Source of the DNA: Thermoplasmata archaeon | Lineage (GTDB): Archaea > Thermoplasmatota > Thermoplasmata > UBA10834 | DNA length: 64,000 nt | Direction: 5' to 3' | Assembly (NCBI GenBank): GCA_041559015.1 | Contig: JBFFED010000002.1 | Location: 1,027-65,026 of the forward strand | Shown here: positions 1-64,000 of the stretch, piece by piece | How the letters are laid out: every line of letters begins with the position of its first letter | Position numbering within the stretch: the stretch's first letter is position 1 | Notes under the pieces: generated by a model | The model's database searches: none | What the model saw: only the letters and a program-made list of their open reading frames with translations | Told to the model about the DNA's origin: nothing | Translations under genes and position numbers: made by a program

Positions 1-2
1 GG

Positions 3-131
3 GCGGACACGACCGCGAGGACCGTGATCTCGCCAACGGAGCTGCCAGTCGGCATCATAACCGCGCTCTGTGGCGGACCCTTCTTCCTGTACCTCCTCAG
101 GAGGAACAGGTTAGCAGGTGAGGTGCGATGA
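3..131 (+). CDS. C-terminus of FecCD/BtuC-family ABC permease (partial)
   Basis: Hand translation [34 protein letters not shown] is the typical FecCD C-terminus; ATGA overlap with the next gene. Confidence 0.85.
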
Positions 132-1396
132 AGCTCGACGTCCGCGGCCTCTCCTATTCCTTCGGGGACAAGAAGGTCCTCAAGGAGATCTCTTTCGACG
201 TGAAGCCCGGTGAGTTCATGGGCCTGATGGGCCCCAACGGCTCCGGGAAGACCACCCTGCTGAGGTGCATAATGAACTACCTTAGCCCGCCTGCGGACTC
301 CATAGCCATCGACGGCACGGCGATACAGGTTCTCTCTCCGGAGAAGCTCGCGCGCACATTCGCAGTAGTACCGCAGAGCTCCTCGACGGACTTCACCTTC
401 TCGGCCTATGACATCGTCATGATGGGGCGGCTCCCTCACAGGAGGAACAGGTTCGCGGGCCCCACAAAGGCCGATGCGGACGCCGTTAGGAGCGCCATGG
501 ATAGGACGGGCACTTGGCCGCTAGCGAGCAGGCCGTTCTTTGAGCTCAGCGGCGGGGAGAGGCAGAGGGTCATCATTGCGAGGGCGGTCGCCCAGCATCC
601 GGAGACTCTGCTCCTTGACGAGCCCACGGTCTATCTGGACATCAACGGCCAGCTCGAGATAATGGACCTCATCAAGAGCCTCAACCGGGAGGAGGGCATC
701 ACAGTGATCTCCGTGCTCCACGACGTGAACATGGCCGCAAGGTACTGTGACAGGATAGCCCTGTTGAGTAACGGATGGCTGGAGGCTCTCGGCCCGCCGG
801 CTGAGGTCCTCAACCCTGAGGTCATACAGAGCGTCTATGGGGTCGAGGTCGTGGTCAGGAGGGACCCGTTCACGGACGCGGTCTACGTCATGCCTCGGTC
901 CACTATCGCACCCGCGCCCAGGCACGGGCGCAGGGTGCACCTACTGTGTGGGGGTGGAGTCGGCGGCCCGGTCATGAAGACGCTCCTCGATGCGGGGTAC
1001 GGCGTATCTACGGGCGTCCTAAACGTCCTCGACTCGGATTTCGAGAACGCGAAAGACCTGCACGTTCCGACGGTTCCGGAGGTCCCGTTCGCCGCTGTCA
1101 GCGAGGCGGCCCACGAGAAGAACCTAGCACTGATACAGGACTCGGAGGCAGTGGTGGTATCTCCGTTCCCGGTCGGCCCGGGGAACATGAAGAACATGGA
1201 GGCGGCGAGGGAGGCCCTCTCGATGGGCAAGAAGGTCGTGGTGTTGCTCCCTGACGCAGGGAGGTCAATCGATTTCGTGGGCGGGCAGGCAGACGCCATC
1301 ATGAAGGGTTTGATAAGTTCGGGCGCGATTCCAGTAGAGGGAATCACGGAGATGCTGCGGGAGCTCCAGGAGGGACGGGGCAAAGATGAGCGGTAA
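128..1396 (+). CDS. Cobalamin/iron-chelate ABC ATP-binding protein with C-terminal extension
   Basis: GPNGSGKT Walker A, LSGGERQR signature, LLLDEPT Walker B, ~150 aa extra C-terminal domain. Confidence 0.9.
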
Positions 1397-2183
1397 GAGC
1401 CTCAGGGACCTCAAGCGGAACACCGAGATGCTGATCCTGGTTGAGCTTGTCGAGTCCCCGGCCGTGAAGCTCAAGGAAATCTCCAAGAACTTGGGCATAA
1501 CGGTCCAGGCAGTCAGCCAGTACATCGCCGCAATGAAGCGAGAGGGGCTCGTCAAGGGCTCGGGCGGCAAGCTGAAGCCGACCAGGCGCGGGATGCAGAT
1601 GCTGCAGGAGCATTTCACAGGCCTGAAGCACGAGGTCGACGGGATACTCCGCAGAATCAGAGTGGTCGACACCTGCGTGTCCATCGCGGCGAAGAGGATA
1701 GCCAAGGGCCAGAAAGTCGGGCTCGAGATGGAGGACGGTATCCTCATGGCCTTCCCAAACAAGAAGGCAGCATCGACGGGCGTCGCGCTGGAGTCCTCGG
1801 AAGAGGGCGATGACCTGCTCGTCGGCCAGCTCGAGGGGATAGTGGACATGGAGCTTGGCAGGCTCCTGGTCGTCGAGGCGCCCCCCGAGTCCGAAGGCGG
1901 CTCCAAGAGCGCGAGCGTAGAGACCGTCAGGGGCAGGATAGACGACTTCTCCCCGGGGCTGCTGGTCGCGGGCGACACGACCGGGGCAGCGCTGCTCATG
2001 AAGGCGGCCGGTGAGATGTTCACGCTGCACGCGCCAGTGGAGTCAGCCATGAGCGCGCTCAGCAAGGGTGTGGATGTCGTGTTCTGTGGCGCGAGGGAAT
2101 CCGTCGACCGGATGCTTGATGCCGTTTCCGAACTCAGGAGTGAGACGGGGTACGAGATAAAGTGGCGCTCGTACAAGGCGTGA
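1386..2183 (+). CDS. Archaeal winged-helix transcriptional regulator (COG1497-like)
   Basis: N-terminal HTH LKEISKNLGITVQAVSQYIAAMKREGLV. Confidence 0.75.
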   Translation: MSGKSLRDLKRNTEMLILVELVESPAVKLKEISKNLGITVQAVSQYIAAMKREGLVKGSGGKLKPTRRGMQMLQEHFTGLKHEVDGILRRIRVVDTCVSIAAKRIAKGQKVGLEMEDGILMAFPNKKAASTGVALESSEEGDDLLVGQLEGIVDMELGRLLVVEAPPESEGGSKSASVETVRGRIDDFSPGLLVAGDTTGAALLMKAAGEMFTLHAPVESAMSALSKGVDVVFCGARESVDRMLDAVSELRSETGYEIKWRSYKA

Positions 2184-2241
2184 GCGGAAATCGGGGTCAA
2201 GATTTAATGGCATCTTGTCGATTCGACACTCCGGTGATCCC

Positions 2242-2808
2242 TTGGAAGTGGTAGAGGCCATCAGGGCCAGGAGGGCCAAGAGGGTTCTAGATGCCAGGCC
2301 GGTCGAAGATGATAAGATCGCGGCGCTCATCGAGGCCGCGAGGCTGTCAGCATCTTGCTTCAACAACCAGCCCTGGCGGATAGTCATATGCAAGGGGCCG
2401 GAGGCGCTCGGGCAGGTCAAGAGCACTCTCTCGAAGGGCAATGTGTGGGCCACGCGGGCGCCTGTGATCATGGTCGTCGCGGCGAGGCCACCCGATGACT
2501 GCCAGCTGAGCGAAAAGAGGGACTACTTCCTATTCTCGACAGGACTTGCGATAGGGCAGCTGGGGCTCAGGGCTACGGAGCTGGGATTGATAGCGCATCC
2601 CATCGCAGGCTACAACCCACAGAACGCGAAGGCCCTTCTCGGCATCCCGGAGGACTTCGTGGTCATAACATACGTCATAGTCGGCTACCCGGGCACGGAT
2701 GACTCCCTGCTCTCGGACAAGCAGAAACAGACCGAGTCGGTCAGGCCAGAGAGGAAGCCGGTCGGCGAGAACTTCTACCTCGACAGATGGGGTGCCCCGT
2801 TCAGCTGA
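2242..2808 (+). CDS. Nitroreductase family protein
   Basis: RRAKR, AARLSASCFNNQPW motifs; TTG start after GGTGA. Confidence 0.85.
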   Translation: MEVVEAIRARRAKRVLDARPVEDDKIAALIEAARLSASCFNNQPWRIVICKGPEALGQVKSTLSKGNVWATRAPVIMVVAARPPDDCQLSEKRDYFLFSTGLAIGQLGLRATELGLIAHPIAGYNPQNAKALLGIPEDFVVITYVIVGYPGTDDSLLSDKQKQTESVRPERKPVGENFYLDRWGAPFS

Positions 2809-2936
2809 ACTAGAGTCTGGATACAGGGGGGCCGTGACGCAGATGCACTCTGTGATGGTCTGCGCGGCGCCGTGACTGTGGCCTGCCGGAAATCAAATGC
2901 CTTATAGGCCGGTACGGTATACTCGATTCCGGGGAC

Positions 2937-3218
2937 GTGACTGCCGTGGAAGAGCTGGCCCTGGGCCTCCTGCTGATCATTTCAGCGTTCTTCCTAGCTC
3001 TCGCCCTGATGTCCTACAGGCGGAGCGGCGTCAGGGCCATCATATGGGTGTCTCTCGCCCTCTCAGCCCATGTCGGGGCGACCCTGCTCATGGTGGCCGC
3101 TATCATCGTCAACAGTTCCGTAGACGACGCGACCCGGCTCTACATGGTCATCGCTGACGCGGCCGCCCTCGCGCTGATCCTCGCCTTGGGGATCGTGGGG
3201 GGAAGGCGAAGTGGATGA
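2937..3218 (+). CDS. Small 3-TM membrane protein upstream of HTH regulator
   Basis: Three hydrophobic segments; overlaps the start of the next gene. Confidence 0.6.
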   Translation: MTAVEELALGLLLIISAFFLALALMSYRRSGVRAIIWVSLALSAHVGATLLMVAAIIVNSSVDDATRLYMVIADAAALALILALGIVGGRRSG

Positions 3219-3795
3219 CCCTCTCCAGCTCGAGAACAGGAAGCGCATATTCGAGTGCGTGAGGAGCAACCCCGGCCTCCACTTCAGGGAGATACAACGC
3301 AGGATCAACATGCCAATCGGCGTCCTCGACTACCATCTCAACTACCTGGCCCAGAAGGGTATCGTCGTGGTGAGGAAGCAGGAGGGTTTCTCGCGGTACT
3401 ATCCCGGAGGACATATCACGGCTGAGAAGATGCGGCTCCTGTCATGCCTCAGACAGGAGATACCCAGGGGCATCATGCTCTACCTCCTGAGGAACCCGGG
3501 GGCGACGCACGGGCAGATCCTGGCCAGGTTCTCAGTCTCCGGTGGCACGCTCTCGTACCATATCAAGAAGATGTTGTCACTCGGCGCGATCAAGGTCGAG
3601 AAGAAGGGTAGGGAGTCGCATTTCAGCGTGGTCGACCCTGTGGCGGTGACTGACCTCCTGATAGTCTACAGGAGGACGTTCCTGGACAAGCTGGTCGATG
3701 ACTTCGTCGCAGTTCATTCCATGGGGGCCGAGAGTGAAGACGCACGGGCGGTACCTTCGCGCGCGGAGAGCAGCGAGGTCAAGAACAGCGATTGA
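3211..3795 (+). CDS. Double winged-HTH regulator (COG3398/ArsR-like)
   Basis: NPGLHFREIQRR...LDYHLNYL and NPGATHGQI...LSYHIKKM repeats. Confidence 0.85.
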   Translation: MDDPLQLENRKRIFECVRSNPGLHFREIQRRINMPIGVLDYHLNYLAQKGIVVVRKQEGFSRYYPGGHITAEKMRLLSCLRQEIPRGIMLYLLRNPGATHGQILARFSVSGGTLSYHIKKMLSLGAIKVEKKGRESHFSVVDPVAVTDLLIVYRRTFLDKLVDDFVAVHSMGAESEDARAVPSRAESSEVKNSD

Positions 3796-3803
3796 GGACC
3801 GCT

Positions 3804-5051
3804 CTAGTCACGTCCGCCCTTGTAGTATCTGTTGTTCTCCAGGGTCACTGTCTCAGCGGGGTCATCCTTCCCCCTGCGGGAGATGTACAGCGCGCTGACG
3901 CCGCTACCGATGACGGCGCCGCCTACGAGGATCCCCGCGGCGACGGACATGACGGATGAGCCGAATATCCCACCGTCCTCAGGAGGTCGGATCACTCCGC
4001 CATCGCCTCCTCCGGTCGCGGCCGACGCGAAGATGCCCAGGCTGGGATCCAGCGAGATTGCGGCCACGTCCCTGTCTATCGGCGATGAGAGGTAGAGTCT
4101 GAGGCACTCTCCGTCCGTGCCGTAGTGCGCGGTCGAGTCGGCAAGTGAGCTGTTTCCGGCCGACCAGTTCAGCATTATCTTGTTCGCCCAGGCGAAGTAG
4201 CCCATGGGCACCCCGTCCTCGACGAACGCGAACATCTGTTCCTCGGTCTGCCGGTACTGGAACTTGTGCACGATCGGTGAGGTGCCGTTCGTCTCGTTCA
4301 CGGCAGGGTCGCTGGTGGTGACGCCACTTGACTGATAGCCATAGAACCGATATGGTTCGTCGCTTGGCGCGATGACCATGCTGCCTGCCTCCATCACGCA
4401 CAGGTTCATCTCGACCGCAAGCCTGTTGACATAGATCATCTTGTTGAGCCTCAACACCATGTCGAACTTCATCTCCGTGGACCCGTTGACGTCGATCTGA
4501 TGGTCGGAGAACCCGGGATAGGCTGCAACCCGGTTGTCTGTTGATACCTGGAATGTGAACTGGACCTCTGCCCACTCATGGATGATTTCGACTCCTGGCT
4601 GAGCAGTGGTGCCAGTGCCGGTGGTGCTCCCCGGGAGGCGCTTGGTCATGTCGACCACCGCCCTCAGGGCGACTGTCACCGCGCTGCCCTTCTCACTGGT
4701 CGTCTTCGAGGGACCTACGACCTCCCAGGAGACGCCCTCCAACGAAGCCTGATATGCCCAGTCGGCGAAGGGATTCTCAGCGGTCTCGCTCACATTGTAG
4801 CCGATGAATGAGGAGACCGTGAAGCCGTATCCGTTGCCCGAGGAATCATCGGCCGCCCGAATCATGCCTGATGGCTGGAGCTTCGAGATGTCGATGGTCG
4901 CGTTCTCAGTCGCGATGGTGATGCCGTCAGCATCCTCATCATATACGATATCCATCTCCGTGGCGTCCGCTGGGAAAGACGGTAGTGCCGAACCGGCGGC
5001 GAACAGCAAGAATGCTGTTCCGATGGCCGCCAGAACCCATCGTGCGAGCAT
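3804..5051 (-). CDS. Secreted, C-terminally membrane-anchored surface protein
   Basis: Signal-like MLARWVLAAIGTAFLLFAAGSA; C-terminal TM helix and short basic tail. Confidence 0.7.
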   Translation of the reverse strand: MLARWVLAAIGTAFLLFAAGSALPSFPADATEMDIVYDEDADGITIATENATIDISKLQPSGMIRAADDSSGNGYGFTVSSFIGYNVSETAENPFADWAYQASLEGVSWEVVGPSKTTSEKGSAVTVALRAVVDMTKRLPGSTTGTGTTAQPGVEIIHEWAEVQFTFQVSTDNRVAAYPGFSDHQIDVNGSTEMKFDMVLRLNKMIYVNRLAVEMNLCVMEAGSMVIAPSDEPYRFYGYQSSGVTTSDPAVNETNGTSPIVHKFQYRQTEEQMFAFVEDGVPMGYFAWANKIMLNWSAGNSSLADSTAHYGTDGECLRLYLSSPIDRDVAAISLDPSLGIFASAATGGGDGGVIRPPEDGGIFGSSVMSVAAGILVGGAVIGSGVSALYISRRGKDDPAETVTLENNRYYKGGRD

Positions 5052-5507
5052 CGCAATTGAGCATCTCACTGTTGTTAGATAAGCGATTTGGTACGAGTTT
5101 AGAAAGACCGGGCCTCTTGAGGACGGGGGGCCGGAGCCATCGGTCCGCCTGTCAGAATCCTTCACGTCTGGCTCCCCCGCGCTGTCCAAGCGGATCTCGG
5201 AACCCTGGTGTGCGGTTCTCGGACTCCACATCGTCATCACGCGTCGGAATATAGCGCCGTTATATCGGAAAGCGTCATGGTGAGGTCGTCTGCATGCGAC
5301 TTTGCGAGCATAGCCGTCAATCTGGCACTGCTGGGCATGATCGGCCAACGGCTGAACTGGCAATATTGGTGTCGGGGTGCTGTGGCGAGAACCCGTGCTC
5401 CCTCGAGTACGGCACAATCGCCGATCGCGGTCTTCCGCTGCCCGCCGCCGTCAATCCTGGCAACCTATACTCAATTCTTATCAACCCGTTCGCCAATCAC
5501 CTGAAGC

Positions 5508-6797
5508 ATGTCAATCGACCCCAAGCTCCTCAGGCGCGTCAGAAGGGAATTCCCGGCAATCGAGCACGACCCTTCGGGGCGCAAGAGGGCTTTCCTTGAC
5601 AACGGCGCTGGAACGCTGGTGACGAAGAGGAGCGCCGAAGCAGAGGCCAGAGCTAGGATGGACTGGAGCGCCAATGTGGGCAACTACTTCCCGGAATCGC
5701 AGGGCGCCGGGCAGACGATTCTGGAGGGCAGGCGCGCGGTCGCAGACTTCCTCAGGGCCGAGGGGCCGGAGACGATAATCTCCGGGGAGTCGTGCACGAG
5801 CCTGCTCTTCGGGCTCAGCTACGCGATGAGCCGGACCCTGACCGGCAAGGAGAACATCGTTGTCACTGGGTACGAGCACTACGCTAACATGAACCCGTGG
5901 GCTGAGCTCGGCGGCATGGGCTTGATAGAGCAGCTCAAGCTTGCGAAGTTCCACTTGAACTCCGGCTACCTGGACATGGAGGAGTACAAGCAGCTGGTCG
6001 ACAAGAACACCAAGATAGTGTCCGTAGCCGCAGCATCGAACGTGCTCGGGACGCGCTCACATCTCCACGAGATGTGCAAGATAGCCCACGAGGCCGGCGC
6101 ACTCTTCTTCGTGGATGCGGTCCACCATGCCGCCCATGCCCCGACCGATGTGAAGAAGATGGGCTGCGACGCGCTCGTCTTCTCAGGCTACAAGCTCTTC
6201 TCGCGGCACGGCAGCTTCATGTATCTCAAGCCTGAGCTGATCGAGAAGCTCAATCCCTACAAGGTAGACCCTTCCCCGAAGCACGGACCTGAGAAGTGGG
6301 AGATGGGCACCAGGGACCAGGCGATGTTCGCAGCCATCAAGGGGGCGATAGACTACATCGCGTGGCTCGCCAACCCGTCCTCCAGAACGCCCCTGAAGCC
6401 TGGCCCGCAGAGGAGCGCCAAGCTGAGGCAGGCCATGGAGATTATAGAGGCATATGAGAAGGACCTGACGAGGATAGTGCTCGACGGCTACGGCAAGCTG
6501 CTCGGGCTCAGGTACATCAGGAGCCTGACCCTGTACGGTCCCAACGAGATCCACAAGAAGGTCGGCAGGGACCCGACATTCGCGTTCAAGCTCGCGGGCT
6601 ACGACGACCACGAGCTCTCGAAGATACTCTGGGACAAGTACGGGCTCGCCGTTGGCGCGGAGGACTACTACTCGAGCGTGCCCGCGCTGTACGGCGCCAA
6701 GACGATGTCCAGGGCGACACTCGTGCACTACAACACGAAGGATGAGGCGCAGGCCCTCCTGAAGGCCCTGAACGAACTCTCAGAGAAAAAGAAGTAG
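5508..6797 (+). CDS. Class V PLP aminotransferase, cysteine-desulfurase-like
   Basis: FLDNGAGT, DAVHHAAH, FSGYK PLP lysine. Confidence 0.85.
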   Translation: MSIDPKLLRRVRREFPAIEHDPSGRKRAFLDNGAGTLVTKRSAEAEARARMDWSANVGNYFPESQGAGQTILEGRRAVADFLRAEGPETIISGESCTSLLFGLSYAMSRTLTGKENIVVTGYEHYANMNPWAELGGMGLIEQLKLAKFHLNSGYLDMEEYKQLVDKNTKIVSVAAASNVLGTRSHLHEMCKIAHEAGALFFVDAVHHAAHAPTDVKKMGCDALVFSGYKLFSRHGSFMYLKPELIEKLNPYKVDPSPKHGPEKWEMGTRDQAMFAAIKGAIDYIAWLANPSSRTPLKPGPQRSAKLRQAMEIIEAYEKDLTRIVLDGYGKLLGLRYIRSLTLYGPNEIHKKVGRDPTFAFKLAGYDDHELSKILWDKYGLAVGAEDYYSSVPALYGAKTMSRATLVHYNTKDEAQALLKALNELSEKKK

Positions 6798-6838
6798 AGA
6801 GGAATAAATCGAGAGGGAAGGGGTTTAGGGTCGCGGAA

Positions 6839-8314
6839 CTACTTCTTGTTGTAGTACTTGGACCACTCGCCTGGCTGTGAGGAGATGGTCTTCTCGTAGT
6901 TCTGCTGTACCTTCTGGCCCGGCTTCTTGCCGCTCATGAGGACTGCCACGACCGCGACCACTACCACGATGGCGATCACCGCCGCTGCCATCAGCACGAA
7001 CACGGGTATGTCGGGTCCGGTGTCGGTAGAGATGTCCACGAGTGCCTCGGACTCGAATGTCGGGTCGTGGTTGATGAGCGCGCCGCCTGGGAACGCCATC
7101 CCGCCGAGGACGGCGAAGCCCGCGAACACTGCCTTGTTGGGTCCGACCGCAACGATCGGAACGCCGGCCATCACCTGCGCGTGTAGCTGCTCCTGGACCC
7201 CGTCCACCTCGACGTCGGTCACCCAGTGCATCGCCCCGATCTTCGACCACTCACCGTCGAAGGCAAGCCTGTTCTGAGTGAGGGTCCTAATCTTGTCTGG
7301 CTCCAGCACGCCCAAGGACTCGTTCACCCGGAGCTCGGTCGAAGTGCCCTCGTTGGCAGTCATCGCGCCGTTCTCGTTCATCGTGCGGACCATGTTCATC
7401 TCCATCCAGGCAGCCCTGACTGGAGACATCCAGTTCCCGACGATCGCGCCGAACTCCAGCAGCAGCGTCTTGTTGACGGTGTTGTCAGCGTCGAAGTCCC
7501 AGCCCTCGATCTGCTGGTCCCACTTCATGTCGTACTTGATCACCTTGCCGGCGACCTGGAAGTCCTCGATCTTCTCAGTGCCATAGAACGCCATCGTCCC
7601 CAGGGGGCCCTTGGTCACGGTGATCCTGTACTGCGGGAGTGTCTCGTTGTTCATCTGGACCATATTCGCTTCCAGGTGGAAGGACAGCTTCATCGTGTTC
7701 AGCATGTCGTCCCCGACCGCTCCGCTGTAGTCCTTCAGCGGAACGTACGGTAGGTCCGTCGCTGTCAGGTCGAAGGTCCAGTTCTTGGAGTAGTCAGTCT
7801 CGGCGTACACGACCTCCGACTGCGTCCACGAGGTCTTCAGGTCGGCCTTCTTGTAGATCGGTTCATCGCCGGAGTAGACGCCCGTGAAGTTGCCAAGCGC
7901 GAACAGCCTCTGGTATGCCAGGATGCCGTTCCCGTCGACATCGCTGAACTCGACCAGTGAGTCGAGTTTCACTGCGTACATCGTGTAGACCTTGATTGGG
8001 TGGTCGGCCTCTACGAGCTCTCCGTCCCGGTCGTACACCTGCGCCACGCCAAGGTATCTCGCCTTGATCGCGACGAAGTACACGTTGTTCTCATTCGTCT
8101 CGTTGCCCCAAACTACGCCGAAAGCGGCGTCCGTCCCGAACTTGACGAAGAAGTGGTCCCCTCCGCCGAGTATGTCGGTCCCGCCAGTCTCGGTCTCGAG
8201 CTGGTCAGTGAGCACGATCGGGCCTGCGGACGCCATGGAAGGGATGGCGAACATCCCCATGAGCATCATGGCCACGACCGCCACGCCAGCACTCGCGGTT
8301 CTCTTTGCGTTCAT
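6839..8314 (-). CDS. Secreted, C-terminally membrane-anchored surface protein
   Basis: GGAGGTG RBS before MNAKRTASAG; signal peptide; DVDGNG motif; C-terminal TM helix. Confidence 0.75.
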   Translation of the reverse strand: MNAKRTASAGVAVVAMMLMGMFAIPSMASAGPIVLTDQLETETGGTDILGGGDHFFVKFGTDAAFGVVWGNETNENNVYFVAIKARYLGVAQVYDRDGELVEADHPIKVYTMYAVKLDSLVEFSDVDGNGILAYQRLFALGNFTGVYSGDEPIYKKADLKTSWTQSEVVYAETDYSKNWTFDLTATDLPYVPLKDYSGAVGDDMLNTMKLSFHLEANMVQMNNETLPQYRITVTKGPLGTMAFYGTEKIEDFQVAGKVIKYDMKWDQQIEGWDFDADNTVNKTLLLEFGAIVGNWMSPVRAAWMEMNMVRTMNENGAMTANEGTSTELRVNESLGVLEPDKIRTLTQNRLAFDGEWSKIGAMHWVTDVEVDGVQEQLHAQVMAGVPIVAVGPNKAVFAGFAVLGGMAFPGGALINHDPTFESEALVDISTDTGPDIPVFVLMAAAVIAIVVVVAVVAVLMSGKKPGQKVQQNYEKTISSQPGEWSKYYNKK

Positions 8315-8629
8315 CTTCTTTCGCACCTCCTTGGTGTTTTCTGAGATTACAATTGTCAGTCGAGGGTATATGAATGCGGGGTGGTCTTTTGCACTGCTTT
8401 TGTGGTGCCTCAAATCCCGCATCAACGACACGAGCCAGATGTCTACCATGATGGTGTTCGGTATTTAAGCCGCCGCCCCCGCCACAGGTCGCCGAGAGAG
8501 GCGTGTGGCCGCGGATCCGCGATGCCGTGTATGCGCTGTCCGCAGATGTGTGTGTTATCTGGGAGTGAGAAAGAGCATGAGGTTCGGGTTTGACACGATG
8601 ATACGAGAGAGGCTGTGGCCCAATCGCCT

Positions 8630-8857
8630 CTAAGCGCCGGTCCTGTTCTGCATCGAGAGCCCGGGGAACGGGCTGTCCTCGAATGGGTTGCTGTGCTCGT
8701 CGTAGTATCCCGGGTCCTCCCTGTGCGTGTGCTGCACCTGGTCACCGATTGCGGAGACATTGTCTCCCATCCCCATCACTGCGGTTACTGCGACCAATAG
8801 CCCCAAGAACATCATCGAGTACTTGGTCGCTCTAGCTCTTCCCCTCTTGTATGTCAA
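8630..8857 (-). CDS. Small putative secreted protein
   Basis: Basic N-terminus, hydrophobic stretch, VSA cleavage-like site, acidic/His tail; same strand as the downstream surface gene. Confidence 0.45.
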   Translation of the reverse strand: MTYKRGRARATKYSMMFLGLLVAVTAVMGMGDNVSAIGDQVQHTHREDPGYYDEHSNPFEDSPFPGLSMQNRTGA

Positions 8858-9016
8858 GGTTTTTGAGGTTTCCTTTTCTGCCCGGCCGCCGTCGTTATCG
8901 AAAATGATACTATATGAAGTCCAGGCGGTGTTTTGCAGTAGTTTTGCAGCGCCTTAGGGACGCTTCGAATCATGCTCCGAAAGGAGTATTAACGAAGGCA
9001 ATGGTACGAGTAATGC

Positions 9017-11764
9017 ATGGCGAGACTAGCCCTCTCCTCGAATGAGCGCCTGCTGCTCCATCTCATGGAGATGGACAGGTTCAGGGACGACGCTGAGGTG
9101 CCCCTGGCCGCAAGCCAGGAGGGCATCGCGCAGAGGCTCCAGGTGCAGGTGCACAACGTGTCGAGGGCCCTTTCGTCTCTGGAGTCAGAAGGCTTAGTGT
9201 CGGACCGGCTCGCCCACATAAGGGGCGCTCCCAAGAGGCGCAGGGCGTACTTCCTTACGGAGAAAGGCAAGGCGACGGCCCAGTCCATCAAGTCAGATGT
9301 GTTGAAACGTCTCGTGGTGGTCGAATCAGAGGGCACGGCTAGGCAGATGCCGTTGGAGGAAACCCTCAGGATGATATCGGCGAAGGTCGGCGTCACCCCG
9401 TCGCTCTCAGACGCGGTCGAGATCGCAGGCAGGAACGAGATCATCACCATCGAGGCTTTCGCCGGTGCCTCGAGACAGGCCCCCAAGCGCGAATTGCCGA
9501 TGTTGCAGCAGGGTCGCCCAAGGGTCGAGGCGTTCTTCGGAAGGGATGCCGAGGTCGGCAGTATCACGGAGGCGCTCTCCGGGAACTCCGCGAGCGCCGT
9601 GCTCATATGGGGCCTGCCCGGGATAGGCAAGAGCACGTTGGGGTCAAGGGTGTTCGAGGATCTTGCGGGCAAGCGGCCGCTCATGTGGTTCACCTTCAGG
9701 GACTGGGACACTGAAGCATCCTTCCTTGCCGCCCTGACTGAGTTCCTCGTGTCTGCGGGTCGCACAAAGACCTCAGCTGCCTTCAAGCGGGGTGCGGGGA
9801 CGGGGGAATTCTTCTCACCCCTGGTCGCCGACCTCACAGGGCTCGGAGCGGTCATGTTCGTGGACGACGCTCACAAGTCGGAGGGCCGCTGCTCAGCGAT
9901 CATATCAATGTTCGTCGAGGCTGTTGACGCTTCTCGCTCCTCCAAGGCGGTCCTGATGTCTCGCTGGGTGCTGCCCTTCTTCTCGAAATCCGCAGAGGGG
10001 CATGTCTCGCGCGAGCTGACAGGACTCGACAGGGATTCCGCCTGGAAGATGGCTCAGAGCCTGAATGCCAGGGACGGCATCCGCGTCGTCAGCGAGAGCC
10101 ACGGTCACCCTCTTCTATTGCGCATGCTGGCGCGCGCGGGTGCGTCAGGTGCGGCTGGTGACGTCGTCTCCTTTGTCGAAAGGGAGGTCAACTCATCGCT
10201 CACGGGACAGGAGAGGAGGATACTGGAGCTGATATCCATCTTCAGGCACCCGGTCAGCCTCAACGCGGTCGCGGAAGTAGACACAGGTTCAGTGGCGGGC
10301 CTGAGGGAGAGAGCGTTGGTCGTCGACCAAGAAGACGGCCTGTCGACGCACGACCTCCTGAGGGACTTCTTCTCGTCGCATCTGGGCGCTGATGAGAAGA
10401 CCGCACTCCATCGCAGAGCCGCAAAGTACTGCGGCGGCCGCGCGGGGATCGAGTGGAAGCTGGAGGCGCTCTACCATCATGTGGAGGCCGGAGACTGGTC
10501 TTCTGCCCGGCAGACTGCGATGTCGGGTGCTGACGATTTGTCGAAGGACTTCCCCGAGGAGACTCTATCCCTGATATCGAGGATACCGAAGCCGGAGAGT
10601 TCAGCACAGGATTACGCCGAGATCCTTTTCGTCAAGGGGCAGCTACAGGGGTCGCTCGGGAGGCTCGAGTCGGCCATGTCCGACTACGAGGAATGCCTTT
10701 CGTTGATAGGAGACGGCGAGCCCGCCAGGAGGGCAATCGCGCTCGAGGCGCTCGCAAGGCTTCACTCGCAGATCGACAGGGTCGCCGAGTCTCTGGCAGT
10801 GCATCAGGACGCCCTGCGCCTGTACGAGAATTCGGACGACAAGCAGGGTCAGATACGGGAGTGGCTCAGCACGGGCAGCGTGTACAGGAGAAGGGGGGAC
10901 CACGCTAAGGCCCGGGAGGCTTACACGCAGGCGTTGACGATCGCCTCCAAGGAGGAGGACCGAGCTGCTCAGGCCGCATGTCTGAACAACCTCGGGCTCC
11001 TCGACTGGGATGAGGGCAGGCTGCGAGACGCGGAGGTTCGGCTGAAGGAGTCGGTCAGGCTAGCGCATGTCATTAGGGACCATCTTGGGGAGGCCAGAGG
11101 CCTTGAGAATCTCGCAAGGCTCTCGGAGGTCCAGAACCGGTTGAGTGAGGTCCCCAACATGCTCCTGGAGTCCTCCGAGGCCTTCCGGAGGGCGGGGGAG
11201 ATATCAGAGTTCAAGAGGCTGCAGGCCGCGTGCGCCGAAGCGCTCGGAGCACAGGGGAGGTTCGAGGCGGCGGCGGAGATATGTGTTAGGGGCCTGGAAC
11301 GGCCGGAGTTTCGCAGGAGGAAGGGTCTGTTCCAGAGGTCTCCCGTGTTCGACTTCGGCGACCTAGCGCTGTCCTCAGCGCTCATCGACGTCCTTCGCGA
11401 GTCAGGGGACCGAAGGCGCGCCCAGAAGGAACTCTCAAGATACCATTCGATGGCGTCTGCCATCGGGGACGTGAGCCAGGTCGCCAAGGGGAAGCTGCTG
11501 GCCTCCATGGTCAACGAGGATTCGGGAGAACTCGAAGCGGCCGTGAGGAGCCTCGAGGAGGCCAAGACGCTCCTCAGAGCCGCTGGCAACCATGACGGCC
11601 TGATAGCCGTGCACATGCGCCTCGGGATGATCGAAGAGAAGATGGGGGACTACGAAGCGGCCGGGTTGAACTACAAGGAGGCCGCCAGGCACGCGGAGGT
11701 GGTCGGGGACAAGCACGCTCAGTCCCTGGCCCTGGAGAACCTCGCCTCGGCAAAGAAGGAATGA
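9017..11764 (+). CDS. wHTH + STAND P-loop NTPase + TPR protein
   Basis: N-terminal HTH; GLPGIGKST Walker A; MFVDDAH Walker B; GHPL motif; TPR-like repeats (ACLNNLGLL). Confidence 0.85.
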   Translation: MARLALSSNERLLLHLMEMDRFRDDAEVPLAASQEGIAQRLQVQVHNVSRALSSLESEGLVSDRLAHIRGAPKRRRAYFLTEKGKATAQSIKSDVLKRLVVVESEGTARQMPLEETLRMISAKVGVTPSLSDAVEIAGRNEIITIEAFAGASRQAPKRELPMLQQGRPRVEAFFGRDAEVGSITEALSGNSASAVLIWGLPGIGKSTLGSRVFEDLAGKRPLMWFTFRDWDTEASFLAALTEFLVSAGRTKTSAAFKRGAGTGEFFSPLVADLTGLGAVMFVDDAHKSEGRCSAIISMFVEAVDASRSSKAVLMSRWVLPFFSKSAEGHVSRELTGLDRDSAWKMAQSLNARDGIRVVSESHGHPLLLRMLARAGASGAAGDVVSFVEREVNSSLTGQERRILELISIFRHPVSLNAVAEVDTGSVAGLRERALVVDQEDGLSTHDLLRDFFSSHLGADEKTALHRRAAKYCGGRAGIEWKLEALYHHVEAGDWSSARQTAMSGADDLSKDFPEETLSLISRIPKPESSAQDYAEILFVKGQLQGSLGRLESAMSDYEECLSLIGDGEPARRAIALEALARLHSQIDRVAESLAVHQDALRLYENSDDKQGQIREWLSTGSVYRRRGDHAKAREAYTQALTIASKEEDRAAQAACLNNLGLLDWDEGRLRDAEVRLKESVRLAHVIRDHLGEARGLENLARLSEVQNRLSEVPNMLLESSEAFRRAGEISEFKRLQAACAEALGAQGRFEAAAEICVRGLERPEFRRRKGLFQRSPVFDFGDLALSSALIDVLRESGDRRRAQKELSRYHSMASAIGDVSQVAKGKLLASMVNEDSGELEAAVRSLEEAKTLLRAAGNHDGLIAVHMRLGMIEEKMGDYEAAGLNYKEAARHAEVVGDKHAQSLALENLASAKKE

Positions 11765-11821
11765 AAGTCCCCGGCGCGTCCTATGGAATACCAGGCCGTA
11801 GACTCAGGAGGGCCCTCGACC

Positions 11822-14800
11822 TCAACGCACATTTCTCACAAGAAACTCGGCTATCCCGTACCCTGTCCGGCCGTCGAACTCATATTTGGAGAGAGTCTCG
11901 TACATGATCGCCGAGCCGTAGCCCTCATGCCCCGTGAATGGCAGCTTGACCGTCTTGATGACCTTCGCCGTCATCACATGGGAGCCTCCGAGCTTGTCGT
12001 GGAGGACCATGCTGAGGCCAGTGGGGGCGCCCTCAGAGTCGTGGTCGGTCTCCACCTCCGCCTTCACGATGGGCAGGTTTCTCCCGTCCAGGCGCACGAA
12101 CCCTGCGTCGACGACTCCGTCATCCGCGAACAGCTTGGTCACGTTCATCGCCACATCCTCTGAGAACTGGGCCGCAAGCCATATCCACATCGTCGGCGCT
12201 ATCCAGTTCCTGACCCCCCACGAGTGGTCCCTCTCCCCAAGGGCTTCTATCTTGTACTCCCTGCCTCCCACCACCAACCTACCAGTCAGCTTCCCGCACT
12301 GCTCGGTGTGCTCCGAGGCGGTCATCTTGGATAGCCTGATGTCCTCCTCGCTTACGCAGTCTCTGTAGTTGAAGATCGTGTGGAGAGACTCGAATTCCAG
12401 GCTCATCGAAACGTGGGTCTTCGGTTGCCTCTCTGCAGCCAGCCCGGCCAGATCCCCATCGTACTCTATTCTCCACTTCCTCTCGGGGACCAGCTTCTCG
12501 TAGCGAAGGCCGTTCGTCCTCAGGTCGGAGTCCTTGAAGGACTCCGCGGCCATGGTGCCGATGTCGGAGCCATCCGGCATCATGAGGAAGAAGAACATGC
12601 TCTTCTCGTCCCTGTTCGGCTTGAGCCCTATCCTCATGAAGCCGCAGATGTCCTTCTTCCTGTCGTAGAAATTGAAGTAGAAGCTTTCGTTCCAGTCAAG
12701 GTGCTCCCCGAACTCGTGAACGACATCAGTGTCCTCATCGGCCGCGCCGTCGTGCACCAGCAGGATGCCCTCGCCCCCGTCTATGGTGACCCTCTGCCCA
12801 GTGCTCAGGATGGTCGTGGCATTCCGGACTGCGGTCACTGCGGGTATCCCGTACTCCCTCGACACGACCGCACCGTGACACAGTATCCCGCCTGTCTCGG
12901 TCACGAGCCCCCCTATCTTCGCGAAGACGGCGGTCCAGCCAGGATCGGTATTCGAGGTCACGAGTATGTCGCCCTCCCTCACCTCCGAGACGTGGTCGAT
13001 GGAGTGCACGACCCTGACAGGCCCCGTCACGAGACCTGGGCTCGAGGAGGTCCCGGATATCCTCGTGACCGACTCTTCATGGACGAGCGTGTCGTCGAAC
13101 TCCAGCCCGCCTTTGAGGAACTTCGGAGGAAGGGAATTCGTGTATCTGTCGAACTCTCTCCTCCTCCGCTCTATGGCATTCTGGTCCGCCTTCCCCACCC
13201 CAGAGGCGATTCCGAAGACCTCCTCCTTCGAGAGGAAGAATATGTCCTCCTGCCGCCGGATGATCCCATCGGCCGCGAACCTCCTTCCGTATTCGAGGAA
13301 CAGCCTTCGCCAGCGTAATATCTGGTGGTCGAGGTAGAACCTCTGGTTCTCCCTGAACATCAGATATGTCTGCGCGAACCGCATGATGGTCTTGAACACG
13401 CGCTTCTTCAGGAACCCATACCTGAGCCTCGAGATCCTAGCCAGAACCTCCTTCTCGGCCAGGAGCCGCTCATCGTGCCTCTTCCTCTCCATCTCCTCGA
13501 GGTTCAGGCGAGTGGAGGACACGAGGGCCTTGAGGGCGTCAACGATGAGGCGAGGATCCTCGGACCATCTCGGGAAATACATCTCCCGAGTGTGGGACCT
13601 GTGCCCGTACTCGACCATGAACGAATCGAACGCCTTCGCGAAGCTGGCTAGGTCCGTCCGAGTCCTGATGTCCATCAGGAACGCCTCCGATGTCTTGGAC
13701 GCAAGCGCCTCCCTGACCGCGGGGCTTATCCTCGCCATCTTCGCCAGCCGCTCTATCGCGATGTTCGTCTTGATGGTCTTATTGTCCCCGAGGCCGGAGA
13801 CGAGTCTGGAATACAGGGTGCCGGTCCTGTCCCCGAGCCAGTCACTCAGCCATCTCTTGGTCATGAGGTTCATGCCGATGCTGTGGGTGACCATTCCGTA
13901 TCTGATCAGGCGGTAGTGCTTGAGTTGCGCTCGCTCGATGTGACGGAACTCAGCGCTCAGCTCAGGCCCGCTCAGCCCGGTGAGGTCCTTCGCGTCGAAG
14001 TCCTTCATCTCCTCCATGAATCGCTCGGCCCATTCTTTGTACGCCTTATCCGTCCTGATGATCATTCCGTCGGGATCGAGCAGGGCGACCCTCAACTCCG
14101 AGAACAACCTGGGGATCAGCTTCGCGGGCTCCTCGGCTATCCTAGCTTGGTCCCTCTCAGGGAAGTAGTTGAGTAGCTCCTTGGTCCTGGAGAACCTGGG
14201 GTTGTAGGAGAATACTTCCTCCAGGACCGCGCTGTTGAAGTAGACGTGCCCCTTGTGCACTCTCAGGAGCTCCCTGCCGGCGATTCCCTTGTAACCCAGG
14301 ATCCTCGAACCCTCATGGTTCACGTACTTGGTGAGGTACTCGCCAAGGAGCGAGAAGAACAGTGGGGAAGTCACGTCCGCCCAGTACTCATCCCCGTAGC
14401 CTCTCGTCCACAGGGTCTCGTCCTTGGCAACCATCTTGGTGACCGGCCTTGCCTGGAGGACCAGTATGCCCTCCCCATCGAGCGCCCACTCGACGTCTTG
14501 AGGTCGCCCGAAGAGCGCTTCCACCTTCAGGCCTATCTTCGCGAGCGCTCTTATCTCGTCATCGGTGAGGGACGGCTGGACCTGCCTGTCGCCCTCCACG
14601 CTCACATCCGCCTTCCCGTGCTCGGACATGACCACGGCTAAGGTCTTCTTCGCGATGCTCCTCTGGGTCACCGCGAGAGTCCTCTTATCGCACTCGAACC
14701 TGTCAGGGCTTGCCTTGCCGGACGCGATGGACTCGCCGAGCCCCCAGCCCGACTCGATTATCATGACGCCCTTCCTGTTCCTGACCGGGTCGGTCGTGAA

Positions 14801-15373
14801 GAGCACCCCGGAACACTTTGCGTCGACCATCCGCTGTATCACCACGGCTATGCCGTGTGCAAGGTGGTCTATGCCAACTTCGTGCCTGTATGATATCGCG
14901 CGCGCGTTCCAGTAAGAGGCCCAGCACCTTCGCACGCAGTCCGCCACGTCCTCAGGGCGAACGCATAGGAATGAGTCCTGCTGTCCCGCGAAGGATGCCT
15001 CGGGGAGGTCCTCCGCAGTAGCGGATGATCGGACCGCCCAGAGCGAATCGGCCCCTGCAGTGAGGACGCTGGAGGCGACGGTCTCCCCAAGCTCAGGGTC
15101 GAGGGGCGTGGAGATGATCCCGTCCTTGATCCTCTCTGAGCATCTTGCGATCGCCGCTTCGTCTTTATAATCGAGCCCCCTCAGACAATCGGAGATCAGA
15201 GCGCTCAGGGCCTCCTGATTCAAGGCAGACCAATACGCATCCACTGTCACCACGACGCCTTCGGGGACCGGGAATCCCGCCAAGAAGAGCTTGGCTAGGT
15301 TGGCTGCCTTGCCCCCCGTCCTTGATGTGGTGCTGCAATCGGGGTCAGAAAGATGCAGGACTATCTCGCCCAT
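11822..15373 (-). CDS. PEP-utilising ATP-grasp/His-swivel phosphotransferase (RPH-like architecture) with extra C-terminal domain
   Basis: GGKAANL, AVRSSATAEDLPEASFAGQQDSFL, TETGGILCHGAVVSREYGIPAV; ~270 aa C-terminal domain starting near WNESFYFNFYD. Confidence 0.8.
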   Translation of the reverse strand: MGEIVLHLSDPDCSTTSRTGGKAANLAKLFLAGFPVPEGVVVTVDAYWSALNQEALSALISDCLRGLDYKDEAAIARCSERIKDGIISTPLDPELGETVASSVLTAGADSLWAVRSSATAEDLPEASFAGQQDSFLCVRPEDVADCVRRCWASYWNARAISYRHEVGIDHLAHGIAVVIQRMVDAKCSGVLFTTDPVRNRKGVMIIESGWGLGESIASGKASPDRFECDKRTLAVTQRSIAKKTLAVVMSEHGKADVSVEGDRQVQPSLTDDEIRALAKIGLKVEALFGRPQDVEWALDGEGILVLQARPVTKMVAKDETLWTRGYGDEYWADVTSPLFFSLLGEYLTKYVNHEGSRILGYKGIAGRELLRVHKGHVYFNSAVLEEVFSYNPRFSRTKELLNYFPERDQARIAEEPAKLIPRLFSELRVALLDPDGMIIRTDKAYKEWAERFMEEMKDFDAKDLTGLSGPELSAEFRHIERAQLKHYRLIRYGMVTHSIGMNLMTKRWLSDWLGDRTGTLYSRLVSGLGDNKTIKTNIAIERLAKMARISPAVREALASKTSEAFLMDIRTRTDLASFAKAFDSFMVEYGHRSHTREMYFPRWSEDPRLIVDALKALVSSTRLNLEEMERKRHDERLLAEKEVLARISRLRYGFLKKRVFKTIMRFAQTYLMFRENQRFYLDHQILRWRRLFLEYGRRFAADGIIRRQEDIFFLSKEEVFGIASGVGKADQNAIERRRREFDRYTNSLPPKFLKGGLEFDDTLVHEESVTRISGTSSSPGLVTGPVRVVHSIDHVSEVREGDILVTSNTDPGWTAVFAKIGGLVTETGGILCHGAVVSREYGIPAVTAVRNATTILSTGQRVTIDGGEGILLVHDGAADEDTDVVHEFGEHLDWNESFYFNFYDRKKDICGFMRIGLKPNRDEKSMFFFLMMPDGSDIGTMAAESFKDSDLRTNGLRYEKLVPERKWRIEYDGDLAGLAAERQPKTHVSMSLEFESLHTIFNYRDCVSEEDIRLSKMTASEHTEQCGKLTGRLVVGGREYKIEALGERDHSWGVRNWIAPTMWIWLAAQFSEDVAMNVTKLFADDGVVDAGFVRLDGRNLPIVKAEVETDHDSEGAPTGLSMVLHDKLGGSHVMTAKVIKTVKLPFTGHEGYGSAIMYETLSKYEFDGRTGYGIAEFLVRNVR

Positions 15374-15581
15374 CTTATCACACGCGATTCACTCCGACAG
15401 TGAGCCTGTCATTGCCGTGTTCACGAGATAGACTTGCCTGGCGATTAAAGCTGTCTCCTTGCTGCTCGGATGACGGAGGCGTATCCACCTGGCCGGTATA
15501 AGGGATCTTTCTCGGTGCCGATCTCTCCTGACCTGTCGGGCAAGAGTATTTCAGTGCGACTACGTATTTCAACCGCCGAAG

Positions 15582-16844
15582 GTGGACTCCGTGTTGGAGG
15601 CTATCACAGGCAACTTCTGGTTCCAGGTGGCGATCCTGCTCGGGGTCGCCACTGCCTCCAACTTCCTGTTCGTCAGGCTGAAGGTTCCCAAGATAGTCGG
15701 TCTGATAGTCGTTGGGGTCGCCCTTGGCCCGAGCGTGTCAGGGTTCATCAACATCGATCAGTCGGGAGGCGACGACCTCCTGTCACTCCTCGCGGGTTTC
15801 GGGGCGATCATCATGCTGTTCATGATCGGCCTCGAGTTCAACATCAGGGACATATACACAGGCAAGAATATGATGATAGCACTCGGGGGGATTGTCCTCC
15901 CGTGGCTGGGCGGGTTTCTGCTCGCTGAGATCTTGCTGCCTGATTCCGGCCTCGGCGCCACCAGGCTCGCGCAGTCCGTGTTCGTCGGGACGGCTCTGGT
16001 CGCGACGAGCGTCGCGATAACTGCAGGTGTTCTCCGCGAGATGGGCCTTCTCTCCTCGTCTATCGCCAAGACGGTGCTCGGGGTCGCTGTCGTGGATGAT
16101 GTCCTCGGGATGATAGTCCTCGCGATATCCGCAGGAATCGCCAGCGAGGGCGGCCTGGACGTCGAGAACCTGTTCTGGATATCTGTCGCAGCCGTCCTGT
16201 TCGTGACCGTCGGGGCCTATGTCGGAATCAAGTTCTTCACGAAGTTCATCGGAGCGGTCGAGCGTCGGGGCATCTCGTACGGGCTTGTGGAGAGCGGGTT
16301 CATGCTGGCGCTGGCTTTCGCGTTCCTGTACGCGTTTGTGTCGGAGTACATCGGCATATCCAAGATCGTAGGAGCCTTCATTGCCGGCACGAGCTTCTCA
16401 GGGTGCGAATACCGGAAGCAGTTCAAGCAGGGGATAACCTTCCTGGAGTGGGCGTTCGCCCCGATATTCTTCATATCCCTCGGGGTGCTTGTGGACATCA
16501 GGCTGCCGCTCGAGATATGGTTCTTCGCGCTCGCTCTGGCGGCGGTCGCAATCCTCTCGAAGGTGATCGGGGGAGGCATCCCGGCGCGTCTCCTGGGAAT
16601 GACCTCTCGAGAGTCAATGGCCGTGGGCCTCGGGATGTCTCCCAGGCTCGAGGTAGCGATGATCATCGCCCTCTTCGGCCTGACCGAGGGGATTATCGAC
16701 TCTCGCATATACTCGGTGATCATAATCATGGGCCTGATCACCGTCATCGTGGCGCCGTATCTCCTCCGGAGAACCGCCGCGAAGATACCGAGGGGTCCGC
16801 CGGGGTCACCTGAGGATGCGGTGTGCGAACTCAATCCAGGCTGA
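15582..16844 (+). CDS. Cation:proton antiporter (CPA2, NapA/KefB-like)
   Basis: Many TM segments; ATSVAIT, VVDDVLG, GMSPRLE motifs. Confidence 0.9.
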   Translation: MDSVLEAITGNFWFQVAILLGVATASNFLFVRLKVPKIVGLIVVGVALGPSVSGFINIDQSGGDDLLSLLAGFGAIIMLFMIGLEFNIRDIYTGKNMMIALGGIVLPWLGGFLLAEILLPDSGLGATRLAQSVFVGTALVATSVAITAGVLREMGLLSSSIAKTVLGVAVVDDVLGMIVLAISAGIASEGGLDVENLFWISVAAVLFVTVGAYVGIKFFTKFIGAVERRGISYGLVESGFMLALAFAFLYAFVSEYIGISKIVGAFIAGTSFSGCEYRKQFKQGITFLEWAFAPIFFISLGVLVDIRLPLEIWFFALALAAVAILSKVIGGGIPARLLGMTSRESMAVGLGMSPRLEVAMIIALFGLTEGIIDSRIYSVIIIMGLITVIVAPYLLRRTAAKIPRGPPGSPEDAVCELNPG

Positions 16845-16873
16845 CCTCGGGCCCGGGCCAGCGCTCGCATCCA

Positions 16874-18790
16874 TCAACCGCTTGGCTGGCGCTCGTCTTG
16901 TGGTGCGCCGACGAACCTGTACGCTCCCTTGGGCACTCGTATCTCGAACCTGGCCCCTTTTCCAGGGACCCCGTTCTCACAGATCGAGATGTTCGTAATC
17001 CTGAGTATCTCCGAGGATAGGAACAGGCCCCGGGATCGTCTTCCGGTCGTGCTGTCCCTGCTGAACAGGGCCTTCTTTCGTTCTTCGCTTACGCCGACGC
17101 CGTTGTCCTCCATCACGATCATCAGCCCCTCGGAATCCTCAGAGTAGCTGGCTGAGATTTGGGTGCAGGACTGCCCGTGCCTCAGAGAGTTGCTCATCAG
17201 GTTGTGGAACACCTTCGGAAGCATCGGGTCCGCAAAGACCTCGACCCCCTCGAGGTCGACCCTCAGGTCCTTTCCAGAGAGGTCGAGCCCGGCCTTCGCG
17301 GTTTCGAAAGCCCTTCCTATGTCAACCCATTCGGGCTTGTTGACGCCCACATCCTCGTATTCGCTCATGAACCTGAAGAACGCTGTGAGGTTGTCCGTCA
17401 ACACCTCGGCCTTCTGGAGGTAGTTGTTCACTGCGGGGTCATTCGACACTTCCTTCGCCATGTACAGGAGTCCCTTCTGCACGGTCATGAGGTTCATGGC
17501 GTCGTGCCTGGTTATCGAGGCCAGCACCGCCAGCTTCTTGTTGACCTTCTCGAGATCCTCGGTCCGTTCCTTGACTCTCTTGTCAAGGTCCGCGTACAGC
17601 GATTCCAGGTCGGCGGTCATCTCATTGAACGAATTCGCAAGGCGTCCGAATTCATCGGAGCGGGTCACGGTGATTCTCTTGTCGAGTCCGCCCTTGGCCA
17701 TACTCCGGGTCGCTGTCTCCAGTTCAACGAGGGGGGCCGTAACCAGGCGCGAGACGTAGACTGCTAGGGTGGTGGCGAATATTATCGTGAGCAATGCCAC
17801 GGCGAGCAGGCGCAACTGGAGATCGGTTGCGGGACCAAGGACCTCAGCCTCTGCATGACTCAGGATCACAATCCATCCGTGGCCATCGTATTCCAGGTAA
17901 CCAGTCGTGGTCGCATACGAGAAGAGCCTGTCCCCACCTCCTTCTACCTCGGAGAAGTGCCCTCTATCCGCTGAGATCTGTTCGAAGAATGGAAGTGTCG
18001 ACACATTCTCGAATACGGTATACGCTCTGGACGAGAATATCAGCCTGCCATCAGGCGCCACTATCTTGAGTTCGCTCGTCTCGTAACCGAGCGCGGTCAG
18101 CTCGATGTCTTTCGCAAGCGTCAGGATGTTGACAACGGCCTTGGCGGCGCCTATCGTCTGACCGGTACTGTTGCGCACGGGCATGCACGCGCAAACGCCA
18201 TAGATACCTGAGCTCTCGTCATAGCATATGTTGCTGATCGTGAATTCGCCTGTCTGGGAAGAAATCCACCAATCCTCATCGCTCTGCTTGAAATCTGTCG
18301 TGCGGCCCGTAGCTGCGACTAAGGCCCCGTACTTGTTCGTGACTATGACCTCTCCGAAGACCTCCATCCCGTGTCCTGAGACGTAGTGCTCGATGAGCTC
18401 AGTCCTGAGGTGTTCAGAAATGTTGTTTCCCAGGATATCTTCCATGCATTCAGGGGTCACGTCCAACGGCGCCGATATCCATTCCTCATCGATCTGGTCT
18501 ATGTACGCCAGCGGGTCCTCCATGGCGTCGTACGCAACGTTCGAATCGTTCACCGCGGCGACGATTCGGTAGTCGCTCAAGATCGTGAGCGCTTCGTGCC
18601 CTCTCATGTAGATCATCCTGTCCATCAAGTTGGCCAGGCTTTCCGCGATCGCCTCTGAGGCGCGGCCGACGCCCTCTGCGAGCGCATCCCTGCTCTCGAA
18701 GGAAGAGTAGAGGGCGAACGACGCTATCATTAGGATCAGGGCGATGGAGCCCGCCATGAGCTTAATGCCCACTCTTGACAGGATGCGCAC
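16874..18790 (-). CDS. Membrane sensor histidine kinase (extracellular Cache-like domain, HAMP)
   Basis: Two TM helices; HAMP DEFGRLANSFNEM; H-box ITRHD; N-box FHNLMSNSLRHG; EDNGVG. Confidence 0.9.
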   Translation of the reverse strand: MRILSRVGIKLMAGSIALILMIASFALYSSFESRDALAEGVGRASEAIAESLANLMDRMIYMRGHEALTILSDYRIVAAVNDSNVAYDAMEDPLAYIDQIDEEWISAPLDVTPECMEDILGNNISEHLRTELIEHYVSGHGMEVFGEVIVTNKYGALVAATGRTTDFKQSDEDWWISSQTGEFTISNICYDESSGIYGVCACMPVRNSTGQTIGAAKAVVNILTLAKDIELTALGYETSELKIVAPDGRLIFSSRAYTVFENVSTLPFFEQISADRGHFSEVEGGGDRLFSYATTTGYLEYDGHGWIVILSHAEAEVLGPATDLQLRLLAVALLTIIFATTLAVYVSRLVTAPLVELETATRSMAKGGLDKRITVTRSDEFGRLANSFNEMTADLESLYADLDKRVKERTEDLEKVNKKLAVLASITRHDAMNLMTVQKGLLYMAKEVSNDPAVNNYLQKAEVLTDNLTAFFRFMSEYEDVGVNKPEWVDIGRAFETAKAGLDLSGKDLRVDLEGVEVFADPMLPKVFHNLMSNSLRHGQSCTQISASYSEDSEGLMIVMEDNGVGVSEERKKALFSRDSTTGRRSRGLFLSSEILRITNISICENGVPGKGARFEIRVPKGAYRFVGAPQDERQPSG

Positions 18791-18804
18791 CTGGCGCGAT
18801 TCCT

Positions 18805-19950
18805 TCAGAGGTATCTGAGCGCACCCCCCTCTATCATGGCCCTGTGGATTGGCACGTCGATATTGTGCAATCCTTGGCTGAGGGAGACCACTCCGAGGAG
18901 TCCGGAGAAGACAAACCCATTGTCAAGCATTGCACGCAGATTCTCCCTCGACACTTCGCAGTCCGAGAGCAGGCCCCAAATGAGCCTCATGACGTCGGCT
19001 CCGATGGCACCCTGGTGAGTCAGAGGACGTCCGTAGCGGCTCTGGAACTCGGTCGCGAACTGGTCATCGGCCGTGGCGCTGGGCATGTATATCGTGGGCA
19101 CGTTGACGAAGCATCCCTGGGCATCTGGTAGCGCCCATGTGGATGGTATGGACGCCCCTACGGAGCATATGGTAACCCCTCCGTAGCCACTTGAATTGAG
19201 CTCGGCCAATATCGCAGGGTAGTGTATCCTTAACCCGACGGCAAACACCGCCTCGTTGTCCGCCACGCTCGCGACGGCCTCCGAGAAGTCCGAGCAGTTC
19301 TTCTGGAAGCTATGTGATTCGACAGTGCCGTTCAGCGCTTCGAATCTCTCTGTCAACCTGGCCATCGCGGCATACCCGTATCCATCTTCCATGTACAGGA
19401 TGCCCAGGGAGCGGACGCCCGATTCTTCAATGGTCTTCATGGCAGAGTCCGCTTCGTCCGTGGGCGTGATGTAGTATCTGAAGGCCCACTCCTTCCCGTC
19501 GGTCAGATCCTCAGGCGACGCTCCCACCGAGATGAGCACCACTTCTCGCTCCTCGGCGACCTCGGCCATCTGGGCCGCCCCCTCCCTCGTGGCCGTGACG
19601 ATGGCCAGGGGATGATATTTCTCCTCTGCCTCGATGAACTTGCTCAATGCGATTTCGGGGTTGGACTGGCAGTCCTCGATGACGAGCCGTATGCGCATCC
19701 CGTTGATACCGCCCCATCTGTTGAGTTCCTCGGTGATCATGGACATGGAATCTCCTATCTCCACGAGATACGAGGCTATTCCAGTGAGCGGGATCATCGC
19801 GACTATGGTGACAGTCGGCCTGGAGACCCCTGAGAGGACCCATGCAGCGGAGAGTGCGAGCGCGGCCACCGCGACGGCTCCTATCACAACGGTTGCCCGA
19901 CGCGCAGGCCGCCGCTCACCCTGGTCCCCACTCAAGGTGGTCCCCTCCAA
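18805..19950 (-). CDS. Type I periplasmic-binding protein (branched-chain amino acid-like)
   Basis: N-terminal TM anchor; IPLTG, GGINGMRIRLVIED motifs. Confidence 0.85.
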   Translation of the reverse strand: MEGTTLSGDQGERRPARRATVVIGAVAVAALALSAAWVLSGVSRPTVTIVAMIPLTGIASYLVEIGDSMSMITEELNRWGGINGMRIRLVIEDCQSNPEIALSKFIEAEEKYHPLAIVTATREGAAQMAEVAEEREVVLISVGASPEDLTDGKEWAFRYYITPTDEADSAMKTIEESGVRSLGILYMEDGYGYAAMARLTERFEALNGTVESHSFQKNCSDFSEAVASVADNEAVFAVGLRIHYPAILAELNSSGYGGVTICSVGASIPSTWALPDAQGCFVNVPTIYMPSATADDQFATEFQSRYGRPLTHQGAIGADVMRLIWGLLSDCEVSRENLRAMLDNGFVFSGLLGVVSLSQGLHNIDVPIHRAMIEGGALRYL

Positions 19951-20267
19951 CCCGCGTTCTCAATACGGACTATCAGAATGGTTCCCGACATTGTCCCGCT
20001 CGCTCGTGCCCGTGCCGAGTGTCATCTACACTTCGTGAGCTTCAGAGTCAGCCAACTCGCTAACAGATGCCCTGCCGGATATCGAAGGTATCTCCAAAGC
20101 CTAATGTTTTCGCCGGAACATATGGCGTTGTTTTGGCAAATCTTCAAGTACCTGTCTTGGGAGAAGCCCTGTTGTGTGCGAGACTGCTGTGCACGTGCTG
20201 GCTTGGGACGCGATTATGCATTAACGAATGTAAGGCGATTCCCCAGCGCTGCGCCATCCAGATTGAC

Positions 20268-20463
20268 TTAGGATCCGTGGGGCTGTGCCCCCCAGCTTCT
20301 CTTGAGACTCTGCAGCATATCCTTTGCGAACTGCCTAGCCTGCTCGATGCCTGTCCCGACCATGGTTCCCTTCATGCCCTTCCACCCTGAGCTCATCGGC
20401 TACCGCCTCCGCCACTGTCTTGGTGTTGCCGCAGTAACTGTCTCAGACTGCCACTCCTTTCAT
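20268..20463 (-). pseudogene. Flavodoxin remnant with nonsense codon, internal deletion and frameshift
   Basis: Hand translation MKGVAV*DSYCGNTKTVAEAVADELRVEGHE, then in another frame GTMVGTGIEQARQFAKDML. Confidence 0.7.
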
Positions 20464-20544
20464 GACCGATGCCCCGAGATTCCGTATGATGGTGCGTGGA
20501 ACTTGTTATATCGGACGTTGCGGTTCCGTGACAGGGGCGAGAAT

Positions 20545-21042
20545 GTGAAAGTGCTAGTCTCTTACATGTCGTCGACGGGCAACACGAAGAAGATCGCTGA
20601 GGCAATCTACGGAGAGATCACGGCTGACAAGGAGATCAAGCCAGTGAGCGAGGTCGAGAGTCTCGAGCCGTATGACCTGACATTCCTGGGGTTCCCAACC
20701 CACGGATACGGCCCCGACAAGAAGACCAAGGCCATCCTGGAGAAGCTCTGCAAGGACAAGAAGAAGGTTGCGCTGTTCGTGACCCACGCGGCTCCTGAGA
20801 GCGAGCCGGAGGTCGCGGAATACGTGGCGAAGTTCAAGCAGGCCGCCTCAGGCGCAGAGATAGTCGGTGCATACAACTGTCAGGGCCAGCTCGCATCTGG
20901 AGTGAAGTTCATCATGAAGATCTCTCCCAACAAGAAGTTGAGGTCGGATGCCAAGAGGGACAACAGCAAGGGGCAGCCGGACGGGAAGCGGATTGAGAAG
21001 GCCAAGGCGTTTGCCAGAGAGACGATTGCCCAAATGACTTGA
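20545..21042 (+). CDS. Flavodoxin family protein
   Basis: VKVLVSYMSSTGNTKKIAEAI, GFPTHG, YNCQG. Confidence 0.85.
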   Translation: MKVLVSYMSSTGNTKKIAEAIYGEITADKEIKPVSEVESLEPYDLTFLGFPTHGYGPDKKTKAILEKLCKDKKKVALFVTHAAPESEPEVAEYVAKFKQAASGAEIVGAYNCQGQLASGVKFIMKISPNKKLRSDAKRDNSKGQPDGKRIEKAKAFARETIAQMT

Positions 21043-21144
21043 CCCCCGCGCACGGGTCCCGCGCCGCATCTTGATATCGAGGGGGTGGAAACCCTTCCAT
21101 CAAACCACTTCTTCTCTCCGACTCAGGCGCTTCCTCTCATCGCC

Positions 21145-21624
21145 TCATGGTGACGCCAGGATGGCGTTGACGAACTGCTCCACCTTGGCCTGCCATCCGT
21201 CCTCTAGAGGCCCCTTCAAGCCAGTGACATGTATCTTGCCGTCGACGACCTTCTTCAGCCCCTTCGCCTGGAGTACCTCGTTCATCCTCGGGATGACCTG
21301 CTGACACTTTCCCAGCTCCTCCTCGCTCGGCATGTTCCCGGCCTTGTCCGGCTGGGGGTTCATCTCAGTGACAAGTATCGCATAACGCGACCCTGGAGGC
21401 AGGTCGATCTTCTTGAGGAACTTCCGCATGCCCCCGATGGGCTTCCCAAACCTGCCGGGGGAACTGAACAGGTACAGGTCCGCAGGCGATATCTCCTTGG
21501 GCTTGACGTCCTTCACGTGGTGGACGTCGACGGAAACCCCCCTCGCCTCCACGATCCTCTTGAATTCCTCTGCAACCTTTGCTCCATTACCGTATTCCGA
21601 TGCATGATAGTACTCGATCCTCAT
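21145..21624 (-). CDS. Flavodoxin-like protein (paralog 1)
   Basis: HASEYGNGAKVAE, FSSPGRFG, KGPL motifs. Confidence 0.8.
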   Translation of the reverse strand: MRIEYYHASEYGNGAKVAEEFKRIVEARGVSVDVHHVKDVKPKEISPADLYLFSSPGRFGKPIGGMRKFLKKIDLPPGSRYAILVTEMNPQPDKAGNMPSEEELGKCQQVIPRMNEVLQAKGLKKVVDGKIHVTGLKGPLEDGWQAKVEQFVNAILASP

Positions 21625-21686
21625 GACAACCCCTCTTCACTTCTACATCTGATTGACATAGTCCTATCCTAAGGTTCTGGCCGTTC

Positions 21687-21965
21687 TCAGACCCCTTCCC
21701 TGACCTCCTTCTGGTGGTTCTTCTTGACTGCTGGCGCTGCCCGTCTTCCGACGAAGAAGCCAATCGCCATGGATATCAGGCCGATGAGAGCGCTCCCCAG
21801 GCTGCAGCTCTGAGCGCTGACATAGAAATCATATTGCACAGGGTCCAGGGCTCTCTCCTCCTCGCTCATCGCATTTGCCTGGCCTACTGCCCATACGGTC
21901 GCGGCAATCCCGCTCAGCAGGAACACCATGCCTACCACTATCATCGCGATTCCCAGAGGTCTCAT
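21687..21965 (-). CDS. Small 2-TM membrane protein
   Basis: MRPLGIAMIVVGMVFLL...; start overlaps the upstream stop. Confidence 0.6.
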   Translation of the reverse strand: MRPLGIAMIVVGMVFLLSGIAATVWAVGQANAMSEEERALDPVQYDFYVSAQSCSLGSALIGLISMAIGFFVGRRAAPAVKKNHQKEVREGV

Positions 21966-22615
21966 CAGGCTCTCCTCCTCGGCTCTGGTGTTGTGCCCTC
22001 GATTCCGGAGTCTTGCGAAAGGTTCGGGTCCGCCTCTAGAGGGAGCGTTGCTGCTCGTGATTCCTGGACACCATCCAGTGAGATCTCGAGCTTCGCGTAT
22101 GCCCTCGCGCGTGGCATGAACGCCAGGGCGAGTATGACGATCCCGAGTAGGGCGAAAGTCACCTGCAGGAACCGCGGGAAGCCCTCCGGGGAGCCGATGT
22201 AGTAGACCTCCACGATGATCCACGCTATGAGTATGATCCCCGTGGCCGCGGCTGCCGTCCAGGCCCAGTTCTGCCCGGTCCACCTGTTTATCGCGTCCGT
22301 CCAGTTCCACCTCGGGAGCTTCCAGAGGCCGTATATGATGAAAATCGGCAGGATTCCGTAGCAGATCACGAAGAACAATCCCACGATAAGGAAGTCCCCG
22401 ACCGGGGTACCCTCGAGGATGGACGTATCCATGTCATGGGTACCTCCCGACGGGTCCCTTACGAACTGCATCCCGCTGGCAAACCCGAAGAAGGCCAGCA
22501 CAGCCTCCAGCACTATCAGGGCCGTGATCGAGATGGGCCTGACCTTGCCACCCTTCAGGGCGGGCTCCCCTTGTGCGTTCTTGTCTCCTTTTCTCTCAGA
22601 ATCCTCTCCACTCAT
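21965..22615 (-). CDS. Membrane protein (about 4 TM)
   Basis: Hydrophobic segments; GGAGG RBS upstream. Confidence 0.7.
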   Translation of the reverse strand: MSGEDSERKGDKNAQGEPALKGGKVRPISITALIVLEAVLAFFGFASGMQFVRDPSGGTHDMDTSILEGTPVGDFLIVGLFFVICYGILPIFIIYGLWKLPRWNWTDAINRWTGQNWAWTAAAATGIILIAWIIVEVYYIGSPEGFPRFLQVTFALLGIVILALAFMPRARAYAKLEISLDGVQESRAATLPLEADPNLSQDSGIEGTTPEPRRRA

Positions 22616-22617
22616 GC

Positions 22618-23091
22618 TCATTCCTCCACTTGTTCATAACCTTCCTTTCTGCCACCTGTTCCTCGCGTCTCCCCATGCTCCTGTGATCGAATGATCTCGA
22701 CAACGGCACGGCACTCTCTTTCGACGTCGTCGGTCGCGATTTCCCGCTCGCACAACACCCAACAGCTGTCGTGGTGGTCCAGGGAGTACCCTCTTTTTGC
22801 GAGGGTGTCGAGGACCTTGTTCACGCGTTCCAAGTCCGTCACCTTGGGCTGAGAGTCCTTCGCGAGGATACGCAGCGACACCTCTATCCGGAACGAGATC
22901 GAAGTGCCAGGGGCAGCGTTCACCACGAGCCCTAGTCGGAAATGCTCGCGGGCTGCCACAGCTCGGTATGCTTCGTGGTCCTCCGACGAGCGTGCCAGAG
23001 ATGCCAACGAGTCCAGGTCAGTCAGATTGAGGCCTTCACCCTTCGCTTCCGCCTCGCCCTGAGCCGTTCCTTCTGGTGGTCTGCCGGTCAT
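22618..23091 (-). CDS. Hypothetical protein
   Basis: 157 aa ORF coupled to downstream genes. Confidence 0.55.
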   Translation of the reverse strand: MTGRPPEGTAQGEAEAKGEGLNLTDLDSLASLARSSEDHEAYRAVAAREHFRLGLVVNAAPGTSISFRIEVSLRILAKDSQPKVTDLERVNKVLDTLAKRGYSLDHHDSCWVLCEREIATDDVERECRAVVEIIRSQEHGETRGTGGRKEGYEQVEE

Positions 23092-23272
23092 TTCCCGCTG
23101 CCTCTGATACCAGCAGACACCGCAAGGAGGATAATCTCATGTTCACGGGAGGCGGAAGAACATGGACATGGAACGGGCGGATGATGTCAACTTCCTCACA
23201 CTTCGGGTTGTGGAAACGGACACCTGCCTGAGTACTGGCCGAGGCTTGAGGTCTATCTAGGAGGGGCGTTCC

Positions 23273-24202
23273 TCACTTCCTTGTACCCGCCCTATCACGG
23301 AGCATCCTGTCTCGCCAGGTCTCCTGCACCCAGCCGTCCTGAAGGAGCGTGGACAAGGTGTGGTCGACCCCCTCCATGCGGCCTATCTCCTCCATTATCT
23401 CCTTCTGCCTCATCACGGTCGGAGTCCAACTGTAGCACCCGAGGACGTCAAGGGGGTTGACGAACGAGGTGATGAATATCAGGGAGCCGCCGAAGCGGGC
23501 GTTCAGCCGGTTCCTTATCTGTCCGATGTCGGTGCCCGGCCTCACTTTGACCGCTGTCAGTGATGTTATGCCGGTGGAGTAGGCGGGGTTCCAGTCGAGG
23601 CCGAACTCTATAGCGCCGTCATCGATCATGCGGTCGAGGTGGCGTTTGACTGTGCGGGCTGAGAGGTTCAACTCCCTGGCGGTGTCCTCGACGGCCTTCC
23701 TGGAGTCCCCTTGGAGAGAGTGCACGATGCGGTAGTCGACGTGAGAGAGCTCAGGCGGGCCCGTATACCTCCTGTTGAGGACAGTACCCCCGAAACTCAC
23801 CTGTGATTCGATCGAGATGAGCGGATCTGCGATGCGTATCTTGTCCCTCAGGAATCTGGCGATCCCATCCAGGTCGTTCATCTCCCTGGGAATGAACGAG
23901 ATGTTGAGGAAGTTCTCGCCTGCCGCCAGGACGACATAGACCATGTCGTTCTCGTTGAGGAGTTTCTTGACTTCTCTGTAGTCACGGATCTCGGTCCTTC
24001 CAGAAGTGTATACCCGAATCGTCCGCAGATATTCAATTGAGAGAAACGATATGCAGCGGTGGATGACACCATCCTCTCTGAGGTGCTGCATCCTACGATG
24101 AGTGGCCTGGATGGATATGTTCAATCTGTCGGCCAGTTCACGGACAGGCATCCTTGAGTTCGCGAACAGCATCTGGCAGAGCCGGATATCGGTTTCGTCC
24201 AT
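23273..24202 (-). CDS. Tandem Lrp/AsnC-type wHTH regulator
   Basis: MDETDIRLCQMLFANSRMPVRELA and VDYRIVHSLQGDSRKAVEDTARELNLS. Confidence 0.85.
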   Translation of the reverse strand: MDETDIRLCQMLFANSRMPVRELADRLNISIQATHRRMQHLREDGVIHRCISFLSIEYLRTIRVYTSGRTEIRDYREVKKLLNENDMVYVVLAAGENFLNISFIPREMNDLDGIARFLRDKIRIADPLISIESQVSFGGTVLNRRYTGPPELSHVDYRIVHSLQGDSRKAVEDTARELNLSARTVKRHLDRMIDDGAIEFGLDWNPAYSTGITSLTAVKVRPGTDIGQIRNRLNARFGGSLIFITSFVNPLDVLGCYSWTPTVMRQKEIMEEIGRMEGVDHTLSTLLQDGWVQETWRDRMLRDRAGTRK

Positions 24203-24326
24203 CCGGAATACGAATCCCTGGAACCGGTTATTAAAACCTGCGTTGTCTGCCCACAGTCAGCCTCTCTTGGATTGGAGGATTCCAGGGTGTTGCGCTCGTC
24301 AGGCCGACTCTGGCCAGGACACGTCA

Positions 24327-24812
24327 TCACTGTGCCAGTATCTCTGCTGCGAAGGCCTCAACCCTCTTCTGCCAGCCCTCCTGAAGCGGCCCCTTGAGGG
24401 TGTTGGGGTTGACCAATACATTCCCTTCGGCTACCTTCTTGAACCCTTTCGCCTGGAGCAGCTCGTTCATGACGGGCCTGACGCGCTCATACTTGGCGAA
24501 CTCCTCCTCGGTTGGGGTCTTGCCGGTCTTCTTGTCAGGCGAAGGGGGCGCTTCAGTCGTAAGGATGGCGTATCTTGTTCCTGCCGGGAGCTGCAATTTC
24601 TTCAGGAACCGGCGCATGCTGCCGATGGGCTTGCCGAAGCGTCCAGGCGAGCTGAAGACGTACAGGTCCGCTGGCGCGACCTCCTTGGGCCGCGCGTCTC
24701 GGACATGATGGATGTTGACTGTGATTCCCTTGGCCGCCATGAGCTTCTTGAACTCCTCAGCGACCATGGCTCCGTTGCCGAACTTCGAGGCGTGGAAGTA
24801 TTCGATATTCAT
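24327..24812 (-). CDS. Flavodoxin-like protein (paralog 2)
   Basis: Closely similar to 21145-21624 (HASKFGNG, FSSPGRFGKPIG). Confidence 0.8.
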   Translation of the reverse strand: MNIEYFHASKFGNGAMVAEEFKKLMAAKGITVNIHHVRDARPKEVAPADLYVFSSPGRFGKPIGSMRRFLKKLQLPAGTRYAILTTEAPPSPDKKTGKTPTEEEFAKYERVRPVMNELLQAKGFKKVAEGNVLVNPNTLKGPLQEGWQKRVEAFAAEILAQ

Positions 24813-24967
24813 GGGAGCCAGAATCGCGTTCGTCTGATAAGGTCTTTATCCAAGAGACCCCGGCGAATCGGGTGAATCCGAATTCCCCATTGATCTCCCC
24901 GGGCTCTCCTCTCATCAGGCCTCCCCCTCGAGGTCCTGCCCTGGGCGGACTGCATTCGCGGATGGCT

Positions 24968-25765
24968 CTAGGTGCCACTCGATAGGGCCTTGAGGATTGA
25001 GCTTACCGCATAGTCCAAGTATTCCGTCGGTCCGCCCTCGAAGTACTTGGGCCTATGAGTTATCTCGAAGTTCACGGGCTTGGTGTAGCCACTCTGGTCG
25101 ATCCACCGCATCACCCTTGGCCAATCGACAGTTCCCCAGTATGGAGGTTGGTGGTCGTCCACCTTCCCTTTGTTGTCGTGGAGATGCAGGACCTTGAGCC
25201 TGCTGCCGAACCCCATCAGTTCCCCCGAGTTATTGTTGAGGTTTGCGTGCCCTACGTCGAAGCAGAGACCCACGAACTCCGGAGGGAATCTCTCGAAGTA
25301 TCGCGCCAGCATCTTCTCATCCCCCGGGAAACAGTTCTCGACGGCGAGCACGACGCCCAGGTCCTTGCAGAGCGGCCTCACGCTCTCTAGGATTCGAATC
25401 GACCTCTCGAGGTCCGACGATTCCTTCGGAGGATGAACAACGACCGCATCGGCACCGATAGCAGAACAGAACTCCAGACGGTTCTCCAGCAGCCGGACAT
25501 ACTCCTTCCGCGCGCCCTGGTCGCTCGTGCCTATCTTGATGCCAGGAGCGTCGGACCCATGAACGTCCAGACACTTCAGGCCGGAAGACTCGACGACCTG
25601 ACGGAAGAGCGTCATGTCCTCCTCTGAGTAGGCGACGCCATTGTTCCAGTCATCGCACCAGTGGATGAACCTGAAGCCACGGCTCGCGAACAGCGGGAGC
25701 TTCGTCTCCCGGTCGAGCTGGTACGAGTAGTTGAACATATCCGTGGTTATGCTCATCGGCCGCAT
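24968..25765 (-). CDS. Sugar phosphate isomerase/epimerase (xylose isomerase-like TIM barrel)
   Basis: VVVHP, LAVEN, FDVGHAN, LHLHDN, FEI metal motifs. Confidence 0.85.
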   Translation of the reverse strand: MRPMSITTDMFNYSYQLDRETKLPLFASRGFRFIHWCDDWNNGVAYSEEDMTLFRQVVESSGLKCLDVHGSDAPGIKIGTSDQGARKEYVRLLENRLEFCSAIGADAVVVHPPKESSDLERSIRILESVRPLCKDLGVVLAVENCFPGDEKMLARYFERFPPEFVGLCFDVGHANLNNNSGELMGFGSRLKVLHLHDNKGKVDDHQPPYWGTVDWPRVMRWIDQSGYTKPVNFEITHRPKYFEGGPTEYLDYAVSSILKALSSGT

Positions 25766-25798
25766 GTTCTCACTCGATAGCGCGTTCCGCCTCCTCTT

Positions 25799-27127
25799 CT
25801 ACAACTCCTTCCTAGATGCGGTGCGTCTGAACACGGCCATGATGGCCATCAGGCCCGCCGCTGCACCGACGAGGGCGATCCCGGAGCCGAACTCAGGGAT
25901 CACCACCGAGTTCGTGGCATACTTGAGGGCGGAGTTCGTCGAGTCGTAGTAGCTTATGTGGACGCATCCGATGGAGTCCACCGCAATCGAGTTGTGCGGG
26001 CCGACCCACCCTGCGCTGTCTATCGTGTGGACCGCCCACGACCCTCCTGCGTTCGTGATGTACATGAGGTCTCCTGACGACTCGTTGGAGTAGCTTATGT
26101 GCACATTGTCATCCGCGTCCAAGGCGATGGAGGAGAACATGCCGACGTCGTTGGCAGGACCCAGGCCGTCGAGGGTGTAGTACTCCCACGAGCCACCTGC
26201 GTTGGTGGCATACTTGAGATCTTCGACAAGGACGCTGTAGTAGCTTATGTGGACATATCCATTCGTGTCCACCGCAATCGAGGTGCCCTTGCCGACATCG
26301 CCGCCAGTGTCGAGAGTCAGTTTCGTCCATGAACCTCCTGCGTTCGTGGCGTACATCAGATCCTGGGCGATGGCGCTGTAGTAGCTTATGTGGATGTTGT
26401 TGCCAGCATCCACAGCGATTGAAGTGTACTTGCCCCTGTCTACGCTAAACGATCCGTCCACTTGGCTCTGGACCACCCACGAGCCCCCGGAGTTGTTGGC
26501 GTAGTTCAGGCTCATCGTCGAGCCGTCATAGTAGCCTATGTGGACGTGGTCATTGGAGTCCACCGCGATGGAGGAGAACATCCCCACTGTCCCCGCACTG
26601 TCTATCGTGTAGTTCTGCCACGTGCCACTGGCGTTCGTGGCGTAGTTGAGGTCGCCGGCCGTGGAGTTGAGATAGCTTATGTGGACGTTGTCATTGGAGT
26701 CCAGGGCGATCGATGCGTACGTGCCCACGGCCCCGTCGTCGTTCAGCGTCTGGTATCCCCACGCGCCCCCGGCGTATGTCGCATACATCAAATACTGGTT
26801 ACCGGAGGGTACTGGGTAGTTGCAGTAGGCTATATGCGGATAGTTCTCCGAGTCCACAGCTATAGAGGTGAACCAGCCAGAGTTCGCCGAGTTGTCCACT
26901 ATCTCCGAGCCCCAGCCGGGGGGAGCCTCCGACGGCATCGCCCGTCTTGTGGACTCGTTGGAATTGAAGGCAAGGACACATAGCGCGATGACCAGTACCG
27001 CGGCCAAGGCCACGGCGGCTACCGGGACCACGGTTGGGTGTCTCCTGCCTCTTGGTGTTGTTGCGTTCGTTGCGCGTGAACCGCTGCCAGGATGAAGGCT
27101 ACGATCGATTGCATGTGGCGAAATCAA
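25799..27127 (-). CDS. Surface beta-propeller protein with PEF-CTERM sorting signal
   Basis: Seven SIAvD-x4-HIsY repeats; C-terminal IPEFGSGIALVGAAAGLMAIMAVFRR; start uncertain. Confidence 0.8.
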   Translation of the reverse strand: MISPHAIDRSLHPGSGSRATNATTPRGRRHPTVVPVAAVALAAVLVIALCVLAFNSNESTRRAMPSEAPPGWGSEIVDNSANSGWFTSIAVDSENYPHIAYCNYPVPSGNQYLMYATYAGGAWGYQTLNDDGAVGTYASIALDSNDNVHISYLNSTAGDLNYATNASGTWQNYTIDSAGTVGMFSSIAVDSNDHVHIGYYDGSTMSLNYANNSGGSWVVQSQVDGSFSVDRGKYTSIAVDAGNNIHISYYSAIAQDLMYATNAGGSWTKLTLDTGGDVGKGTSIAVDTNGYVHISYYSVLVEDLKYATNAGGSWEYYTLDGLGPANDVGMFSSIALDADDNVHISYSNESSGDLMYITNAGGSWAVHTIDSAGWVGPHNSIAVDSIGCVHISYYDSTNSALKYATNSVVIPEFGSGIALVGAAAGLMAIMAVFRRTASRKEL

Positions 27128-27267
27128 AGGATTCTCCTCGCGTCAGATATGTTCTTCCTGGTTATTTCCTCTTCCCCGAAGGTGAACCACGACCCGATTC
27201 GGCCGTTCCGAAGCTACTTGACGCCGGAAGACCATCCCCGTTGCCGGATCGAGTGCGTGGTGTCCAT

Positions 27268-28032
27268 ATGGATGAGGAGAAGCGCGACAGGTTCGTCTCG
27301 CAGTGGCGTAAGTACTTCGGGGACGCCGAGTTGCCGATAGTAATGTTCTACACGGACGAATCGGCCCCGGTGGCGGTTTCCCGCCCCAGGTCCGGCCCGT
27401 GCGTCGTGGAGATGCTCTCTGTCGTCAGGAAGGGGAAGACACTGTGCCTCTCAGCGAAAGACCGCATGTGCGGGGGCGCGAAGAGGTACCTTGGGTTCAC
27501 GGGTCAGGCCCCCACGCGGGACTTCGAGTACTTCCTCTCTTACGGAATCCCGGGCAAGCTGGAGGGAGAGAGGTACAAGAAATCCCCCGAGCTCGTGCGG
27601 GAGACCCAGAGACACCTACAGCCGTTCAGGGCCCCGAGACCATTCATAGTCTTCAAGCGCTGGGACAAGCTGTCAGAATCGGACGCGCTCGAGGTCATCG
27701 TCTTCCTCGCGGACCTGGATACCGTGTCTGGCCTGTTCACGCTCGCGAACTTCGACGAGGCTGAGCCGAACGCGGTCATCTGCCCGTTCGGGTCCGGGTG
27801 CTCCTCGATAGTGTACCACCCGTACATGGAGCTGCAGTCCCCTCATCCGAGGTGCGTGTTGGGCCTGTTCGACATCTCAGCGAGACCCTATGTGGGCGCG
27901 GACAAGCTCTCGTTCGCGATACCGTTCCCCAAGTTCGAGAGGATGGTCGAGAACATGGATGAGAGCTTCCTCACGACCAGCTCCTGGGGATCACTCCGTC
28001 GCAGAATGAGCGGATGCGGGCGGATTGCCTAG
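27268..28032 (+). CDS. DUF169 family protein
   Basis: Cys motifs CGGAKRYLGF and PFGSGC, GLFDISAR. Confidence 0.7.
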   Translation: MDEEKRDRFVSQWRKYFGDAELPIVMFYTDESAPVAVSRPRSGPCVVEMLSVVRKGKTLCLSAKDRMCGGAKRYLGFTGQAPTRDFEYFLSYGIPGKLEGERYKKSPELVRETQRHLQPFRAPRPFIVFKRWDKLSESDALEVIVFLADLDTVSGLFTLANFDEAEPNAVICPFGSGCSSIVYHPYMELQSPHPRCVLGLFDISARPYVGADKLSFAIPFPKFERMVENMDESFLTTSSWGSLRRRMSGCGRIA

Positions 28033-28048
28033 GAAAGGAATACTAGTG

Positions 28049-28567
28049 ATGAAATCGGTGTCGGCGCCAATGTACGAAGTCAGACCCATGACCAAGGACG
28101 ACCTGGATGAATGTTCGTCCCTTTCGAAAGCAGTGAGAGTCGACTCCTGGAATTCAATTGAGAAGTCCTTCTATCCCGAGGACAAGTTCGAGGAGGAACT
28201 CCTTCTGTACTCGCCGGAATCCCTGTCCAAGTTCATCGGATCGCAAGAGCGGTTCGCGTATGTGGCGGCCGATGAGGGGGAGATATGCGGGTGCGTCATC
28301 GGAAAGGTCGACGCATCCGTCGGCATCGCTGACATCGGCTGGATATGCGTTTCATCCAGCAAACGGGGGAAAGGGATTGCGGGCAAGCTGGTCGAAGCTG
28401 TGTCTGCCAAAGCCGTCGAATCTGGGTGCCACAAGGCAATCGCATTCACGATGAGAGACCTGCCTGACGCGAACGCGATGTATCGGCGTTACGGCTTCGA
28501 GAAGGAAGGGGATTTCAGGAGGCACTGGATGAAGATCGACTTCGTCCAGTACGGAAAGCAGCTCTAA
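28049..28567 (+). CDS. GNAT acetyltransferase
   Basis: WICVSSSKRGKGIAGKL motif A; MYRRYGF. Confidence 0.85.
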   Translation: MKSVSAPMYEVRPMTKDDLDECSSLSKAVRVDSWNSIEKSFYPEDKFEEELLLYSPESLSKFIGSQERFAYVAADEGEICGCVIGKVDASVGIADIGWICVSSSKRGKGIAGKLVEAVSAKAVESGCHKAIAFTMRDLPDANAMYRRYGFEKEGDFRRHWMKIDFVQYGKQL

Positions 28568-28580
28568 TCGGCCCTATTCT

Positions 28581-28922
28581 TCAACCCTGGGAAGGCCGTG
28601 GGATGACGCATATCACTCTCAGCAGTGAGCCGCTCGAGTTGAGGAACTGGTGCATCTCGTTGGGCTCGATGAAGATGGCGTCGCCCTGGACGATGTTCTC
28701 TTCGCGGTCCTTGAGCGCGACCTTGCCGCAACCTTCGACGACGAATACTTCATGCTCCCATTCGTGGGTGTGCCTCTCCGTGTGGCCACCAGGAGAGATA
28801 TCGATCAGGCGCATGTAGAAGTGCGGTGCGTCTAAGTCCTTCGCTATCAGCTGCTTGAAGTCAATGTCCTTCGTGCCGGTAGGCGTGATTCCCTTGATGT
28901 CCTTGTGGTTGACCTTTTTCAT
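28581..28922 (-). CDS. Cupin domain protein
   Basis: HTHEWEHEVFVVEG and PNEMHQF. Confidence 0.9.
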   Translation of the reverse strand: MKKVNHKDIKGITPTGTKDIDFKQLIAKDLDAPHFYMRLIDISPGGHTERHTHEWEHEVFVVEGCGKVALKDREENIVQGDAIFIEPNEMHQFLNSSGSLLRVICVIPRPSQG

Positions 28923-29043
28923 TGCGCTATCTCCGACGCGGGCATCGCCTTCCATTCCCTATGGATGTTGTGATGAAGTGACCCTTCTCCGATGTTGTGA
29001 TTGCTGGATTTGAGGAGGCTAGAAGCCAAGATGTGCATGAGTA

Positions 29044-29117
29044 TGGACCCGGGCGGACCTTGAACTCGCTCGAGCCCATCAAACATGGAATCAGTTCAAT
29101 CAGAAAGAAAACACACC
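29044..29117 (-). repeat. Degenerate tRNA-Ala 3'-end copy + conserved cassette end (att-like copy 1)
   Basis: tggacccgggcggacc-ttgaactcgctcgagcc, then 19 nt, then tcaatcagaaagaaaacacacc. Confidence 0.7.
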
Positions 29118-29234
29118 AAGGCGTCCGCAAACCTCTTCTCCTTCTTCATGTCATGTCCGCAACGATTGCATGGAACATGATATAGACTGAACCAGTACCT
29201 TCCTCACGGGCAACAAATATGAGGTGCAACAGCA

Positions 29235-29753
29235 ATGAGCATACTCGATCCGAACATGAAACCTGCACTCCTAGTGGTAGATGTCCAGAACGCATGGCTC
29301 GACAATACTGCCGAACTGAAGGAATCGGTTGAGAAGCGTCTCAATGTCATTAATGGGGGAATCGGGTGGTTCAGGAAGAACAAGCATCCAGTTATCGTGA
29401 TCTACCACGAGGAGCCGGAGATTGGAGTGATGCCCGGGACCAACGCCTTCGAGTTCTCGCGGCTCGTGCAGATAGAAGAGCAGGATATCAGGGTCACGAA
29501 GCGCTACTCCGACGCATTCAATAGGACCAACTTGGACTCAGTTCTCCGCAGCCTGGGCCGTGACACCGTGCTGATAGTGGGCCTGAGCGCGAGTGGCTGC
29601 GCGCTCGCCACCTACTTCGGTGCCAAGAACTATGACTACAACTCCTTCCTGGTGAAGGGTGGCGTGGCGTCTCACGACCAGGGGCATGTGAGGTTCGCAG
29701 AGGAGATCTGTGAGACCATGGCGGTGGACGAGTTCGACAGAAGACTCAGATGA
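29235..29753 (+). CDS. Isochorismatase/cysteine hydrolase
   Basis: LLVVDVQN, TKRYSDAF, GLSASGC. Confidence 0.85.
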   Translation: MSILDPNMKPALLVVDVQNAWLDNTAELKESVEKRLNVINGGIGWFRKNKHPVIVIYHEEPEIGVMPGTNAFEFSRLVQIEEQDIRVTKRYSDAFNRTNLDSVLRSLGRDTVLIVGLSASGCALATYFGAKNYDYNSFLVKGGVASHDQGHVRFAEEICETMAVDEFDRRLR

Positions 29754-29906
29754 TCAACTCGAGTGACACGGGATCTGCACACAGCAGGTCGCGGAGTGAT
29801 GAGCAGGGATTCGATTTTCAAGGGAGATGACTAGCCTTCGACTTTCTTGTGATTGCTGCAATGTATGCCATAGGTCACAGGAGATTGCGCATTCATTGAA
29901 AGGGTG

Positions 29907-30269
29907 TTACAGTTTCTTCCTGAAGACGCCCCAAGATACACCGTAAAGGTGCTTCTTGTCCTTCAGCGGAATGAATCCTGACCATTGAGCGATCATGCCT
30001 CTCTCAGCTGCCCTCCGCTTGAGAAATCCCGGAGTCACCTCATTGATGTGATCCAGTTTCTCTCTCAGCATTCCTTTTCCCTTTGGAGGAAATCCTTCTC
30101 CCGCTATGCAGCCGTCGCACCATCCCTCCAGCCAGAGGATCCTGTCTTTTCCCCTTATCTCAGCAAAGATCTCGCTTGGTACGGGAATGTCCGGTACGAG
30201 TTCGGCTACAAGGGCCAGGATATCGTCGCGTGTGGGTCGATTAGAGTCTTCCATTTCACGTCTTGTCAT
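29907..30269 (-). CDS. Hypothetical protein
   Basis: 120 aa ORF inside cassette A; no recognised motif. Confidence 0.55.
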   Translation of the reverse strand: MTRREMEDSNRPTRDDILALVAELVPDIPVPSEIFAEIRGKDRILWLEGWCDGCIAGEGFPPKGKGMLREKLDHINEVTPGFLKRRAAERGMIAQWSGFIPLKDKKHLYGVSWGVFRKKL

Positions 30270-30385
30270 GTTCAGTGACTATATCAAGATTGTCTGCTTG
30301 TTGAGCCGAGTTTTGACTTTGAACACTGGCCATCTTCAGTTTCGCGATTCAAGCACCGAGCCAGGCCTCTTCTCCAGTCTCGTCT

Positions 30386-30459
30386 GTGGACCGGGCGAGC
30401 ATTGAACTCGCTCGAGCCAGACAATCATAAAACCGTCTCAATTAAAAAGAAAATGCACC
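30386..30459 (-). repeat. tRNA-Ala 3'-end copy + conserved cassette end (att-like copy 2)
   Basis: 30386-30411 matches tRNA 36740-36765 at 24/26 nt; followed by the 17-mer extension, 19 nt, and tcaattaaaaagaaaatgcacc. Confidence 0.85.
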
Positions 30460-30869
30460 GGGGCATCCCCAAACCCATTGATCTTCTCATCTTACCTGTC
30501 GAAGGAGGCTGCATTGAGCTGGACTTGAACTTGGACATCTGGCTCGGTTCCAATCAGGGGGGGTTTGGTACGCGTATACTAGCCTTTTCCTCGCCTTTCC
30601 TCGCGAAATCAGAGGTTCAATTTGCGCGACGTGCAAACTCGGTTAACCGGCTCATTTCTATCGTCGCAAATTGGCACCGAGGCAGACCGTTTCTCGTGTT
30701 CGTCTTCCGGTCGGGGTGTTGGCCTCGAGTCGCATTTGAGTCGTCTGAGAATATGTCTGGTGGATCATCTGCACATGCACCGGTATGGGTCCGAGTATGA
30801 TGTGGCGTCACTAGAATCCCGCGAAGATTGGGCAGCTTCGCGAATCGACCGCAACAAGCGTCTCATTGT

Positions 30870-31730
30870 TCAGATGTAGAGTCCGCCGTTGATGTCAACT
30901 ACCTGCCCGGTGATATAGCCCGCCTCTGGAGACACTAGATACGTAACCGCAGATGCGATTTCTTCAGGTCTCCCCAGTCTGCCCATGGGTATCTGTGCCA
31001 GAATCTTCTGGATGATATTTGGCGGAACAGACTTCAACATATCGGTCCCGATGAATCCTGGGGCCACGGCATTTACGGTGACGCCTTTGTCCGCGAATTC
31101 CTTGGCAAGTGTCTGAGTCAATCCTATCATTCCTGCCTTTGAGGCTGCGTAGTTAGCCTGGCCACGATTGCCCATCCGACCAATCACAGAAGATATGTTC
31201 ACTATCCGGCCGTATTGCCGCTCAAGCATTCCATCAATGACAGCTTTGGTGCAATTGAAAGTTCCCGTGAGGTTGACGGAGATTACGTCGTCCCACATCT
31301 CTGAAGTCATCTTCACGAACGATTTGTCTTTGACTATTCCGGCGTTGTTTACCAGGATATCGATCTTGCCGAACTCAGCCACCGCCTTGTCCCGCATCTT
31401 GTTCACTTCGTCCATCTTTCCGACGTTGGCCTGGCATAAGATAGCACGTCTCCCCATCGACTCTATCTTTTCTCTGACTTCCTTTCCTTGTTCGACAGTA
31501 TCCATGATGTCAATCATGTTGATCAGTTCGTCAAGATCATCCATTCTATCTGTCTTATTTATGAAGTCGATGACGTCCGCAGCCTGGTCCTTGCGGCTCT
31601 GATAGTTCACGGCGACATCTGCTCCTTCTCCTGCGAGCTTGATGGCAATCGCCTGACCGATGCCTCTCGAGCCGCCTGTGACCAGCGCAACCTTTCCGTC
31701 TAGAGCCCCTGTTCTCTTAATGCCTTTCAC
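30870..31730 (-). CDS. phaB: Acetoacetyl-CoA reductase (SDR) with internal insertion
   Basis: TGGSRGIG, NNAG, GQANYAASKAG; in operon with phaC. Confidence 0.75.
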   Translation of the reverse strand: MKGIKRTGALDGKVALVTGGSRGIGQAIAIKLAGEGADVAVNYQSRKDQAADVIDFINKTDRMDDLDELINMIDIMDTVEQGKEVREKIESMGRRAILCQANVGKMDEVNKMRDKAVAEFGKIDILVNNAGIVKDKSFVKMTSEMWDDVISVNLTGTFNCTKAVIDGMLERQYGRIVNISSVIGRMGNRGQANYAASKAGMIGLTQTLAKEFADKGVTVNAVAPGFIGTDMLKSVPPNIIQKILAQIPMGRLGRPEEIASAVTYLVSPEAGYITGQVVDINGGLYI

Positions 31731-31749
31731 CCCTTGTCCTCGCGTGAGC

Positions 31750-32535
31750 CTAGACCACCAGTCCACCATCGACCAGCAATACGCACCCGTTCACGTACTT
31801 CGCCTCGTCCGACGCCAGATATAGGTTGGCATAGGCGACATCTATCGGATCGCCTAGCATGTTCAGAGGAGTCTTCTCCGCCATTCGGTCAAGGATCTTC
31901 TGAGGCACTGATGCAGTCATTGGGGTCTTTATGAATCCGGGAGCGATTGCATTGACTCTGATCCCCTTCCTTCCCAGTTCCTTGGACAGAGTCTTGGTCA
32001 TGCCAATCAAGCCGGCTTTGGCGGCCGAATAGTTGACCTGGCCGACATTGCCATAGACGCCTGAAACGGAGGACACATTGACAATCGAACCGCTTCCTCT
32101 CTGTAGCATGTGATCGGCGACTGCTTGAATGCAGTTGAACGCGCCCGTGAGGTCAACACGAATCACTTCGTCCCATTGCTCTTCTGTCATCTTCTGCAGC
32201 AGAGCGTCCCTGATTATGCCTGCGTTGTTGATCAGGATGTCAATCCTCCCAAATCTCTGGAGCGTCGCATCGACTGCTTTCCTCACTTCCTCTCTCTTGG
32301 TTATGTCTGCAGTAGCGCACAAGGTGTTCTTGATTTCCGTCTCCTTGGCGAATCCCATGTCACGATAGACCTTCTCTACATCTCCGGTGAAGATATCGAA
32401 GATGGCGACCTTCGCCCCCTCATTCAAGAAGAGTTTCGCTGTTTCCTTTCCGATTCCACTTCCGCCTCCAGTAATTACTGCAACCTTGTTCTCTAATCTC
32501 ATCTCGGGTTCCTCCTTCCCTCTGCTCTCATTCAT
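31750..32535 (-). CDS. Second PhaB/FabG-like SDR reductase
   Basis: TGGGSGIG, NNAG, GQVNYSAAKAG. Confidence 0.8.
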   Translation of the reverse strand: MNESRGKEEPEMRLENKVAVITGGGSGIGKETAKLFLNEGAKVAIFDIFTGDVEKVYRDMGFAKETEIKNTLCATADITKREEVRKAVDATLQRFGRIDILINNAGIIRDALLQKMTEEQWDEVIRVDLTGAFNCIQAVADHMLQRGSGSIVNVSSVSGVYGNVGQVNYSAAKAGLIGMTKTLSKELGRKGIRVNAIAPGFIKTPMTASVPQKILDRMAEKTPLNMLGDPIDVAYANLYLASDEAKYVNGCVLLVDGGLVV

Positions 32536-32551
32536 CTCTTTCGTTCCCGTC

Positions 32552-33637
32552 TCAGCTGCTCTGTTCGCCAGATCGCGCCCTCAGCCAGGAAGAGATCTTC
32601 GGGCAGACGTCCCTTTGTGATTTGCCGCCGACGAACATTCCAATATGTCCCGTCGGAAAGACCACGACTTCTTTATCTGTGCTCGCAACTGCATCGTTGA
32701 GCGGCTTGCTGGCAGCGATGGGAACTAGGTGGTCGTACTCCCCCATCACGTTCAGCAGAGGCATTGTGATGTTCTTGAGGTCGACCCTCTTCCCGTCCAG
32801 CATCATTTCGTTCTTTATCAGCAGGTTCTTCTGATAGCAGTCCTTGATGAACTGTCGATACATTTCCCCTGCCTGGTTAGGACTGTCAAAGATCCATTTT
32901 TCCATCCGCAGGAAGTTCTTCACGGCTTCCTCATTCTTGCGCCCGCTGTCTTCGTCATCCCCGTTGCTCTCAATCTTCTCAAAGAATATGACGTACTTGT
33001 CTATCAAGACTCTGAAGGGGTCGGTTAGTAGGAAGCCCGTGTTGAGTAGATTCCCAGGTACCATTCCGTATGCATCCACTATCCTGTCGGCATCTAGGCT
33101 CTTTGCCCAGACGTGGAGGAGCCCTTCATCGGTGTCGAAATCGACGGGTGTCACCATTGTTGCGAGGTTCTGGATCTTTTCCGGATGCAGCGATGAATAC
33201 ATCACCGAGAAGGTACCACCCTGGCAAACGCCGAACAGGGACACTTTCTCAGCTCCGGACAACTCCCTTATCTTCTCGACGGCGTTGTCGATATACCCGT
33301 TCACATAGTCATCGATGGTGAGATACCTGTCTATTCCTGACGGATATCCCCAGTCAATGATGTATACATCGAGCCCATCATCGAGCAGTTTCTTGACGAC
33401 ACTCTTGTCGGGCTGGAGATCAAGTATGTAGTGTCTGTTGACAAGAGCATAGACGATGAGCACGGGTACTGGATAAGGCTTCTTCACTACTGGGATGTAG
33501 TGAAGCAGCCTCATATCATCCTGTGTGTAGACGACCTCTGAAGGGGTCATCCCGACCGAGATCTCTGGTGCCTTGAGGAATAGGTCGAGCATCCTCATCG
33601 CCTTCCTGTTGTTCTCTATCAGTTCCGCGAATTCCAT
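32552..33637 (-). CDS. phaC: Class III PHA synthase catalytic subunit
   Basis: YALVNRHYILDLQPDKS, lipase-like box GVCQGG, EYDHLVP, PTGHIG, EKWIFDSP. Confidence 0.93.
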   Translation of the reverse strand: MEFAELIENNRKAMRMLDLFLKAPEISVGMTPSEVVYTQDDMRLLHYIPVVKKPYPVPVLIVYALVNRHYILDLQPDKSVVKKLLDDGLDVYIIDWGYPSGIDRYLTIDDYVNGYIDNAVEKIRELSGAEKVSLFGVCQGGTFSVMYSSLHPEKIQNLATMVTPVDFDTDEGLLHVWAKSLDADRIVDAYGMVPGNLLNTGFLLTDPFRVLIDKYVIFFEKIESNGDDEDSGRKNEEAVKNFLRMEKWIFDSPNQAGEMYRQFIKDCYQKNLLIKNEMMLDGKRVDLKNITMPLLNVMGEYDHLVPIAASKPLNDAVASTDKEVVVFPTGHIGMFVGGKSQRDVCPKISSWLRARSGEQSS

Positions 33638-33675
33638 AGTTGTCACTATCCGAAACGACACTCAGGCAGCGTCCG

Positions 33676-34224
33676 TCACTTCCTCGTTGCGCTCTTTCCC
33701 TGATCTCGAACCAACTCTTTCACTTGCTTCTTGAGCAGGTAGACCTCTTTGCTGAGGTCGTCCATCTCCGTCCGCGTGGGAAGATTGGCGGGTCTGAGGA
33801 AATTCTCCTCGATTAGGACCCTCGAGGACTTCTGAAAATCCATCGAATTGGATGTCAGTCTTGCCAGATCCGAGGCAAAGAAGCTAGATTTCAGAAACTT
33901 CTTGAATGTCTCACTGTATGTCTCCATCCAGAGGTCGTAGTAGCCCTTGTAGGAGGAAGGCGAGACGCCCTCTGCGATCCGCTTCTCAACCTCCTCCTGG
34001 GTTTTCTGGCTGGCTTCCATGAAGGCACTCTGGTAGTTCGCGATGGACTGCGCCCATGCAGCATGCATGTTGATTGTGGCCTCGAAGTTCTTCCTCAGCC
34101 TATCCACGCCTTCGCGAGATGGGCCCATGATGGGCATGTCTATGATTCTACCGTAGGTAGCCTCATAGGCCTTCAGCCAGTGCTCGAAGAAGTCATGGGA
34201 TGCTTGTAGATCCGAGCTCTCCAT
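33676..34224 (-). CDS. phaE: Class III PHA synthase subunit PhaE
   Basis: Directly upstream of phaC; YDLWMETY; C-terminal LPTRTEMDDLSKEVYLLKKQV coiled coil. Confidence 0.8.
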   Translation of the reverse strand: MESSDLQASHDFFEHWLKAYEATYGRIIDMPIMGPSREGVDRLRKNFEATINMHAAWAQSIANYQSAFMEASQKTQEEVEKRIAEGVSPSSYKGYYDLWMETYSETFKKFLKSSFFASDLARLTSNSMDFQKSSRVLIEENFLRPANLPTRTEMDDLSKEVYLLKKQVKELVRDQGKSATRK

Positions 34225-34226
34225 GA

Positions 34227-35369
34227 TCAAGTCGCCCTCGTCTGACCGAACTTCGCGTCCATCCACATCTTGGTTGCATTCGCATAGGTGTCCGCCTGAG
34301 CCCGTGCTGCCTTCTTGAGTGGGTCTATCAGTATCTTCATGGGCTCTACCGCGGGCATGAGTTCAAAGAAGTCTTTGTACGCCTTCTCATATGTATCGAA
34401 CCACTGCCCGTAGAACTCCCTGTAGGATTCCGCCTCGGTCGCGTTGGTGAGTAGATCCTTCATCTTCTCTGTAGTCTTCTCCAACACCGTCAACCAGGAA
34501 TTGTACAGCTCCGTACTGTTCTGCATTCCCTGGAGCATTTCATCGACCATCTCCTTCGACGGCTTCGTGATGTCGGTGGAGAACATCTTGGCGTATGTCT
34601 CTTTGTATGTATTCATCCACTGGTCGTAGAACTCTTTGTACTTCTCCGGACCTGCGTCGCCCTTTGACAGCTCGAAGAGCTTCTCTGAGAGCTCGAAAGT
34701 CAGCTTCTCCCAGGGGGTGTACATGTCCTTGTAGGACTCTCTCCACATCTTCGCCGCTTCTGCGAGGTTCGTGAGATACATGTTCGGCATGCCCGTGTAC
34801 GCCTCGAAGACCTCCTTCGTGTTCTTCGATGTCATCATGCCGAGAAACTCATCGAACATCTTCTCATAGGACTTGATCCACATTTCGTAGGAGTTCTTGT
34901 AGTCCTCAGGACTCACGCCACCCAAGAGCATCTTCTGAGTCCTCCTGGAGTTCTCCTCGAGTTCGGCGCTCCACGCCTTCATCAAATCCGTTGACTCCTG
35001 TGCACTCACGACGAGCATGTCCAGTGTCCTTCTGTCCGTCATTGCCTTCAGCATAGTTGCCTTCTGCATAGGATAGAGTCTGTCAAGTGTGTCCTGTTGT
35101 GTCTTGACCAGTTCCTCGTAGAACTCTCGGTATTTCTCTGGCGATGTCTCCCCTGAGAGCTGCACAGCCTTGTCAAAGAGCTTGCCTGTAGACTCGATCC
35201 AGGGGTTGTACAGGTCTGTGTAGGATTCCTGCCAGACTTTCGACATTGCGCTGTAGCTTTCGGTCCACATCTTGAAGGGGTTCTTCCGCTCCTCGGTCGA
35301 TCCCGTTCGGTTCGCCTTGCTCGTTTCTCCCTTCCTGCTCTTAACTGTCTCTGCTTTGTTCTTAGTCAT
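34227..35369 (-). CDS. PhaE-like helical repeat protein
   Basis: Four copies of (P/A)E-x-Y-x-(E/N)-(F/S)-Y-x2-(W/L)-x3-(Y/Q); first gene of the operon. Confidence 0.7.
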   Translation of the reverse strand: MTKNKAETVKSRKGETSKANRTGSTEERKNPFKMWTESYSAMSKVWQESYTDLYNPWIESTGKLFDKAVQLSGETSPEKYREFYEELVKTQQDTLDRLYPMQKATMLKAMTDRRTLDMLVVSAQESTDLMKAWSAELEENSRRTQKMLLGGVSPEDYKNSYEMWIKSYEKMFDEFLGMMTSKNTKEVFEAYTGMPNMYLTNLAEAAKMWRESYKDMYTPWEKLTFELSEKLFELSKGDAGPEKYKEFYDQWMNTYKETYAKMFSTDITKPSKEMVDEMLQGMQNSTELYNSWLTVLEKTTEKMKDLLTNATEAESYREFYGQWFDTYEKAYKDFFELMPAVEPMKILIDPLKKAARAQADTYANATKMWMDAKFGQTRAT

Positions 35370-35791
35370 ACTGGTTCGCCTCCACAAAACTCACAGACGA
35401 TTATTCAAACCGGGCGAATCCATGTAGCAAAAAAAGCTACGAAGTTCCTAACGGCGATCTAAAACGCATCCTGTTGAATTTCCGCGATTTCCAATTCAAG
35501 CTATAGTGTTGCCGCTTATAGTCTTTGGCTTCGTACCGAGCAGTCGTCGCAGAAATACGCTGGCAAGGTTTCCCCGGAACATGGGCAATCTCAGACCCAG
35601 GCAGCGAGATGTACTGATATGAGCTTGTGCTCCGGTTCAATGGCACGCCCTCAGAGATTCCATTGAGGCACAATCACTCGTCAAGCACTAGAATAGTCTG
35701 TCTCTGTCCATTTCGTCTTCTCACGATGAGATGGGTGTGAATCCGGATGCATAGCCGACTCTGGATAGGAAATCCCTGGTGAGCGGGCACG

Positions 35792-36589
35792 TCAGCGAAA
35801 CTTCTCAACGAGGGAAAGAAGTGCCGTCGCGAATTCTCTGGGCTGGTCAACATAGCCGACGTGCCCGCTCGGAAACATGTGCAAATCGGTTCTCAGTTGT
35901 GTCGCGAGCCATTTGGATGCGCAGAACAAGTGCATAGCCGTCTCTTCACCTGCCGCTATGAGGATGGGGACCTTGGATCCCCTAAGCGCTTCTGCGTTGG
36001 GCTTATAGGAGATGATCACCGGCATCTCCACAGAGAAAATGACATCCCCATTGTCGAAAGCGCGTCGCATCGTGCTCGGGTCCAGACCATTGATTGCCTC
36101 GTCCTCTTTCATCTCTGTGAACACTCGCAGTGCGTTGCGGGGGCCTCCCTTCGCTACCTTGGCTTTCCAGAAGTCTGCCAGGTCATGAGCTTGATAGAGA
36201 AGCGGCATAAGCGGCGGTTCGTGCGCGATTGCCCCCCGAACTGACAGCGGGTGGCGAACGATGAGCTCGAGCAAGATCATCGCTCCGAAACTGTTGCCGA
36301 AGACGATGGCTGGACTTAGGCGCAAAGTGGACAGCAATTCCGCTGCATCATCCGCCTGCTCCGTAACCGAAGTCGACGTCCAGCCTTCTGGGCGAGGGCT
36401 TCGAGAATTTGCGCGGCGATCATACGTAATGACCGTGAACTGCTCGGCGAGGAGCTCCGCGAGCGGCTCGAACCATCCTGCGTCTCCCGTGAGGCCCATG
36501 ATCAGTAGAAGGGGCGGTCCGAAACCTCGTATCTCGTAGTAGATGTGCGTCCCATTGACCTCGGCGAGCCCATGCTTCATCGTCGTCAT
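35792..36589 (-). CDS. Alpha/beta hydrolase
   Basis: GNSFG nucleophile elbow, YDRRANSRS, PSGHVGY. Confidence 0.85.
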   Translation of the reverse strand: MTTMKHGLAEVNGTHIYYEIRGFGPPLLLIMGLTGDAGWFEPLAELLAEQFTVITYDRRANSRSPRPEGWTSTSVTEQADDAAELLSTLRLSPAIVFGNSFGAMILLELIVRHPLSVRGAIAHEPPLMPLLYQAHDLADFWKAKVAKGGPRNALRVFTEMKEDEAINGLDPSTMRRAFDNGDVIFSVEMPVIISYKPNAEALRGSKVPILIAAGEETAMHLFCASKWLATQLRTDLHMFPSGHVGYVDQPREFATALLSLVEKFR

Positions 36590-36737
36590 CCCTCTGGCTG
36601 ATTCGCTTCCGTTCACTTAATGCATTCTCCAGTGTGTTGAGCCGTGGTTGAACCGGAGACACTGGCTGTCTCTCAATCCGGCGATTGTCACACGTCCGAA
36701 TCTCTTCTAACGCCCCTATGGCTTCTTCCGAGACTAA

Positions 36738-36812
36738 TGGTGGACCGGGCGAGATTTGAACTCGCGACCTCTCGCATGCCAAGCGAGCGATCTGCCGCTG
36801 ATCTACCGGCCC
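36738..36812 (-). tRNA. tRNA-Ala(GGC), CCA encoded
   Basis: Cloverleaf GGGCCGG/CCGGTCC with G3-U70; anticodon arm CTCGC-TTGGCAT-GCGAG; T arm GCGAG-TTCAAAT-CTCGC. Confidence 0.97.
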
Positions 36813-37020
36813 ATTCAGGATGCGATGTATATGCTCGGCCTAGTTAAACCTTGCCGATGCGATCGCCTGAAGAGCCCTTCTCTGGCGATAAGAATTCACG
36901 GTCCGTCCGAGTTGAGTGCAAACTCTGGAAAATGATGTCCTAATGGGTTTCCCCAGTCCCGCGGAAACCCGCGGGACGGGATGCGTGCGCCTGAGAGCCC
37001 CTCACGGCTGCCCGCAGTGA

Positions 37021-37287
37021 TTACTCGTCACTGTACGGACAGTCAGGGTTAGGGCAGATGCCGCCGCCACAGGATCCGTCCTGCAACTGCTGCTGCACCT
37101 GGTCCTGGTCCTTCTCGCCGTCCAGGTCGCCGGTCTGGTTTCCGTTCGAATCAGCCGTTGCAGCGGTCACGGCAAACGCCCCGCTGACCACCAAGGCGGC
37201 GCAGAACGCAACTGCAATCCAGGCTCTGCTAGCTCTCCTCGCCCCCGATATTCTCTTCACCGGGTCGCTCTCTTGTTCCTTGCTCAT
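37021..37287 (-). CDS. Small secreted Q/D-rich protein with Cys-rich C-terminus
   Basis: Signal-like AWIAVAFCAALVVSGAFAVTAATA; ends QDGSCGGGICPNPDCPYSDE. Confidence 0.6.
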   Translation of the reverse strand: MSKEQESDPVKRISGARRASRAWIAVAFCAALVVSGAFAVTAATADSNGNQTGDLDGEKDQDQVQQQLQDGSCGGGICPNPDCPYSDE

Positions 37288-37495
37288 GTCCTCACTTCCG
37301 GGGGCGGGGCCGTCGAGGCGTCTTCATAAGGTTCCTCAGGTCGCAGCCCGTCCGGCTAGGCTAATCCCGCCCGTTAGACGCAGGATTGGGCAATCAGTGG
37401 TAATTGCCTTACGGGACCATTATCAGACGGTGGCACAACCGAGGGATGGCATGGGGCGGATGGAGTGTCAAGAGCCAGGACCATCATGAGCCCGT

Positions 37496-38911
37496 CTACG
37501 CGAAGGAGTCGAGCTTCTTCTGGAACCGGACCTTCTCCCCGGGCACCTGGAGGGGGTACTCCTCCGTCAGGCAACCAAGGCATAGGTTGCCCTGGGGATG
37601 GCCTATAGAGTCTATGAGTCCCTCGACCGATAAATACCCCATGCTGTCCGCCGTGATCATCTTCCCTATCTGCTCGATGGTCCTCCCAGTGGCGGCGAAC
37701 TGCTCTCTCGTCTTCATGTCGATTCCGAAGTAGCACGGGGCCCGGATGGGAGGGGAGCCCACCCGGACATGCACCTCCTTCGCCCCCGCGTTCCTGACCA
37801 GCTGCACGATCTGCCTGATGGTCGTCCCCCGGACGATGGAATCGTCCACGAGTATGACCCTCTGGTCCTTGAGGATGCTCTTGAGCGGGTTGAGCTTCAG
37901 CATCACGTTCGTTGTTCTCTCGGACTGCTCGGGCATGATGAACGTGCGCTCCACGTACCTGTTCTTCATGAGGCCCTCGGAGTACCTTATGCCGGACTCC
38001 TCGGAGTACCCTATCGCGTGCGACCTCCCGGAATCGGGTATCGGCACGACGACATCCGCATCGACCGGCTGCTCCTGGGCCAGCCTCTGGCCTATCTTGC
38101 GCCTGACCTCGTACACGAGCCTGCCATCAATGTTGGAGTCTGCCCTCGCGAGGTATACCCACTCGAACATGCAGTGCGCCTTGCCCTTCGAGAGCCCAGT
38201 CTTGACGGACTTGAACTCGCTCGGGAGGAGCTCGATCACCTCCCCGGGCTCGACGTCCCTCACGAACTCTCCTCCCAGGGTGTCGAACACGACGCTCTCG
38301 GATGCCGCCGCGGTGCCGTACTTGGTCTTGCCCACGCACAGCGGCCTGATGCCGAGCGGGTCCCTGATGGCGAACACCCGGCTGTCTACCATGATGGTCA
38401 TGGAGTACGACCCCTGGAGCATCGACATCAGATTCTTGAGCGACTTGACGGGGTCGCCCGTATTCGCGATGTCGTTCGCCAGCAGCCTGACGGCAATCTC
38501 GGAATCGGACGAAGTGATGAACGCCCAGCCCTTCTTCTTGAGCTCCTCCATGATCTTGCTGGCGTTCACCAATTCCCCGTTGTGCGCCAGGGCGATGTCC
38601 CCGTAGTTCGTCGAGACGACGATGGGCTGCGCGTTGTCGATGTTCGAGGTGCCGAAGGTGGAGTACCTGACATGGCCTATCCCCAGCTCGCCTTTCAGGC
38701 CCTGGATGTCCTCGGGCTTGAGGGCCTGGTGCGCCAGGCCCATCCCCTTGATCGCCTTGATGCCGCTGCCATGGACTGCGATGCCCGCGGATTCCTGGCC
38801 CCTGTGCTGGAGGACCCTGAGGGCGTAGAAGATGTCAATCGAGACGTTCCTAAGGGAGGCGATGGCGAAAACACCACATTCTTCCTGCGGATGGTCAGAC
38901 TCGATTGACAT
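37496..38911 (-). CDS. purF: Amidophosphoribosyltransferase
   Basis: EECGVF, QHRGQESAG, GHVRYST, HNGEL, VDDSIVRGTT. Confidence 0.97.
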   Translation of the reverse strand: MSIESDHPQEECGVFAIASLRNVSIDIFYALRVLQHRGQESAGIAVHGSGIKAIKGMGLAHQALKPEDIQGLKGELGIGHVRYSTFGTSNIDNAQPIVVSTNYGDIALAHNGELVNASKIMEELKKKGWAFITSSDSEIAVRLLANDIANTGDPVKSLKNLMSMLQGSYSMTIMVDSRVFAIRDPLGIRPLCVGKTKYGTAAASESVVFDTLGGEFVRDVEPGEVIELLPSEFKSVKTGLSKGKAHCMFEWVYLARADSNIDGRLVYEVRRKIGQRLAQEQPVDADVVVPIPDSGRSHAIGYSEESGIRYSEGLMKNRYVERTFIMPEQSERTTNVMLKLNPLKSILKDQRVILVDDSIVRGTTIRQIVQLVRNAGAKEVHVRVGSPPIRAPCYFGIDMKTREQFAATGRTIEQIGKMITADSMGYLSVEGLIDSIGHPQGNLCLGCLTEEYPLQVPGEKVRFQKKLDSFA

Positions 38912-38941
38912 TACCTCCCCTGCCCACTGGGAAAGTGCCAC

Positions 38942-39109
38942 TCAATGCAGCTTCGCCCAGTTGTAGCGTCTCATCTTGGCCGTGGCCCCGAAGCCACAGG
39001 AGGCACAGACCTTGTGCCTCACGTGATATGCCCTCTTGCCGCAGCGCCTGCACACTATGTGCGTCTTCCTGCTGCCGCGTTTTCCCATCGATGGGGTGCC
39101 CTTCGTCAT
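38942..39109 (-). CDS. rpl37e: 50S ribosomal protein L37e (absent from ORF track)
   Basis: Hand translation [41 protein letters not shown]... Confidence 0.97.
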
Positions 39110-39120
39110 TCGCCCCTACC

Positions 39121-39336
39121 TCAAGGTGAGATGTAGATAACATTGTCGCCGCGGACGATGGTCGTCTCCATCTTCCGGACCACCTGGCTATCGTGGGTCT
39201 CCTCAGCGTTCTTGAGCACCAGGTTCATGTGCGGGTCGTAGCCGTCCAGGATGCCTCGGTAGCCTCTCTTGCCCTTGAGTTCCACCATGACCTGCTGGTT
39301 GATCGACTTGTTCAGAACAGCCAGGGGTTTCATCAA
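39121..39336 (-). CDS. Sm-like (Lsm/SmAP1) protein
   Basis: GILDGYDPHMNLVL, IVRGDNVIYISP; conserved lsm-rpl37e order. Confidence 0.95.
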   Translation of the reverse strand: MMKPLAVLNKSINQQVMVELKGKRGYRGILDGYDPHMNLVLKNAEETHDSQVVRKMETTIVRGDNVIYISP

Positions 39337-39437
39337 ATCAAGTCACCAAGGGCAGGATATCAGGTGCCGTACTTAAAGCTTTGCGGTCGCGGGACAGGGG
39401 CCAGTCGGATGACTGGCTATGGCTTTTCCTGGCCCTT

Positions 39438-39911
39438 TCAGAGCTGCACGGTCGTGTCTTCCTTTATCCTGTCGAGGATGAGGTATGTGTTGCTCCTCTC
39501 GACCTCGTCTATCTTGATGAACGCATCCACGATGTTCTTGAGCTCCTCCCTCGAGGAGGCCCTCAAGAGCACTGCGAAGTCAATGTTCCCGAGCAGGAAG
39601 TAGACGGCCCAGACGCCCTGAATCTTGGCTATCTTCTCGCCAATCTTCCGGGAGTACTCGGGCCCGTACCTGCCGGTGACGAGGGATATCGCGAGTATCT
39701 CCTTGCCGACCTTGAGCGGGTCCACGTTCGCCTTGAACCCTGTGATCACGCCCTCCTCTATCAGCCTGTTGACCCTGTAGTGGACCGTGGAGGACGAGAG
39801 CCCCGTCTTCTCGCCTATCTTCTTGAGGCTGACGTTGCAGTCCTCTTGAAGCATCTTCAGAATGATCCTGTCGTTCTTGTCAAGTGTCACCGAATCGTCT
39901 TTCTCCGTCAA
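39438..39911 (-). CDS. Lrp/AsnC regulator
   Basis: LDKNDRIILKMLQEDCNVSLKKIGEKTGLSSSTVHYRVNRL. Confidence 0.9.
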   Translation of the reverse strand: MTEKDDSVTLDKNDRIILKMLQEDCNVSLKKIGEKTGLSSSTVHYRVNRLIEEGVITGFKANVDPLKVGKEILAISLVTGRYGPEYSRKIGEKIAKIQGVWAVYFLLGNIDFAVLLRASSREELKNIVDAFIKIDEVERSNTYLILDRIKEDTTVQL

Positions 39912-40155
39912 GGGCGCTCCCCCGATACCTTTCGAAAAGAGTACAACGGATTCGAATTGATAACGCTTTCGATGCACCCCAGTCGAACAGAAAGGATTTC
40001 AGGGGGTCCGCAATACGAAAAACACGGGTCGATGACGAAAATCAGAGGGAACGCCCCCTGGTATCGATGGAAAACCGTCTAGAACGGCTCTGGAAGTCCG
40101 AATACGAGAATTGCTGTGCCGCGTCTCCCCGGCCACGCATCGAACATCGTTCGGC

Positions 40156-41328
40156 TCACACGAACGCGCCTATGGTAGGGAGGTCGAGCAGGTCCATGTC
40201 GAAGAACACAATCCCCTCCATGATCTCCCGGGAGCCGAGCCTGTCCGTCCCTGCCAGTCCCGCCAGGAAGGACGCCCTCCACCAGAGGTCCAGGGCGTTG
40301 TTCGCGAGCGCGCCCAGGTATACCTGGGCGAGGTTGTACCCGTAGCCCTCCATATCGCACAGGTGGGCCGCGTGCCCGAGGAAGCAGTCCCTGCCGTTGA
40401 CGGTCCTGAGGTAGTCCTCGAACGCCCTCCTGCCCGAGGCGGTCATGGGCGTCAGGTGCACAGAGGCAGGCCCCGTCCTAGAAGTCTCCTCGACGGAGCC
40501 GTCCTCCGAGAGCCTGTAGCCGACTATCGTCTCCCCCTGGAGCTTGAACACGTTCCAGTTAAACTTCCTGTCTACATAGACAGGAAGCATGCTCAAGTCT
40601 TCCAGGTCGAACAGCTCCGCGCCGTCCATGACCGCGAGTTCCTCGATGTCCGAGGAGGCCTCCGACTGCCTCACGAGCCTCACTATGTCGCGCGCGCCCG
40701 TGTTCTGGCGCGTGTGCCCGTGTTCCGCATACGTGAGCGCCCTGCTGAGCCCCATCTCGTCCGCGAGGTCCTCGATCACGACGCTCCCCGCGTCCCGGAG
40801 CGAACCGGTGGACTGTGCCACCTTGGCCCGCCTCGTGTTGTCCAGGAATTCTCTGAAGACTTCCCTTGCATCCTTGAGCTCCTTCTCCAGTTCTGGCCTC
40901 TCATAATCCTGAAGGACGGTCCTCGCGAGCTGTTCGAGTCTCTCGCCTTCGAGCCCGATCCCCCTGCACGAGAGGTTCGCGTTGACCTGTATCCTCCAGC
41001 CGACGAAGATGTTGATCGGGAACGCCCGACAGAAGTGCGGCCTGTCCTGGTATATCGTGCACCTCCTCCCGGACAGGAAGTGACAGGCCCCGTGCTCCCC
41101 CCTGAGCTTGATGGCCGCTCCCCTCACCTCAGGCGATATGTGCGACTCGACGACGGAGTCCCTGAGCAGGGGGTCCGCCCTGAACCTGCTTTCTTCCCGG
41201 GGGAGCAGCTCGGGCTGGCAGAGGCAGCAGAGCGCGCACTTGTCTATGCACCTGTAGCTCCTGCCCATGACCTCGGAGAAGTCCGTCTCGAGGGGATTAC
41301 TCTGGCCGGCCAACGACGTCCCTTCCAT
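40156..41328 (-). CDS. YkgJ-type Cys-cluster protein with long C-terminal domain
   Basis: CIDKCALCC...CHFL...CTIYQDRPHFCRAFP. Confidence 0.75.
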   Translation of the reverse strand: MEGTSLAGQSNPLETDFSEVMGRSYRCIDKCALCCLCQPELLPREESRFRADPLLRDSVVESHISPEVRGAAIKLRGEHGACHFLSGRRCTIYQDRPHFCRAFPINIFVGWRIQVNANLSCRGIGLEGERLEQLARTVLQDYERPELEKELKDAREVFREFLDNTRRAKVAQSTGSLRDAGSVVIEDLADEMGLSRALTYAEHGHTRQNTGARDIVRLVRQSEASSDIEELAVMDGAELFDLEDLSMLPVYVDRKFNWNVFKLQGETIVGYRLSEDGSVEETSRTGPASVHLTPMTASGRRAFEDYLRTVNGRDCFLGHAAHLCDMEGYGYNLAQVYLGALANNALDLWWRASFLAGLAGTDRLGSREIMEGIVFFDMDLLDLPTIGAFV

Positions 41329-42562
41329 TGCGTTCTCCCACCAGGTACCCGTCCTCCACTATGACCTCGCCCCTGAGGAAGACGGCCTTGGGGAATATAC
41401 CGTGCATGCCCTCGAAGGCGCTCCAGGCGCACTTCGAATGCAGCCTCGAGCCCTTGATGACGCTCGTGGATGACATGTCGACCACCGTCAGGTCGGCGTC
41501 GTACCCGGGCGCGATCCTGCCCTTCCTGACACCGTATATCTCCGCCGGGCGCTCGCACAGCGCCCTGACCACAGAGCTGAGGTCGAGGTGTCTCTCCCTG
41601 ACGTGGTGGAGCATGAGGGGGAACATCGTCTCGACGCCCGGCATTCCCGTTGGGGCGTAATCGAAGTCCTCCTCCTTCTCCTCCAGGGTGTGGGGCGCAT
41701 GGTCGGACGCGATGATGTCGAAGGCGCCGTCCTTGAACGCCTGGAACAGGCCATGCCGGTCATCCCTGCGCCTGAGGGGCGGGTTCACCTTTCCCAGGGT
41801 GCCTGCCCTGCTCGAAGTGTCCAGGAGCAGGTGGTGTGGCGTCACCTCCGATGTGAGGTTGGGTACTTTGGCAATGAGGGGGACCGAGTTCCTGGCGGAC
41901 ACATGACATATGTGCAGCCTGCAGGCCTTTGCGTACTCCCTGACCTTCCTGATGGCGCTCGCCTCGCAGTCCTTATTCCTGTTCTTCATATGGTCCTCGA
42001 GGCTCTCCTCCGGCTCCTTGCGTCTGAGGGACTCGTCCTCCGCGTGCACCGCGAGGACCTTGCCTGAGGCGGCGACCGCCCGCAGCTGCTCACCGACCTG
42101 GTCGAGCGACTGAACCAGCAGCTCGCCCGTCGTGCTGGCCATGTACAGTTTGAACCCGATGACGTCCTTGGAGAGCGTGGCGATGTCCGTGCCCGGCCTG
42201 ACCCCGGCGAAGAGCCCGAAGTCCACCAGACTCTTGCTCTCCGCGATCCTCTTCTTGTCCCTGAGCGCGGACGGAGTCGTAGTCGGCGGTCTGGTGTTGG
42301 GCATGTCGAACACGCATGTGACTCCGCCGCATATCGCTGCCATGGACCCCGTCCCGAAGTCCTCCTTGTTGGTCATCCCGGGGTCCCTGAAGTGCACGTG
42401 CGAGTCTATCGCCCCCGGGAGGATCGTCTTGCCGCCGAACTTGTAGACCTTGTCGCCGTCGAGCGTCTTCGCTATCTCTGAGATCCTGCCGTTCTCGATG
42501 CCTACGCAGCACCTTTCGAGCCTGCCAGAGACGTAGCAGTTACCCTCGACCACAACTTCCAT
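41297..42562 (-). CDS. pyrC: Dihydroorotase
   Basis: DSHVHFRDPG, HICHVS, EVTPHHL, KVNPPLR, ASDHAPH. Confidence 0.9.
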   Translation of the reverse strand: MEVVVEGNCYVSGRLERCCVGIENGRISEIAKTLDGDKVYKFGGKTILPGAIDSHVHFRDPGMTNKEDFGTGSMAAICGGVTCVFDMPNTRPPTTTPSALRDKKRIAESKSLVDFGLFAGVRPGTDIATLSKDVIGFKLYMASTTGELLVQSLDQVGEQLRAVAASGKVLAVHAEDESLRRKEPEESLEDHMKNRNKDCEASAIRKVREYAKACRLHICHVSARNSVPLIAKVPNLTSEVTPHHLLLDTSSRAGTLGKVNPPLRRRDDRHGLFQAFKDGAFDIIASDHAPHTLEEKEEDFDYAPTGMPGVETMFPLMLHHVRERHLDLSSVVRALCERPAEIYGVRKGRIAPGYDADLTVVDMSSTSVIKGSRLHSKCAWSAFEGMHGIFPKAVFLRGEVIVEDGYLVGERNGRDVVGRPE

Positions 42563-43166
42563 GCTCTTCACTGAGTGACCTTCGCTTGACGTCCCCGCCG
42601 GGTCTGACCTCGGAGAACACCTCCGCCTGGAACTTGAACACCTTGGTGCCCTGCTGAAGCCAAGCATCGGGCATCAGGCCTGCCTTGAGACAGCATTGGG
42701 ACAGGAACTCCTCGGCGTCCCAGTCCCACTCGACCGGGACCTGCGGCAGGAGCAGCCCTCTGGAGAACCCTCTCTGGATGATCAGGCCGTCCTCGCCGAT
42801 CCTGACATGGTCTCGATGCTCGACGGCCCTCTTTACTCTGACCTCCTCAGGGGACGTGAGCAGGCTCACCTCGACCGATATCTTGTCCAGCTCGCCGTCC
42901 CTGACCGGTGGGAACCTCGGGTCCTTCGAGGCCGCGCTTATCGCTGCGTCCCTGAGGGCCTCTATCAGGGGCATGATCGGCTCGGGGTAGCCGATGCACC
43001 CCCGGAGGTCGCCCGTAGGGTAGGCACTGAGGGTGACGAACACCCCGGACTTCTGCTTGAATATCGGGGGCGTCGGGAACTCCTTCGGCTTCGCCTTCCT
43101 CACGTGGTTCTCGACCACGTTCCTCGCGACCCTGACCGCCAGCTCGCCATCCTCATCCGAGAACAT
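42540..43166 (-). CDS. AMMECR1 family protein
   Basis: GVFVTL, LRGCIG, DPRF, GLLLPQV. Confidence 0.92.
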   Translation of the reverse strand: MFSDEDGELAVRVARNVVENHVRKAKPKEFPTPPIFKQKSGVFVTLSAYPTGDLRGCIGYPEPIMPLIEALRDAAISAASKDPRFPPVRDGELDKISVEVSLLTSPEEVRVKRAVEHRDHVRIGEDGLIIQRGFSRGLLLPQVPVEWDWDAEEFLSQCCLKAGLMPDAWLQQGTKVFKFQAEVFSEVRPGGDVKRRSLSEEHGSCGRG

Positions 43167-43305
43167 ACCACTCGCTCTGCGTGGATGGAGTACTGCCCAT
43201 AAAAGGCTTTATGGCCGTCTTATCGGACTGTCTGGCGCGCGTGCGCGGCGATGTCGCGCCTGCCGAGTCCTCCAGACGTCTGGCCTGGGAACCGTGCGCC
43301 AAGTC

Positions 43306-43313
43306 TTAAATAT
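43306..43313 (+). promoter_or_regulatory. TATA box of the V4R-roadblock pair
   Basis: TTAAATAT about 30 nt upstream of ATG 43343. Confidence 0.55.
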
Positions 43314-43342
43314 CCACCACTCGAATCCCAGAGAGACCAGCG

Positions 43343-43759
43343 ATGAAGTTCGTCAAGCTTTCTCAATCCGAGTTCGAGGAGATCAGGAAGCTGTACGAGG
43401 GGGTCATGTCCCAAGCCTGCTACGGCCTCTTCTTCCGAGAGGGCATGATACTCGGCGAGGAGATGTCAAAGATCGCCATGCAGGAGCCCGAGAAGTACTT
43501 CGAGATATGCGCGAACCTGTTGCGCGCGCGCGGGTGGGTGGACAACATTGTCTTCGAGGAGTCCACCGCCGTGGCCGAGGGGTCGATCGAGGCTTCGAGC
43601 ACGGCGAACGGGTGCGCCACATGCCACCGGCTGAGGGGCATCGTGAGGAAGGTCTACGAGGCCCAGATGCACAGGCGGCTGCACTGCGAGGAGATAGAGT
43701 GCATGAGCAGAGGGGACAAGCGCTGCGTCTTCAAGGTGGAATCTGTAGGGGGAGAATAG
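43343..43759 (+). CDS. Stand-alone V4R domain protein
   Basis: ARGW; CHRLRGIV; CEEIECMSRGDKRCVF. Confidence 0.8.
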   Translation: MKFVKLSQSEFEEIRKLYEGVMSQACYGLFFREGMILGEEMSKIAMQEPEKYFEICANLLRARGWVDNIVFEESTAVAEGSIEASSTANGCATCHRLRGIVRKVYEAQMHRRLHCEEIECMSRGDKRCVFKVESVGGE

Positions 43760-43760
43760 G

Positions 43761-44108
43761 ATGGAACTCAAGCCTGCCCTCAGGTCGCTCAGGAGCAGCT
43801 GCGGGTCCGTGGCGTCCGCGGTCATCAGCAGGGACGGCCTCGTGATAGCCGCCGACATGCCGGAGGGCGTGTCGATGGAGACATTCGCGATCATGTGCGC
43901 GACCCTGATGGGCGCCGCATCGACGGCGAACTCGGAGTTGCGTGTGGGGACGCCCCAGCACATCATAGTCGAGTCGGAGGAGGCGAAGATGGTCGCGGTT
44001 GGCGCTGGGCGTAAGGCCCTCGTCGTCGCGGTCATCGGCAAGAAGGCCGACGCCGCGCTCGCGATCAAGAAGCTCGACGAGATGGCTGAGACCATCAAGA
44101 TGATATGA
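43761..44108 (+). CDS. Roadblock/LC7 (MglB-like) protein
   Basis: SAVISRDGLVIAADMP...FAIMCATLMGAA. Confidence 0.88.
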   Translation: MELKPALRSLRSSCGSVASAVISRDGLVIAADMPEGVSMETFAIMCATLMGAASTANSELRVGTPQHIIVESEEAKMVAVGAGRKALVVAVIGKKADAALAIKKLDEMAETIKMI

Positions 44109-44160
44109 GCCGCCTTCGAGAAACCGATAAGGGGTTTTCCAGGGGTTTGTGCCTGAGAGC

Positions 44161-45996
44161 CTAGGCCAGGTCCAGCTCCTTCATCTTCTCCGGTGTGGGC
44201 TCCCCGTCATGGGTCCACCCGCGGGACTTCATGTAGTCGTCGAGCATCGTGTTCATCTCCTCGACGGATATCTTCGAGCCCTTGGAGACGCCCTCGGGTA
44301 TCGGGTCCTCGAGCACCCTCGGGGGCAACAGCCAGTCCTTCCTCGTCACACCTTCCCGGTGGTTGAAAGCGCCCTTCATGTTGTGGACCCTCTCGCCTAT
44401 CTTCAGGAGCTCCTCCTCGGTGAACTTCAGGCCGGTTATGGCCTCTAACACCTCAGGCAGCTTGGCGATCAGGTAGAATCCCCTCGAGAACTTGCACAGC
44501 CCGACTGAGTCGTAGACGCACATGAAGTTCTCCATCGTGGCGACCATCTCGCCCTTGCCTGCGGTCGAGAACCTGTCGATGCCCTCCCACTTCCAGAACT
44601 TGCCCACGAGCTCGGGCGCGTAGAACCCCGCCCTCAGGTGGCATGCCCCTCTCGTGGAGGTCATGTACGCGAGCCCGTGCCCTTTCATGCCCCTGACATC
44701 GTACGCAGGAGGCTCCATGCCCTTCGTGTGGATGGCGTACCTCTCGGAGCCCTTGCCTATCCTCTGCGCGGCCACCTTGACGCCGTCCGCGAGCCCCTCG
44801 CCGAAGCCCTTCCTGTTGCCGATCATCTCGACCATCTTCGGCACTGCGTCAGAGGCGTTGCTCCAGGAGAGGTCGAGCCCCACCTCATCCTTTGTGATTA
44901 TCCCGCGCTGGTACAGCTCCATCGCGAAGCCTATCGTGACCCCGCATGAGATGGTGTCCAGGCCTAGGAGGTCGCACAGCTCGTTCGCCTTCGCGACGCT
45001 CTCGACATCCGAGTTGCCGCAGGTCCCCCCGAGGGAGTACAGCGTTTCGTACTCGATGCCGTCTATCGCCACGCCCGCGAACTTGCCCGACTCGACCTCG
45101 AACAGCTTCCCGCACGGCTTGGTGCACGCGAAGCAGGCCTTGTTCTTGGAGACGTACTTCGGAGCCCAGTAGTACGGGTCTATCTTCTCGCGCTCGTTGA
45201 ACACGCTCTCCTGCCAGTTCCGGGTCGGGAAGACTCCCCTGTCCTTGTTTATCCAGCCCAGGAACTCGCCGGTGCCGTACTTCGTGTCCTCGACGAACGA
45301 CGGCGCCGCCTCGTACACCTTCTGGTACTGGAGCGCCAGCTGGAGGAGCTTGTCCGGGTCCGCGGGGACCAGGTCCTTCGTGCCCCTGATGACTATGGCC
45401 TTGAGCATCTTCGAGCCCATGACCGCTCCGAGGCCTCCCCTGCCGGACTGCCGGTCCTCGCAGTCGATGCCAGCCATCCGGGAGAGCTTCTCGCCCGCGA
45501 CGCCTATGCACGCGACCTTGACGTCCCAGCCGTGGCGCTTCTTGAGTATCTCCGGGACCTCCCTGGTGTCCTTACCCCAGAGGTCTCTGGCCTCCAGGAT
45601 CTCGACCTTCTCGTCCTCTATCCACAGATAGACCGGCTCGTCCGACTTGCCGACTATCTCGAGCGCGTCGTAGCCCGCGTGCCTGAGCTCAGGCCCGATC
45701 GATCCGCCCATGATGCTCTCCGCGAGGCCGCCGGTCGCGGGCGACTTCGCCGCGAAGGCGACCTTGCCACCAGTGCCCACAGGGAACCCGTCGAACGCGC
45801 CGCCCGCAATCGCGAACACGTTGTCCGCGCCGAAAGTGTCCGCTCCAGGGGGCATGTCGTGGTACACTATCTGTACCGCGAACCCCTGTCCTCCGAGGTA
45901 CTTGCGGGCGTACTTCTCGTCGAAGGTCCGCTCGCTCGACTTCCCCTCGCTCAGGTCGACCTTGAGTATCTTGCCAGTGTATCCCTTCATGGTCAT
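44161..45996 (-). CDS. aor: Aldehyde:ferredoxin oxidoreductase (W-pterin family)
   Basis: GKILKVDLS, KSPATG, GRGGLGAVMGSKMLKAI, CFACTKPC, GLDTIS, RGACH. Confidence 0.92.
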   Translation of the reverse strand: MTMKGYTGKILKVDLSEGKSSERTFDEKYARKYLGGQGFAVQIVYHDMPPGADTFGADNVFAIAGGAFDGFPVGTGGKVAFAAKSPATGGLAESIMGGSIGPELRHAGYDALEIVGKSDEPVYLWIEDEKVEILEARDLWGKDTREVPEILKKRHGWDVKVACIGVAGEKLSRMAGIDCEDRQSGRGGLGAVMGSKMLKAIVIRGTKDLVPADPDKLLQLALQYQKVYEAAPSFVEDTKYGTGEFLGWINKDRGVFPTRNWQESVFNEREKIDPYYWAPKYVSKNKACFACTKPCGKLFEVESGKFAGVAIDGIEYETLYSLGGTCGNSDVESVAKANELCDLLGLDTISCGVTIGFAMELYQRGIITKDEVGLDLSWSNASDAVPKMVEMIGNRKGFGEGLADGVKVAAQRIGKGSERYAIHTKGMEPPAYDVRGMKGHGLAYMTSTRGACHLRAGFYAPELVGKFWKWEGIDRFSTAGKGEMVATMENFMCVYDSVGLCKFSRGFYLIAKLPEVLEAITGLKFTEEELLKIGERVHNMKGAFNHREGVTRKDWLLPPRVLEDPIPEGVSKGSKISVEEMNTMLDDYMKSRGWTHDGEPTPEKMKELDLA

Positions 45997-46442
45997 TCCT
46001 CCTCCTGCAGGAGAGCCCTGACCTTCTCGTACTGCTCCTTCTTCGGCTCCTCGTACACGATGGCCTTCATCGGGCAGAACTTGACGCAGGTCGGGTCACC
46101 CCCGCACAGGTCGCACTTGAAGGCGGTCTCCTCCATGCGCATCACGCCGTACGGGCATACCTCGACGCAGGCGCCGCACGCGGTGCACAGCTCCTGGTCG
46201 ACGTGCACGACGCCGTCCTTCTTCTTGATCGCGTCCACAGGGCAGTGGAGCATACAGCATTCCTTCCCGCAGGCCACGCACTGCGTGCACACTGATGGGA
46301 AGTCGATCTTCACTCCTCGCCTGTGCACCTGCAGGCGCGCGTTCGCGTGGTTCACGACCTTGTCGTGGTATATGGTGCAGGCCATCTCGCAGAACCTGCA
46401 GCCAGTGCAGTTCTCAGGGTAGGGTACCAACATCTTGACCAT
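45993..46442 (-). CDS. 4Fe-4S dicluster protein (AOR partner)
   Basis: CTGCRFCEMAC, CTACGACVEVCPYG, KCDLC. Confidence 0.9.
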   Translation of the reverse strand: MVKMLVPYPENCTGCRFCEMACTIYHDKVVNHANARLQVHRRGVKIDFPSVCTQCVACGKECCMLHCPVDAIKKKDGVVHVDQELCTACGACVEVCPYGVMRMEETAFKCDLCGGDPTCVKFCPMKAIVYEEPKKEQYEKVRALLQEEE

Positions 46443-46533
46443 ACTGACTCTCCCCCTTGGATTCAGAGGCGTCTCTCAGTAACGGAATACGCTTAAAAAA
46501 GCTGTGCCCTCCGGGCCGGTGCTTCTCGGAATC

Positions 46534-46902
46534 TCACTTCGATTTGCGTCTCTGCTTCGGCCGCTGCTTCGCCTTTGGGGACTGCTTGATCTCGATCCTC
46601 TTCAGATCCGCCTTCTTCTCGGGCGTCTCCTTCTCGATCTCCGAAAGGACCACGTCGATGGCGCTCTTCACGGCCAGGAGCATCTCCTTCTCTGCCCTGT
46701 GTATCCTGGTCTTCGTCTCCTCGGGGACGTTCAACTGCTTCACCGCGGAGTTCGCGGCCTGTAGGGCCTCCGTGCCCGCGTTGATGAAGTGCGTCATCGT
46801 TTCCTTCGTGACGACGTTCTTCGTGATCTCCTCAAGATGCCTTTCTAGGCGCTTTGCGGCCTCTAGGCTTTCTTCCACCTTTTCTCTTGCCAACTTCCTC
46901 AC
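46534..46902 (-). CDS. Small helical protein downstream of the ArsA-like ATPase
   Basis: Amphipathic helices, basic tail; overlaps the upstream gene. Confidence 0.6.
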   Translation of the reverse strand: MRKLAREKVEESLEAAKRLERHLEEITKNVVTKETMTHFINAGTEALQAANSAVKQLNVPEETKTRIHRAEKEMLLAVKSAIDVVLSEIEKETPEKKADLKRIEIKQSPKAKQRPKQRRKSK

Positions 46903-48061
46903 CCTCGAAACGTATGTTCAGCCACCCGTCCTCCATCTCGGCCCCCAGGATCTTCCTGTTGGTCAGGGAGTGGGGCAGCGCGATCGACTTCTTGAACGCC
47001 CCAAGCTGCACCGTCAAATCGTCCTTCCTCGTATATAGCTCTAGTTTCTGGTCGAGCGGGAAGGGCAGCTTCAGGGCGAGCACGCTCTCGCCGTCCTTGT
47101 CGTACATCTTCATGGGGGACTCAGTCGAGAAGGTCTGAGAGGGGTCCCCGTCCCCGAACAGCTCGTCCGCAAGGCCCTCCAGGGCCTTCTCTCCCAGGAC
47201 CTCCCTGGGCATCAGCCTCGCCCTCATCGTCTTCAGGGGCGAGAAGGCCTCGTCTATCGCCACCATGTGCCTCCTCTGCTCCTCGAGCTTGGCGTTCCAG
47301 TAGTCCCCGCGTAGCTCCTCGGGGACGACCCTGTTTATGATTATGCTCTCGACCGTGTACCCGTACAGGCAGAGGTATGTGTACGCCCTCTGCGTCTCCG
47401 TGATGACCATCTTCTCCGGGTTCACGACAAGCCTCACCGAGGTTATATCGGGGTCGGACAGGAGGTCCTTCACGTACCGGAGCCTCTCCCTCAGACCCTC
47501 GAGATCCTCGAGGAACTTGTCAGTCGGGAGAGGGGTCGATATGATCTTGCCGACGGTAACGCGCGCGACCTTGATGACGTTCCTGACCATGTGGAAGAGC
47601 CTGTCGAAGTACCAGTTGGCAGTGTCGGGGAAGGCCAGCAGCCTGAGCGTGTCCGCCGTGGGCGCTGTGTCCATTATCACGACATCGTAGGCCTTCTTCT
47701 TGTGGAACTCCTCGACGTAGAAGAGCGCGGACATGAGCTCCATGCCAGGGAAGACCGCCATCTCCTTCGCCGTGACGGCGTCCATGCCCTGCGAGGCAAG
47801 GAAGTCGGACAGGTAGGCCTGTATCTCCTTCCACCTGGTCTCCAGCTCGTGCTGTATGTCCACCTCTATCCCGTCGAGGTTCCTCGAGATCCGCGTCAGC
47901 TCGCCCGAGAGTTGCATCTCGAGCGAGTCGGAGAGGCTGTGGGCGGCGTCCGTGCTGAGGATGATGGTCTTCTTGCCCTGTGCGGCGCACCTGAGGGCAG
48001 TGGCTGCAGCCACTGATGTCTTCCCGACACCCCCCTTGCCTGTGTATATGATTATCCTCAT
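46832..48061 (-). CDS. ArsA/GET3-family ATPase with HSP20-like C-terminal domain
   Basis: GKGGVGKT, STDAAHSL, DTAPT; C-terminal beta domain ending WLNIRF. Confidence 0.88.
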   Translation of the reverse strand: MRIIIYTGKGGVGKTSVAAATALRCAAQGKKTIILSTDAAHSLSDSLEMQLSGELTRISRNLDGIEVDIQHELETRWKEIQAYLSDFLASQGMDAVTAKEMAVFPGMELMSALFYVEEFHKKKAYDVVIMDTAPTADTLRLLAFPDTANWYFDRLFHMVRNVIKVARVTVGKIISTPLPTDKFLEDLEGLRERLRYVKDLLSDPDITSVRLVVNPEKMVITETQRAYTYLCLYGYTVESIIINRVVPEELRGDYWNAKLEEQRRHMVAIDEAFSPLKTMRARLMPREVLGEKALEGLADELFGDGDPSQTFSTESPMKMYDKDGESVLALKLPFPLDQKLELYTRKDDLTVQLGAFKKSIALPHSLTNRKILGAEMEDGWLNIRFEGEEVGKRKGGRKPRGRKAPRKAS

Positions 48062-48117
48062 CTGCGGGCCTCAGGGACGACCGTAGGGTTCGCTCAGAAA
48101 TAATGCTGTCGCAGTAT

Positions 48118-48226
48118 TGGTGTCGGGGACGGGGTTCGAACCCGTGACCTCCGGATTTCTTAGGAGCGCGTGGTCAGGCGATTCTCCCTATGAGTCCGAC
48201 GCTCCACCAGGCTGAGCCACCCCGAC
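48118..48226 (-). tRNA. tRNA with CAT anticodon (probably elongator Met), 32-nt intron at 48157-48188
   Basis: Acceptor GTCGGGG/CCCCGAC; TCGGA-CTCATA|intron|A-TCCGG; T arm with TTCGAAC loop; CCA encoded. Confidence 0.92.
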
Positions 48227-48272
48227 TTTTCGATCACATAACTCCGGAAAGCGCGGACCGATCCCAGCCGCG

Positions 48273-49058
48273 CTATTCCTTCTTCTCCTCTTCCGCGGGA
48301 GCCTCTTCTGGCGCGGGTGCCTCTTCCTCCGCCTCTGGCGGTGGGGGCGCCGGCTCCTCCGGCGGTGCCTGCGCCTCGGGCGCCGGTGGCTCCGGCTCGG
48401 GCTCAGGTTCTGGCTCCGGTTCGGGCTGCGGGCCCATCACGGGCGACTCGCCAGGCTGGGGCATACGCCCCATCCTCGTGACCTCGCTCCTGCGGATCTC
48501 TATCCTCTTGATAGGCACGATGACCTTCGACGCGTCGGAGATCCTCTTCGACAGCTCGCCCATTATGAGCATCCTGACGAACTCCCCGATCGTGACCTCC
48601 GAGGCGGCCTTCTTGACCTCGTCGGCCATGATGGTCCGCACGCCGGTCTCCTGGGACGCCTGTATCCTCTGCTCGGAGACCGCCATGGGCTTCACCCTGA
48701 TCTCCCAGCCGTCCTTGGTCCTGGCGTCCACGACCGCGTCCGTCTTGGTCCTCTTCCTCCTGGTGAGCCTGCGGACATAGTCGCTCGTGAGGTCGTGCCC
48801 TTCGAACATCGTGTGGGCGTCCAGCCCGCGCACGTCGTGCACCTTGAACTTGATCTTGATGTGCATCTTCGAGAAGTCGCCCGTGAGGTCCTGGACCGTG
48901 ACCTCCGTGATCCTGCCGAGGACGCCGTCCGCGGAGTCCGCGGGGGTCTCCCCCAGCTGCATGTTGCTGAACATCTCGGGGGCGAAGAGCCTGTACCACT
49001 CCTTCGCCCGCCACTTGTCCTTGACCTTCTTGGCCGCCGCCCTCTGCTTCTGAGCCAA
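48273..49058 (-). CDS. rps3ae: 30S ribosomal protein S3Ae with Pro/Glu-rich tail
   Basis: KVKDKWRAKEWY, GHDLTSDYVRRLTRR, PIKRIEIRRSEV. Confidence 0.95.
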   Translation of the reverse strand: MAQKQRAAAKKVKDKWRAKEWYRLFAPEMFSNMQLGETPADSADGVLGRITEVTVQDLTGDFSKMHIKIKFKVHDVRGLDAHTMFEGHDLTSDYVRRLTRRKRTKTDAVVDARTKDGWEIRVKPMAVSEQRIQASQETGVRTIMADEVKKAASEVTIGEFVRMLIMGELSKRISDASKVIVPIKRIEIRRSEVTRMGRMPQPGESPVMGPQPEPEPEPEPEPEPPAPEAQAPPEEPAPPPPEAEEEAPAPEEAPAEEEKKE

Positions 49059-49190
49059 CTACATACCTCTCAGTGATTCTGATAGAGCAGGCTCGATAAC
49101 GGGATTCTGTATTTTAAGGTTGCTGTGCGTAGCGGATGCGTGGAAGGCCCCGTCCGCGCGATGCCAGCATGCGCCGTCAAAGACAGTTCG

Positions 49191-50591
49191 TCACTCCTCG
49201 TCCGCGTGCTCCCTGAACTTGCAGAAGATCGTCACCACGCTCTTCTCGAACCGCTTCATGCCATCGACGACAGCGTACTCGTTCGGTGAGTGCGCTTTGC
49301 CGCCCCTGCCCAGGCCCGCGGAGCCCCAGGGGACCTTCAGGACCTCGTCGAACAAGTAGTAAGGGGCCGAGCCGGCTATCATGGGCCAGACCTCGGGTTC
49401 CTTGCCGTGGTGCTTCATCGCGTCTATGCACGCCCTCGCGACCGGGGTCGTCGCGCCGGTCTTCGACCAGGGGTAGTCCTCGTAGTTGCGCATCCTGATG
49501 TCCGTGAACCCGCGCTTCCTGAGGTGCGCCATGACCTTCCTGTGCGTCCCCTCGATTGTCATGTTTGGCACGATCCTGATGTCTATCTTGGCCGTAGCGG
49601 TCGGCGGTAGGACGGTCTTGGTGCCCTCTTCCTGATAGCCTGATATGAGCCCGTCTATGTTGATGGACGGCTCGAACATGTACTTCGTCAGCAGCTTCTC
49701 GGGGGATCCCTTGAGCTTGAACCTCTCGACGCCAGAATCCTTCAGGTATCCCTTGTGGTCGAAGACCTTCGAGAGCTTCCTGATGAGCCGGAGGTCCTCT
49801 TTGTCTGGTCCCTTGACATCGTCCCAGAGTCCGTCCACTGTCGGCTGCTGGTTCTCATCGACCATGGTCGATATGGCGTGCACGAGCCTCCAGACTGGGC
49901 TCTCTATCCAGACGGCGTCGCTGCTGTGCACCTCGGCGGTCGGCCCGCCCCGGGCCTTCCCCTCGGCGATCAGATCGAAGTAGACGCATCCTTTGAGGCC
50001 GAGGCATATCTGAGGCACCCCCTTGGAGTTCTCGCAGTAGTCCAGTGCCAAGGCGGCGTCCGCCTTCGAGAGGACGCTCCTGTTCTTGGCCACGAAGTCA
50101 GGCAGGCTCCTTCCACCGCACTCCTCCTCGCCCTCCAGCAGGAACCGGACATTGACCGGGAGGGAATCCTTCTCGAGCATCATCCTGATGGCCAGCAAGG
50201 TGCCCGCGAGGGATGCCTTCGAGTTGTACGCCCCTCTATTGACCACAACCTGTCCGTGGGGCTTCTGGTTCACCAGCGTCGCCCCGAACGGCGGATGGTC
50301 CCACTCGTCAGGGTCTCCCACCGGCTGCACATCGTACATGCCGTACAGCAGCACGGTCCGCTTCGCGCCCACGTTGAGGTGACCGTGCACCAGCGGGTGG
50401 CTCTTGCGCGTGCCCTTGAACTGCCCGTGCTTGGCCCCCATCTCATCCAGGAACTCCTCGAGCATGTCAGCGGTGTCCTGAATCCCCTCGCCCGTCATGG
50501 ACACGCTCGGCACTCTCAGGATCCTCCTCGTCTCGTTGAGGTGTCCTGACCAGGCCCTGTCTATCTCCTTGTGGAGCCTCTCTATGACCAT
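49191..50591 (-). CDS. M20/M25/M40 metallopeptidase
   Basis: YGMYDVQP, RGAYNSKA, EGEEECG, AHSPNEY. Confidence 0.9.
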   Translation of the reverse strand: MVIERLHKEIDRAWSGHLNETRRILRVPSVSMTGEGIQDTADMLEEFLDEMGAKHGQFKGTRKSHPLVHGHLNVGAKRTVLLYGMYDVQPVGDPDEWDHPPFGATLVNQKPHGQVVVNRGAYNSKASLAGTLLAIRMMLEKDSLPVNVRFLLEGEEECGGRSLPDFVAKNRSVLSKADAALALDYCENSKGVPQICLGLKGCVYFDLIAEGKARGGPTAEVHSSDAVWIESPVWRLVHAISTMVDENQQPTVDGLWDDVKGPDKEDLRLIRKLSKVFDHKGYLKDSGVERFKLKGSPEKLLTKYMFEPSINIDGLISGYQEEGTKTVLPPTATAKIDIRIVPNMTIEGTHRKVMAHLRKRGFTDIRMRNYEDYPWSKTGATTPVARACIDAMKHHGKEPEVWPMIAGSAPYYLFDEVLKVPWGSAGLGRGGKAHSPNEYAVVDGMKRFEKSVVTIFCKFREHADEE

Positions 50592-50660
50592 GTCTACGCC
50601 TTCCTCAGGGTTTGCCCAACTGTCGGACGGCGAGAACGGCTGCAGAAGCAAGCCAGATGG

Positions 50661-50807
50661 CTAACTGTGGCCCTGGAACTTCGGTTTCCTGCCTATGTCC
50701 CTGACCAGTATCTTCTGGATCGGGGCGTTATGGCACTTCAGGGCGGCCTCCTCGGTGTCGTACAACTTGCCGCACATGAAGCACTTGTAGAGCCTCTTTG
50801 GTCCCAT
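50661..50807 (-). CDS. 48-aa zinc-finger-like protein (absent from ORF track)
   Basis: MGPKRLYKCFMCGKLYDTEEAALKCHNAPIQK...; GGAG upstream. Confidence 0.7.
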   Translation of the reverse strand: MGPKRLYKCFMCGKLYDTEEAALKCHNAPIQKILVRDIGRKPKFQGHS

Positions 50808-50893
50808 ACTCGGCCGCTCCTATGCCTCCGTCGTCCTTCCAGTCTGTGATGGGGGGTATCGCGCCCCTAATCTTGAATCTTGTCGGCCCGCTC

Positions 50894-51166
50894 TCAGCTC
50901 TTCAGGTGCTTAGAGAGGGCCTCCCTCGAGTCGACAGTGAGGGTCGCGTCCTGCTTCGCGAGCTCGGCCTCGACCTCCTTGATCGTGACGGGGTCCTTGA
51001 GGAACACTGGCACGTAGCAGGTCGTGGTGTCGATGTTCAGTATCGCCACCAGGTCGTTCTCGTCGAGCTTCCGCTCCTCGACGGCGGCCTTGAACTCCAC
51101 GAACGGCCGGATGTCTGGGGGCACGTTCCGGAGCTCGGTGATGGCCACCAATCTCGCGACGTGCAT
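50894..51166 (-). CDS. DUF749-like protein
   Basis: PFVEFKAAVE...LNIDTTTCYVPVF; directly downstream of hdrB. Confidence 0.65.
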   Translation of the reverse strand: MHVARLVAITELRNVPPDIRPFVEFKAAVEERKLDENDLVAILNIDTTTCYVPVFLKDPVTIKEVEAELAKQDATLTVDSREALSKHLKS

Positions 51167-51187
51167 GCTCGGACACCTCCCTCCCGG

Positions 51188-52042
51188 CTAGAGGTCGACC
51201 TTCACCTGGTGCACTTCGAGGCCCAGCTTCTCCTTCGGCAGCCCGAAGGCGAGCCCCATGAGCTGGGACAGGTGCAGGACCGGTATCTTGTACTCCTTCA
51301 GCTGCGCCTGGCCCGCGTCGTACTGCAGGTGGCAGAACGGGCAGCAGTCGACTATGACATCGACGCCCGCGTCCGTCATGTTCTTCAGGTTCTCGGCGGT
51401 CATCTTGAGCGCGACATCGGGGGTCCTGGCCCTGACGCCCCCACCGGCGCCGCAGCACATGCCCTTGTCCTTGTATGTGACGCTGGTCATGCCCGCCGCT
51501 TCGACTATGTCGTCGAACACGTGCGGCCTCTCGGAGTCGTCGATCTTCTTGATGTTCGAGGGCTTCAGGAAGTGGCACCCGTAGTGCACGGCCGCCCTGA
51601 GGTTCTTGCCGCCCTTGGCCTTGGCCCGTATGGCCTCGACCCCGACGTCCCTGTATAGCAGCTCGACGAAGTGCCTCACCTGCATCGTCCCGTTGTACTC
51701 CATTCCGGAGGCGTCCTTGAGTATCTTGTTGATCTTCTTCCTGAGCTCGGGGTCGTGGTTGAGCTTGTGCGCGACCTCGAACAGAGTGTCGAAGCACCCG
51801 TTGCAGATCGTTAGCACGCCGTCCACGCCCATCTTCTCCGCGATCGCGAGGTTCCTAGCGGCCACGGCCATCCAGTAGGTCTGGTCGAAGGACCTCATTA
51901 CCCCTGGCGCGGGGCAGCAGCTGGCGCCCTGCATGTCTATCAGGTCGACGTTCAGTGACTTGAAGACCTCCCTCGAGGCGCTCTCTATGCCCGGGTACCT
52001 GAGGGGCATGATGCATCCGAGGAAGAAAGCGTACTTAGCCAT
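51188..52042 (-). CDS. hdrB: Heterodisulfide reductase subunit B
   Basis: FFLGCIMP, SCCPAPG, CNGCF, HYGCH, CCGAGGG, CCPFCHLQYD. Confidence 0.93.
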   Translation of the reverse strand: MAKYAFFLGCIMPLRYPGIESASREVFKSLNVDLIDMQGASCCPAPGVMRSFDQTYWMAVAARNLAIAEKMGVDGVLTICNGCFDTLFEVAHKLNHDPELRKKINKILKDASGMEYNGTMQVRHFVELLYRDVGVEAIRAKAKGGKNLRAAVHYGCHFLKPSNIKKIDDSERPHVFDDIVEAAGMTSVTYKDKGMCCGAGGGVRARTPDVALKMTAENLKNMTDAGVDVIVDCCPFCHLQYDAGQAQLKEYKIPVLHLSQLMGLAFGLPKEKLGLEVHQVKVDL

Positions 52043-52566
52043 CAGGCCTTCCCCCCTGACGCGACGAGTTTGTCGAACCCGCACAGGACCGCGATCTTCT
52101 TGACCTCCTCCTGCGCCTTCGGGTCGGAGAACACCGTCGGCGGCGTCCCCTGGAGCCCGAGCTTCGACCTGAGCGCCTTGTCCTCCTCCCTGAGCGTGAC
52201 GAGGTGCCCCGTCTTGGATATCAGCTCGGCGACCTTCCTGTGGGGCTCGGCCATATGGCCCTTCCTGACCGCCATGTTCCTGAGGGCCATGACGACATCG
52301 ACGATCTCGACACCTCTGGGGCACCTCTCGTAGCATGTGAAGCACGTCGTGCACAGCCAGAGGTCCTCGGACGGCAGCACGTCCTCCTCGAACCCCAGCT
52401 GGGCGCGCCTGACGACCTTCCTGATTCGGAACGCCGTCTGCCGGCCTGACGGGCAGCTGCCCGTGCATGTGCCGCACTGGAAGCAGAGGTTGACGGTCTT
52501 GCCTCCGCCCTCGATAACCTTTCTCGTGAACTCTGGGTTTGGTTCCTTCGCTTCAGCCAAGAACAC
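52042..52566 (-). CDS. hdrC: Heterodisulfide reductase subunit C
   Basis: CFQCGTCTGSCP and CTTCFTCYERCPRG. Confidence 0.93.
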   Translation of the reverse strand: MFLAEAKEPNPEFTRKVIEGGGKTVNLCFQCGTCTGSCPSGRQTAFRIRKVVRRAQLGFEEDVLPSEDLWLCTTCFTCYERCPRGVEIVDVVMALRNMAVRKGHMAEPHRKVAELISKTGHLVTLREEDKALRSKLGLQGTPPTVFSDPKAQEEVKKIAVLCGFDKLVASGGKA

Positions 52567-52625
52567 TCACCAGGGCTCAGAACGCCGGCTCCATATTTGA
52601 GCGTTTTGCTGTAAAGGGAAAAGAA

Positions 52626-53450
52626 TTATCCTTTTCGGTAAATCCATGCCTCACTGGCCTCCTCGAGGAACAGGGGCAGATCGTCGTGCTCCGTGCACTT
52701 GAGCGCGGCGATAGAGTGCAGGGACCACTTCTGATCCCTCGCGCCCTCCGCCCTCACGATGCCGTTCCTGACGAGGCTCTTGTTCACGAAGTAGCTCAGG
52801 TCCGTCCTGTCGAGCATCGTCGGCTCGTATATCACGCGCGCGACCTCGTTCGGTATGTCCTTCTCCTTCAGGTACCTGAATCCAAGCCTCTGGGCGCCGA
52901 AGGCGACCCGAGCGAACCTCATCCCTGCGTCCTTCCACAGGAGCATGTCGGTGCCTATCTCCTCGGCCTCGACCTCCTGGGCGCGCTCCATGGCGAGCAT
53001 GGCATCGTCGAGCAGGACGCAGTCGACGCGCATCTCCTCGAGGAGCCTTAGGTTCTCCTCATCGGTGGAGATGACGACCCTGCACGCCCTCCCCTGGTCG
53101 GAGAGCTCTGTGGCCGCGCTCAGCACGCAGCGCTCGGTAATCGGCGTGCCCGCTATCCTGAGATCATTGCCATCCACCAGCCGCCTCTCGTACGCCTCGA
53201 ACCTCCTGAGCAGCTTCCGGCCCGCTCCGGTGAGCCTGCTCCCCTTGCTCGAGGTCGAGACTATCCTGAGGTCCGTCTTCGACTCTATCTCGCGCACGTA
53301 CTTGTGGAGCACTGGCGTGGACACGCCAATCGAGGCTGCGGCCTTCTGCATGGAGCCTTTGGCGTGGAGGGCCTTCAGGGCCTCCAGCTGCCTGTGGGTC
53401 ACCTCGTTCCCGTCGGAGACGAACACCACTCTCGGTCTCGGGTCGGTCAT
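52626..53450 (-). CDS. ModE/LysR-type HTH regulator
   Basis: KGSMQKAAASIGVSTPVLHKYVREIE...GSRLT. Confidence 0.75.
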   Translation of the reverse strand: MTDPRPRVVFVSDGNEVTHRQLEALKALHAKGSMQKAAASIGVSTPVLHKYVREIESKTDLRIVSTSSKGSRLTGAGRKLLRRFEAYERRLVDGNDLRIAGTPITERCVLSAATELSDQGRACRVVISTDEENLRLLEEMRVDCVLLDDAMLAMERAQEVEAEEIGTDMLLWKDAGMRFARVAFGAQRLGFRYLKEKDIPNEVARVIYEPTMLDRTDLSYFVNKSLVRNGIVRAEGARDQKWSLHSIAALKCTEHDDLPLFLEEASEAWIYRKG

Positions 53451-53454
53451 CTGA

Positions 53455-54609
53455 TCATCTCCTCTTCCTGAGACCGTAAGTGCTCAGGAGCATCATTACA
53501 GCTGCGAACGCCAGGAGCACCGCTACCTCGGCCCAGACGTCCCAGACGCCCCAGCCTCTAATCATGACGGACCTGAGCCCCTCGACCTCGTATGTCAGCG
53601 GCAGGAAGTACGAGGCCGGCCTGAGCAGCTCCGGGACGGCCTCCAGGGGCCAGAACACCCCTGAGAGCAGGATGGACGGGAAGAGCACGATGGGCATGAA
53701 CTGCACCGCCTGGAACTCGTTCTTCGCGAACGCGGAGAGTACGAACCCCATCCCCTGCATCCCCACCCCGAAGATGAATATCATGAACAGCGCGAGGAAC
53801 ACGCTGCCCTGTACCTCGATCCCGAACAGCAAGATGGCTGTGATGAGTATCACCACGGACTGTACCAGCCCGACCAGCCCGAAGGCCAGCACATACCCTG
53901 CCACGATCTCGCCCTCGGTGGCCGGTGAGGCGAGCAGCCGGTCGAGTGTGTGCTGTCCACGCTCGTGCACGAACGATATGATCGAGAGCATGAAGGTCAC
54001 CATCATCGCGGCCATGCCCATCACCCCCGGGGCGAAGAAATCTATGAACTCCGCGTCTTCGCCGTAGACCAGCACCTGCGAGGTTCTGATCGGCGGGACT
54101 ATCTCGAACGACGTGAACACCTTCTGGATCGATATCTGGAGATCTCCCATGATGGCGCTCACTATGTTGGGGTTCGTCCCGTCCATGTAGACCATGATGG
54201 TCACGGGGACGACGGCGCCCCCTGTCTTGATCGCCTGCACAGCCTCGTTCAGGTCTACGGTGAAGTTGCGTTCGAAGACGATCACAGCCCACAGGTCGGC
54301 GTCCTCGACCTTCTCACGGGCTGCCTGGACGGCCTCCTCGGTCGCCTCTGACGGGTCCGTCACACGGACGATATTCATCGTGTCCCTGTCGAGGAGGTCT
54401 GTGATGATAGTGGATGGGGCCGAGGGCCTCCCCGAGGCGTCGAAGTCAACTATCTCCACGTCCAGGTTCTTGACGTCGCCCCCAAAAGTGTACCCGAATA
54501 TCGTTATCAGGAGCAGGGGCATGAACACGAGGAACCCGACGGTGCGTCTGTCGTGCTTGAGGCTCCTCAGGTTCTTCCTGGCGATCGCCAGGACCCTCCG
54601 CAGGTTCAT
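53455..54609 (-). CDS. ABC-2 type exporter permease
   Basis: FFAPG, HERGQHTLDRLLASP, LLSGVFWP. Confidence 0.9.
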   Translation of the reverse strand: MNLRRVLAIARKNLRSLKHDRRTVGFLVFMPLLLITIFGYTFGGDVKNLDVEIVDFDASGRPSAPSTIITDLLDRDTMNIVRVTDPSEATEEAVQAAREKVEDADLWAVIVFERNFTVDLNEAVQAIKTGGAVVPVTIMVYMDGTNPNIVSAIMGDLQISIQKVFTSFEIVPPIRTSQVLVYGEDAEFIDFFAPGVMGMAAMMVTFMLSIISFVHERGQHTLDRLLASPATEGEIVAGYVLAFGLVGLVQSVVILITAILLFGIEVQGSVFLALFMIFIFGVGMQGMGFVLSAFAKNEFQAVQFMPIVLFPSILLSGVFWPLEAVPELLRPASYFLPLTYEVEGLRSVMIRGWGVWDVWAEVAVLLAFAAVMMLLSTYGLRKRR

Positions 54610-55391
54610 GCGTCCTCCCTCCTGGAGAAGAACATGAAAGCGGACTCCAGGTCGGAGGCGCCCGCCTTGGCCATGAGCTCCTTCGGGGTGCCCTGAGCGA
54701 TCAGCTTCCCCGCCCGCATCATGCCGACGATGTTGCACCTGACCGCCTCGTCCATGTAGTGCGTCGTGAGCACGACGGTCTTCCCCCGGGCCTTGAGGTC
54801 GTGGAAGTACTTCCAGAACCCGACCCTCAGCTCGGGGTCGACCCCGACCGTGGGCTCGTCCAGGAAGAGCAGCTCAGGGTCGTGGACGAGCGCACACGCA
54901 AGTGATGTCCGGTGCCTCATGCCCCCGCTGAGCTGTGACACGAGGCTATCCCTCCGCTCCTTCAGGTCTATCACATCGAGCAGGAGCGCTTCCCTCTTCC
55001 CGGACTCCTCCCGGGGGACGGAGTAAAGCTCCGCGAACAACTCCATGTTCTCGTGGACCGTGAGGTCGGGGTAGATGGCCATCTCCTGGGGCATGTAACC
55101 TATTCGTTGCACGACGCCTCTCCCCGGGACCTTCTCGCCCAGCACGAACGCTTCCCCGCGGGTCGGCCTCAGGAGGCCGACGAGCATCTTGATGGCCGTC
55201 GTCTTGCCGGAGCCGTTCGGGCCTATGAGGCCGTAGAGCAGGCCCTTGCCTATGCTCATGTCGAGGTCGTCGACCGCGACGAGCCCGCCGAATTCCTTCC
55301 TCAGCTTCTTGGCGAGCACCGGGGCAGCCTCGGCCTTCCCAGCCCTCTCATCCCTCAGAACGTCGTCCATCGCCTTGTCCTGCAACTGCAT
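54606..55391 (-). CDS. ABC exporter ATP-binding protein
   Basis: [24 protein letters not shown]. Confidence 0.93.
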   Translation of the reverse strand: MQLQDKAMDDVLRDERAGKAEAAPVLAKKLRKEFGGLVAVDDLDMSIGKGLLYGLIGPNGSGKTTAIKMLVGLLRPTRGEAFVLGEKVPGRGVVQRIGYMPQEMAIYPDLTVHENMELFAELYSVPREESGKREALLLDVIDLKERRDSLVSQLSGGMRHRTSLACALVHDPELLFLDEPTVGVDPELRVGFWKYFHDLKARGKTVVLTTHYMDEAVRCNIVGMMRAGKLIAQGTPKELMAKAGASDLESAFMFFSRREDA

Positions 55392-56011
55392 CAGCCTCCT
55401 TGCCCCGTTCTCATTCCGTTCAGGAAGATTGAGACGAAACCGCGGACCATCCTCTCCTCCTCTTCCTGGCCAGGGCTGCCGCCGCCCATGACCTCAGTCG
55501 TCAGGAAGTAGAACTGCACCGCTCCCATCAACGTACGGGCCGCGATCTCCGGGTCCATCCTTCTTATCTTGTCCGCGTCCATCAGTCCTCTCATGAGGGC
55601 CGCGACCATCTCGATGCCCTTCTTGACCGTCTCCTCGTAGGCAATGATCCTCATCTTCGGCTGGCGCCACGCGTCGCCCAGGACCACGAAGTAGAGTTGC
55701 CTGTTCGCACGGAGCATTCTGAGGACGATCCTGACGTTGTCCGCGAGCAGTTCATCTACGGGCGCCTTGACGTCGAAGCGGACTCTCGCGGCGATGTCGA
55801 TCACGGGCGACCTCTCCGTTATGACCGCCGAGAAGAGCGCCCTCTTCGACTTGAACTGGCGGAATACTGTGACTTCGTTGACCTTGGCCCTCCTGGCAAT
55901 CTCCTTTGTGCTCGTCCCTGAGAACCCTTTCTCCGCGAATGACTCGAGCGCTGCGTCAAGGATCCTGTCCCGGGCGGTCCTGACCTGTTGCGCCTGAGGT
56001 TTACGCGTCAC
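55391..56011 (-). CDS. TetR/AcrR regulator
   Basis: RILDAALESFAEKGFSGTSTKEIARRAKVNEVTVFRQF. Confidence 0.92.
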   Translation of the reverse strand: MTRKPQAQQVRTARDRILDAALESFAEKGFSGTSTKEIARRAKVNEVTVFRQFKSKRALFSAVITERSPVIDIAARVRFDVKAPVDELLADNVRIVLRMLRANRQLYFVVLGDAWRQPKMRIIAYEETVKKGIEMVAALMRGLMDADKIRRMDPEIAARTLMGAVQFYFLTTEVMGGGSPGQEEEERMVRGFVSIFLNGMRTGQGG

Positions 56012-56128
56012 CTATGCAAGTAAGTACTTACATACACATATCGTTTTCTCAGGGCACCCGCCCGCCCTGTCGTTGCCGCTCCGTTACTGACCTCCCCGTT
56101 CTCAGCTCCGGCCGCTGGTTTCTGAACA

Positions 56129-56136
56129 TATAAATA
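56129..56136 (+). promoter_or_regulatory. TATA box of the GTPase operon
   Basis: TATAAATA about 30 nt upstream of ATG 56166. Confidence 0.6.
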
Positions 56137-56165
56137 CGGACGTGCTTATTGACTTGCGATTCTGA

Positions 56166-56675
56166 ATGCCCACTGGAAGATACATCATCAAGCTCTGTCT
56201 CCTTGGGGACGGCGCAGTGGGGAAGACCAGCCTCGTGAGGAGGTTTGTCTTCGACGTGTTCGATGACAAGTATCTCATGTCCTTCGGGACCAAGGTCTCG
56301 AAGAAGAGCTTGAAGGTGGGCGAGGCCAATCTGGACCTGATGATATGGGACATCCTCGGCCAGAAATCGCAGGAGTCACTCCACGCGGCGTACTACAGGG
56401 GCGCCTCGGGCGCGCTCGCGGTGTGCGACTTCACCAGGCCGGAGACCATGAAGAACCTCAGGGGATGGTTGGACAGCTTCAGGTCTGTGGTCGGCGATAT
56501 GCCTGTGATCATCCTGGGGAACAAGACTGACCTCGAGAAGGCGTTCACTTCAGCCGAGCTGGAGGCGTTCGCCAAGGAGGTCGGGTGCAGGTCCCTGGAA
56601 ACGAGCGCCAAGACAGGGCTCAACGTCGAGTCAGCGTTCCAGGAGCTCGGCAAGACCGTCATGGAGGCTGTCTGA
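56166..56675 (+). CDS. Rab-like small GTPase
   Basis: G1 GDGAVGKT, G3 WDILGQ, YYRGA, G4 NKTD, G5 ETSAK. Confidence 0.92.
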   Translation: MPTGRYIIKLCLLGDGAVGKTSLVRRFVFDVFDDKYLMSFGTKVSKKSLKVGEANLDLMIWDILGQKSQESLHAAYYRGASGALAVCDFTRPETMKNLRGWLDSFRSVVGDMPVIILGNKTDLEKAFTSAELEAFAKEVGCRSLETSAKTGLNVESAFQELGKTVMEAV

Positions 56676-57607
56676 TGCGCTCTCTGCCCTTCTTCGTCAT
56701 GCCCGGCATCGCCCTCGCGCACCTGCGCGAGGAGCTCGAGATAGTCGAGGGCGACCAGCGCGCCCGGCTTATGCTCTACAGGTACGGCCAGAGGTGCGGC
56801 AGGGCCCTGGTCGAGAGCTTCGGCCTCTCCTGCAAGGACCTTTCCGAGGTCAGGTCCATAGTCGAGCCGATCTGGATGGAGGCGGGGCTGAGCAGGCTCA
56901 GCATAGAGTCGCTCGAGGAGAGCGAGATCATAGTGAACCTCGAGGACTCCATCGAGGCGAAGGAGGGCAACACGTGTGACTTCGCCCGGGGATACCTGTC
57001 CGGGATAGTCTCGCAGCTCATGTCTGAGAGGTACGAGGTGGACGAGGTCGAGTGCGCGAGCCGCGGCTACATGATATGCGTCATGCAGGTATACGAGGTC
57101 GTCGACGACCTCAGGCCCAGCAGGCATGAGGAGCCCGAAGCCGTCAGGAAGTACAGCCTCGACTCCGGCTACTCATACCTGATCAAGGAGGAGATCCCGG
57201 ACCAGGCGTTCGACATATTCGTGGACGCCTCGAAGAACGGCGTGCCCTGCCTGTGCGTCACCAGGGAGTACCCGGAGAAGCTCAAGGACAGATACGACCT
57301 CAAAGCGGTGCCCTTCCTCTGGCTGTCCATGGACCAGGAGAGGAGCTACTCCAGGGACCCGTCGAACGCGGCGCTCCTCTATTCCGACATCAAGACATTC
57401 ATCTCCGAGAACCCGGGGTGTATGGTGCTGTTGTCCGGTGTGGAGTACCTGATATCCCAGAACGGTTTCCAGAAGGTGCTCAAGCTGCTCCAGCACATCA
57501 ACGACAAGATCGCGGTGACCGACTCGACTATGCTCACGACCATAAGCCCGCTCACGATCCAGGAGCAGGAGCTGAAGCTCCTTGAGAAGGAGATGCGGAC
57601 CTTCTGA
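56675..57607 (+). CDS. V4R domain + DUF835-like domain protein
   Basis: CDFARGYLSG...EVECASRGYMIC; C-terminal CVTREYPEKL, FLWLS, GVEYLISQNGF; TGATG overlap with the GTPase. Confidence 0.8.
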   Translation: MRSLPFFVMPGIALAHLREELEIVEGDQRARLMLYRYGQRCGRALVESFGLSCKDLSEVRSIVEPIWMEAGLSRLSIESLEESEIIVNLEDSIEAKEGNTCDFARGYLSGIVSQLMSERYEVDEVECASRGYMICVMQVYEVVDDLRPSRHEEPEAVRKYSLDSGYSYLIKEEIPDQAFDIFVDASKNGVPCLCVTREYPEKLKDRYDLKAVPFLWLSMDQERSYSRDPSNAALLYSDIKTFISENPGCMVLLSGVEYLISQNGFQKVLKLLQHINDKIAVTDSTMLTTISPLTIQEQELKLLEKEMRTF

Positions 57608-57623
57608 GGCCGGGGTCGTGGGC

Positions 57624-58076
57624 ATGAAGTACGGTCTTCTCATCTGTCCCAGGTGCGGTATGGCCAAGGGCGTGGAGGCCAGCAGGAAGACCACTACCTG
57701 CCAGTGCGGCAGGGAGATAGACCTCCGCCGGGTGAAGCTGAGGTACACTACTGACTCTCCCCTCGAGCTGGCGGACTCGGTCGCCAAGGCCAACGCCGCG
57801 CTCAGAGGGGGTCAGCAACTGCCGCCTGAGAAGAGGCCAAGGAGGAAGGACCCGTTCTTCGTCATCGCGGAGAGGGCGAAGGCGGTCAAGGACCCCGTCG
57901 AGAGGATGAAGGTCATCGCCAAGGGCCTGACGGATTTGAAATCGTCCTTCGGGGTGGAGGACGTAAGGCGCGTGGTCGTCTTGATGGGGAAGGGCTCGGC
58001 CGAGGACGTCATCAAGGTGCTCCGAGAGCACAACCTGGTCTACGAGACCGCGGACGGCCGGTTCAAGGCGGTCTGA
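57624..58076 (+). CDS. Zn-ribbon protein (DUF1922-like)
   Basis: ICPRCG...TTCQCG. Confidence 0.7.
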   Translation: MKYGLLICPRCGMAKGVEASRKTTTCQCGREIDLRRVKLRYTTDSPLELADSVAKANAALRGGQQLPPEKRPRRKDPFFVIAERAKAVKDPVERMKVIAKGLTDLKSSFGVEDVRRVVVLMGKGSAEDVIKVLREHNLVYETADGRFKAV

Positions 58077-58796
58077 TCACGCCTTCTTCTTCTGAGCCAG
58101 CCTCTTCGCGTCCCTGACTATGTCAGGGAGCAGCTGGCCGTGGACCTTCTTGTATCCGTAAACGACGATCGCAGTGGCCCCGGCCAACCCTATCAGGTTG
58201 AGCGGCGGGATCAGTATGTCGGTGAAGTAGAACGATTCGTAAAGGAGGCCGAAGATGACGTGTATCAAGAGCGCCTCCGAGAAGTAACCTTTTACGTCCC
58301 CTCTCGCGACCCCGACGCCTATTATCGCGGTGGTCGAGCCGTGCAGCAGGACGAACAGGAGTCCGAACATGACCATCGCGGCCACCTCGACGGCGGTCGG
58401 CTCCGATGGTCCGAGCAGGAAGATGTACACGCTGGCAAAGGCGAAGGTCGAGGATATGCCGAGCCCCAGCGCGAGGCCGTAGAACGCGGTGTCGATTCTC
58501 CTCTGGAACTTCGGGTAGTTCAGGATGATCAGCTTGAGCAGTTCTTCCATGAAAGCGAAGCCGAGGATCAGGAGCAGCACTGTCTCCGCGGCCCCTGTGG
58601 ACCCGCCCCATCTCTCGAAAACGAACACCACCATGCCGAGAACGACCCCGAGCGCGAACATCATGAAGACCCGCCGGTCGTCGAAGAACGGCTTCTCCAC
58701 TCTCGGGAAGGTGTACCTCCTGAGCGTGTAGTACATGAGGAACATCGCGGGCCCGAAGCCCACGGCCGCGCTCACGAGCTGAAGTAAGTCGACCAT
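58077..58796 (-). CDS. PrsW-like intramembrane metalloprotease
   Basis: FMEELLKL, LLHGSTT, LIH motifs in a multi-TM protein. Confidence 0.7.
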   Translation of the reverse strand: MVDLLQLVSAAVGFGPAMFLMYYTLRRYTFPRVEKPFFDDRRVFMMFALGVVLGMVVFVFERWGGSTGAAETVLLLILGFAFMEELLKLIILNYPKFQRRIDTAFYGLALGLGISSTFAFASVYIFLLGPSEPTAVEVAAMVMFGLLFVLLHGSTTAIIGVGVARGDVKGYFSEALLIHVIFGLLYESFYFTDILIPPLNLIGLAGATAIVVYGYKKVHGQLLPDIVRDAKRLAQKKKA

Positions 58797-58889
58797 TGCA
58801 AGCCGCTCGTAAGCCCCCGGCGTTATATGGTAATTCTGGTCCTATTCCTATATAACCGGGTGCCTCATTCCTACCCCGAGGTCAGGGAC

Positions 58890-59168
58890 ATGGTGAAATG
58901 TTCGAGATGCGGCCGTTCCATGGGGGAGGCTGAGACGTGCCCTCATTGCGGCTCAGGCCCGAGCAGGAGCGTGCTCGACAAGGGCGTGGTGAAGGTCGCG
59001 AAGGCCACGGGGACGGCCCTCGAGGTCGGCGTCCAGATAACCGAGAAGGTCGTCCAGGACGCGAAGCCGGTCGTGAAGAGCGTCCTGAAGGAGAGCAGGA
59101 AGGGCATCAAGAAGGCCAGGGACGGGACGCTGAAGGTCGCGAAGTCGCTCAGGGATGAGGAGAAGTAG
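58890..59168 (+). CDS. Small Zn-ribbon + helical protein
   Basis: CSRCG...CPHCG followed by a basic amphipathic helix. Confidence 0.65.
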   Translation: MVKCSRCGRSMGEAETCPHCGSGPSRSVLDKGVVKVAKATGTALEVGVQITEKVVQDAKPVVKSVLKESRKGIKKARDGTLKVAKSLRDEEK

Positions 59169-59337
59169 GCCCGGTCACTCAGCCCGTCCGAGACGGCACA
59201 GACGATCTCCTCTGGGGAATAGTCTACTTGGCTGGTGTAAGCGCGTAGGTCGTCCAGGCGTAGCAGGATCTGGTCTGTATCTGGCCAGGGTCTTGCAGGA
59301 CTAGCCTTCCAGCTTGACTGCGAAAAGACAATAGAGA

Positions 59338-59778
59338 TTGAAACGCCATCCGTCGACTCGTGAGTCCATGGTCCCCAAGAAGGTTGCCAGAAAGGAGTTC
59401 TTCTCCTTTCTCGATTGCCCCAGAAACGTAGGCAAAGATCAAATCACGGATACGATTGTGATGTCCGTCGAGTTCATGAAATATCAGGCGGAAGTCACCT
59501 ATCAGGTCAGCAAGAGTCTTGCGATCTCGATCACCTCGACCGCCTCGACCATCGGGGTCGGATGGTCAGCATTCTTCTTCGGGATCTCGCAGGAATCCTG
59601 GGTCACGTCAAGTCTCGGCCTCATGATGGTATTTGCCGGGACCTTCTTCCTGGCGTTCTGGACCCCAAGGATCATGGACAAGGCAAGGACGGGGCTTGAG
59701 GAACTCGGGGCTGCTAAGTTTTGCGACAAGTGGCTCTCGAACGCGTCAAGGATCGAGGGGGTCGACAAGAGCCTATGA
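59338..59778 (+). CDS. Hypothetical 2-TM protein (accessory)
   Basis: Two hydrophobic segments; start uncertain (ATG at 59368 possible). Confidence 0.5.
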   Translation: MKRHPSTRESMVPKKVARKEFFSFLDCPRNVGKDQITDTIVMSVEFMKYQAEVTYQVSKSLAISITSTASTIGVGWSAFFFGISQESWVTSSLGLMMVFAGTFFLAFWTPRIMDKARTGLEELGAAKFCDKWLSNASRIEGVDKSL

Positions 59779-59975
59779 ATCGGAAGAGAGGGCACGAGCG
59801 CGACGGAACGAACCGGCGCCCTTCCTCGGCAGTAGTCGGTCATGACCGTCCTTCATCTTCCAGGTACATGGATTCTGTTCAGTATCCTCGAAGTCCTGAA
59901 GAGGGACTATTGTCGAAACCCGCAGGAGGTGCTGGCCGCACACCATGCTCGTGTGCCTCCTCATGAAGGAGTTGC

Positions 59976-60464
59976 TCAGGCCGAAACCTGCCTGAACCCC
60001 CGGGTGTAAAGAAGGAACGAATCCACAACAAGGGCAGCCCCAAGCACTGCGATAAGAGTCAACCCCAAGTCGAACGCGCTCAGGTCGACGAGCTGGTTGA
60101 CGATCCCTAGGAATATCAAGTAGGAGCCTGCTATGACCTCCACAGCGATGTACAGGGCGGGCAGTACCGAGGGAGAGGGAGGGGATCGAATAATCCATTC
60201 ACGACTGCTGCGGAACGATGCAATCGTGAGAACCACTCCGAAGATGATAGCCACGGACGCGTACAGTATCGCGTCTTCGATTAGTCCAGACCCCAGAGCA
60301 ATCATGCCGGCCCCGAGGATGAGTAGCAGGAAAGTGGCAATTGCAGGATTGTCCACGACGTCAAACAATCGAGGCTTCCTTATAACGATTCTGGTATTGC
60401 CCCTTGATGGGCGACTACTTACTGACAATGGAATTCGCGAACACTCTGGCTCGAGCGAGTTCAA
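59976..60464 (-). CDS. Hypothetical 4-TM protein (accessory; true start probably downstream)
   Basis: Four hydrophobic segments; the track start lies inside the att-like motif. Confidence 0.5.
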   Translation of the reverse strand: MNSLEPECSRIPLSVSSRPSRGNTRIVIRKPRLFDVVDNPAIATFLLLILGAGMIALGSGLIEDAILYASVAIIFGVVLTIASFRSSREWIIRSPPSPSVLPALYIAVEVIAGSYLIFLGIVNQLVDLSAFDLGLTLIAVLGAALVVDSFLLYTRGFRQVSA

Positions 60465-60477
60465 TGCTCGCCTGGTC
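60445..60477 (+). repeat. att-like copy 3, inverted relative to copies 1-2, over a stop codon
   Basis: Reverse complement gaccaggcgagcattgaactcgctcgagccaga matches 30389-30421 at 32/33 nt. Confidence 0.85.
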
Positions 60478-62410
60478 TTCTCTTACCATGAACCTTCGTC
60501 TTCCTCGTCGAGGCTTTCCCCGCCAGCTTGTCGAAGTAGTGCGCGACCACGCAGCTATCCGCGCACTTGCCACAGCGCGTGCACGCGCGGTCGTCGACGG
60601 TGATGCGGTCCTCTAGCTTGATCGCGCGCTGAGGACAGGTCCTGACGCATATGCCGCACTTCGCGCACATGTTCGCCCTCAGGACAGCCCTCGCGACCCT
60701 GTCGAAGTACTTCGTAGCGTCCTCGGGCGTCTTCCCGACGGAAGATACCTGCCCTCCAACGAAGACCTTGGCGTCCGCGTCCTTGGAGCGCACCATCGCG
60801 ACCCCGAAGTCCTCGACCAGGTTCACATCGCCGACTGTCTTGAGCAGCTCGGATATCTCCTGGAGGCCTCTCGTCTCAGGCATCCTCAGCACGGCCTCGA
60901 CTGAGTATCCGCCTGCGGTGCACGGGCTGACCCCTTTGATGACATGCAGCTCCAGGGTGTCGGCCCTCTTCGGCCTCGCCTCCATCCCCAGCCTGTCGGC
61001 GAGGGCGCGCATCTTGGGCGGGAGCTGCTTCCACCGCCAGAAGCCATATTGGACGAACTGCCTCGGGAGGCCGTTCTCTGCCGCCCACGAGTGCAGTCTC
61101 TGCTCCCACGCCTTCGCCAGCTCGGGGCTCATGCGGGATATCTCCGCGCACTCGCTCGCGAGCGCGGAGGGGCACATCCAGCACCCCACCCTCTCGATGT
61201 CCTCGTCGTAGAGTGGGTTGTACCTGAGGCCCCGCCAGAGTATGTAAAGCCAGACATCGAGCGCCGTCCAGCCCCTTATCAGGTTGGCCACCATCTGTCT
61301 GGGCACGAACGGGTTCCTCTCGATCAGCTCCAGCCTCGATCGTGAGAATGATTCCAGCCTGCGGTTCCCCTCGACCGTGAGAGTGCCGTCGGGGAACGAC
61401 TCCTCGACGGCCTTCGCTGCCGGGGCGAGCTTGCAGACCTTGCAGCACCATCTGAAGTCCTTCGCGGGCGGCCCGAAGGCGGGGAAGTTGTCATCGAACG
61501 CGTCTCCCGCGGGGGCGGTGACGAGCCTGAGCGAGTTCTCCTTCGCGAACCTCTTAACGTAATCCCTGGTTTTCGGATGTTCGAGGCCGGTGTCCACGAA
61601 GATGGCGGTGAAGTCCTTGGTGACCGACGACACCAAGTCCAGGACCACCAGGCTGTCCTTGCCTCCGCTGAAGGAGACTGACAGCAGGAGGCCGCTCCTG
61701 GACATCGCGTCCTTCAGCTCGTGCTCCGCCTTGGCCTTCTTCGCCATCAGGTGCGGCAGGTTCGCCTTAATCAGGTCCTTCGGCCACGCCCTCTTCCCGG
61801 GCCTGAGCGGCCCGGACTGCGTGATGTCCCTGACCTTCACGCCCTTGGCGGAGTTCCTCAGCTCGGCCGCGTTCACTTTGGCGCTCCCGCAGCCGATGAA
61901 CTTGCCCATCTGCACGATCACCTCATCCCCGGCGCTGATGCCCGGGTCGAAGGACGAGATGTACTCCTTCGGGACGTAATTGCCCTTCATGTGCCCGTCC
62001 GTCTTGTTGAGCAGAATCTCCTTCTTGGGGCGCATGCGCGCGAGCATGCGCGCACCGTCTATCCTCAGGGTGAGGCGGTAGTCTGCCCGCTCGAGGTCGT
62101 AGCTCAGCAGGGCGATCCTCCTGCCGTCCACTATCACCTCCTCGGCCCTGTCCTCTCCCGAGGTCTTGTTGAGGACAGTGATATCCGGTATGAGTTGCTG
62201 AACGCCAAACTGTCGCAGGAAGAGATACCTGAGCCTCCTCTTGGTGCCCTCGAGCGCCAGCCGGACTTCCCCCGGCGGAGAGAGATCTATCTCCCGGCCG
62301 TTGTGTCCGCACCTCCCGCATGTCATACCAATCAGAGGCACGTTGCAGCTGTCGCACCAGTGAAGCGTGGGTGCGTGGTGATGGCGCTGAATCCTCACGA
62401 GTCGAAGCAA
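60461..62410 (-). CDS. PAPS-reductase-family protein with Zn-ribbon, PUA-like and C-terminal 4Fe-4S domains
   Basis: WCDSCN, SFSGGKDS, WCCKVCK, RVGCWMCP, CAKCGICVRTCP, CTRCGKCADSC; start may be GTG 62398. Confidence 0.85.
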   Translation of the reverse strand: MLRLVRIQRHHHAPTLHWCDSCNVPLIGMTCGRCGHNGREIDLSPPGEVRLALEGTKRRLRYLFLRQFGVQQLIPDITVLNKTSGEDRAEEVIVDGRRIALLSYDLERADYRLTLRIDGARMLARMRPKKEILLNKTDGHMKGNYVPKEYISSFDPGISAGDEVIVQMGKFIGCGSAKVNAAELRNSAKGVKVRDITQSGPLRPGKRAWPKDLIKANLPHLMAKKAKAEHELKDAMSRSGLLLSVSFSGGKDSLVVLDLVSSVTKDFTAIFVDTGLEHPKTRDYVKRFAKENSLRLVTAPAGDAFDDNFPAFGPPAKDFRWCCKVCKLAPAAKAVEESFPDGTLTVEGNRRLESFSRSRLELIERNPFVPRQMVANLIRGWTALDVWLYILWRGLRYNPLYDEDIERVGCWMCPSALASECAEISRMSPELAKAWEQRLHSWAAENGLPRQFVQYGFWRWKQLPPKMRALADRLGMEARPKRADTLELHVIKGVSPCTAGGYSVEAVLRMPETRGLQEISELLKTVGDVNLVEDFGVAMVRSKDADAKVFVGGQVSSVGKTPEDATKYFDRVARAVLRANMCAKCGICVRTCPQRAIKLEDRITVDDRACTRCGKCADSCVVAHYFDKLAGKASTRKTKVHGKRRPGEH

Positions 62411-62502
62411 TGCCGGAAGGCTGTTATCAAGTTATCCACGCTCGTCCGAGCCAGCGGGCCCGGGCAATCATTAACTACCGACTCCGTAATCCCTGGGGGA
62501 AG

Positions 62503-63177
62503 ATGAGCGCCAAGAAGGTCAGGAAAGGGTACACGATCGTGGGGCCGCAGGAGCCCGCACGGTACGGCACGGGCTACGACCTGTACACCGTCCCCAGGCA
62601 CCGCCTCACCAGCCCTATCGAGATACGGGACATGCTCGTGGCGATAGGGATACTCACGGTCGCATTCTCCTACGTGTTCTTCGAGAGCATCTCATTGGTC
62701 GACTTGAGTTTCGCCTTCGTGATAGTCGTCGCCGGCTTCTTCACCCACGAGATGGCGCACAAGATGGTGGCCAGGAGGTACGGGTGCTGGGCGGAGTTCA
62801 GGGCGGACTTCAGGATGCTAGGGTTGGCGCTCCTGATGTCGATATTCGGGTTCCTGTTCGCCGCCCCTGGCGCTGTCATGATCGCCGGGCGGATCACGAA
62901 CGAGCAGAACGGGAAGATAAGCATCGCGGGGCCGGCATCGAATATGCTCGTCGCCGCGGCGTTCCTTCCCGTCTGGGTGTTGGAGGTGGAGGGTGTCCCT
63001 GACTTCGCGATGACCCTGGCCCACGGGCTAACATTCATATGCGGGTTCCTGGCATTCTTCAACCTGCTGCCGATACCCGCCTTCGACGGGCGCAAGGTGT
63101 GGGCCTGGGACAAGCCGCTCTATATCGCGTCGCTACTTGCTGCAGGCCTTCTCGTCTACTCCGCCTGGGCATTTTGA
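62503..63177 (+). CDS. Site-2 (M50) metalloprotease
   Basis: THEMAH, AGPASN, FNLLPIPAFDG. Confidence 0.92.
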   Translation: MSAKKVRKGYTIVGPQEPARYGTGYDLYTVPRHRLTSPIEIRDMLVAIGILTVAFSYVFFESISLVDLSFAFVIVVAGFFTHEMAHKMVARRYGCWAEFRADFRMLGLALLMSIFGFLFAAPGAVMIAGRITNEQNGKISIAGPASNMLVAAAFLPVWVLEVEGVPDFAMTLAHGLTFICGFLAFFNLLPIPAFDGRKVWAWDKPLYIASLLAAGLLVYSAWAF

Positions 63178-63999
63178 GGGCGGGCACTCCTGCTCCAGGA
63201 ACGCGGGGTACCTGAGGTGCTTGATGATGCTCCCCTCCCAGTCGAACATCTTCCCCGGGTTCATGATGTTCTTCGGGTCGAGCGCCTTCTTGATGGCCTT
63301 CATGGCGACGATTGAATCCGCGCGCTCCTTCTGCATGTAGGGCGCCTTCGAGATTGAGACCCCGTGCTCCCCGGTGACCGTCCCCCCGAGCTCCAGGACC
63401 TTGTCGAAGATCTGGCCCACGGCCTTCTCGGCCCTCATCCAACTGTCCTTCGAGTCGGGCTCGACCAGCATCTTGGTGTGCAGGTTGCCGTCCGCCGAGT
63501 GCCCGTAGGTGCCGACTATGACGCCGTTCTCCTCGGCAATCCGCTGGAACGCGACCACTGCCTCCGGTATCCTCGAGATCGGCACCGACATGTCGTCAGC
63601 AAGTGCCACGGACACGAATTTCTCGCCGTAGCGGGAGAGCGAGGGCATGATGGCCTTCCTGGCGTAGGTCCAGTAGTCTATCCTCTTCTTGTCCCTCGAA
63701 GCCTCTGTCTGCACCGCACCGCTCTGCCTGGCAATCTCCTCGACGGTCTTCAGCTCCTCCTCGACCGCGACCGGGTGCCCGTCGACCTCAATCATGCATA
63801 TCGCGGCCACGTCCGGAAGGCCCACGTTCATGCACTTGTTGACAGCCTTGATGCACACCGAGTCCATCAGCTCGATGGCCGAGGGCATCAGCGGCTTCGC
63901 GATTATGTTCGAGACGCACTTGCCCGCGTCCTCGAGCGAGTTGAATGCCGCGAGGGTCATCGCGGACGCCTTCGGCTTGAACGCCAGCTTGAGCGTGAT
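63133..63999 (-). CDS. FAD-linked oxidase, GlcD/D-lactate dehydrogenase-like (partial, runs off window)
   Basis: GHSADGNLH, GTVTGEHG, LDPKNIMNPGK. Confidence 0.9.
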   Translation of the reverse strand: MTLKLAFKPKASAMTLAAFNSLEDAGKCVSNIIAKPLMPSAIELMDSVCIKAVNKCMNVGLPDVAAICMIEVDGHPVAVEEELKTVEEIARQSGAVQTEASRDKKRIDYWTYARKAIMPSLSRYGEKFVSVALADDMSVPISRIPEAVVAFQRIAEENGVIVGTYGHSADGNLHTKMLVEPDSKDSWMRAEKAVGQIFDKVLELGGTVTGEHGVSISKAPYMQKERADSIVAMKAIKKALDPKNIMNPGKMFDWEGSIIKHLRYPAFLEQECPPSKCPGGVDEKACSK

Positions 64000-64000
64000 C

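Follow-up and report, generated by a model that had tools for sequence, protein, structure and literature searches.

What reaction could be catalysed by a single archaeal polypeptide in which a dikinase resembling rifampin phosphotransferase (RPH) runs on into an additional C-terminal domain? The question is raised by a gene in the window, a 64,000-nucleotide stretch of a Thermoplasmata archaeon genome (Table 1). The original prediction, made from the DNA letters, had read its product as an uncharacterised bifunctional enzyme that phosphorylates or condenses a hydrophobic substrate, and the idea of such a bifunctional enzyme working on a hydrophobic compound is supported here.

The fused gene, its split orthologues and its neighbourhood

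The reading frame is open without interruption and specifies a product of 1183 residues. Its 90%-identity cluster contains eight sequences, drawn from assemblies of NCBI, JGI and Logan, of which seven are exactly 1183 residues long. The same fusion architecture recurs in 16 further clusters (1119–1228 residues, 48–79% identity), and five or six genomes from the window's order carry an open frame of 1186–1207 residues. Since copies from separate assemblies and 16 fused clusters exist, the fusion is not an assembly artefact; a lost stop codon, envisaged at the outset as a trivial origin, is likewise ruled out by the independent assemblies and the clade of fused orthologues. The motifs quoted in the original prediction were all recovered (WNESFYFNFYD at residues 894–904, RIGLKPN at 914–920 and GERDHSWGVRNW at 1046–1057), and the extra domain that it announced is present, although larger than estimated, with about 300 residues starting at 881–890 rather than about 270 starting at 910.

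Table 1. Features of the fused gene and its flanks (positions in the window; RPH-Lm, Listeria monocytogenes RPH).
Feature	Position	Strand	Remarks
Whole fused gene	11822..15373	(-)	1183 aa plus stop; monocistronic
ATP-grasp domain (PPDK_N, residues 18-316)	14426..15322	(-)	Pfam
K22	15308-15310	(-)	Aligns with RPH-Lm Lys22
R115	15029-15031	(-)	Aligns with RPH-Lm Arg117
S134	14972-14974	(-)	Aligns with RPH-Lm Thr136
Helical central (acceptor-substrate) domain, residues ~320-770	13064..14416	(-)	Precomputed Pfam label PF27448 Rph_4th
R674-E675	13349-13354	(-)	Align with RPH-Lm Arg666-Glu667
R678	13340-13342	(-)	Aligns with RPH-Lm Lys670
Phospho-histidine swivel domain (PEP-utilizers, residues 799-869)	12767..12979	(-)	Pfam
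Carrier histidine H833	12875-12877	(-)	Aligns with RPH-Lm His825
Junction/linker, residues 874-890 (HDGAADEDTDVVHEFGE)	12704..12754	(-)	Low model confidence at 876-884
DUF7065 half of 25-PSL-like two-barrel domain, residues 881-1055	12209..12733	(-)	Pfam
Motif R1048-D1049-H-S-W1052-G-V-R1055	12209-12232	(-)	In DUF7065 half
DUF7064 half, residues 1060-1177	11843..12196	(-)	Pfam
Upstream intergenic region, 208 nt, common with divergent Na+/H+ exchanger gene	15374..15581		Sequence only
HTH / AAA (STAND-type) / TPR regulator, 915 aa	9017..11764	(+)	Convergent with fused gene

The window gene is the fused form of a module that is split and translationally coupled in most archaea. A profile scan of the genome contigs with close sequences revealed, in about 60 of 80 archaeal loci, a free-standing lyase gene of about 300 codons located after the orthologous dikinase gene on the same strand; the 80 loci came from Methanomassiliicoccales, Methanofastidiosa, Methanocella, Methanobacterium, Methanomethylicia, Conexivisphaerales and Thermoplasmata. 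In most of 20 split loci the dikinase stop and the candidate lyase start overlap or lie at most about 10 nt apart, and both codons fall within the region equivalent to junction residues 874–890. All 12 genomes of the window's order that possess this dikinase subfamily also carry the lyase. Other dikinase pieces have been joined independently to the domain, either the ATP-grasp (P0036, P0061) or the swivel (P0171, P0172), and fusion or fission has occurred at least twice. P0165, considered as a separate swivel–lyase architecture, was discarded because it is a fragment from a contig of 1.4 kb; P0171 and P0172, the longer members of its cluster, do show that arrangement.

The gene is bordered upstream by a divergent Na+/H+ exchanger gene and downstream by the convergent regulator; judging from sequence, a possible archaeal TATA element is a TTTAAT box situated some 75 nt ahead of the ATG. 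Clustering of every ORF from 81 loci gave no hint of a substrate, the neighbours being housekeeping or unrelated genes, and no conserved second-substrate or biosynthetic genes were found near the module. In Methanomassiliicoccales the genes that recur beside the module have housekeeping roles (NAD kinase, IMPase-like, Kae1, fibrillarin and RecJ-like), and fused relatives adjoin a Trp operon as well as CorA and PHP genes. Within the window's clade, recurrence is confined to the STAND/TPR regulator and a secreted protein. This regulator is kept as a neighbour in eight related loci, fused and split alike, and is at most a putative functional partner of the module. PADLOC returned no match to anti-phage defence, and McrA, sought as a link to methanogenesis, is absent from the window's genome.

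An RPH-type kinase joined to a relative of 25-phosphosteroid lyase

Residues 1–873 are an RPH-type enzyme made of an ATP-grasp domain, a helical central domain and a C-terminal His swivel. Pfam recognises PPDK_N at residues 18–316 (E 1e-86) and the PEP-utilizers swivel at 799–869 (E 9e-24), and no match to the PEP/pyruvate TIM barrel (PF02896) was found in the 1183-residue protein; this domain set gives the order found in RPH and PigC rather than PEP synthase, as originally predicted. The closest solved relative of these 873 residues is the Listeria RPH (profile E 2e-142; Foldseek against 5hv1, E 4e-42 over 906 columns). The RPH catalytic positions are invariant or nearly so across 17 fused sequences, except position 134, which is Ser in the window protein and Thr in most of the 17. 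The central domain is the best conserved region, with 84% identity to the orthologue of locus L004 and 50–64% to those from other phyla, and alone it scores at most 96 bits against any model, 78 bits against the rifamycin-phosphotransferase equivalog. NCBIfam PEP-synthase and RPH models match the fused protein with E-values of 1e-115 to 2e-146, but none of the curated cut-offs is reached, whether for the RPH equivalogs NF041857 and NF000283 (467.7 bits versus 999 and 342.3 versus 1700), for PEP synthase (TIGR01418, 386 versus 740; PRK06464, 397 versus 598) or for PigC and RedH (384.9 versus 1300 and 386.7 versus 1350). Domain content and these cut-offs together rule out a true RPH, PigC, RedH or housekeeping PEP synthase. 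The RNA polymerase of archaea is not known to be targeted by rifamycins, and rifamycin is an implausible substrate in archaea.

The C-terminal part is covered by DUF7065 (residues 881–1055, E 5.5e-19, 69.4 bits versus a gathering score of 27) and DUF7064 (1060–1177, E 1.9e-16, 60.9 versus 24.7). Its closest solved relative is 25-phosphosteroid lyase (25-PSL; 9fzn/9g2i/9g4c), which is 18–20% identical and was detected by phmmer with E 3.9e-4 and by a 40-sequence profile with E 8.5e-13. When the AF2 model of the domain (pLDDT 92, pTM 0.90) was submitted to Foldseek, 25-PSL accounted for the top five matches (E 6e-16, TMq 0.72–0.75). The motif RD.SWG.R, which aligns with SRDRSWGVR of 25-PSL, does not vary among 40 archaeal sequences, and its conservation is 90% or higher in a set of 66 diverse representatives of the family. 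In the product complex 9g4c, the chain of 25-PSL has Asn at the position equivalent to the motif Asp (D1049), and the catalytic roles assigned to 25-PSL here are deduced from PDB entry titles and this D-to-N chain. H886, E896, S897 and H1022 are also near-invariant in the DUF7065 half, and 25-PSL departs from the family at E896 (D), S897 (R) and H1022 (R); the DUF7064 half ends in a conserved G-Y-G-x-x-E1176 common to 25-PSL. Many aromatic residues of the domain are invariant (W894, F900, W967, W1052, W1063 and W1065).

More distant fold relatives include AttH (2ich, E 8e-9, TM 0.64), kievitone hydratase (7a0t, E 5e-8) and the pericyclases CghA, Fsa2 and Phm7 (fungal Diels-Alderases). The proposed resemblance to AttH, CrtC and tocopherol-cyclase barrels holds, with AttH, at the level of the fold; at the level of sequence, neither the CrtC/AttH family models (PF07143, PF17186; CrtC, Lipocalin_9) nor tocopherol cyclase (PF14249) gave a Pfam match at E ≤ 1. 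The Foldseek matches included no structure of a tocopherol cyclase, which leaves that fold likeness unjudged, and the Rv3169 family model NF053593 scored 67.7 bits against a cut-off of 150. As the closest relative is 25-PSL, the proposed chemistry shifts from a lipid-binding or hydratase barrel to phosphate elimination: most likely, the domain consumes the phosphoester made by the kinase and eliminates its phosphate, a mere lipid-binding or hydratase barrel being less likely. The barrel might also catalyse something other than elimination, since hydratases (AttH/Hgs, kievitone hydratase) and pericyclases share its superfold. The full-length model has a pTM of 0.45, at which channelling between the central and lyase domains cannot be judged.

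A candidate ATP-dependent dehydratase and competing readings

The analysis establishes how the protein is built, which catalytic residues are conserved, to what its parts are homologous and that the two parts are obligately coupled in genomes. By analogy, the protein is probably an ATP-dependent, AMP-forming dehydratase in a single chain, which first phosphorylates an alcohol via a phospho-histidine and then eliminates the phosphate. If it works as RPH does, the ATP-grasp domain would bind ATP and pass the beta-phosphate to His833 of the swivel with release of AMP and Pi, after which the swivel would take this phosphate across to the helical central domain; there, the invariant Arg674-Glu675 pair would position it for transfer onto a hydroxyl of the bound, probably hydrophobic, substrate. 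If the 25-PSL parallel extends to catalysis, the phosphoester would next move to the C-terminal two-barrel domain, whose R-D-x-S-W-G-x-R centre would bind the phosphate and promote its departure as a leaving group; the likeliest outcome would be a C=C double bond, the net loss of water being paid for by ATP. As substrate, the most plausible candidate is an alcohol that is tertiary or unreactive for other reasons, on either an isoprenoid-like lipid or a hydrophobic compound of exogenous origin. A precedent exists in Sterolibacterium, where a kinase and a lyase together achieve the ATP-dependent dehydration of a tertiary alcohol (PMC8449060, PMC7411048), although 25-PSL works naturally with an APH-type kinase and not with a dikinase (PMC8449060), which counts against the proposal, as do the low identity to 25-PSL and its departures at E896, S897 and H1022.

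A bolder version, which we consider unlikely, is that the fused protein and its split orthologues form a widespread and hitherto unrecognised archaeal class of AMP-forming, phospho-histidine dikinase–lyase dehydratases, acting on tertiary hydroxyls in the organism's own isoprenoid membrane lipids, of the hydroxy-GDGT or hydroxyarchaeol type, to yield unsaturated lipids. If true, it would provide an irreversible, ATP-driven reaction opposite to that of the Hgs and Has hydratases, and with it a new anaerobic route of membrane remodelling. Co-occurrence neither supports nor excludes such a reversal of Hgs hydration, the window's genome having no CrtC/AttH family gene.

Two other readings seem about as doubtful. 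In the first, the order of events is inverted: an AttH/CrtC/Hgs-type barrel would add water to an isoprenoid double bond and the RPH-like part would trap the resulting tertiary alcohol as a phosphoester end product. The fold likeness to AttH and kievitone hydratase and the report that the AttH-like hydratase Hgs makes archaeal hydroxy-GDGT lipids (bioRxiv 10.1101/2025.10.20.683597) are in its favour, but 25-PSL is clearly nearer in sequence and fold than any hydratase, CrtC and Lipocalin_9 are without a Pfam match, and the common conserved centre RD.SWG.R belongs to a phosphate-eliminating enzyme. The second reading is a phosphate-activated coupling or cyclisation, comparable to that of PigC or a terpene synthase, in which the barrel would use a carbocation or electrophile to form a C-C or C-heteroatom bond or to close a ring. 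PigC and RedH belong to the same phosphotransferase superfamily and exploit phosphate as a leaving group for condensation, the superfold contains pericyclases, and the invariant aromatics would suit the stabilisation of a cation; against this weigh the PigC and RedH scores far under their cut-offs, the lack of conserved second-substrate or biosynthetic genes nearby, and a nearest characterised relative that performs plain elimination.

A non-catalytic regulator, whose RPH-like part would bind DNA or a ligand while the barrel served as a lipocalin-like sensor, is very improbable. Such a role is reported for the RPH-like Haloferax protein PspR, a DNA-binding repressor devoid of rifampicin phosphotransferase activity (PMC10948481), but neither the residues needed for the two phosphotransfer steps nor the lyase motif vary among the 17 fused sequences, which are 53–79% identical, and DUF7065 is absent from the control genome of Haloferax volcanii, so PspR-type proteins lie outside the module. 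An identity as the PEP synthase of the cell, or as an RPH conferring rifamycin resistance, with an appended domain of no relevance, as automatic annotation of its homologues ('pyruvate, water dikinase' or 'PEP-utilizing enzyme') and the NCBIfam matches might suggest, can practically be discarded given the missing TIM barrel, equivalog scores of about half the cut-off or less, the distinctive central domain and a separate canonical PpsA-like PEP synthase gene on another contig (C7) of the genome.

The dehydration of an unactivated alcohol is a difficult reaction, for which a kinase-plus-lyase route was demonstrated only recently, in anaerobic cholesterol breakdown. In the window gene the 25-PSL lyase family is physically fused to a different class of phosphoryl donor, the His-swivel dikinase, and the kinase–lyase pair is conserved as a self-contained module across several archaeal phyla. 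By linking both parts, the fusion offers a testable function for DUF7065 and DUF7064, two Pfam domains of unknown function, as well as for the very conserved RPH-like central domain and for hundreds of archaeal genes mislabelled "PEP synthase". Should the substrate turn out to be a lipid of archaea or a compound common in the environment, a new ATP-dependent step would be added to archaeal metabolism, and the single-chain form is a convenient object for biochemical and structural work.

Comparison with known systems

RPH-Lm (5FBS/5FBT/5FBU, 5HV1-5HV6; PMC4844700) has the same three-domain order as the kinase part, and its Lys22, Arg117, Thr136, Arg666-Glu667, Lys670 and His825 all have equivalents in the window protein. 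Overall identity is nevertheless 22–27%, the weakly similar central domain of the window protein belongs to its own highly conserved archaeal subfamily, and RPH-Lm lacks the lyase-like domain of about 300 residues that the window protein carries, or to which its orthologues are coupled. The prodiginine ligases PigC, RedH and HapC and the HpeHI and phenylphosphate synthase dikinases (PMC12167813) share the ATP-grasp and His-swivel superfamily and phosphorylate oxygens of small molecules instead of pyruvate, but scores fall far under the family cut-offs and these enzymes have no 25-PSL-like partner.

On the side of the barrel, AttH NE1406 (2ICH), kievitone hydratase (7A0T), CrtC and Hgs (bioRxiv 10.1101/2025.10.20.683597) have the superfold in common. 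Since the targets of AttH-like hydratases are tertiary carbons in isoprenoid chains, isoprenoid alcohols are a plausible substrate class; however, these hydratases show no sequence-level match and add water without ATP, uncoupled to kinases. ACAD10/ACAD11 (PMC11342911) and class III/IV lanthipeptide synthetases (PMC13504147) demonstrate that one polypeptide can phosphorylate a hydroxyl and eliminate the phosphate to leave a double bond, although with unrelated folds (APH or Ser/Thr kinase; ACAD or OspF-type lyase) and on other substrates.

The pair formed by 25-PSL and 25-hydroxysteroid kinase (25-HSK) in Sterolibacterium denitrificans (9fzn, 9g2i, 9g4c; PMC8449060, PMC7411048) differs in its kinase, which is of the APH type and produces ADP, whereas the archaeal His-swivel dikinase would yield AMP and Pi; in its arrangement, the genes being unlinked rather than fused or placed in an overlapping operon; and in its host, the archaeon showing no sign of steroid catabolism. 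Yet the archaeal C-terminal domain has the same two-barrel fold, RD.SWG.R centre and GYG..E ending as its lyase, is genetically tied to an ATP-using phosphotransferase, and would follow the same logic of phosphorylating an unreactive alcohol first and eliminating the phosphate afterwards.

Fused and split forms of the module

The product of the fused gene combines an ATP-grasp and a His swivel of the dikinase type with two adjoining C-terminal domains that Pfam still lists as DUFs, and the PEP/pyruvate TIM barrel is absent from it in a Pfam search (see Table). The motifs quoted in the original prediction are all found in the protein, but the additional domain, placed there from residue ~910, actually starts at ~881-890 and measures ~300 aa.

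Table. Features of the window, of the fused protein and of one related locus
Feature	Position	Strand	Evidence or remarks
Fused gene	11822-15373	-	Single long open frame, 1183 aa
PPDK_N ATP-grasp	residues 18-316	-	Pfam, E 1e-86
Helical stretch between ATP-grasp and swivel	~450 aa	-	Without Pfam assignment
PEP-utilizers His swivel	residues 799-869	-	Pfam, E 9e-24
DUF7065	residues 881-1055	-	Pfam, E 5.5e-19
DUF7064	residues 1060-1177	-	Pfam, E 1.9e-16
Equivalent of RPH-Lm Lys22	K22		Alignment
Equivalent of RPH-Lm Arg117	R115		Alignment
Equivalent of RPH-Lm Thr136	S134		Alignment
Equivalent of RPH-Lm Arg666-Glu667	R674-E675		Alignment
Equivalent of RPH-Lm Lys670	R678		Alignment
Equivalent of RPH-Lm His825	H833		Alignment
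Regulator gene	9017-11764	+	915 aa; HTH_Crp / AAA_16 (NB-ARC-like STAND) / TPR
Gene beyond the regulator	6839-8449	-	536 aa, without Pfam match
Further ORF	3804-5417	-	537 aa, without Pfam match
tRNA match	48121-48226	-	106 nt against a 71-position model
Second tRNA	36741-36812		Ordinary
Radical-SAM gene of related locus L084	5340-6833	-	497 aa, B12-binding

The fusion is genuine. Eight sequences, drawn from assemblies of NCBI, JGI and Logan origin, make up the cluster of the fused protein at 90% identity, and seven have a length of exactly 1183 aa. This recurrence across assemblies, together with 16 further clusters of the same four-domain architecture from Thermoplasmatota MAGs (1119-1228 aa, 53-79% overall identity), rules out a lost stop codon or an assembly artefact. 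Within the window's order, four other genomes have the lyase part inside a frame of 1186-1207 aa, a further frame is cut by a contig end, and in 12 genomes the lyase part forms a frame of 301-339 aa.

A search of the C-terminal 304 aa against 1.84 billion representatives returned 1165 relatives, the nearest being free-standing proteins of ~300 aa (38-48% identity). When one genome per prokaryotic species was scanned for the lyase domain, 80 archaeal loci were obtained. In ~60 of these, a ~300-aa lyase gene lies directly downstream, on the same strand, of an orthologue of residues 1-873 of the fused protein. The junction was checked in 20 split loci, and in most of them the stop codon of the dikinase overlaps a candidate lyase start or lies at most ~10 nt from it. 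Carriers comprise Methanomassiliicoccales, Methanofastidiosa, Methanocella, Methanobacterium, Methanomethylicia/Methanosuratincola, Conexivisphaerales and various Thermoplasmata. Among these loci, fusion as in the window is seen only in L004, L005, L029 and L037. A maximum-likelihood tree built from the lyase domain groups the fused sequences of the window, L004 and L005 with support (99/94) and gives them a split pair as sister; the remaining two fused sequences branch elsewhere, so this phylogeny calls for a minimum of two events of fusion or fission. The two parts are obligately coupled in genomes or fused; the dikinase subfamily occurs in 12 of the 48 genomes of the window's order, and the lyase is also present in all 12. 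Even the genus shows a patchy distribution, with a lyase-domain match in 7 of 19 genomes, one merely a fragment, and the module looks like an accessory, self-contained and laterally mobile unit. The fused form constitutes the strongest single evidence linking the two halves.

Other arrangements of these domains were also encountered. In four loci (L006, L031, L040 and L078), the ~300-aa lyase gene keeps its place in the synteny block typical of Methanomassiliicoccales (NAD kinase, IMPase-like gene) but lacks an upstream dikinase gene, an arrangement that speaks for secondary loss of the kinase or for its relocation. Six genomes of the window's order without this dikinase subfamily (G312, G337, G338, G341, G343 and G347) have more divergent lyase paralogues (39-44% identity), which therefore presumably use another phosphoryl donor. 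The lyase frame of G343, and that of another genome, G304, contains an in-frame TGA, a sign of pseudogenisation or of an error in sequencing. Among related protein clusters, the ATP-grasp is joined to DUF7065/64 in P0036 and P0061, and the swivel to DUF7065/64 in P0171 and P0172, once behind an HTH-WYL module. P0171, a GC-rich, bacterial-looking protein of 726 aa from an ENA contig of 2.9 kb outside the window, consists of HTH_11 + WYL, the tail of a dikinase central domain, a His swivel and DUF7065/64, and may be either a ligand-sensing regulator fused to a phosphotransfer-lyase unit or a gene-calling chimera.

In the window, the fused gene has no operon partners: a Na+/H+ exchanger gene diverges from it on one side, and on the other the gene of the HTH/AAA/TPR regulator converges with it, tail-to-tail. 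The regulator is kept in eight related loci (L004, L005, L032, L033, L036, L040, L064 and L084), beside fused and split forms, which may reflect lineage synteny or regulation of the module. The gene beyond it, conserved in the same eight loci, probably encodes a surface protein of a family without a name, since its relatives start with a signal-like segment and end in a membrane anchor; the product of the 537-aa ORF is not its paralogue. The longer of the two tRNA matches is likely an archaeal tRNA with an intron.

Relationship of the C-terminal domain to 25-phosphosteroid lyase

Searched as a single sequence against PDB sequences, the C-terminal domain matches 25-phosphosteroid lyase (25-PSL) alone (9fzn/9g2i/9g4c; E 3.9e-4), a match that rises to E 8.5e-13 with a 40-sequence profile. 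A confident AlphaFold model based on the 40-sequence alignment (pLDDT 92, pTM 0.90) was compared with the PDB by Foldseek, and 25-PSL occupied the first five places (E 6e-16, TMq 0.72-0.75), followed by the fungal decalin Diels-Alderases CghA, Fsa2 and Phm7 (E 4e-9 and weaker), AttH (2ich; E 8e-9, TM 0.64-0.66) and kievitone hydratase (E 5e-8). The AttH/CrtC-like barrel originally predicted is thus right as a superfold; the specific family, given that Foldseek ranks 25-PSL above AttH, is by these comparisons that of a phosphate-eliminating lyase, and none of the Pfam models for CrtC, Lipocalin_9 and tocopherol cyclase matches the domain at E <= 1.

All 40 archaeal sequences aligned share the motif R1048-D1049-H-S-W-G-V-R1055 without change, and across 66 diverse representatives from the wider family it is, like H886, E896, S897, H1022 and E1176, at least 90% conserved; 25-PSL reads SRDRSWGVR at this position. 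Since Asn replaces the Asp equivalent to D1049 in 25-PSL chain 9g4c, crystallised with phosphate and product, we infer that its depositors regard this Asp as catalytic. As judged from these alignments, the last domain is homologous to a phosphate lyase and its motif is intact. Addition of water first, with phosphorylation second, would find a parallel in the kievitone hydratase match and is improbable beside the closer likeness to 25-PSL; coupling or cyclisation activated by phosphate, for which the Diels-Alderases would offer the analogy, is likewise unlikely beside the plain elimination carried out by the nearest characterised relative.

The dikinase part

Among solved structures, those of the rifampin phosphotransferase from Listeria are the best relatives of residues 1-873 (profile E 2e-142; Foldseek E 4e-42, ~900 columns, 27% identity). 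The residues of the Listeria monocytogenes enzyme (RPH-Lm) needed for both half-reactions were shown by Stogios et al. (PMC4844700), and every one has an equivalent in the fused protein, invariant or nearly so across 17 fused sequences except at position 134, which is S in the window protein and T in most of the 17. Residues for ATP-to-His and His-to-acceptor transfer are conserved in this alignment, so the fused protein, which has the RPH architecture, very probably has phosphotransferase activity. A regulatory role resembling that of PspR, an RPH-like Haloferax protein reported as a DNA-binding repressor (PMC10948481), is very unlikely for a protein with this residue set. That it is a PEP synthase, or RPH proper, is scarcely credible: despite source annotations as "PEP synthase" or "PEP-utilizing enzyme", scores of ~half the cut-off or less against curated NCBIfam models rule out an orthologue of RPH, PigC, RedH or PEP synthase, and a canonical PEP synthase is encoded separately in the window's genome. 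The central domain alone reaches at most 96 bits against any model; it is the best conserved part of the fused protein (84% identity to L004), and its identity to orthologues from other phyla is 50-64%, compared with 40-50% in the case of the ATP-grasp.

Proposed reaction and comparison with known systems

In the phosphorylation-elimination sequence that we favour, His833 would be phosphorylated by ATP with release of AMP and Pi, the swivel would deliver this phosphate to the central domain for transfer onto a substrate hydroxyl with the help of Arg674-Glu675, and the C-terminal barrel would take the phosphoester and expel phosphate, an alkene being the most likely product. The swivel-barrel linker is short, at ~8-10 residues, in the full-length model, in which residues 876-884 have low confidence and whose pTM of 0.45 is too low to judge channelling between domains.

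Gene neighbourhoods of the module gave no substrate clue, PADLOC gave no match, and McrA and any CrtC/AttH-family gene are absent from the window's genome. By analogy, the most plausible substrate class would be an isoprenoid-type alcohol, given that the barrel superfold is hydrophobic, that the chemistry of its relatives concerns tertiary alcohols and that Hgs, an AttH-like hydratase, provides an archaeal precedent by acting on GDGT chains (bioRxiv 10.1101/2025.10.20.683597). A toxic or nutrient alcohol from outside the cell would fit as well, as the module is distributed patchily, like a resistance gene. In L084, a B12-binding radical-SAM enzyme is encoded two genes upstream of the fused gene (cluster P0011); archaeal lipid methylases belong to this class, as does Ted, a GDGT desaturase, and the class is not represented among the ORFs scanned near the window's fused gene.

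A literature search found no description of the dikinase-lyase pair or fusion. The same kinase-then-lyase logic is followed by 25-hydroxysteroid kinase (25-HSK) of Sterolibacterium denitrificans with 25-PSL (PMC8449060, PMC7411048) and by ACAD10/11 (PMC11342911), and lanthipeptide kinase-lyases share the logic proposed here. ATP-dependent dehydration by a kinase and a phosphate lyase is already known; the new element, unlike all three of these systems, is phosphoryl donation by a dikinase.

Follow-up and report, generated by a model that had tools for sequence, protein, structure and literature searches.

A probable two-cassette array without an integrase at tRNA-Ala(GGC) of a Thermoplasmata archaeon

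CIMEs (cis-mobilizable elements) and, in Streptococcus, tandem accretion among islands of the ICESt1/ICESt3 type were reportedly described by Pavlovic in 2004 and Bellanger in 2011. Both subjects have been reviewed (PMC5704250, PMC7563491). Tycheposons and tRNA-linked islands are known from Prochlorococcus (Hackl et al., bioRxiv 10.1101/2020.12.28.424599), where island material has mostly been treated as extra transferred DNA with no clear boundaries. Integrons, including archaeal integrons and CALINs, were studied by Ghaly et al. (10.1101/2022.02.06.479319). Archaeal integrative elements at tRNA genes with class II, non-suicidal integrases have been reviewed (PMC8371274), and that review gives no account of arrayed cargo cassettes lacking an integrase.

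We analysed a window of 64,000 nucleotides, the whole stretch of DNA considered here, from an uncultured archaeon of soil or sediment. With a probability of about 0.7, positions 29044-36812 represent an array of two cassettes with att-bearing ends and no integrase, anchored on tRNA-Ala(GGC). The tRNA gene that would serve as attB lies on the minus strand (36738-36812; ARAGORN; Rfam tRNA, 66 bits), and its last ~26 nt, the T arm and 3' acceptor strand, make up the core. The purF-tRNA-Ala neighbourhood is syntenic in every relative examined. An earlier note on this DNA had reported that the tRNA 3' end (36740-36765) is repeated twice, and both copies were recovered, one at 30386-30411 (24/26 nt, 92%) and a degenerate one with a 1-nt indel at 29044-29069; at up to 3 mismatches, the tRNA-Ala 3' end gave 2 matches against 0 expected. 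As described, exact copies of the 17-mer TTGAACTCGCTCGAGCC lie at 29060 and 30402, and a third exact occurrence, absent from the earlier list, was found at 60448-60464 on the minus strand. At up to 3 mismatches this 17-mer matched 5 times against 0.38 expected, and 0 of 100 shuffles gave as many. Direct reading of the sequence also reproduced the 19-nt spacing to an A-rich block and the 18/22 match of that block. GC content, computed across the borders as the note had suggested, falls from 0.58-0.62 to 0.51-0.53 over about 28500-35500.

Each cassette ends distally in a unit composed of a tRNA 3'-end copy and a conserved arm. Unit U2 (30386-30504, minus strand, E = 7.5e-25) forms the distal end of cassette E1, and its core copy (30386-30411) carries the element's T-loop variant TG. 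Unit U1 (29044-29190, minus strand, E = 2.2e-19), with the degenerate core copy and the arm, forms the distal end of cassette E2. No further junction of the array can be recognised past it, where the sequence (ACTCATGCAC..) is similar to the native flank of empty sites. An inverted and truncated unit, consisting of the core and 9 nt of arm (60445-60477, plus strand) and identical to 30389-30421 at 32 of 33 positions, lies across the final codons and the stop codon of a gene on the minus strand. U1 and U2 align over 97 nt at 73%, or over ~140 nt once other copies from the genome are added. The arm that adjoins each core copy here measures about 100-140 nt. Among the cassettes compared, conservation is limited to positions -95..0 counted from the core end, the unit boundary falls exactly at the tRNA 3' end, and the ~95-nt arm contains the blocks GGGTTTGGGGACGCC, GGTGCAATT, GATTGAACCGA and TGTCTGGCT. 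In the T loop, distal core copies have TG, GG or TA and the tRNA always AAT. The arm subfamily matches its tRNA, with an Arg-type core behind tRNA-Arg(TCG) on contig C1. Contig C28, a point against the proposed reading, bears an array with Ala-type cores and carries no tRNA. The unit behind tRNA-Pro on C10 has an Arg-type core, which rules out a simple Pro-specific site at that locus, and a Leu-derived core for the C31 unit behind tRNA-Leu(CAG) was not convincing.

The cargo of the two cassettes is unrelated, as the earlier note had observed. That of E1 (30621-36626, all genes on the minus strand; families from Pfam) is a PHA operon encoding an alpha/beta hydrolase (35792-36616), a 78-aa ORF, a PhaE-like repeat protein (34227-35387), PhaE (33676-34266), PhaC (32552-33661) and two SDR reductases (31750-32535 and 30870-31769). 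It matches G001:952527-958333, in the complete genome of a relative, over 5.8 kb at 86.8% identity, and the homologue there sits away from tRNA-Ala; PhaC is present in 2 of the 16 genomes of the genus. The cargo of E2 (29191-30291; Pfam) consists of an isochorismatase-family hydrolase (29235-29753, plus strand) and an ORF of 120 aa (29907-30269, minus strand) that matched no family. Pfam and a six-frame PF00589 search of the genome found no recombinase inside 29044-36738, in agreement with the earlier reading.

The opposite, tRNA-proximal ends of the cassettes had also been reported to share a motif. The matches at 30299 and 36635 are real (37 nt at 70%; nhmmer), but the motif did not stand as a general cassette end, being part of a dispersed intergenic repeat that we call 'b'. 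One copy occupies the junction that separates the PHA operon from the tRNA (36627-36737; nhmmer); homology with G001 stops within it, and its tRNA-side ~35 nt correspond to one of several classes of proximal end, class iii (..TCTCGGAAGAAGCCATAGGGG). A second copy directly follows U2 (30505-30620; nhmmer and alignment), and a third forms the tRNA-proximal end of E2 (30292-30385; nhmmer). We rejected 'b' as the cassette's other arm in any general rule, since at least 9 copies occur in G001:936-970 kb alone, facing either way and lying at gene boundaries of convergent, divergent and tandem type. Single-sequence BLAST of whole genomes was too insensitive to be informative on this repeat. Profile tests revealed no link between 'b' and the unit, and pairwise Smith-Waterman scores were weakly in excess when the two had the same orientation; 'b' may be a decayed unit.

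A search of the genome and its relatives placed the unit in a family that is present at other loci, with at least 8 full copies in the archaeon's own genome. Across 75 loci in genomes and metagenomes of related Thermoplasmata, 139 units were co-oriented and 1 was inverted, and these loci held 19 tRNA-Ala genes and 83 complete cassettes behind the same tRNA (0.1-9.5 kb, median 1.9 kb), with up to 6 cassettes in an array. The tRNA-Ala sites of relatives were empty, differently filled or differently ordered: G021, G022 and G024 carried the tRNA only, and others 1-6 cassettes. The endpoints of these presence/absence polymorphisms fall at cores. In G001, an integrase-less element of 9.5 kb (Ea), with intact ends and exclusively metabolic genes, is extra relative to the close relative G003; the adjacent element is 96% identical between the two genomes, and Ea matches this neighbour at its ends only. 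The sequences show gain and loss at exact core boundaries, as well as the cassette anatomy, the family and reassortment. Cassette F7 was found in three contexts, F4 recurred with different neighbours at 99.2% identity, and F19, F5 and F2-F3 likewise recurred with different neighbours. Transfer between divergent hosts is shown by arrays L092 and L124, which are 99.9% identical over a 3458-nt block of three cassettes and 78.8% identical on the purF/tRNA side. The block contains no integrase, starts at the 26-nt tRNA core, and occupies different array positions in the two hosts. The arrays of relatives and this core-bounded block support the earlier proposal of a cassette family with conserved ends and unrelated cargo, stacked in tandem at tRNA-Ala(GGC).

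An intact integrase was found in three arrays only (G010, L088 and L109), in each case adjoining the tRNA and next to cassettes. The G010 gene encodes a 396-aa tyrosine integrase, closest to XerA/XerD-like recombinases, and ends 3 nt from the tRNA; its orthologues in L088 and L109, which are 92% and 86% identical, hold the same position. The archaeon's own genome, which is 88% complete, yielded integrase fragments and a separate host XerA on contig C32, but no intact cognate integrase. Nor did the complete genome G001 contain one, its best paralogue being 39% identical, and no integrase or attP was found in viral contigs.

Among described systems, the array is closest to CIMEs with their tandem accretion and to tycheposon islands. 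Like CIMEs, the cassettes have an att site at either end, lack an integrase and other recombination or transfer genes, form tandem stacks at one target through what would be site-specific integration of related elements, and would depend for mobilisation on an integrase-bearing neighbour. Unlike them, the array is archaeal with no conjugation module anywhere, its cassettes are much smaller (often one gene) and more numerous per array, the ~95-nt arm is kept across more than 100 junctions, and the integrase-bearing members are tiny, comprising the integrase and cargo. With tycheposons it shares tyrosine-recombinase elements at few tRNA genes where newcomers displace earlier arrivals into the island, partial tRNAs and integrase fragments across the islands, and niche-adaptive cargo. 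However, tycheposons combine an integrase with replication modules in 10-20 kb (10.1101/2020.12.28.424599), whereas most units here are sharply bounded, mostly 1-3 kb, integrase-less and joined by a common arm, the integrase is Xer-like and archaeal, and neither the integrase-bearing elements examined nor the 64-kb window contained replication genes. Described archaeal class II elements likewise have an unsplit tyrosine integrase gene, target the 3' part of tRNAs and are known in tandem, but they belong to viruses or plasmids and carry genes for replication or the virion (PMC8371274). By the features used to recognise Islander-type elements, the locus has an intact tRNA at one end, displaced 3'-part copies (30386, 29044) at the other and variable occupancy among relatives (G001 versus G003, L092 versus L124, and the tRNA-only sites); the integrase expected inside is absent from 29044-36738 and present in the related G010, L088 and L109. 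IMEX use the host Xer at dif, whereas the target here is the tRNA-Ala 3' end and the host XerA is a separate gene.

The resemblance to integrons, which the earlier note had drawn, holds by analogy only. Small, mostly one-gene cassettes are arrayed at one insertion point, a given cassette can have different neighbours, and an integrase is absent next to most arrays. The site is a tRNA 3' end with an arm of double-stranded type rather than a folded attC, the integrase is not IntI (40 bits against the 265-bit cut-off of TIGR02249) and, where present, acts as a cassette itself, and genes lie in both orientations, which therefore leaves no common Pc promoter.

Could the cassettes be dead scars of autonomous elements whose integrase was deleted after integration, never having moved without their own enzyme? 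C-terminal integrase remnants do lie next to tRNAs in L128, G018, G009 and on contigs C10 and C46 of the archaeon's own genome, where fragments are all that is left, and integrase loss after integration is known for archaeal integrated plasmids (PMC8371274). At about one quarter of junctions, the opening sequence (ACTCAC..) also corresponds to the first 10-20 nt of the 3' end of the integrase gene, about nine of them continuing ..ATAGCCAGACA, which could reflect deletion of integrase genes and not their absence from the start. However, other junctions have conserved proximal ends unrelated to the integrase, among them class ii (~79 nt), which is common to integrase-less elements with unrelated cargo. 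Only 3 of the 83 cassettes have an integrase and none of these is distal, Ea has intact ends and metabolic genes alone, and a 99.9% identical integrase-less block at different positions in 79% identical hosts appears too recent for repeated clean deletions. We therefore regard decay alone as an unlikely account of the arrays.

Less probable still, at long odds, is that the units are portable homology through which host recombination swaps cassettes after DNA uptake, with no site-specific enzyme now acting. Shared blocks often reach 89-105 nt into the preceding unit, module exchange by this route between archaeal tandem integrated elements has been proposed (PMC8371274), and the units, ~100 nt long and 75-90% identical to one another, could serve homologous recombination as well. 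Against this, the block shared by L124 and L092 starts 25-27 nt before the cassette, at the core, where the tRNA side offers no arm; the T-loop pattern, with AAT in every tRNA and in no distal copy, fits a fixed crossover point; and orientation is strict, at 139 to 1.

Folding of the sites did not exceed that of shuffled sequences on either strand (z -1.8 to +0.7), the only consistent hairpin being the T arm, apart from a short stem (GAGACA/TGTCTC) in the 36627-36737 repeat, and Rfam matched nothing save the tRNA itself; on these grounds we rejected an ncRNA or attC-like structure. A dispersed repeat unrelated to recombination, whether tRNA-derived and MITE/SINE-like, a small RNA gene (an acceptor/T-arm minihelix behind the TATA-like TTTTTAAT) or a terminator, would suit the at least 8 copies per genome and the arm's layout when read in the sense of the tRNA gene (a GC-rich stretch, then a T-rich tract, with a TATA-like box ~24 nt upstream of the core), but is very improbable given these results and copies that are clustered behind and co-oriented with the tRNA rather than scattered, bounded exactly by its 3' end, and coincident at their cores with presence/absence endpoints.

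The proposal that non-autonomous cassettes accumulate at the tRNA is supported by the reassortment, the gain in G001 relative to G003 and the L092/L124 block that begins at the core. Each cassette consists, read in the sense of the tRNA gene, of a variable proximal end, cargo, the ~95-nt arm and a repeat of the tRNA's final 26 nt. An Xer-like tyrosine integrase would site-specifically recombine a circular form, in which arm, core and proximal end are joined, with the tRNA 3' end, crossing over within CTCGCCCGGTCCA, on the 3' side of the T loop. Integration would restore the tRNA and move older cassettes outward, and recombination between any two cores would excise one or several of them. The integrase is encoded by few elements only, its gene 3' end abutting the tRNA, and would serve other cassettes in the same cell, including E1 and E2, in trans or by adjacent accretion. 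We infer the catalytic step, the crossover position and the supply of integrase in trans. Since no intact cognate integrase was found in its own genome, the array may be immobile at present.

To our knowledge, these Thermoplasmata have no described system of conjugation or transformation, and for this reason the acquisition of accessory genes in uncultured archaea is poorly known. It is possible, at somewhat less than even odds, that soil and sediment Thermoplasmata have a general, integron-like means of gene capture on tRNA 3' ends, in which arm-and-core cassettes are inserted, excised, reshuffled and passed between species by Xer-like integrase paralogues, each for its own tRNA (Ala, Arg, probably Leu, and others) and encoded on few 'driver' cassettes, and that such arrays are a main route by which accessory genes flow among them. 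If so, the cargo moved would include PHA synthesis, transporters, polyamine enzymes and restriction-modification systems, and patchy traits such as the PHA operon, which has a different locus in each of the two genomes that possess it, would be explained. The arm and core would offer a simple marker with which to mine the archaeal mobile gene pool in metagenomes, and the compact integrase/att pair a potential genetic tool for archaea. Next to integrons and CIME/tycheposon islands, this would then be a third independent case in which a rare recombinase serves arrays of cassettes that lack one.

In the window, the last 26 nt of tRNA-Ala(GGC) (36738-36812, minus strand) are repeated at 30386-30411, where 24/26 positions are identical, and again, with a 1-nt indel, at 29044-29069; 0 such copies are expected by chance. 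The exact 17-mer TTGAACTCGCTCGAGCC extends both copies, an A-rich block 19 nt beyond it matches between them at 18/22 positions, and the two copies align at 73% over 97 nt. All these details of the tRNA-end copies, the 17-mer, its spacing and the A-rich block were correct in an earlier note made from the sequence alone. We refer to a copy of the tRNA 3' end (the core) with its conserved arm as a unit, here U2 (30386-30504) and U1 (29044-29190), and to the cargo between two units as a cassette. In the direction of the tRNA, the array reads tRNA-Ala, a right-end motif (b) with a class iii end, the PHA operon, b, U2, b, a 120-aa ORF with the isochorismatase gene, U1, and a flank that starts ACTCATGCAC and is similar to native flanks. 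Pfam searches found only metabolic genes between the repeats. The inner block encodes an alpha/beta hydrolase, PhaE-like, PhaE, PhaC and two SDR reductases, and the outer one an isochorismatase-family hydrolase alongside an orphan ORF. GC content falls from ~0.60 to ~0.52 across the repeat-bounded region.

A third exact copy of TTGAACTCGCTCGAGCC is located at 60448-60464 on the minus strand. The truncated unit at 60445-60477, in inverted orientation, consists of the core and 9 nt of arm, matching 30389-30421 at 32/33 positions, and encodes the last five codons and stop of an Fe-S/PAPS-reductase-like gene. It may have been left as a scar at a secondary site or by an inversion between cores. Elsewhere in the window, a tRNA-Lys(TTT) called at 22766-22849, with its anticodon at position 31, exceeds standard tRNA length at 84 nt and may contain an intron or be imprecisely called.

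The window's genome, a Thermoplasmata MAG of 1.78 Mb in 83 contigs (88% complete), carries at least eight full copies of this 100-140-nt unit (two on contig C2, four on C28, and one each on C6 and C31), with further copies on C1 and C10 and truncated ones. The left edge of the unit is exactly the tRNA 3' end. Other genomes from this genus and family likewise contain units, in most cases lined up in one orientation downstream of tRNA-Ala(GGC). Pattern-scanning of public metagenomes contributed 64 loci to a pooled set of 75, which contained 19 tRNA-Ala genes and in which 139 units were co-oriented with the tRNA and 1 was inverted. The 83 cassettes bounded on both sides measured 113-9541 nt (median 1870 nt), six of them being 'empty' tandems of 113-188 nt. 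Among the relatives examined, with incomplete MAGs in the comparison, the order of purF, a CxxC protein and an amidohydrolase is kept across the other side of the tRNA, and the downstream side varies. The differently filled sites that the earlier note had suggested looking for were found (related genomes G001 versus G003, array loci L092 versus L124), and three relatives from other genera have no unit within 8 kb of the tRNA.

At C28:12396-24251 (L056/L057), four units in the same orientation, with cores of the Ala(GGC) type, make up a second array, on a contig without a tRNA or an integrase. Its cargo comprises a 1104-aa unknown protein, an SDR, an 809-aa Ig-domain surface protein and a 4Fe-4S protein, and it could come from a second strain, reflect a break in the assembly or be an array that has become detached. 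Behind tRNA-Arg(TCG), C1:53598-55388 is a single-gene cassette encoding a clostripain-family C11 peptidase, whose unit has a homologous arm and an Arg-derived core, as diversification of arm and integrase families onto different tRNAs would predict. Another single-gene cassette, at C31:22033-22968, has a flavodoxin gene and then a unit behind tRNA-Leu(CAG).

When units were aligned on the end of the core, conservation spanned -95 to 0, with blocks GGGTTTGGGGACGCC, GGTGCAATT, GATTGAACCGA and TGTCTGGCT preceding the core, the final 14 nt of which are nearly invariant; no universal conservation was seen downstream of the core. The tRNA-proximal cassette ends fall into several classes. In class i the sequence ACTCACGCATAGCCAGACA is that of the integrase gene's 3' end, and its AGCCAGACA is an inverted repeat of arm block TGTCTGGCT. 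Class ii (TGGCTTTGTTTTTCGACCCGAATTGAC..) is found on elements that lack an integrase and carry unrelated cargo genes. The end of the window's PHA cassette nearest the tRNA belongs to class iii (..TCTCGGAAGAAGCCATAGGGG), and there are others. Because the T loop is always AAT in the tRNA and TG, GG or TA in distal cores, we infer that crossover probably occurs 3' of the T loop.

The opposite-end motif b, which the earlier note had assigned to the cassettes, is indeed present at 30292-30385 and 36627-36737, and also directly after U2 (30505-30620). It proved to be a separate intergenic repeat, with at least nine copies at gene boundaries in all gene contexts within G001 936-970 kb, one of them upstream of the G001 PHA operon. 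Profile searches gave no link between b and the unit, and pairwise scores were slightly raised for same-orientation comparisons; b may be a decayed unit. In the 34 kb around that operon (G001:936000-970000; L054/L055), the b copies are minus-strand below 949 kb and mostly plus-strand above 958 kb, with one unit at 949274-949349; the stretch may represent two old arrays in facing orientation. The window's PHA block is 86.8% identical to G001:952527-958333. Since the G001 copy is at a different locus, not at tRNA-Ala, and PhaC was found in only 2/16 genomes of the genus, the block is accessory and relocated. Directly upstream of PhaE, a 386-aa protein (34227-35387; 79% identical in G001; weak PF09712 match) has four internal repeats akin to the PhaE N-terminal part, which correspond to direct repeats D1, D2 and D4.

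The earlier note had proposed mobilisation in trans and suggested looking for a tyrosine recombinase elsewhere in the genome. A six-frame PF00589 search of this genome recovered XerA (C32) and otherwise only fragments (C52, C46, C10). A 396-aa tyrosine recombinase is encoded in G010 on the strand opposite to the tRNA; the stop codon of its gene is 3 nt away from the tRNA end. In L088 and L109, orthologues (92% and 86% identity) are found at the equivalent place, and C-terminal remnants occur in L128, G018 and G009. This integrase is Xer-like and scores under every curated cut-off; profile scores clearly ruled out an integron integrase. Paralogues with 32-40% identity are common in these genomes. 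The three integrase-bearing elements have in common only the integrase module and the unit, their remaining cargo being unrelated (an MmeI-like restriction-modification enzyme, an SPL-like protein, unknowns), and no replication or virion genes were seen in them.

Comparison of loci indicated that cassettes change neighbours. The complete chromosome G001 has two elements behind the tRNA: a distal Opp/Dpp transporter operon, which matches the only element of G003 at 96% identity and has the same outer flank, and an unrelated 9.5-kb proximal element (Mo-oxidoreductase, metallophosphoesterase, ECF transporter, kinase). The two have only their ends in common (~79 nt and ~93 nt). By single-linkage megablast clustering, in which the large family F0 is possibly lumped, cassette F7 occurs in three contexts, F4 has 99.2% identical copies with differing flanks, and F19, F5 and F2-F3 likewise have differing neighbours. 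L092 and L124 share a 3458-nt, 99.9% identical block of three cassettes (flavodoxins, GNAT, two agmatine deiminases and a CN-hydrolase) that lacks an integrase, whereas their purF/tRNA sides are only 78.8% identical. The shared stretch starts at the core, 25-27 nt ahead of the first cassette; this cassette adjoins the tRNA in L124 and lies behind two others in L092. The pattern is hard to account for unless an integrase-less block passed recently between divergent hosts, one of its endpoints lying at the core.

We consider it probable (roughly 0.7) that the arrays were built and reshuffled through site-specific recombination by a Xer-like integrase, which a rare driver element would supply to a non-autonomous majority of cassettes. 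Loss of integrases by decay only would account for the integrase remnants, but is unlikely, since divergent hosts carry an almost identical block without an integrase and conserved proximal ends exist that do not derive from an integrase. Homologous recombination via units could contribute, yet as the main process it is more doubtful still, leaving both the endpoints at the tRNA core and the strict T-loop pattern unexplained. That the unit is a repeat with no tie to recombination is very improbable, being contradicted by its orientation, clustering and indel endpoints.

Arrays assembled by a Xer-like integrase would follow the same logic as streptococcal CIMEs with tandem accretion and tycheposon-made tRNA islands, although the defining modules of tycheposons and ICEs are missing from the tRNA-Ala elements. 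Their behaviour recalls integrons and CALINs, but they have neither attC-like folding nor an IntI-type integrase, which rules out an integron identity. Tandem integration and integrase loss both feature in a review of archaeal tyrosine recombinases (PMC8371274), which does not mention cassette arrays like these. The tRNA-Ala(GGC) genes of L092 and L124 differ by a compensatory anticodon-stem pair (C-G versus T-A) ahead of cassettes that are 99.9% identical, and this pair provides a handy marker to tell host lineage from cassette lineage.

Follow-up and report, generated by a model that had tools for sequence, protein, structure and literature searches.

A tRNA-bounded island in a Thermoplasmata archaeon carries a predicted polyhydroxyalkanoate operon of the Methanoperedens type

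Part of a 64,000-nucleotide stretch of DNA from a Thermoplasmata archaeon (the window) was originally predicted to hold a class III polyhydroxyalkanoate (PHA) operon as mobile cargo, which raises the questions of whether these genes build a polymer and how they came to this genome. Six minus-strand genes were found within 30870–36616, in the order alpha/beta hydrolase, repeat protein, PhaE, PhaC, SDR1 and SDR2 (Table 1). The five ORFs named in the prediction were confirmed at their coordinates and strand, but its borders (30870–35369) were slightly too narrow, since the sixth gene is a conserved member of the cassette. We consider it about 80% probable that the locus was acquired horizontally and is a self-contained module of the Ca. 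Methanoperedens type, by which short-chain PHA is synthesised and packaged. The assignment of the host to Thermoplasmata was borne out, as the flanks show synteny with 18 congeners and, among named sequences, the PhaC of 'Thermoplasmata archaeon MAG55' is nearest.

Table 1. Features of the cassette, the island stack and the neighbouring genes discussed in the text (window positions).
Feature	Position	Strand	Basis or remark
tRNA-Ala(GGC), intact; proximal border of island stack	36738–36812	-	ARAGORN; Rfam RF00005, 66.3 bits
Proximal inner att-like unit, derived from tRNA-Leu(CAG) 3' end	36625–36679	-	aligned boundary
Alpha/beta-fold serine hydrolase	35792–36616, probable start 36589	-	PF00561/PF12697
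Helical repeat protein, 380 aa	34227–35369, ORF to 35387, probable start 35369	-	PF09712, weak
PhaE, short form, 182 aa	33676–34224, ORF to 34266, probable start 34224	-	PF09712
PhaC, class III, 361 aa	32552–33637, ORF open to 33661, probable start 33637	-	TIGR01836
SDR reductase 1 (SDR1; FabG-like)	31750–32535	-	PF13561/PF00106, NF004198
SDR reductase 2 (SDR2; PhaB/FabG type)	30870–31769	-	TIGR01829/TIGR01830 scores
Distal inner att-like unit, tRNA-Leu type, oriented as proximal unit	30503–30557	-	pattern scan and sequence
Distal outer att-like unit; closes island A (30412–36737)	30386–30487	-	repeat families D6, D4
Older island B	29044–30385	-	closed by second tRNA-Ala-type unit, 29044–29145
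Island B, isochorismatase-family gene	29235–29753		
Island B, orphan ORF	29907–30269		
AOR	44161–45996		near cassette
CCG/HdrB-like protein	51188–52477		near cassette

PhaC scored 456.2 bits against the class III PhaC model TIGR01836 (cut-off 365.3), and 455.6 bits in a six-frame search of the genome. The Cys/Asp/His motifs were present as quoted in the prediction, namely GVCQGG at residues 144–149, EYDH at 308–311 and TGHIG at 337–341, with the triad Cys146, Asp310 and His339 intact (numbering of the 369-aa ORF). When aligned with 5HZ2, the solved catalytic domain of a Cupriavidus PhaC, these motifs corresponded to FCVGG (lipase-box Cys), EDH (Asp) and GH (His); we take the aligned triad residues of 5HZ2 to be C319, D480 and H508. 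A class III catalytic subunit is recognised by a size of about 40 kDa and an adjacent phaE partner gene; here PhaC has 361–369 aa, and 38 nt separate its gene from phaE, which precedes it on the same strand. PhaC is accordingly assigned as the catalytic subunit of a class III PHA synthase, with polymerising activity predicted. The protein already bears this name in public annotation.

PhaE scored 86.6 bits against PF09712 (threshold 25.7), over profile positions 142–310 only, and 69.9 against TIGR01834, below the cut-off of 154.95. The two models comprise 311 and 324 positions, respectively, and the 182-aa protein corresponds to the C-terminal half only. The PhaE of Haloferax mediterranei has the same length (21% identity, E 2e-7). 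The module xPExY[KR]xFYxxW..TYE occurs four times in the repeat protein and once in PhaE; the repeat protein matched PhaE by BLAST (E 1e-14) and PF09712 weakly (29.5 bits). Four nucleotides are shared between its stop and the PhaE start, and the two genes are read as translationally coupled. The 258 members of its family were found in Thermoplasmata and Methanoperedens only and are mostly labelled 'hypothetical'. An AF2 model was all helix at moderate confidence (pLDDT 62.6), and a search for structural neighbours of this model found none. The repeat protein matched no known phasin family and lacked similarity to Haloferax PhaP (BLASTP E 0.075), but the position of its gene next to the synthase genes fits a phasin, and it is regarded as a phasin candidate with predicted granule binding.

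The predicted association of PhaEC with reductases also stood. SDR1 scored 303 bits against NF004198, and its best solved relatives were 4nbu (2e-78) and the (3R)-hydroxyacyl-CoA dehydrogenase 2et6. Since an Asp closes strand beta2 (VAIFDIF), SDR rules indicate that NADH is probably preferred, and SDR1 is likely an acetoacetyl-CoA/(R)-3-hydroxyacyl-CoA oxidoreductase. SDR2, which overlaps SDR1 by 20 nt, contains an insert of about 30 aa following strand beta2, and its match to solved FabG/PhaB proteins splits at residues 70/97; it is probably NADPH-dependent. With the acetoacetyl-CoA reductase model TIGR01829, SDR2 scored 295.9, just under the cut-off of 302.1 (SDR1: 239.1), and with TIGR01830 it scored 307.7; with NF042966 (cut-off 436) the scores were 211 for SDR2 and 204 for SDR1. 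Both proteins passed generic FabG models and have the YxxxK motif intact. Function as a PhaB-type acetoacetyl-CoA reductase is suggested by the operon context, the curated PhaB cut-offs not being reached. As predicted, the cassette contains no thiolase gene (phaA). Elsewhere in the genome, a bacterial-type thiolase on contig C38, its gene cut by the contig end, shared 50% identity with the thiolase of the Methanoperedens operon, and two archaeal-type thiolases were also present.

The hydrolase has the serine box G-N-S-F-G, and its best solved relatives were Est1 esterases and zearalenone lactonase (about 1e-17). It scored 23.8 against the intracellular PHA depolymerase model NF050089 (cut-off 300), and resembles generic esterases and lactonases instead of known depolymerases. 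Of 45 family genomes, six encode it at 84–90% identity, among them four of the five with PhaC, and no homologue was present in the Methanoperedens loci compared. We regard it as a candidate PHA or oligomer esterase. A serine hydrolase within the cassette would also suit a cluster serving mainly PHA degradation or turnover, in which PhaC and the hydrolase act hydrolytically, the SDRs oxidise 3-hydroxyacyl units and polymer is scavenged or remobilised. A preprint gives such a degradative interpretation of the homologous PHA cluster carried by Borg elements (10.1101/2023.08.01.549754), PhaC also matched PF06850 (PHB depolymerase C-terminus; 37.8 bits) and weakly TIGR01849, and the solved relatives of SDR1 include an NAD-dependent (3R)-hydroxyacyl-CoA dehydrogenase. 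However, the nucleophile is the synthase-like Cys of a GxCxGG box and not Ser, and PhaC scored 456 bits with the class III synthase model compared to 53 with the depolymerase model. Besides, PhaC is accompanied by PhaE and a phasin-like protein, and the orthologous Methanoperedens genes are tied to observed PHA accumulation (PMC13046784). A mainly degradative cluster is therefore considered unlikely. One cluster could, however, serve both PHA synthesis and its mobilisation.

The gene content is shared with the cluster of Ca. Methanoperedens (ANME-2d), which reads phasin-like protein(s)-phaE-phaC-SDR-thiolase-SDR; the five shared proteins are homologous and encoded in the same order and orientation. 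The order repeat protein-PhaE-PhaC-SDR1-(thiolase)-SDR2 was common to 10 of 11 Methanoperedens loci, with identities of 40–45% for the repeat protein, 39–50% for PhaE, 65–71% for PhaC, 58–62% for SDR1 (the gene after phaC) and 63–70% for SDR2 (the gene after the thiolase). The Thermoplasmata cassette differs in that it does not contain the bacterial-type thiolase gene located between the two SDR genes in Methanoperedens, although one Methanoperedens MAG (L017) likewise has no thiolase in the operon. It also has a single repeat-protein gene, compared to one to three in tandem in Methanoperedens, an alpha/beta hydrolase added upstream and a GC content of 52% compared to 41–46%. Furthermore, it lies on a tRNA-bounded island, whereas the composition of the Methanoperedens operons matches their own genomic background. 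Both hosts are anaerobes. For five genes, the thiolase excepted, sequence comparison thus points to a PHA operon of the Methanoperedens type. In Methanoperedenaceae, experiments have confirmed that PHA is stored via phaCE (PMC13046784; PMC8561730).

In the PhaC phylogeny that had been proposed as a check, the protein did not group with the haloarchaea. The PhaCs of the Thermoplasmata family formed one clade (support 100/99), which was sister to Methanoperedens (99/99) and not nested within it, and Haloferax/Haloprofundus as well as other Thermoplasmata-class PhaCs fell outside this pairing. The comparison with haloarchaea and ammonia-oxidising archaea made in the original prediction pointed to the wrong groups: Haloferax PhaC is 48% identical, compared to 66–71% for Methanoperedens PhaC. 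The system of Haloferax mediterranei (pHM300/pHME322) does share a class III synthase of two subunits, its PhaE being likewise short (about 182 aa), and has a granule-protein gene directly upstream of phaE, the position taken here by the repeat-protein gene. It differs in that haloarchaeal PhaC has a C-terminal extension and in that the reductase genes are not inside the operon, and no AbrB-type PhaR (haloarchaeal phaRP) was found in the Thermoplasmata cassette. Assignment to the haloarchaeal PhaEC subtype was rejected on PhaC length (361 compared to 492 aa), identity and position outside the Halobacteria clade. Bacterial class III systems (Desulfobacterota, Nitrospirota and Bacillota MAGs; Rhizobium pRL10) have PhaC of the same length, domains and catalytic motifs at 49–55% identity, and the archaeal clade branches among or beside the bacterial sequences. 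Compared to bacterial PhaE models, the Thermoplasmata PhaE is the C-terminal half, and there is a separate protein with four copies of the module.

The 5.8-kb cassette recurred with the same ends at 86–92% nucleotide identity in seven other sequences (G001, G028, G031, L125, L126, L127 and L128). The sites, spread over three genera and four metagenome contigs, were non-syntenic, and no flanking genes were common to any two carriers: the neighbour was tRNA-Ala in the window, tRNA-Leu(CAG) at a distance of 135 nt in L128 and a tyrosine integrase in G028. Only five of the 45 family genomes had PhaC, and in the survey of Thermoplasmatota suggested earlier it was found in 10 of 401 species genomes; it is thus rare, but not unique to this archaeon. 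The PhaC of the window was 93% identical to the G031 copy from another genus, for which PurF identity was 79%, and an AU test rejected a clade of the same-genus PhaCs of G000 (the genome of the window) and G001 (p 2e-5). GC content was 52.4% in the cassette compared to 60–63% in host genes (about 60% for the host overall), and GC3 was 61–76% compared to 81–90%; a GC trough of 0.51–0.54 extended over roughly 28–37 kb, against about 0.60 outside it.

These data also bear on the possibility that the operon is ancestral to the family and has undergone repeated loss, in which case low GC and the location at a tRNA gene would be incidental. The single clade of five family PhaCs, sister to Methanoperedens and not nested in it, and the presence of carriers in three of the four family genera agree with such a history, and incomplete MAGs could hide further copies, since in G003 and G033 the hydrolase sits at contig ends. 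However, the flanking genes differ between all carriers, the cassette has identical sharp ends of tRNA-derived repeats and is found next to tRNA-Ala, tRNA-Leu or an integrase, and the 18 congeners hold other cargo at the tRNA-Ala site. Together with the conflict between PhaC tree and taxonomy and a GC3 that is 15–25 points under that of host genes, this makes an ancestral operon very unlikely.

The island anatomy gives further support to acquisition. Synteny with all congeners stops exactly at the tRNA-Ala 3' end (36740), and homology with G001, G003, G007, G010, G015, G016 and G018 spans 36740–36857 only. Island A, 6.3 kb long, is bordered by tRNA-Ala(GGC) on one side and by a copy of its 3' end on the other. 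This outer distal unit consists of a 26-nt tRNA-Ala 3'-end copy (24/26, direct repeat at 30386–30411) and a conserved extension of about 75 nt. Units of this type also delimit stacked islands behind tRNA-Ala in G001, G003, G010 and G015, and at least nine tRNA-Ala-type units were counted in G000. The adjoining island B has a GC content of 0.519. Nested inside the tRNA-Ala-type borders, tRNA-Leu-type units surround the PHA cassette. The proximal inner unit (GATTG-N-GCCAG-N-TTCAA..C.GCTC...) marks, in all carriers, the upstream end of the cassette, which is conserved (aligned: window, G001, G028, L125, L127 and L128); in G028 it equals the tRNA-Leu 3' end (21/21), and in L128 the cassette is abutted by 48 nt duplicated from the 3' half of tRNA-Leu.

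The location of the cassette in a small integrase-less island at a tRNA gene, the deviant composition, the patchy presence, the copies in different contexts and the tree conflict support the earlier claim of horizontal acquisition as island cargo. Mobility was upheld in part only. The cassette is cargo of a tRNA-site island, but no integrase or remnant was found on contig C2, and only fragments were found on C52 and C10. This copy would therefore be fixed, or mobile only with an integrase supplied in trans, so 'mobile' would here describe an element that has decayed or one that is mobilised in trans. The cassette copy in G028 has a tyrosine integrase at a distance of 77 nt, homologous to the integrase abutting tRNA-Ala in G010 (36% identity, E 3e-59); a clean att pair was sought around the G028 copy and none was found. 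The stacked cassettes with conserved ends also prompted the idea of integron cassettes, but no IntI was seen. It is known that tRNA-targeted integrative islands stack by accretion and that integrase-less cis-mobilisable elements (CIMEs) occur in Firmicutes. The present islands resemble these in their tRNA 3'-end site, direct-repeat borders, tandem stacking and the lack of an integrase in some, and related tyrosine integrases occur at the same tRNA site in relatives. They differ from these known systems in being archaeal and very small (1.3–9.5 kb), their distal end bears a conserved unit of about 95 nt, two unit types (tRNA-Ala-like and tRNA-Leu-like) are nested around the PHA cassette, and their excision or mobilisation is putative.

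Repeats of this kind, at least nine per genome, and the tRNA could also mislead an assembler, so that a foreign PHA segment, e.g., from Methanoperedens or a bacterium, was joined at tRNA-like sequences by assembly or binning; the MAG consists of 83 contigs with 3% contamination. Such an artefact is highly improbable, as the cassette is internal in the same-genus single-contig genome of 1.98 Mb (G001), and three other family MAGs and four further metagenome contigs carry it in Thermoplasmata-like contexts. Its PhaC reaches only about 70% identity with Methanoperedens copies and no more than 55% with those of bacteria. A chimeric contig at the tRNA, which had been named as a possible weakness, was not apparent, because G003 has the left-flank genes and tRNA-Ala/purF on one contig and so links both sides of the island region.

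For a horizontally acquired module for PHA synthesis and packaging, the following route can be proposed. A thiolase encoded elsewhere in the genome would supply acetoacetyl-CoA, which both cassette SDRs would reduce to (R)-3-hydroxybutyryl-CoA, one probably with NADH and the other with NADPH. The PhaE-PhaC heteromer would polymerise this product through Cys146/Asp310/His339, the helical repeat protein built of PhaE modules may act as a phasin-like granule coat, and the upstream serine hydrolase may help to mobilise the polymer. What was observed directly is the gene content with its motifs, the homology and phylogeny, the anatomy of the islands and the distribution of the cassette; polymer synthesis by the cassette, the enzyme activities and cofactor preferences, the phasin and hydrolase roles, the physiology, and how and in which direction the transfer took place are our inferences. 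The AOR and CCG/HdrB-like genes noted earlier were confirmed nearby, and no McrA was found in the genome. PHA accumulation with this type of operon has already been documented in Methanoperedens (PMC13046784); in the Thermoplasmata archaeon, an anaerobe without methanogenesis, the polymer would serve as carbon store and electron sink.

The class III PHA operon predicted from the sequence was found as a cassette of six minus-strand genes (30870–36616) in a MAG of 1.78 Mb (83 contigs, 88% complete). The GVCQGG, EYDH and TGHIG motifs of PhaC were confirmed at residues 144–149, 308–311 and 337–341, and corresponded, in an alignment with the solved PhaC domain of Cupriavidus (5HZ2), to the nucleophile Cys, the Asp and the His, respectively. 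The stop of the repeat-protein gene overlapped the start of phaE by 4 nt, and the SDR1 and SDR2 ORFs overlapped by 20 nt. A small ORF in the gap between the hydrolase and repeat-protein genes (35437–35673) was rejected as a gene or PhaR-like regulator, since its reading frame stayed open in no more than two of the four copies compared. The AOR and HdrB-like genes reported near the cassette were also present; no McrA was found in the genome.

Features of the window and tRNA-Ala-type units on other contigs of the same MAG
Feature	Location	Strand	Remarks
Fusion protein	11822–15373		1183 aa; PEP/pyruvate dikinase-type N-terminal and mobile domains, with DUF7065 and DUF7064
Membrane-anchored protein	25799–27127		442 aa; repeats of ~47–50 residues; weak BNR_4 match; DNA periods 141/150/291 nt; just left of the low-GC region
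GNAT acetyltransferase and cupin gene	28025–29043		Intermediate GC (54.6%)
tRNA-Ala-type unit	29044–29145		More degenerate copy of tRNA 3' end at 29044–29069, 19/26 matches
tRNA-Ala-type unit	30386–30487		26-nt copy of tRNA 3' end at 30386–30411, 24/26 matches
tRNA-Leu-type unit	30557–30503		~55 nt; same orientation as 36679–36625
SDR2	30870–31769	minus	Matches to FabG and acetoacetyl-CoA reductase models
SDR1	31750–32535	minus	Matches to FabG and acetoacetyl-CoA reductase models
PhaC	32552–33637	minus	361 aa; TIGR01836, 456.2 bits (cut-off 365.3)
PhaE, short form	33676–34224	minus	182 aa; PF09712, 86.6 bits
Repeat protein	34227–35369	minus	380 aa; weak PHA_synth_III_E match
Alpha/beta-fold serine hydrolase	35792–36616	minus	GNSFG box
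tRNA-Leu-type unit	36679–36625		~55 nt
tRNA-Ala(GGC)	36738–36812
Segment between tRNA-Ala and purF	36860–37495		~650 bp; includes an 88-aa ORF (37021–37287)
AOR	44161–45996
CCG-domain HdrB-like protein	51188–52477
Further tRNA-Ala-type units	window 60445–60480; C6, 163–298; C28, 12397/16026/17620/22001; C31, 22039–22125

In a search of about 186,000 species genomes, the window PhaC was best matched by that of a Thermoplasmata MAG (85% identity), followed by eleven Ca. Methanoperedens/Methanoperedenaceae loci (66–71%). PhaCs of anaerobic bacteria ranked after these (49–55%), and that of Haloferax mediterranei showed only 48% identity; the haloarchaea and ammonia oxidisers first put forward for comparison were the wrong groups, and Methanoperedens had been missed. 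In a maximum-likelihood PhaC tree (LG+C20; 37 rows, with no Nitrososphaeria or Archaeoglobaceae sequences among them; a quick tree with more rows was built alongside), the five PhaCs of the Thermoplasmata family formed one clade (100/99) and those of Methanoperedens another (99/93). The two clades were sisters (99/99) and branched jointly among bacterial class III enzymes, while two haloarchaeal sequences and other PhaCs of the class Thermoplasmata (G041, G054) fell outside.

The operon type is already known from Methanoperedens (PMC8561730). Ten of the eleven Methanoperedens loci contained one to three tandem repeat-protein genes, short PhaE, PhaC and SDR1, and in nine of these ten an SDR2 gene came after SDR1, lying ~1.2 kb beyond it in eight. 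In Ca. M. nitroreducens a 392-aa bacterial-type thiolase fills this gap; the thiolase is missing from the Methanoperedens MAG at locus L017, as it is from the Thermoplasmata cassette. Compared to the window proteins, the Methanoperedens proteins showed identities of 40–45% (repeat protein), 39–50% (PhaE), 65–71% (PhaC), 58–62% (SDR1) and 63–70% (SDR2). Some Methanoperedens MAGs contained two PHA loci (L011/L020; L012/L014). Experiments have confirmed that Methanoperedenaceae accumulate PHA through phaCE, and this accumulation is considered an auxiliary electron sink in them (review PMC13046784); the confirmation is the strongest basis for inferring a function of the cassette.

Five independent lines of evidence indicate that the cassette was acquired horizontally, the fifth being the island anatomy described further below. 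Nucleotide homology over 30835–36653, with the same sharp ends, was found in three genomes of the family: the congener G001 (a single 1.98-Mb contig; 86.8% identity), G028 (genus g2; 85.5%) and G031 (genus g4; 87.4%). None of the genes flanking the cassette in these genomes matched the window flanks, and four metagenome contigs (L125–L128) carried it at 91–92% identity in other contexts. PhaC was detected in 5/45 species genomes of the family, 2/19 of the genus and 10/401 evenly sampled genomes of the phylum. The window PhaC paired with that of G031 from another genus (93% identity) and not with that of the congener G001 (87%); PurF showed the expected order (86% to G001, 79% to G031). A clade of the window and G001 PhaCs was rejected by the AU test (p 2e-5), for which the group was set by taxonomy and which was run after the quick tree had been seen. 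The cassette had a GC content of 52.4% (GC3 61–76%) compared to 60–63% (GC3 81–90%) in the adjoining host genes, and its GC content was 51–52% in every carrier. The Methanoperedens operon, on the other hand, matches its own background (41–46% GC). Class III PhaC above the cut-off was also found in several Thermoplasmatota families outside the class with larger genomes (2.8–4.5 Mb); the survey carriers outside the class were G094, G101, G128, G139, G170, G191 and G212, some with two copies.

Of the 18 further species genomes in the genus, 17 contained the purF–tRNA-Ala segment that lies right of the cassette (78–87% nucleotide identity), and the nearest named PhaC was that of 'Thermoplasmata archaeon isolate MAG55'; the host therefore remains a Thermoplasmata archaeon, as originally assigned. 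In congeners, tRNA-Ala and purF are only ~30 bp apart; in the window a longer segment lies between them (Table). Chimerism of the contig at the tRNA would offer another explanation for the cassette in this host, but appears to be argued against by the internal position of the cassette in the complete genome of G001, by the congener G003, in which a single contig contains homologues of the genes at window 5.5–11.3 kb and, 13 kb away, the tRNA-Ala/purF locus, and by an island architecture that recurs across genomes.

The tRNA noted beside the cassette was identified as tRNA-Ala(GGC), and an Rfam scan of 27–38 kb detected no RNA families other than tRNA. At each of the seven loci inspected in congeners, homology to the window ended exactly at the 3' end of this tRNA (36740), past which each of the seven contained different genes. 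Both copies of the tRNA 3' end found beyond the other end of the cassette continue into a conserved extension of ~75 nt. Such fragment-plus-extension units bound one to three stacked islands (~2.4–9.5 kb) behind tRNA-Ala in four congeners (G001, G003, G010 and G015), and a tyrosine integrase directly adjoins the tRNA in G010. The unit (~95 nt; consensus GTGGACCGGGCGAGCATTGAACTCGCTCGAGCCAGACAATCATAAAATCGGTTCAATTAAAAAGAAAATGCACCGGGGCGTCCCCAAACCC) opens with a stretch that mimics the 3' end of tRNA-Ala and was found in at least nine copies in the MAG, including an array of four units 1.6–4.4 kb apart on contig C28 and one unit 760 nt from tRNA-Leu(CAG) on contig C31. The unit resembles an attachment end shared by a family of small cassettes that occur in stacks. 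The nearest such unit in G001 was rejected as the equivalent border, being 3.2 kb off and inverted relative to the cassette. The GNAT/cupin segment, just beyond the island between the two left-hand units, may be an older, eroded island lacking a recognisable end unit.

Inside these borders, the conserved cassette end on the upstream side was shown to derive from the 3' end of tRNA-Leu(CAG), of which it is a fragment. On metagenome contig L128 the cassette starts 135 nt past an intact tRNA-Leu(CAG), and a degenerate 48-nt duplicate of the 3' half of this tRNA, 111 nt past it, directly abuts the cassette; the tRNA and the duplicate (8490–8734) make a textbook attL/attR-like footprint, the two sites enclosing next to nothing. 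In G028 the cassette-end fragment matched the tRNA-Leu 3' end at 21/21 positions, 77 nt after a tyrosine integrase (36% identity to that of G010, E 3e-59), and a repeat search found no clean att repeats around this integrase and cassette. On L125 the cassette was the second island behind tRNA-Leu(CAG), with tRNA-Leu-type units on both sides. Because the cassette ends carry tRNA-Leu fragments in L128, G028, L125 and the window, the PHA module is most likely a tRNA-Leu-targeting element now located inside tRNA-Ala-type borders, which it could have entered by array recombination, through an integrase of relaxed specificity, or by being captured by another element. A tblastn search with two family integrases found no integrase or remnant on the window contig. 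The proposal of mobile cargo thus stands for the cassette as a lineage, but not for the window copy. A split SSV-type integrase at the island borders was not supported either, as the ORF reading through the distal unit (30402–30800) had no family match and tblastn was negative.

In a broader and rather unlikely reading, an archaeal cassette system not described before would carry the operon as live cargo. Short integrase-less modules, each ending in a conserved ~95-nt unit that mimics a tRNA 3' end, would be moved by trans-supplied tyrosine integrases between tRNA-Ala, tRNA-Leu and secondary sites; Thermoplasmata genera would in this way exchange whole metabolic operons with one another and, on at least one occasion, with Methanoperedens.

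The repeat protein contained four copies of the motif xPExY[KR]xFYxxW..TYE, found once in PhaE, and PhaE aligned to three separate stretches of it (E 1e-14 to 5e-11), which suggests that the protein consists of PhaE-core modules strung together in tandem. Methanoperedens genomes have one to three such paralogues in a row upstream of phaE. A search of 5.8 billion proteins yielded only 258 relatives, of which all named ones were from Thermoplasmata or Methanoperedens and most were annotated 'hypothetical'. An AlphaFold model (41 homologues; pLDDT 62.6, moderate confidence) was all helix with a disordered Lys-rich N-terminus. It had no structural neighbours below E 0.1 in a Foldseek PDB search, and pairwise BLAST against Haloferax PhaP was non-significant. 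On the grounds of gene location, helicity and an origin from PhaE, it is interpreted as a putative lineage-specific, phasin-like granule protein. 'A phasin' has been reported among highly expressed Methanoperedens genes (Borg/Methanoperedens preprint, 10.1101/2023.08.01.549754); this phasin may or may not belong to the repeat-protein family.

The closest solved relatives of SDR1 were 4nbu (2e-78) and the (3R)-hydroxyacyl-CoA dehydrogenase 2et6. Its strand beta2 ends in Asp (VAIFDIF), which by the usual SDR rule suggests NADH as cofactor. SDR2 resembled NADPH-type FabG/PhaB (3sj7, 3ezl, 4n5l), with an acidic insert of ~30 residues (…FINKTDRMDDLDELINMIDIMDTVEQGKEV…; residues ~70–97) after strand beta2 that is missing from solved FabG/PhaB structures. 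Judged from alignment lengths, the insert is kept in the Methanoperedens orthologues. Two reductases with differing cofactors would suit an electron-sink role. The hydrolase resembled esterases and lactonases, unlike known depolymerases. Copies with at least 84% identity were found in 6/45 family genomes, four of which belong to the five that carry PhaC; in the remaining two, the copy lies at a contig end. The hydrolase nevertheless travels with the cassette. Elsewhere in the MAG, a bacterial-type thiolase cut by the end of contig C38 was 50% identical to the Methanoperedens operon thiolase, and two archaeal-type thiolases were present.

Among the archaea, haloarchaea and Methanoperedens have documented PHA storage; ammonia oxidisers and, as found more recently, Archaeoglobaceae are known to have PHA genes. 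No papers describing PHA synthesis genes in Thermoplasmata/Thermoplasmatota were found in the literature searched; public MAG annotation already calls these Thermoplasmata proteins class III PhaC. A 2025 preprint screen of cultured thermophilic genera reported no PhaC from Thermoplasmata (10.1101/2025.05.06.652502). Operon identity, host and horizontal origin were retained from the original prediction; its comparison group was not, and the window copy lacks a mobility gene of its own. We put at about 0.8 the probability that the cassette is a Methanoperedens-type PHA module, functional now or until recently, that arrived as island cargo.

Two features merit further work: the repeat protein made of PhaE modules, and the transport of an entire storage pathway by a small cassette with tRNA-type borders. 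The locus reveals an uncharacterised, PhaE-derived candidate granule protein shared only with Methanoperedens, and offers compact candidate enzyme parts from anaerobes (the 361-aa PhaC and 182-aa PhaE). It also clearly exemplifies how a storage-polymer pathway can pass complete, in a single small unit, between genera and phyla of archaea. Should the cassette be active, certain Thermoplasmata of sediment or groundwater could bank carbon and reducing equivalents, and their fermentative or acetogenic metabolism would need to be modelled differently.

Follow-up and report, generated by a model that had tools for sequence, protein, structure and literature searches.

What does the first gene of the pha operon in this Thermoplasmata archaeon encode, and how does its product relate to the PhaE encoded next to it? 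PHA storage is considered to influence how the methane-oxidizing Methanoperedens archaea function, and it is in these organisms that most relatives of the gene, here called gene X, are found. The window analyzed is a stretch of 64,000 nucleotides, in which X directly precedes genes for a short PhaE and for PhaC (Table 1). A sequence-only reading had described X as a tandemly amplified N-terminal domain of PhaE that might act as a granule coat or a synthase scaffold. Our results suggest that X is an architectural variant of PhaE within an already described Pfam family rather than a new system, and that a phasin-like role is probable.

Table 1. Features of the pha locus, in the direction of transcription (positions are those of the window)
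Feature	Position	Strand	Description
tRNA-Ala(GGC)	36738..36812	-	3' end (36740-36765) repeated at 30386-30411, 24/26 nt
Alpha/beta-fold hydrolase	35792..36616	-	Upstream of X, within the island; position kept in close relatives
Gene X	34227..35369	-	380-aa PhaE paralogue without tail; first gene of the pha operon
Half unit X0	35148..35288	-	aa 28-74; W.ESY..LY.PW helix; corresponds to second helix of X2 (hhalign 98.9%)
Unit X1	34917..35147	-	aa 75-151; motif SPEKYREFYEELVKTQ; versus X3 99.7%, score 128; versus PhaE unit 1 97.7%
Unit X2	34659..34916	-	aa 152-237; motif SPEDYKNSYEMWIKSY; versus X4 99.1%; 48-nt D1 copy at 34854-34901
Unit X3	34440..34658	-	aa 238-310; motif GPEKYKEFYDQWMNTY; best PF09712 match (profile 214-254); D1 copy at 34593-34640
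Unit X4	34230..34439	-	aa 311-380; motif AESYREFYGQWFDTY; D1 reference copy at 34377-34424
Short PhaE	33676..34224	-	182 aa from ATG 34224; two units and conserved C-terminal tail; PF09712 86.6 bits, profile 142-310
PhaE C-terminal tail	33679..33849	-	aa 126-182, including LPTRTEMDDLSKEVYLLKKQVKEL; present in short and long PhaE, missing in X
PhaC, class III PHA synthase	32552..33661	-	TIGR01836 456 bits versus cutoff 365
Two SDR reductases, FabG/acetoacetyl-CoA reductase type	30870..32535	-	Overlap at 31750-31769

Translation of X most likely starts at the ATG at 35369, since it is preceded by GGAGG and aligned homologs begin with M-x-K-K. M1 is nearly invariant in an alignment of 65 sequences, and an alternative TTG at 35387 would give a protein of 386 aa. 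The predicted product (44.7 kDa, pI 5.25, GRAVY -0.85) contains no Cys or His and is rich in Lys, Glu, Tyr, Trp, Phe, and Met. Only 2 nt separate the TGA stop codon of X from the ATG of phaE, and as the spacing is equal in relatives, the two genes are probably translationally coupled. On the 5' side, a perfect palindrome, GTAGC-TTTTTTT-GCTAC, is present at 35425-35445 on the minus strand, at a distance of about 60 nt from the ATG of X; possible functions are those of an operator or of a terminator for the upstream hydrolase gene. The two SDR reductases encoded downstream of phaC would be the suppliers of PHA monomer. The adh_short match of the second one (30870-31769, minus strand) is interrupted by an acidic insertion, some 35 residues long, at roughly aa 55-90. 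A similarly sized SDR (286 aa) from the Methanoperedens operon (L001, 10768-11628) shows this match broken into two parts as well.

The repetitive nature of X, claimed from the sequence as four related units, was borne out. The four motifs are present at residues 82, 159, 246, and 319 of the TTG-numbered ORF, and the corresponding PhaE motif is at residue 102 of the neighboring ORF. Twenty-residue BLOSUM62 windows between X units score 50 to 68, which is above chance, and unit subalignments taken from 65 homologs match one another with hhalign probabilities of 97.7 to 99.7%. The units are, however, larger than the motifs by which they had been recognized. Each motif opens a helix-loop-helix unit of about 75 to 85 residues, of which it makes up the first helix, and the four full units are preceded by an N-terminal half unit. 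This half unit was also detected as an internal match of residues 44-100 with 207-265, and as a DNA repeat (D2). Another DNA repeat of 48 nt (D1) was identified by a DNA repeat finder in five copies, three in X and two in phaE, with 60 to 73% nucleotide identity. As the best pairings are those of X1 with X3 and of X2 with X4, the array corresponds to a duplicated two-unit module. Conservation reaches 90% or more at about 60 positions of the X family, among them the aromatic residues in each of the motifs. The dN/dS values of X against orthologs are 0.14 to 0.28, similar to those of PhaE (0.17 to 0.29), with 0.09 to 0.19 for PhaC; this purifying selection indicates that X is a maintained gene.

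The similarity to the adjacent PhaE, first noticed from a motif, was confirmed at the level of family profiles. Residues 238-336 of X aligned with residues 3-112 of short PhaE (99%, E = 1e-17), and a second alignment matched residues 81-176 of X with 10-111 of PhaE (98.3%). The N-terminal domain of PhaE therefore itself holds two such units, and these and the X units match one another at 96 to 99.7% hhalign probability. The absence of the PhaE C-terminal part from X, likewise noticed from the sequence, also held. A profile of PhaE residues 126-182 matched none of the X units (hhalign probability below 7%), and a tail HMM gave E values of 0.7 to 7.8 on X-family representatives versus 1e-8 to 1e-15 on most long PhaEs. 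The place where long PhaE has its tail is taken in X by the last helix of X4. The tail of short PhaE is also similar to part of NCBIfam TIGR01837, "PHA granule-associated protein," namely to the C-terminal end of that model (E = 8e-4). The similarity extends over residues 154-186 as numbered in the 196-aa ORF that starts with GTG, or about 140-172 of the 182-aa protein, and suggests a motif common to PhaE and one phasin family.

The origin of the four-unit array became apparent when the canonical long PhaE was included. Residues 29-344 of X are collinear with residues 13-312 of a 377-aa long PhaE (99.4%), and short PhaE covers residues 202-369 of the same protein. This collinearity identifies X as a long PhaE without the tail, and short PhaE as one without the first two units. 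Bacterial long PhaEs (about 360 to 390 aa; PF09712/TIGR01834) resemble X in their helix-loop-helix units with PE.Y.EFY..W..TY and in their location in a phaC operon, but they carry a C-terminal tail (about 313-377). X lacks the tail, has no hit to TIGR01834, forms a clade of its own, and coexists with a separate tailed PhaE. The short archaeal-type PhaEs of about 180 aa, such as that of the adjacent gene and that of Haloferax mediterranei, have two units in common with X (99%) and are encoded in the same operon, but they consist of two units and a tail, whereas X consists of four and a half units.

Family models and phylogeny gave a consistent picture. X exceeds the gathering score of Pfam PF09712 (PHA_synth_III_E; 29.5 versus 25.7 bits, over three stretches), and all 65 aligned X-family members match this model (E <= 0.01). 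With TIGR01834 (class III PhaE subunit; cutoff of 154.95 bits), X gave no hit at E <= 1, and the adjacent short PhaE, at 69.9 bits, is likewise below the cutoff. In a maximum-likelihood tree, the X clade is split from the long PhaEs by a fully supported branch of 1.2 substitutions. As judged from these comparisons, X is a long-PhaE paralogue that has lost the tail of about 60 residues, and the four-unit array is an older feature of PhaE. The earlier idea of a tandemly amplified PhaE N-terminal domain is thus correct with respect to PhaE homology but not with respect to a fresh amplification, as X is collinear with the whole long-PhaE array. Formation of X by amplification of the domain of the neighboring short PhaE was rejected on the basis of this collinearity together with the long, fully supported branch. 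The sequence-only reading had also not recognized X from described pha clusters. X does pass the threshold of a described family, PF09712, and a condition named beforehand as refuting the sequence-only reading thus applies in part.

The family is small. When 1.84 billion representative proteins were scanned in full for matches to a profile of X, only 317 hits at E <= 1e-3 were obtained, and these fall into two tiers. The first consists of full-length proteins of about 340 to 490 aa without the tail, and these constitute the X family. The second consists of proteins of about 355 to 450 aa (E values of 1e-38 to 1e-18), most with the tail; those that are named derive from Planctomycetota and Myxococcota MAGs or are annotated as "class III PhaE subunit," and they are canonical long PhaEs. 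A word-indexed search identified 259 homologs from Thermoplasmata archaeon (73% identity) or Candidatus Methanoperedens (42 to 50%), and almost all are annotated as "hypothetical." Nearly all of the X family belongs to Candidatus Methanoperedens, in which the gene is multicopy and often in tandem, with up to four copies in a single genome. Among GTDB species genomes, 79 X loci were found: 4 in Thermoplasmata, about 70 in Methanoperedenaceae or Methanobacteriota MAGs, and a few in bins labeled Nitrospirota or Thaumarchaeota. Four loci in MAGs with the latter two labels (L060-L062 and L064) have the order X-phaE-phaC with Methanoperedens-like sequences, and may be misbinned contigs or Borg-type elements. 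The same architecture appears in the gene table of the Black Borg, along with an orphan copy.

The gene order X-phaE-phaC is present in 54 of 71 informative loci, that is, the 79 loci minus 8 that are cut by a contig end just 3' of X. X and phaE without phaC were found at two loci. An integrase gene follows phaE in one, and the other is truncated by a contig end about 100 nt past phaE. The former (L041, 6017-7850; Ca. Methanoperedens nitroreducens ANME-2d, contig 5.5) has a tyrosine-integrase gene in the place where phaC is expected, which suggests that this operon was disrupted or mobilized. X is an orphan at 15 loci, and an SDR reductase gene directly follows it in 5 of these. Tandem arrangements with two or three X genes, X-X(-X)-phaE-phaC, occur at 14 loci, and the copy proximal to phaE is always directly upstream of it. 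In the class of the window, class III PhaC is encoded by 39 of 301 genomes and X by 5 of 301, all from one family. All 5 X-bearing genomes also have PhaC, and 34 of the 39 PhaC-bearing genomes do not have X.

Thermoplasmata X sequences form one fully supported clade with a long stem, nested among those of Methanoperedens in the maximum-likelihood tree. Copies of the 3' end of tRNA-Ala bracket a 6.3-kb pha island that includes the upstream hydrolase gene, and the GC content inside it is 51 to 53%, compared to 56 to 62% on the tRNA side and beyond. A further degenerate copy of the tRNA 3' end is present at 29044-29069. No integrase was seen among the ORFs of the island. Taken together, the tRNA 3'-end copies, the low GC content, and the nested position of the Thermoplasmata clade make the pha cluster look like a laterally acquired island, whose source is most simply read as the Methanoperedens gene pool.

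The physical properties of X are those of an amphipathic helical protein. Its AF2 model contains only helices and is of low confidence (pLDDT of 62.8, pTM of 0.40). In the model of short PhaE (pLDDT of 84.6), a unit of short helix, loop, and long helix as in X is followed by a separate tail helix. The mean hydrophobic moment of X is 0.316, compared to 0.198 +/- 0.017 in shuffled sequence, indicating strongly amphipathic helices. Searches with domain models identified no enzymatic, catalytic, or DNA-binding domain in X. Neither Foldseek searches of the PDB with the X and PhaE models nor a PDB sequence-profile search gave a match below E = 0.1, and the structural assignment of X ends at predicted helical hairpins. 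Weak matches to Phasin_2 (PF09361) were found in 23 of the 65 X-family members (E <= 0.01; best, 7e-7), and the X of the window gave no hit at E <= 1 to this model or to the phasin models PF05597 and PhaP_Bmeg (PF09602). In other Thermoplasmata pha loci (L019, L020, L023-L025, and L027), the gene directly 5' of phaE encodes a helical protein of 270 to 410 aa. These proteins are only faintly similar to X (E values of 1e-4 to 1e-9) and show subthreshold hits to Phasin_2, PhaP_Bmeg, apolipophorin-III, or PF09712. As a group, they appear to be candidate phasins of archaea that are more widespread and very divergent.

With these results, we lean toward a function in which X coats or scaffolds PHA granules in a phasin-like manner. 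Short PhaE with its tail, encoded 2 nt downstream, would be the partner of PhaC, and X, having lost the tail, would be freed for a structural role. As a PHA granule grows, its hydrophobic surface would be coated by the amphipathic units of X, four and a half in number, and X may in addition hold the PhaEC synthase at the granule via the units common to X and PhaE. That X binds granules, coats them, or contacts PhaE or PhaC is our inference. Pointing in this direction are the loss in X of a tail common to PhaEs while a complete PhaE adjoins, the amphipathic helical repeats without an enzymatic or DNA-binding domain, and the weak Phasin_2 hits in a third of the family. The position of X is that of phaP in H. 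mediterranei, directly upstream of phaE-phaC, and in other Thermoplasmata this slot is filled by the unrelated helical proteins with faint phasin or apolipophorin likeness. Tandem and dispersed paralogues are also what would be expected of an abundant coat protein, and not of an enzyme subunit with 1:1 stoichiometry. The linkage of X to phaE-phaC and the purifying selection on X are further points in favor.

Comparison with known phasins adds points on both sides. PhaP of H. mediterranei (154 aa), annotated as a PHA granule structural protein, resembles X in gene position and in being acidic and helical, but it is 2.5 times smaller, and Haloferax pairs PhaP with the regulator PhaR, which is absent at the X locus. 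X and this PhaP gave an hhalign probability of 0.2% and an hmmsearch E value of 0.012 with a score of 2 bits. Homology of X to haloarchaeal PhaP or PhaR was considered and rejected, as none was found by profile comparison. Bacterial Phasin_2 phasins are, like the X family, amphipathic and helical, with multiple paralogues per genome, but X is much larger and clearly derived from PhaE. Phasins are typically small, with masses of about 10 to 25 kDa, and X at 44.7 kDa falls outside this range. This size, 2 to 4 times that of typical phasins, counts against a coat role, as do the absence of a Phasin_2 hit in the X of the window, the lack of similarity to PhaP, and the low-confidence AF2 model with no significant PDB neighbor.

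In the main rival reading, which we consider rather unlikely although it deserves attention, X serves the synthase as a third subunit or as its scaffold. X would pair with short PhaE via the common units (about residues 200-312 of long PhaE), and the two would rebuild an assembly resembling long PhaE that activates or organizes PhaC. X and short PhaE do jointly span the whole long PhaE with an overlap of two units, their dN/dS values are alike, and the X copy nearest phaE never departs from its position directly upstream. The 2-nt gap conserved in relatives implies coupled, possibly equimolar, translation of X and PhaE, which suits the subunit of a complex as well as a coat protein. On the other hand, haloarchaea and Rhizobium, which do not have X, use short PhaE alone as the normal partner of PhaC; X is also missing in most PhaC-bearing genomes of its own class, and its tandem and orphan paralogues are ill suited to a fixed stoichiometry. 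The coat and synthase-component functions are not mutually exclusive, and both can hold.

It is considerably less probable that X regulates PHA granules or serves as an adaptor for their partitioning, like PhaM or PhaF, acting on granule number, localization, or synthase activation rather than as a bulk coat. X does exceed classical phasins in size and modularity, and Methanoperedens has separate small PF05597 phasins that may already fill the coat role there, but X has neither a DNA-binding domain nor a basic tail, as its acidic pI reflects, and neither a matching family nor a regulator-like partner conserved beside X was found. That X is a decaying or functionless PhaE duplicate, or its repeats a compositional artifact, we regard as hardly credible, as the weak PF09712 match and the low AF2 confidence are outweighed by a reading frame intact in about 100 loci across two phyla, dN/dS values of 0.14 to 0.39, the conserved positions given above, and unit-to-unit matches of 97 to 99.7%.

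A search of the literature found no paper that discusses X as a separate component, and in the literature searched, we did not find the domain functions of PhaE described, including which part binds PhaC or PHA. In Methanoperedens, phaC and phaE are reported to be among the most highly expressed genes (PMC11337218), and papers on this genus name "phaC and phaE" by Pfam or KEGG label. A pangenome study of Methanoperedens found that "PhaE" is not a single gene cluster (PMC8561730), which would follow if two PF09712 proteins go under one name. We also considered whether the highly expressed Methanoperedens "phasin" of the Borg paper belongs to the X family; this is not supported, as the Phasin entries of the supplement are PF05597 proteins of 105 to 108 aa.

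Going a step further, X might found a class of archaeal phasins derived from PhaE, in which case the repeated N-terminal units of PhaE would be a module for binding the PHA surface, and the tail with the last two units a PhaC-activating module. We put this forward tentatively, at somewhat less than an even chance. If true, it would explain the long and short forms of PhaE. Methanoperedens, its Borg elements, and one lineage of the Thermoplasmata would have set the coat module free as a gene of its own, open to amplification, which travels with the synthase on a mobile island. Telling X apart from true PhaE would also offer a natural dissection of PhaE. X is a candidate phasin for anaerobic archaea beyond the haloarchaea, and with respect to biotechnology, a large multivalent granule-binding protein could be a tag or a tool for controlling granule size. 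The main value of the finding lies in annotating and understanding PHA storage in anaerobic methanotrophic archaea, where distinguishing a tail-less, multicopy paralogue from true PhaE should lead to cleaner annotation and cleaner expression and proteome readouts.
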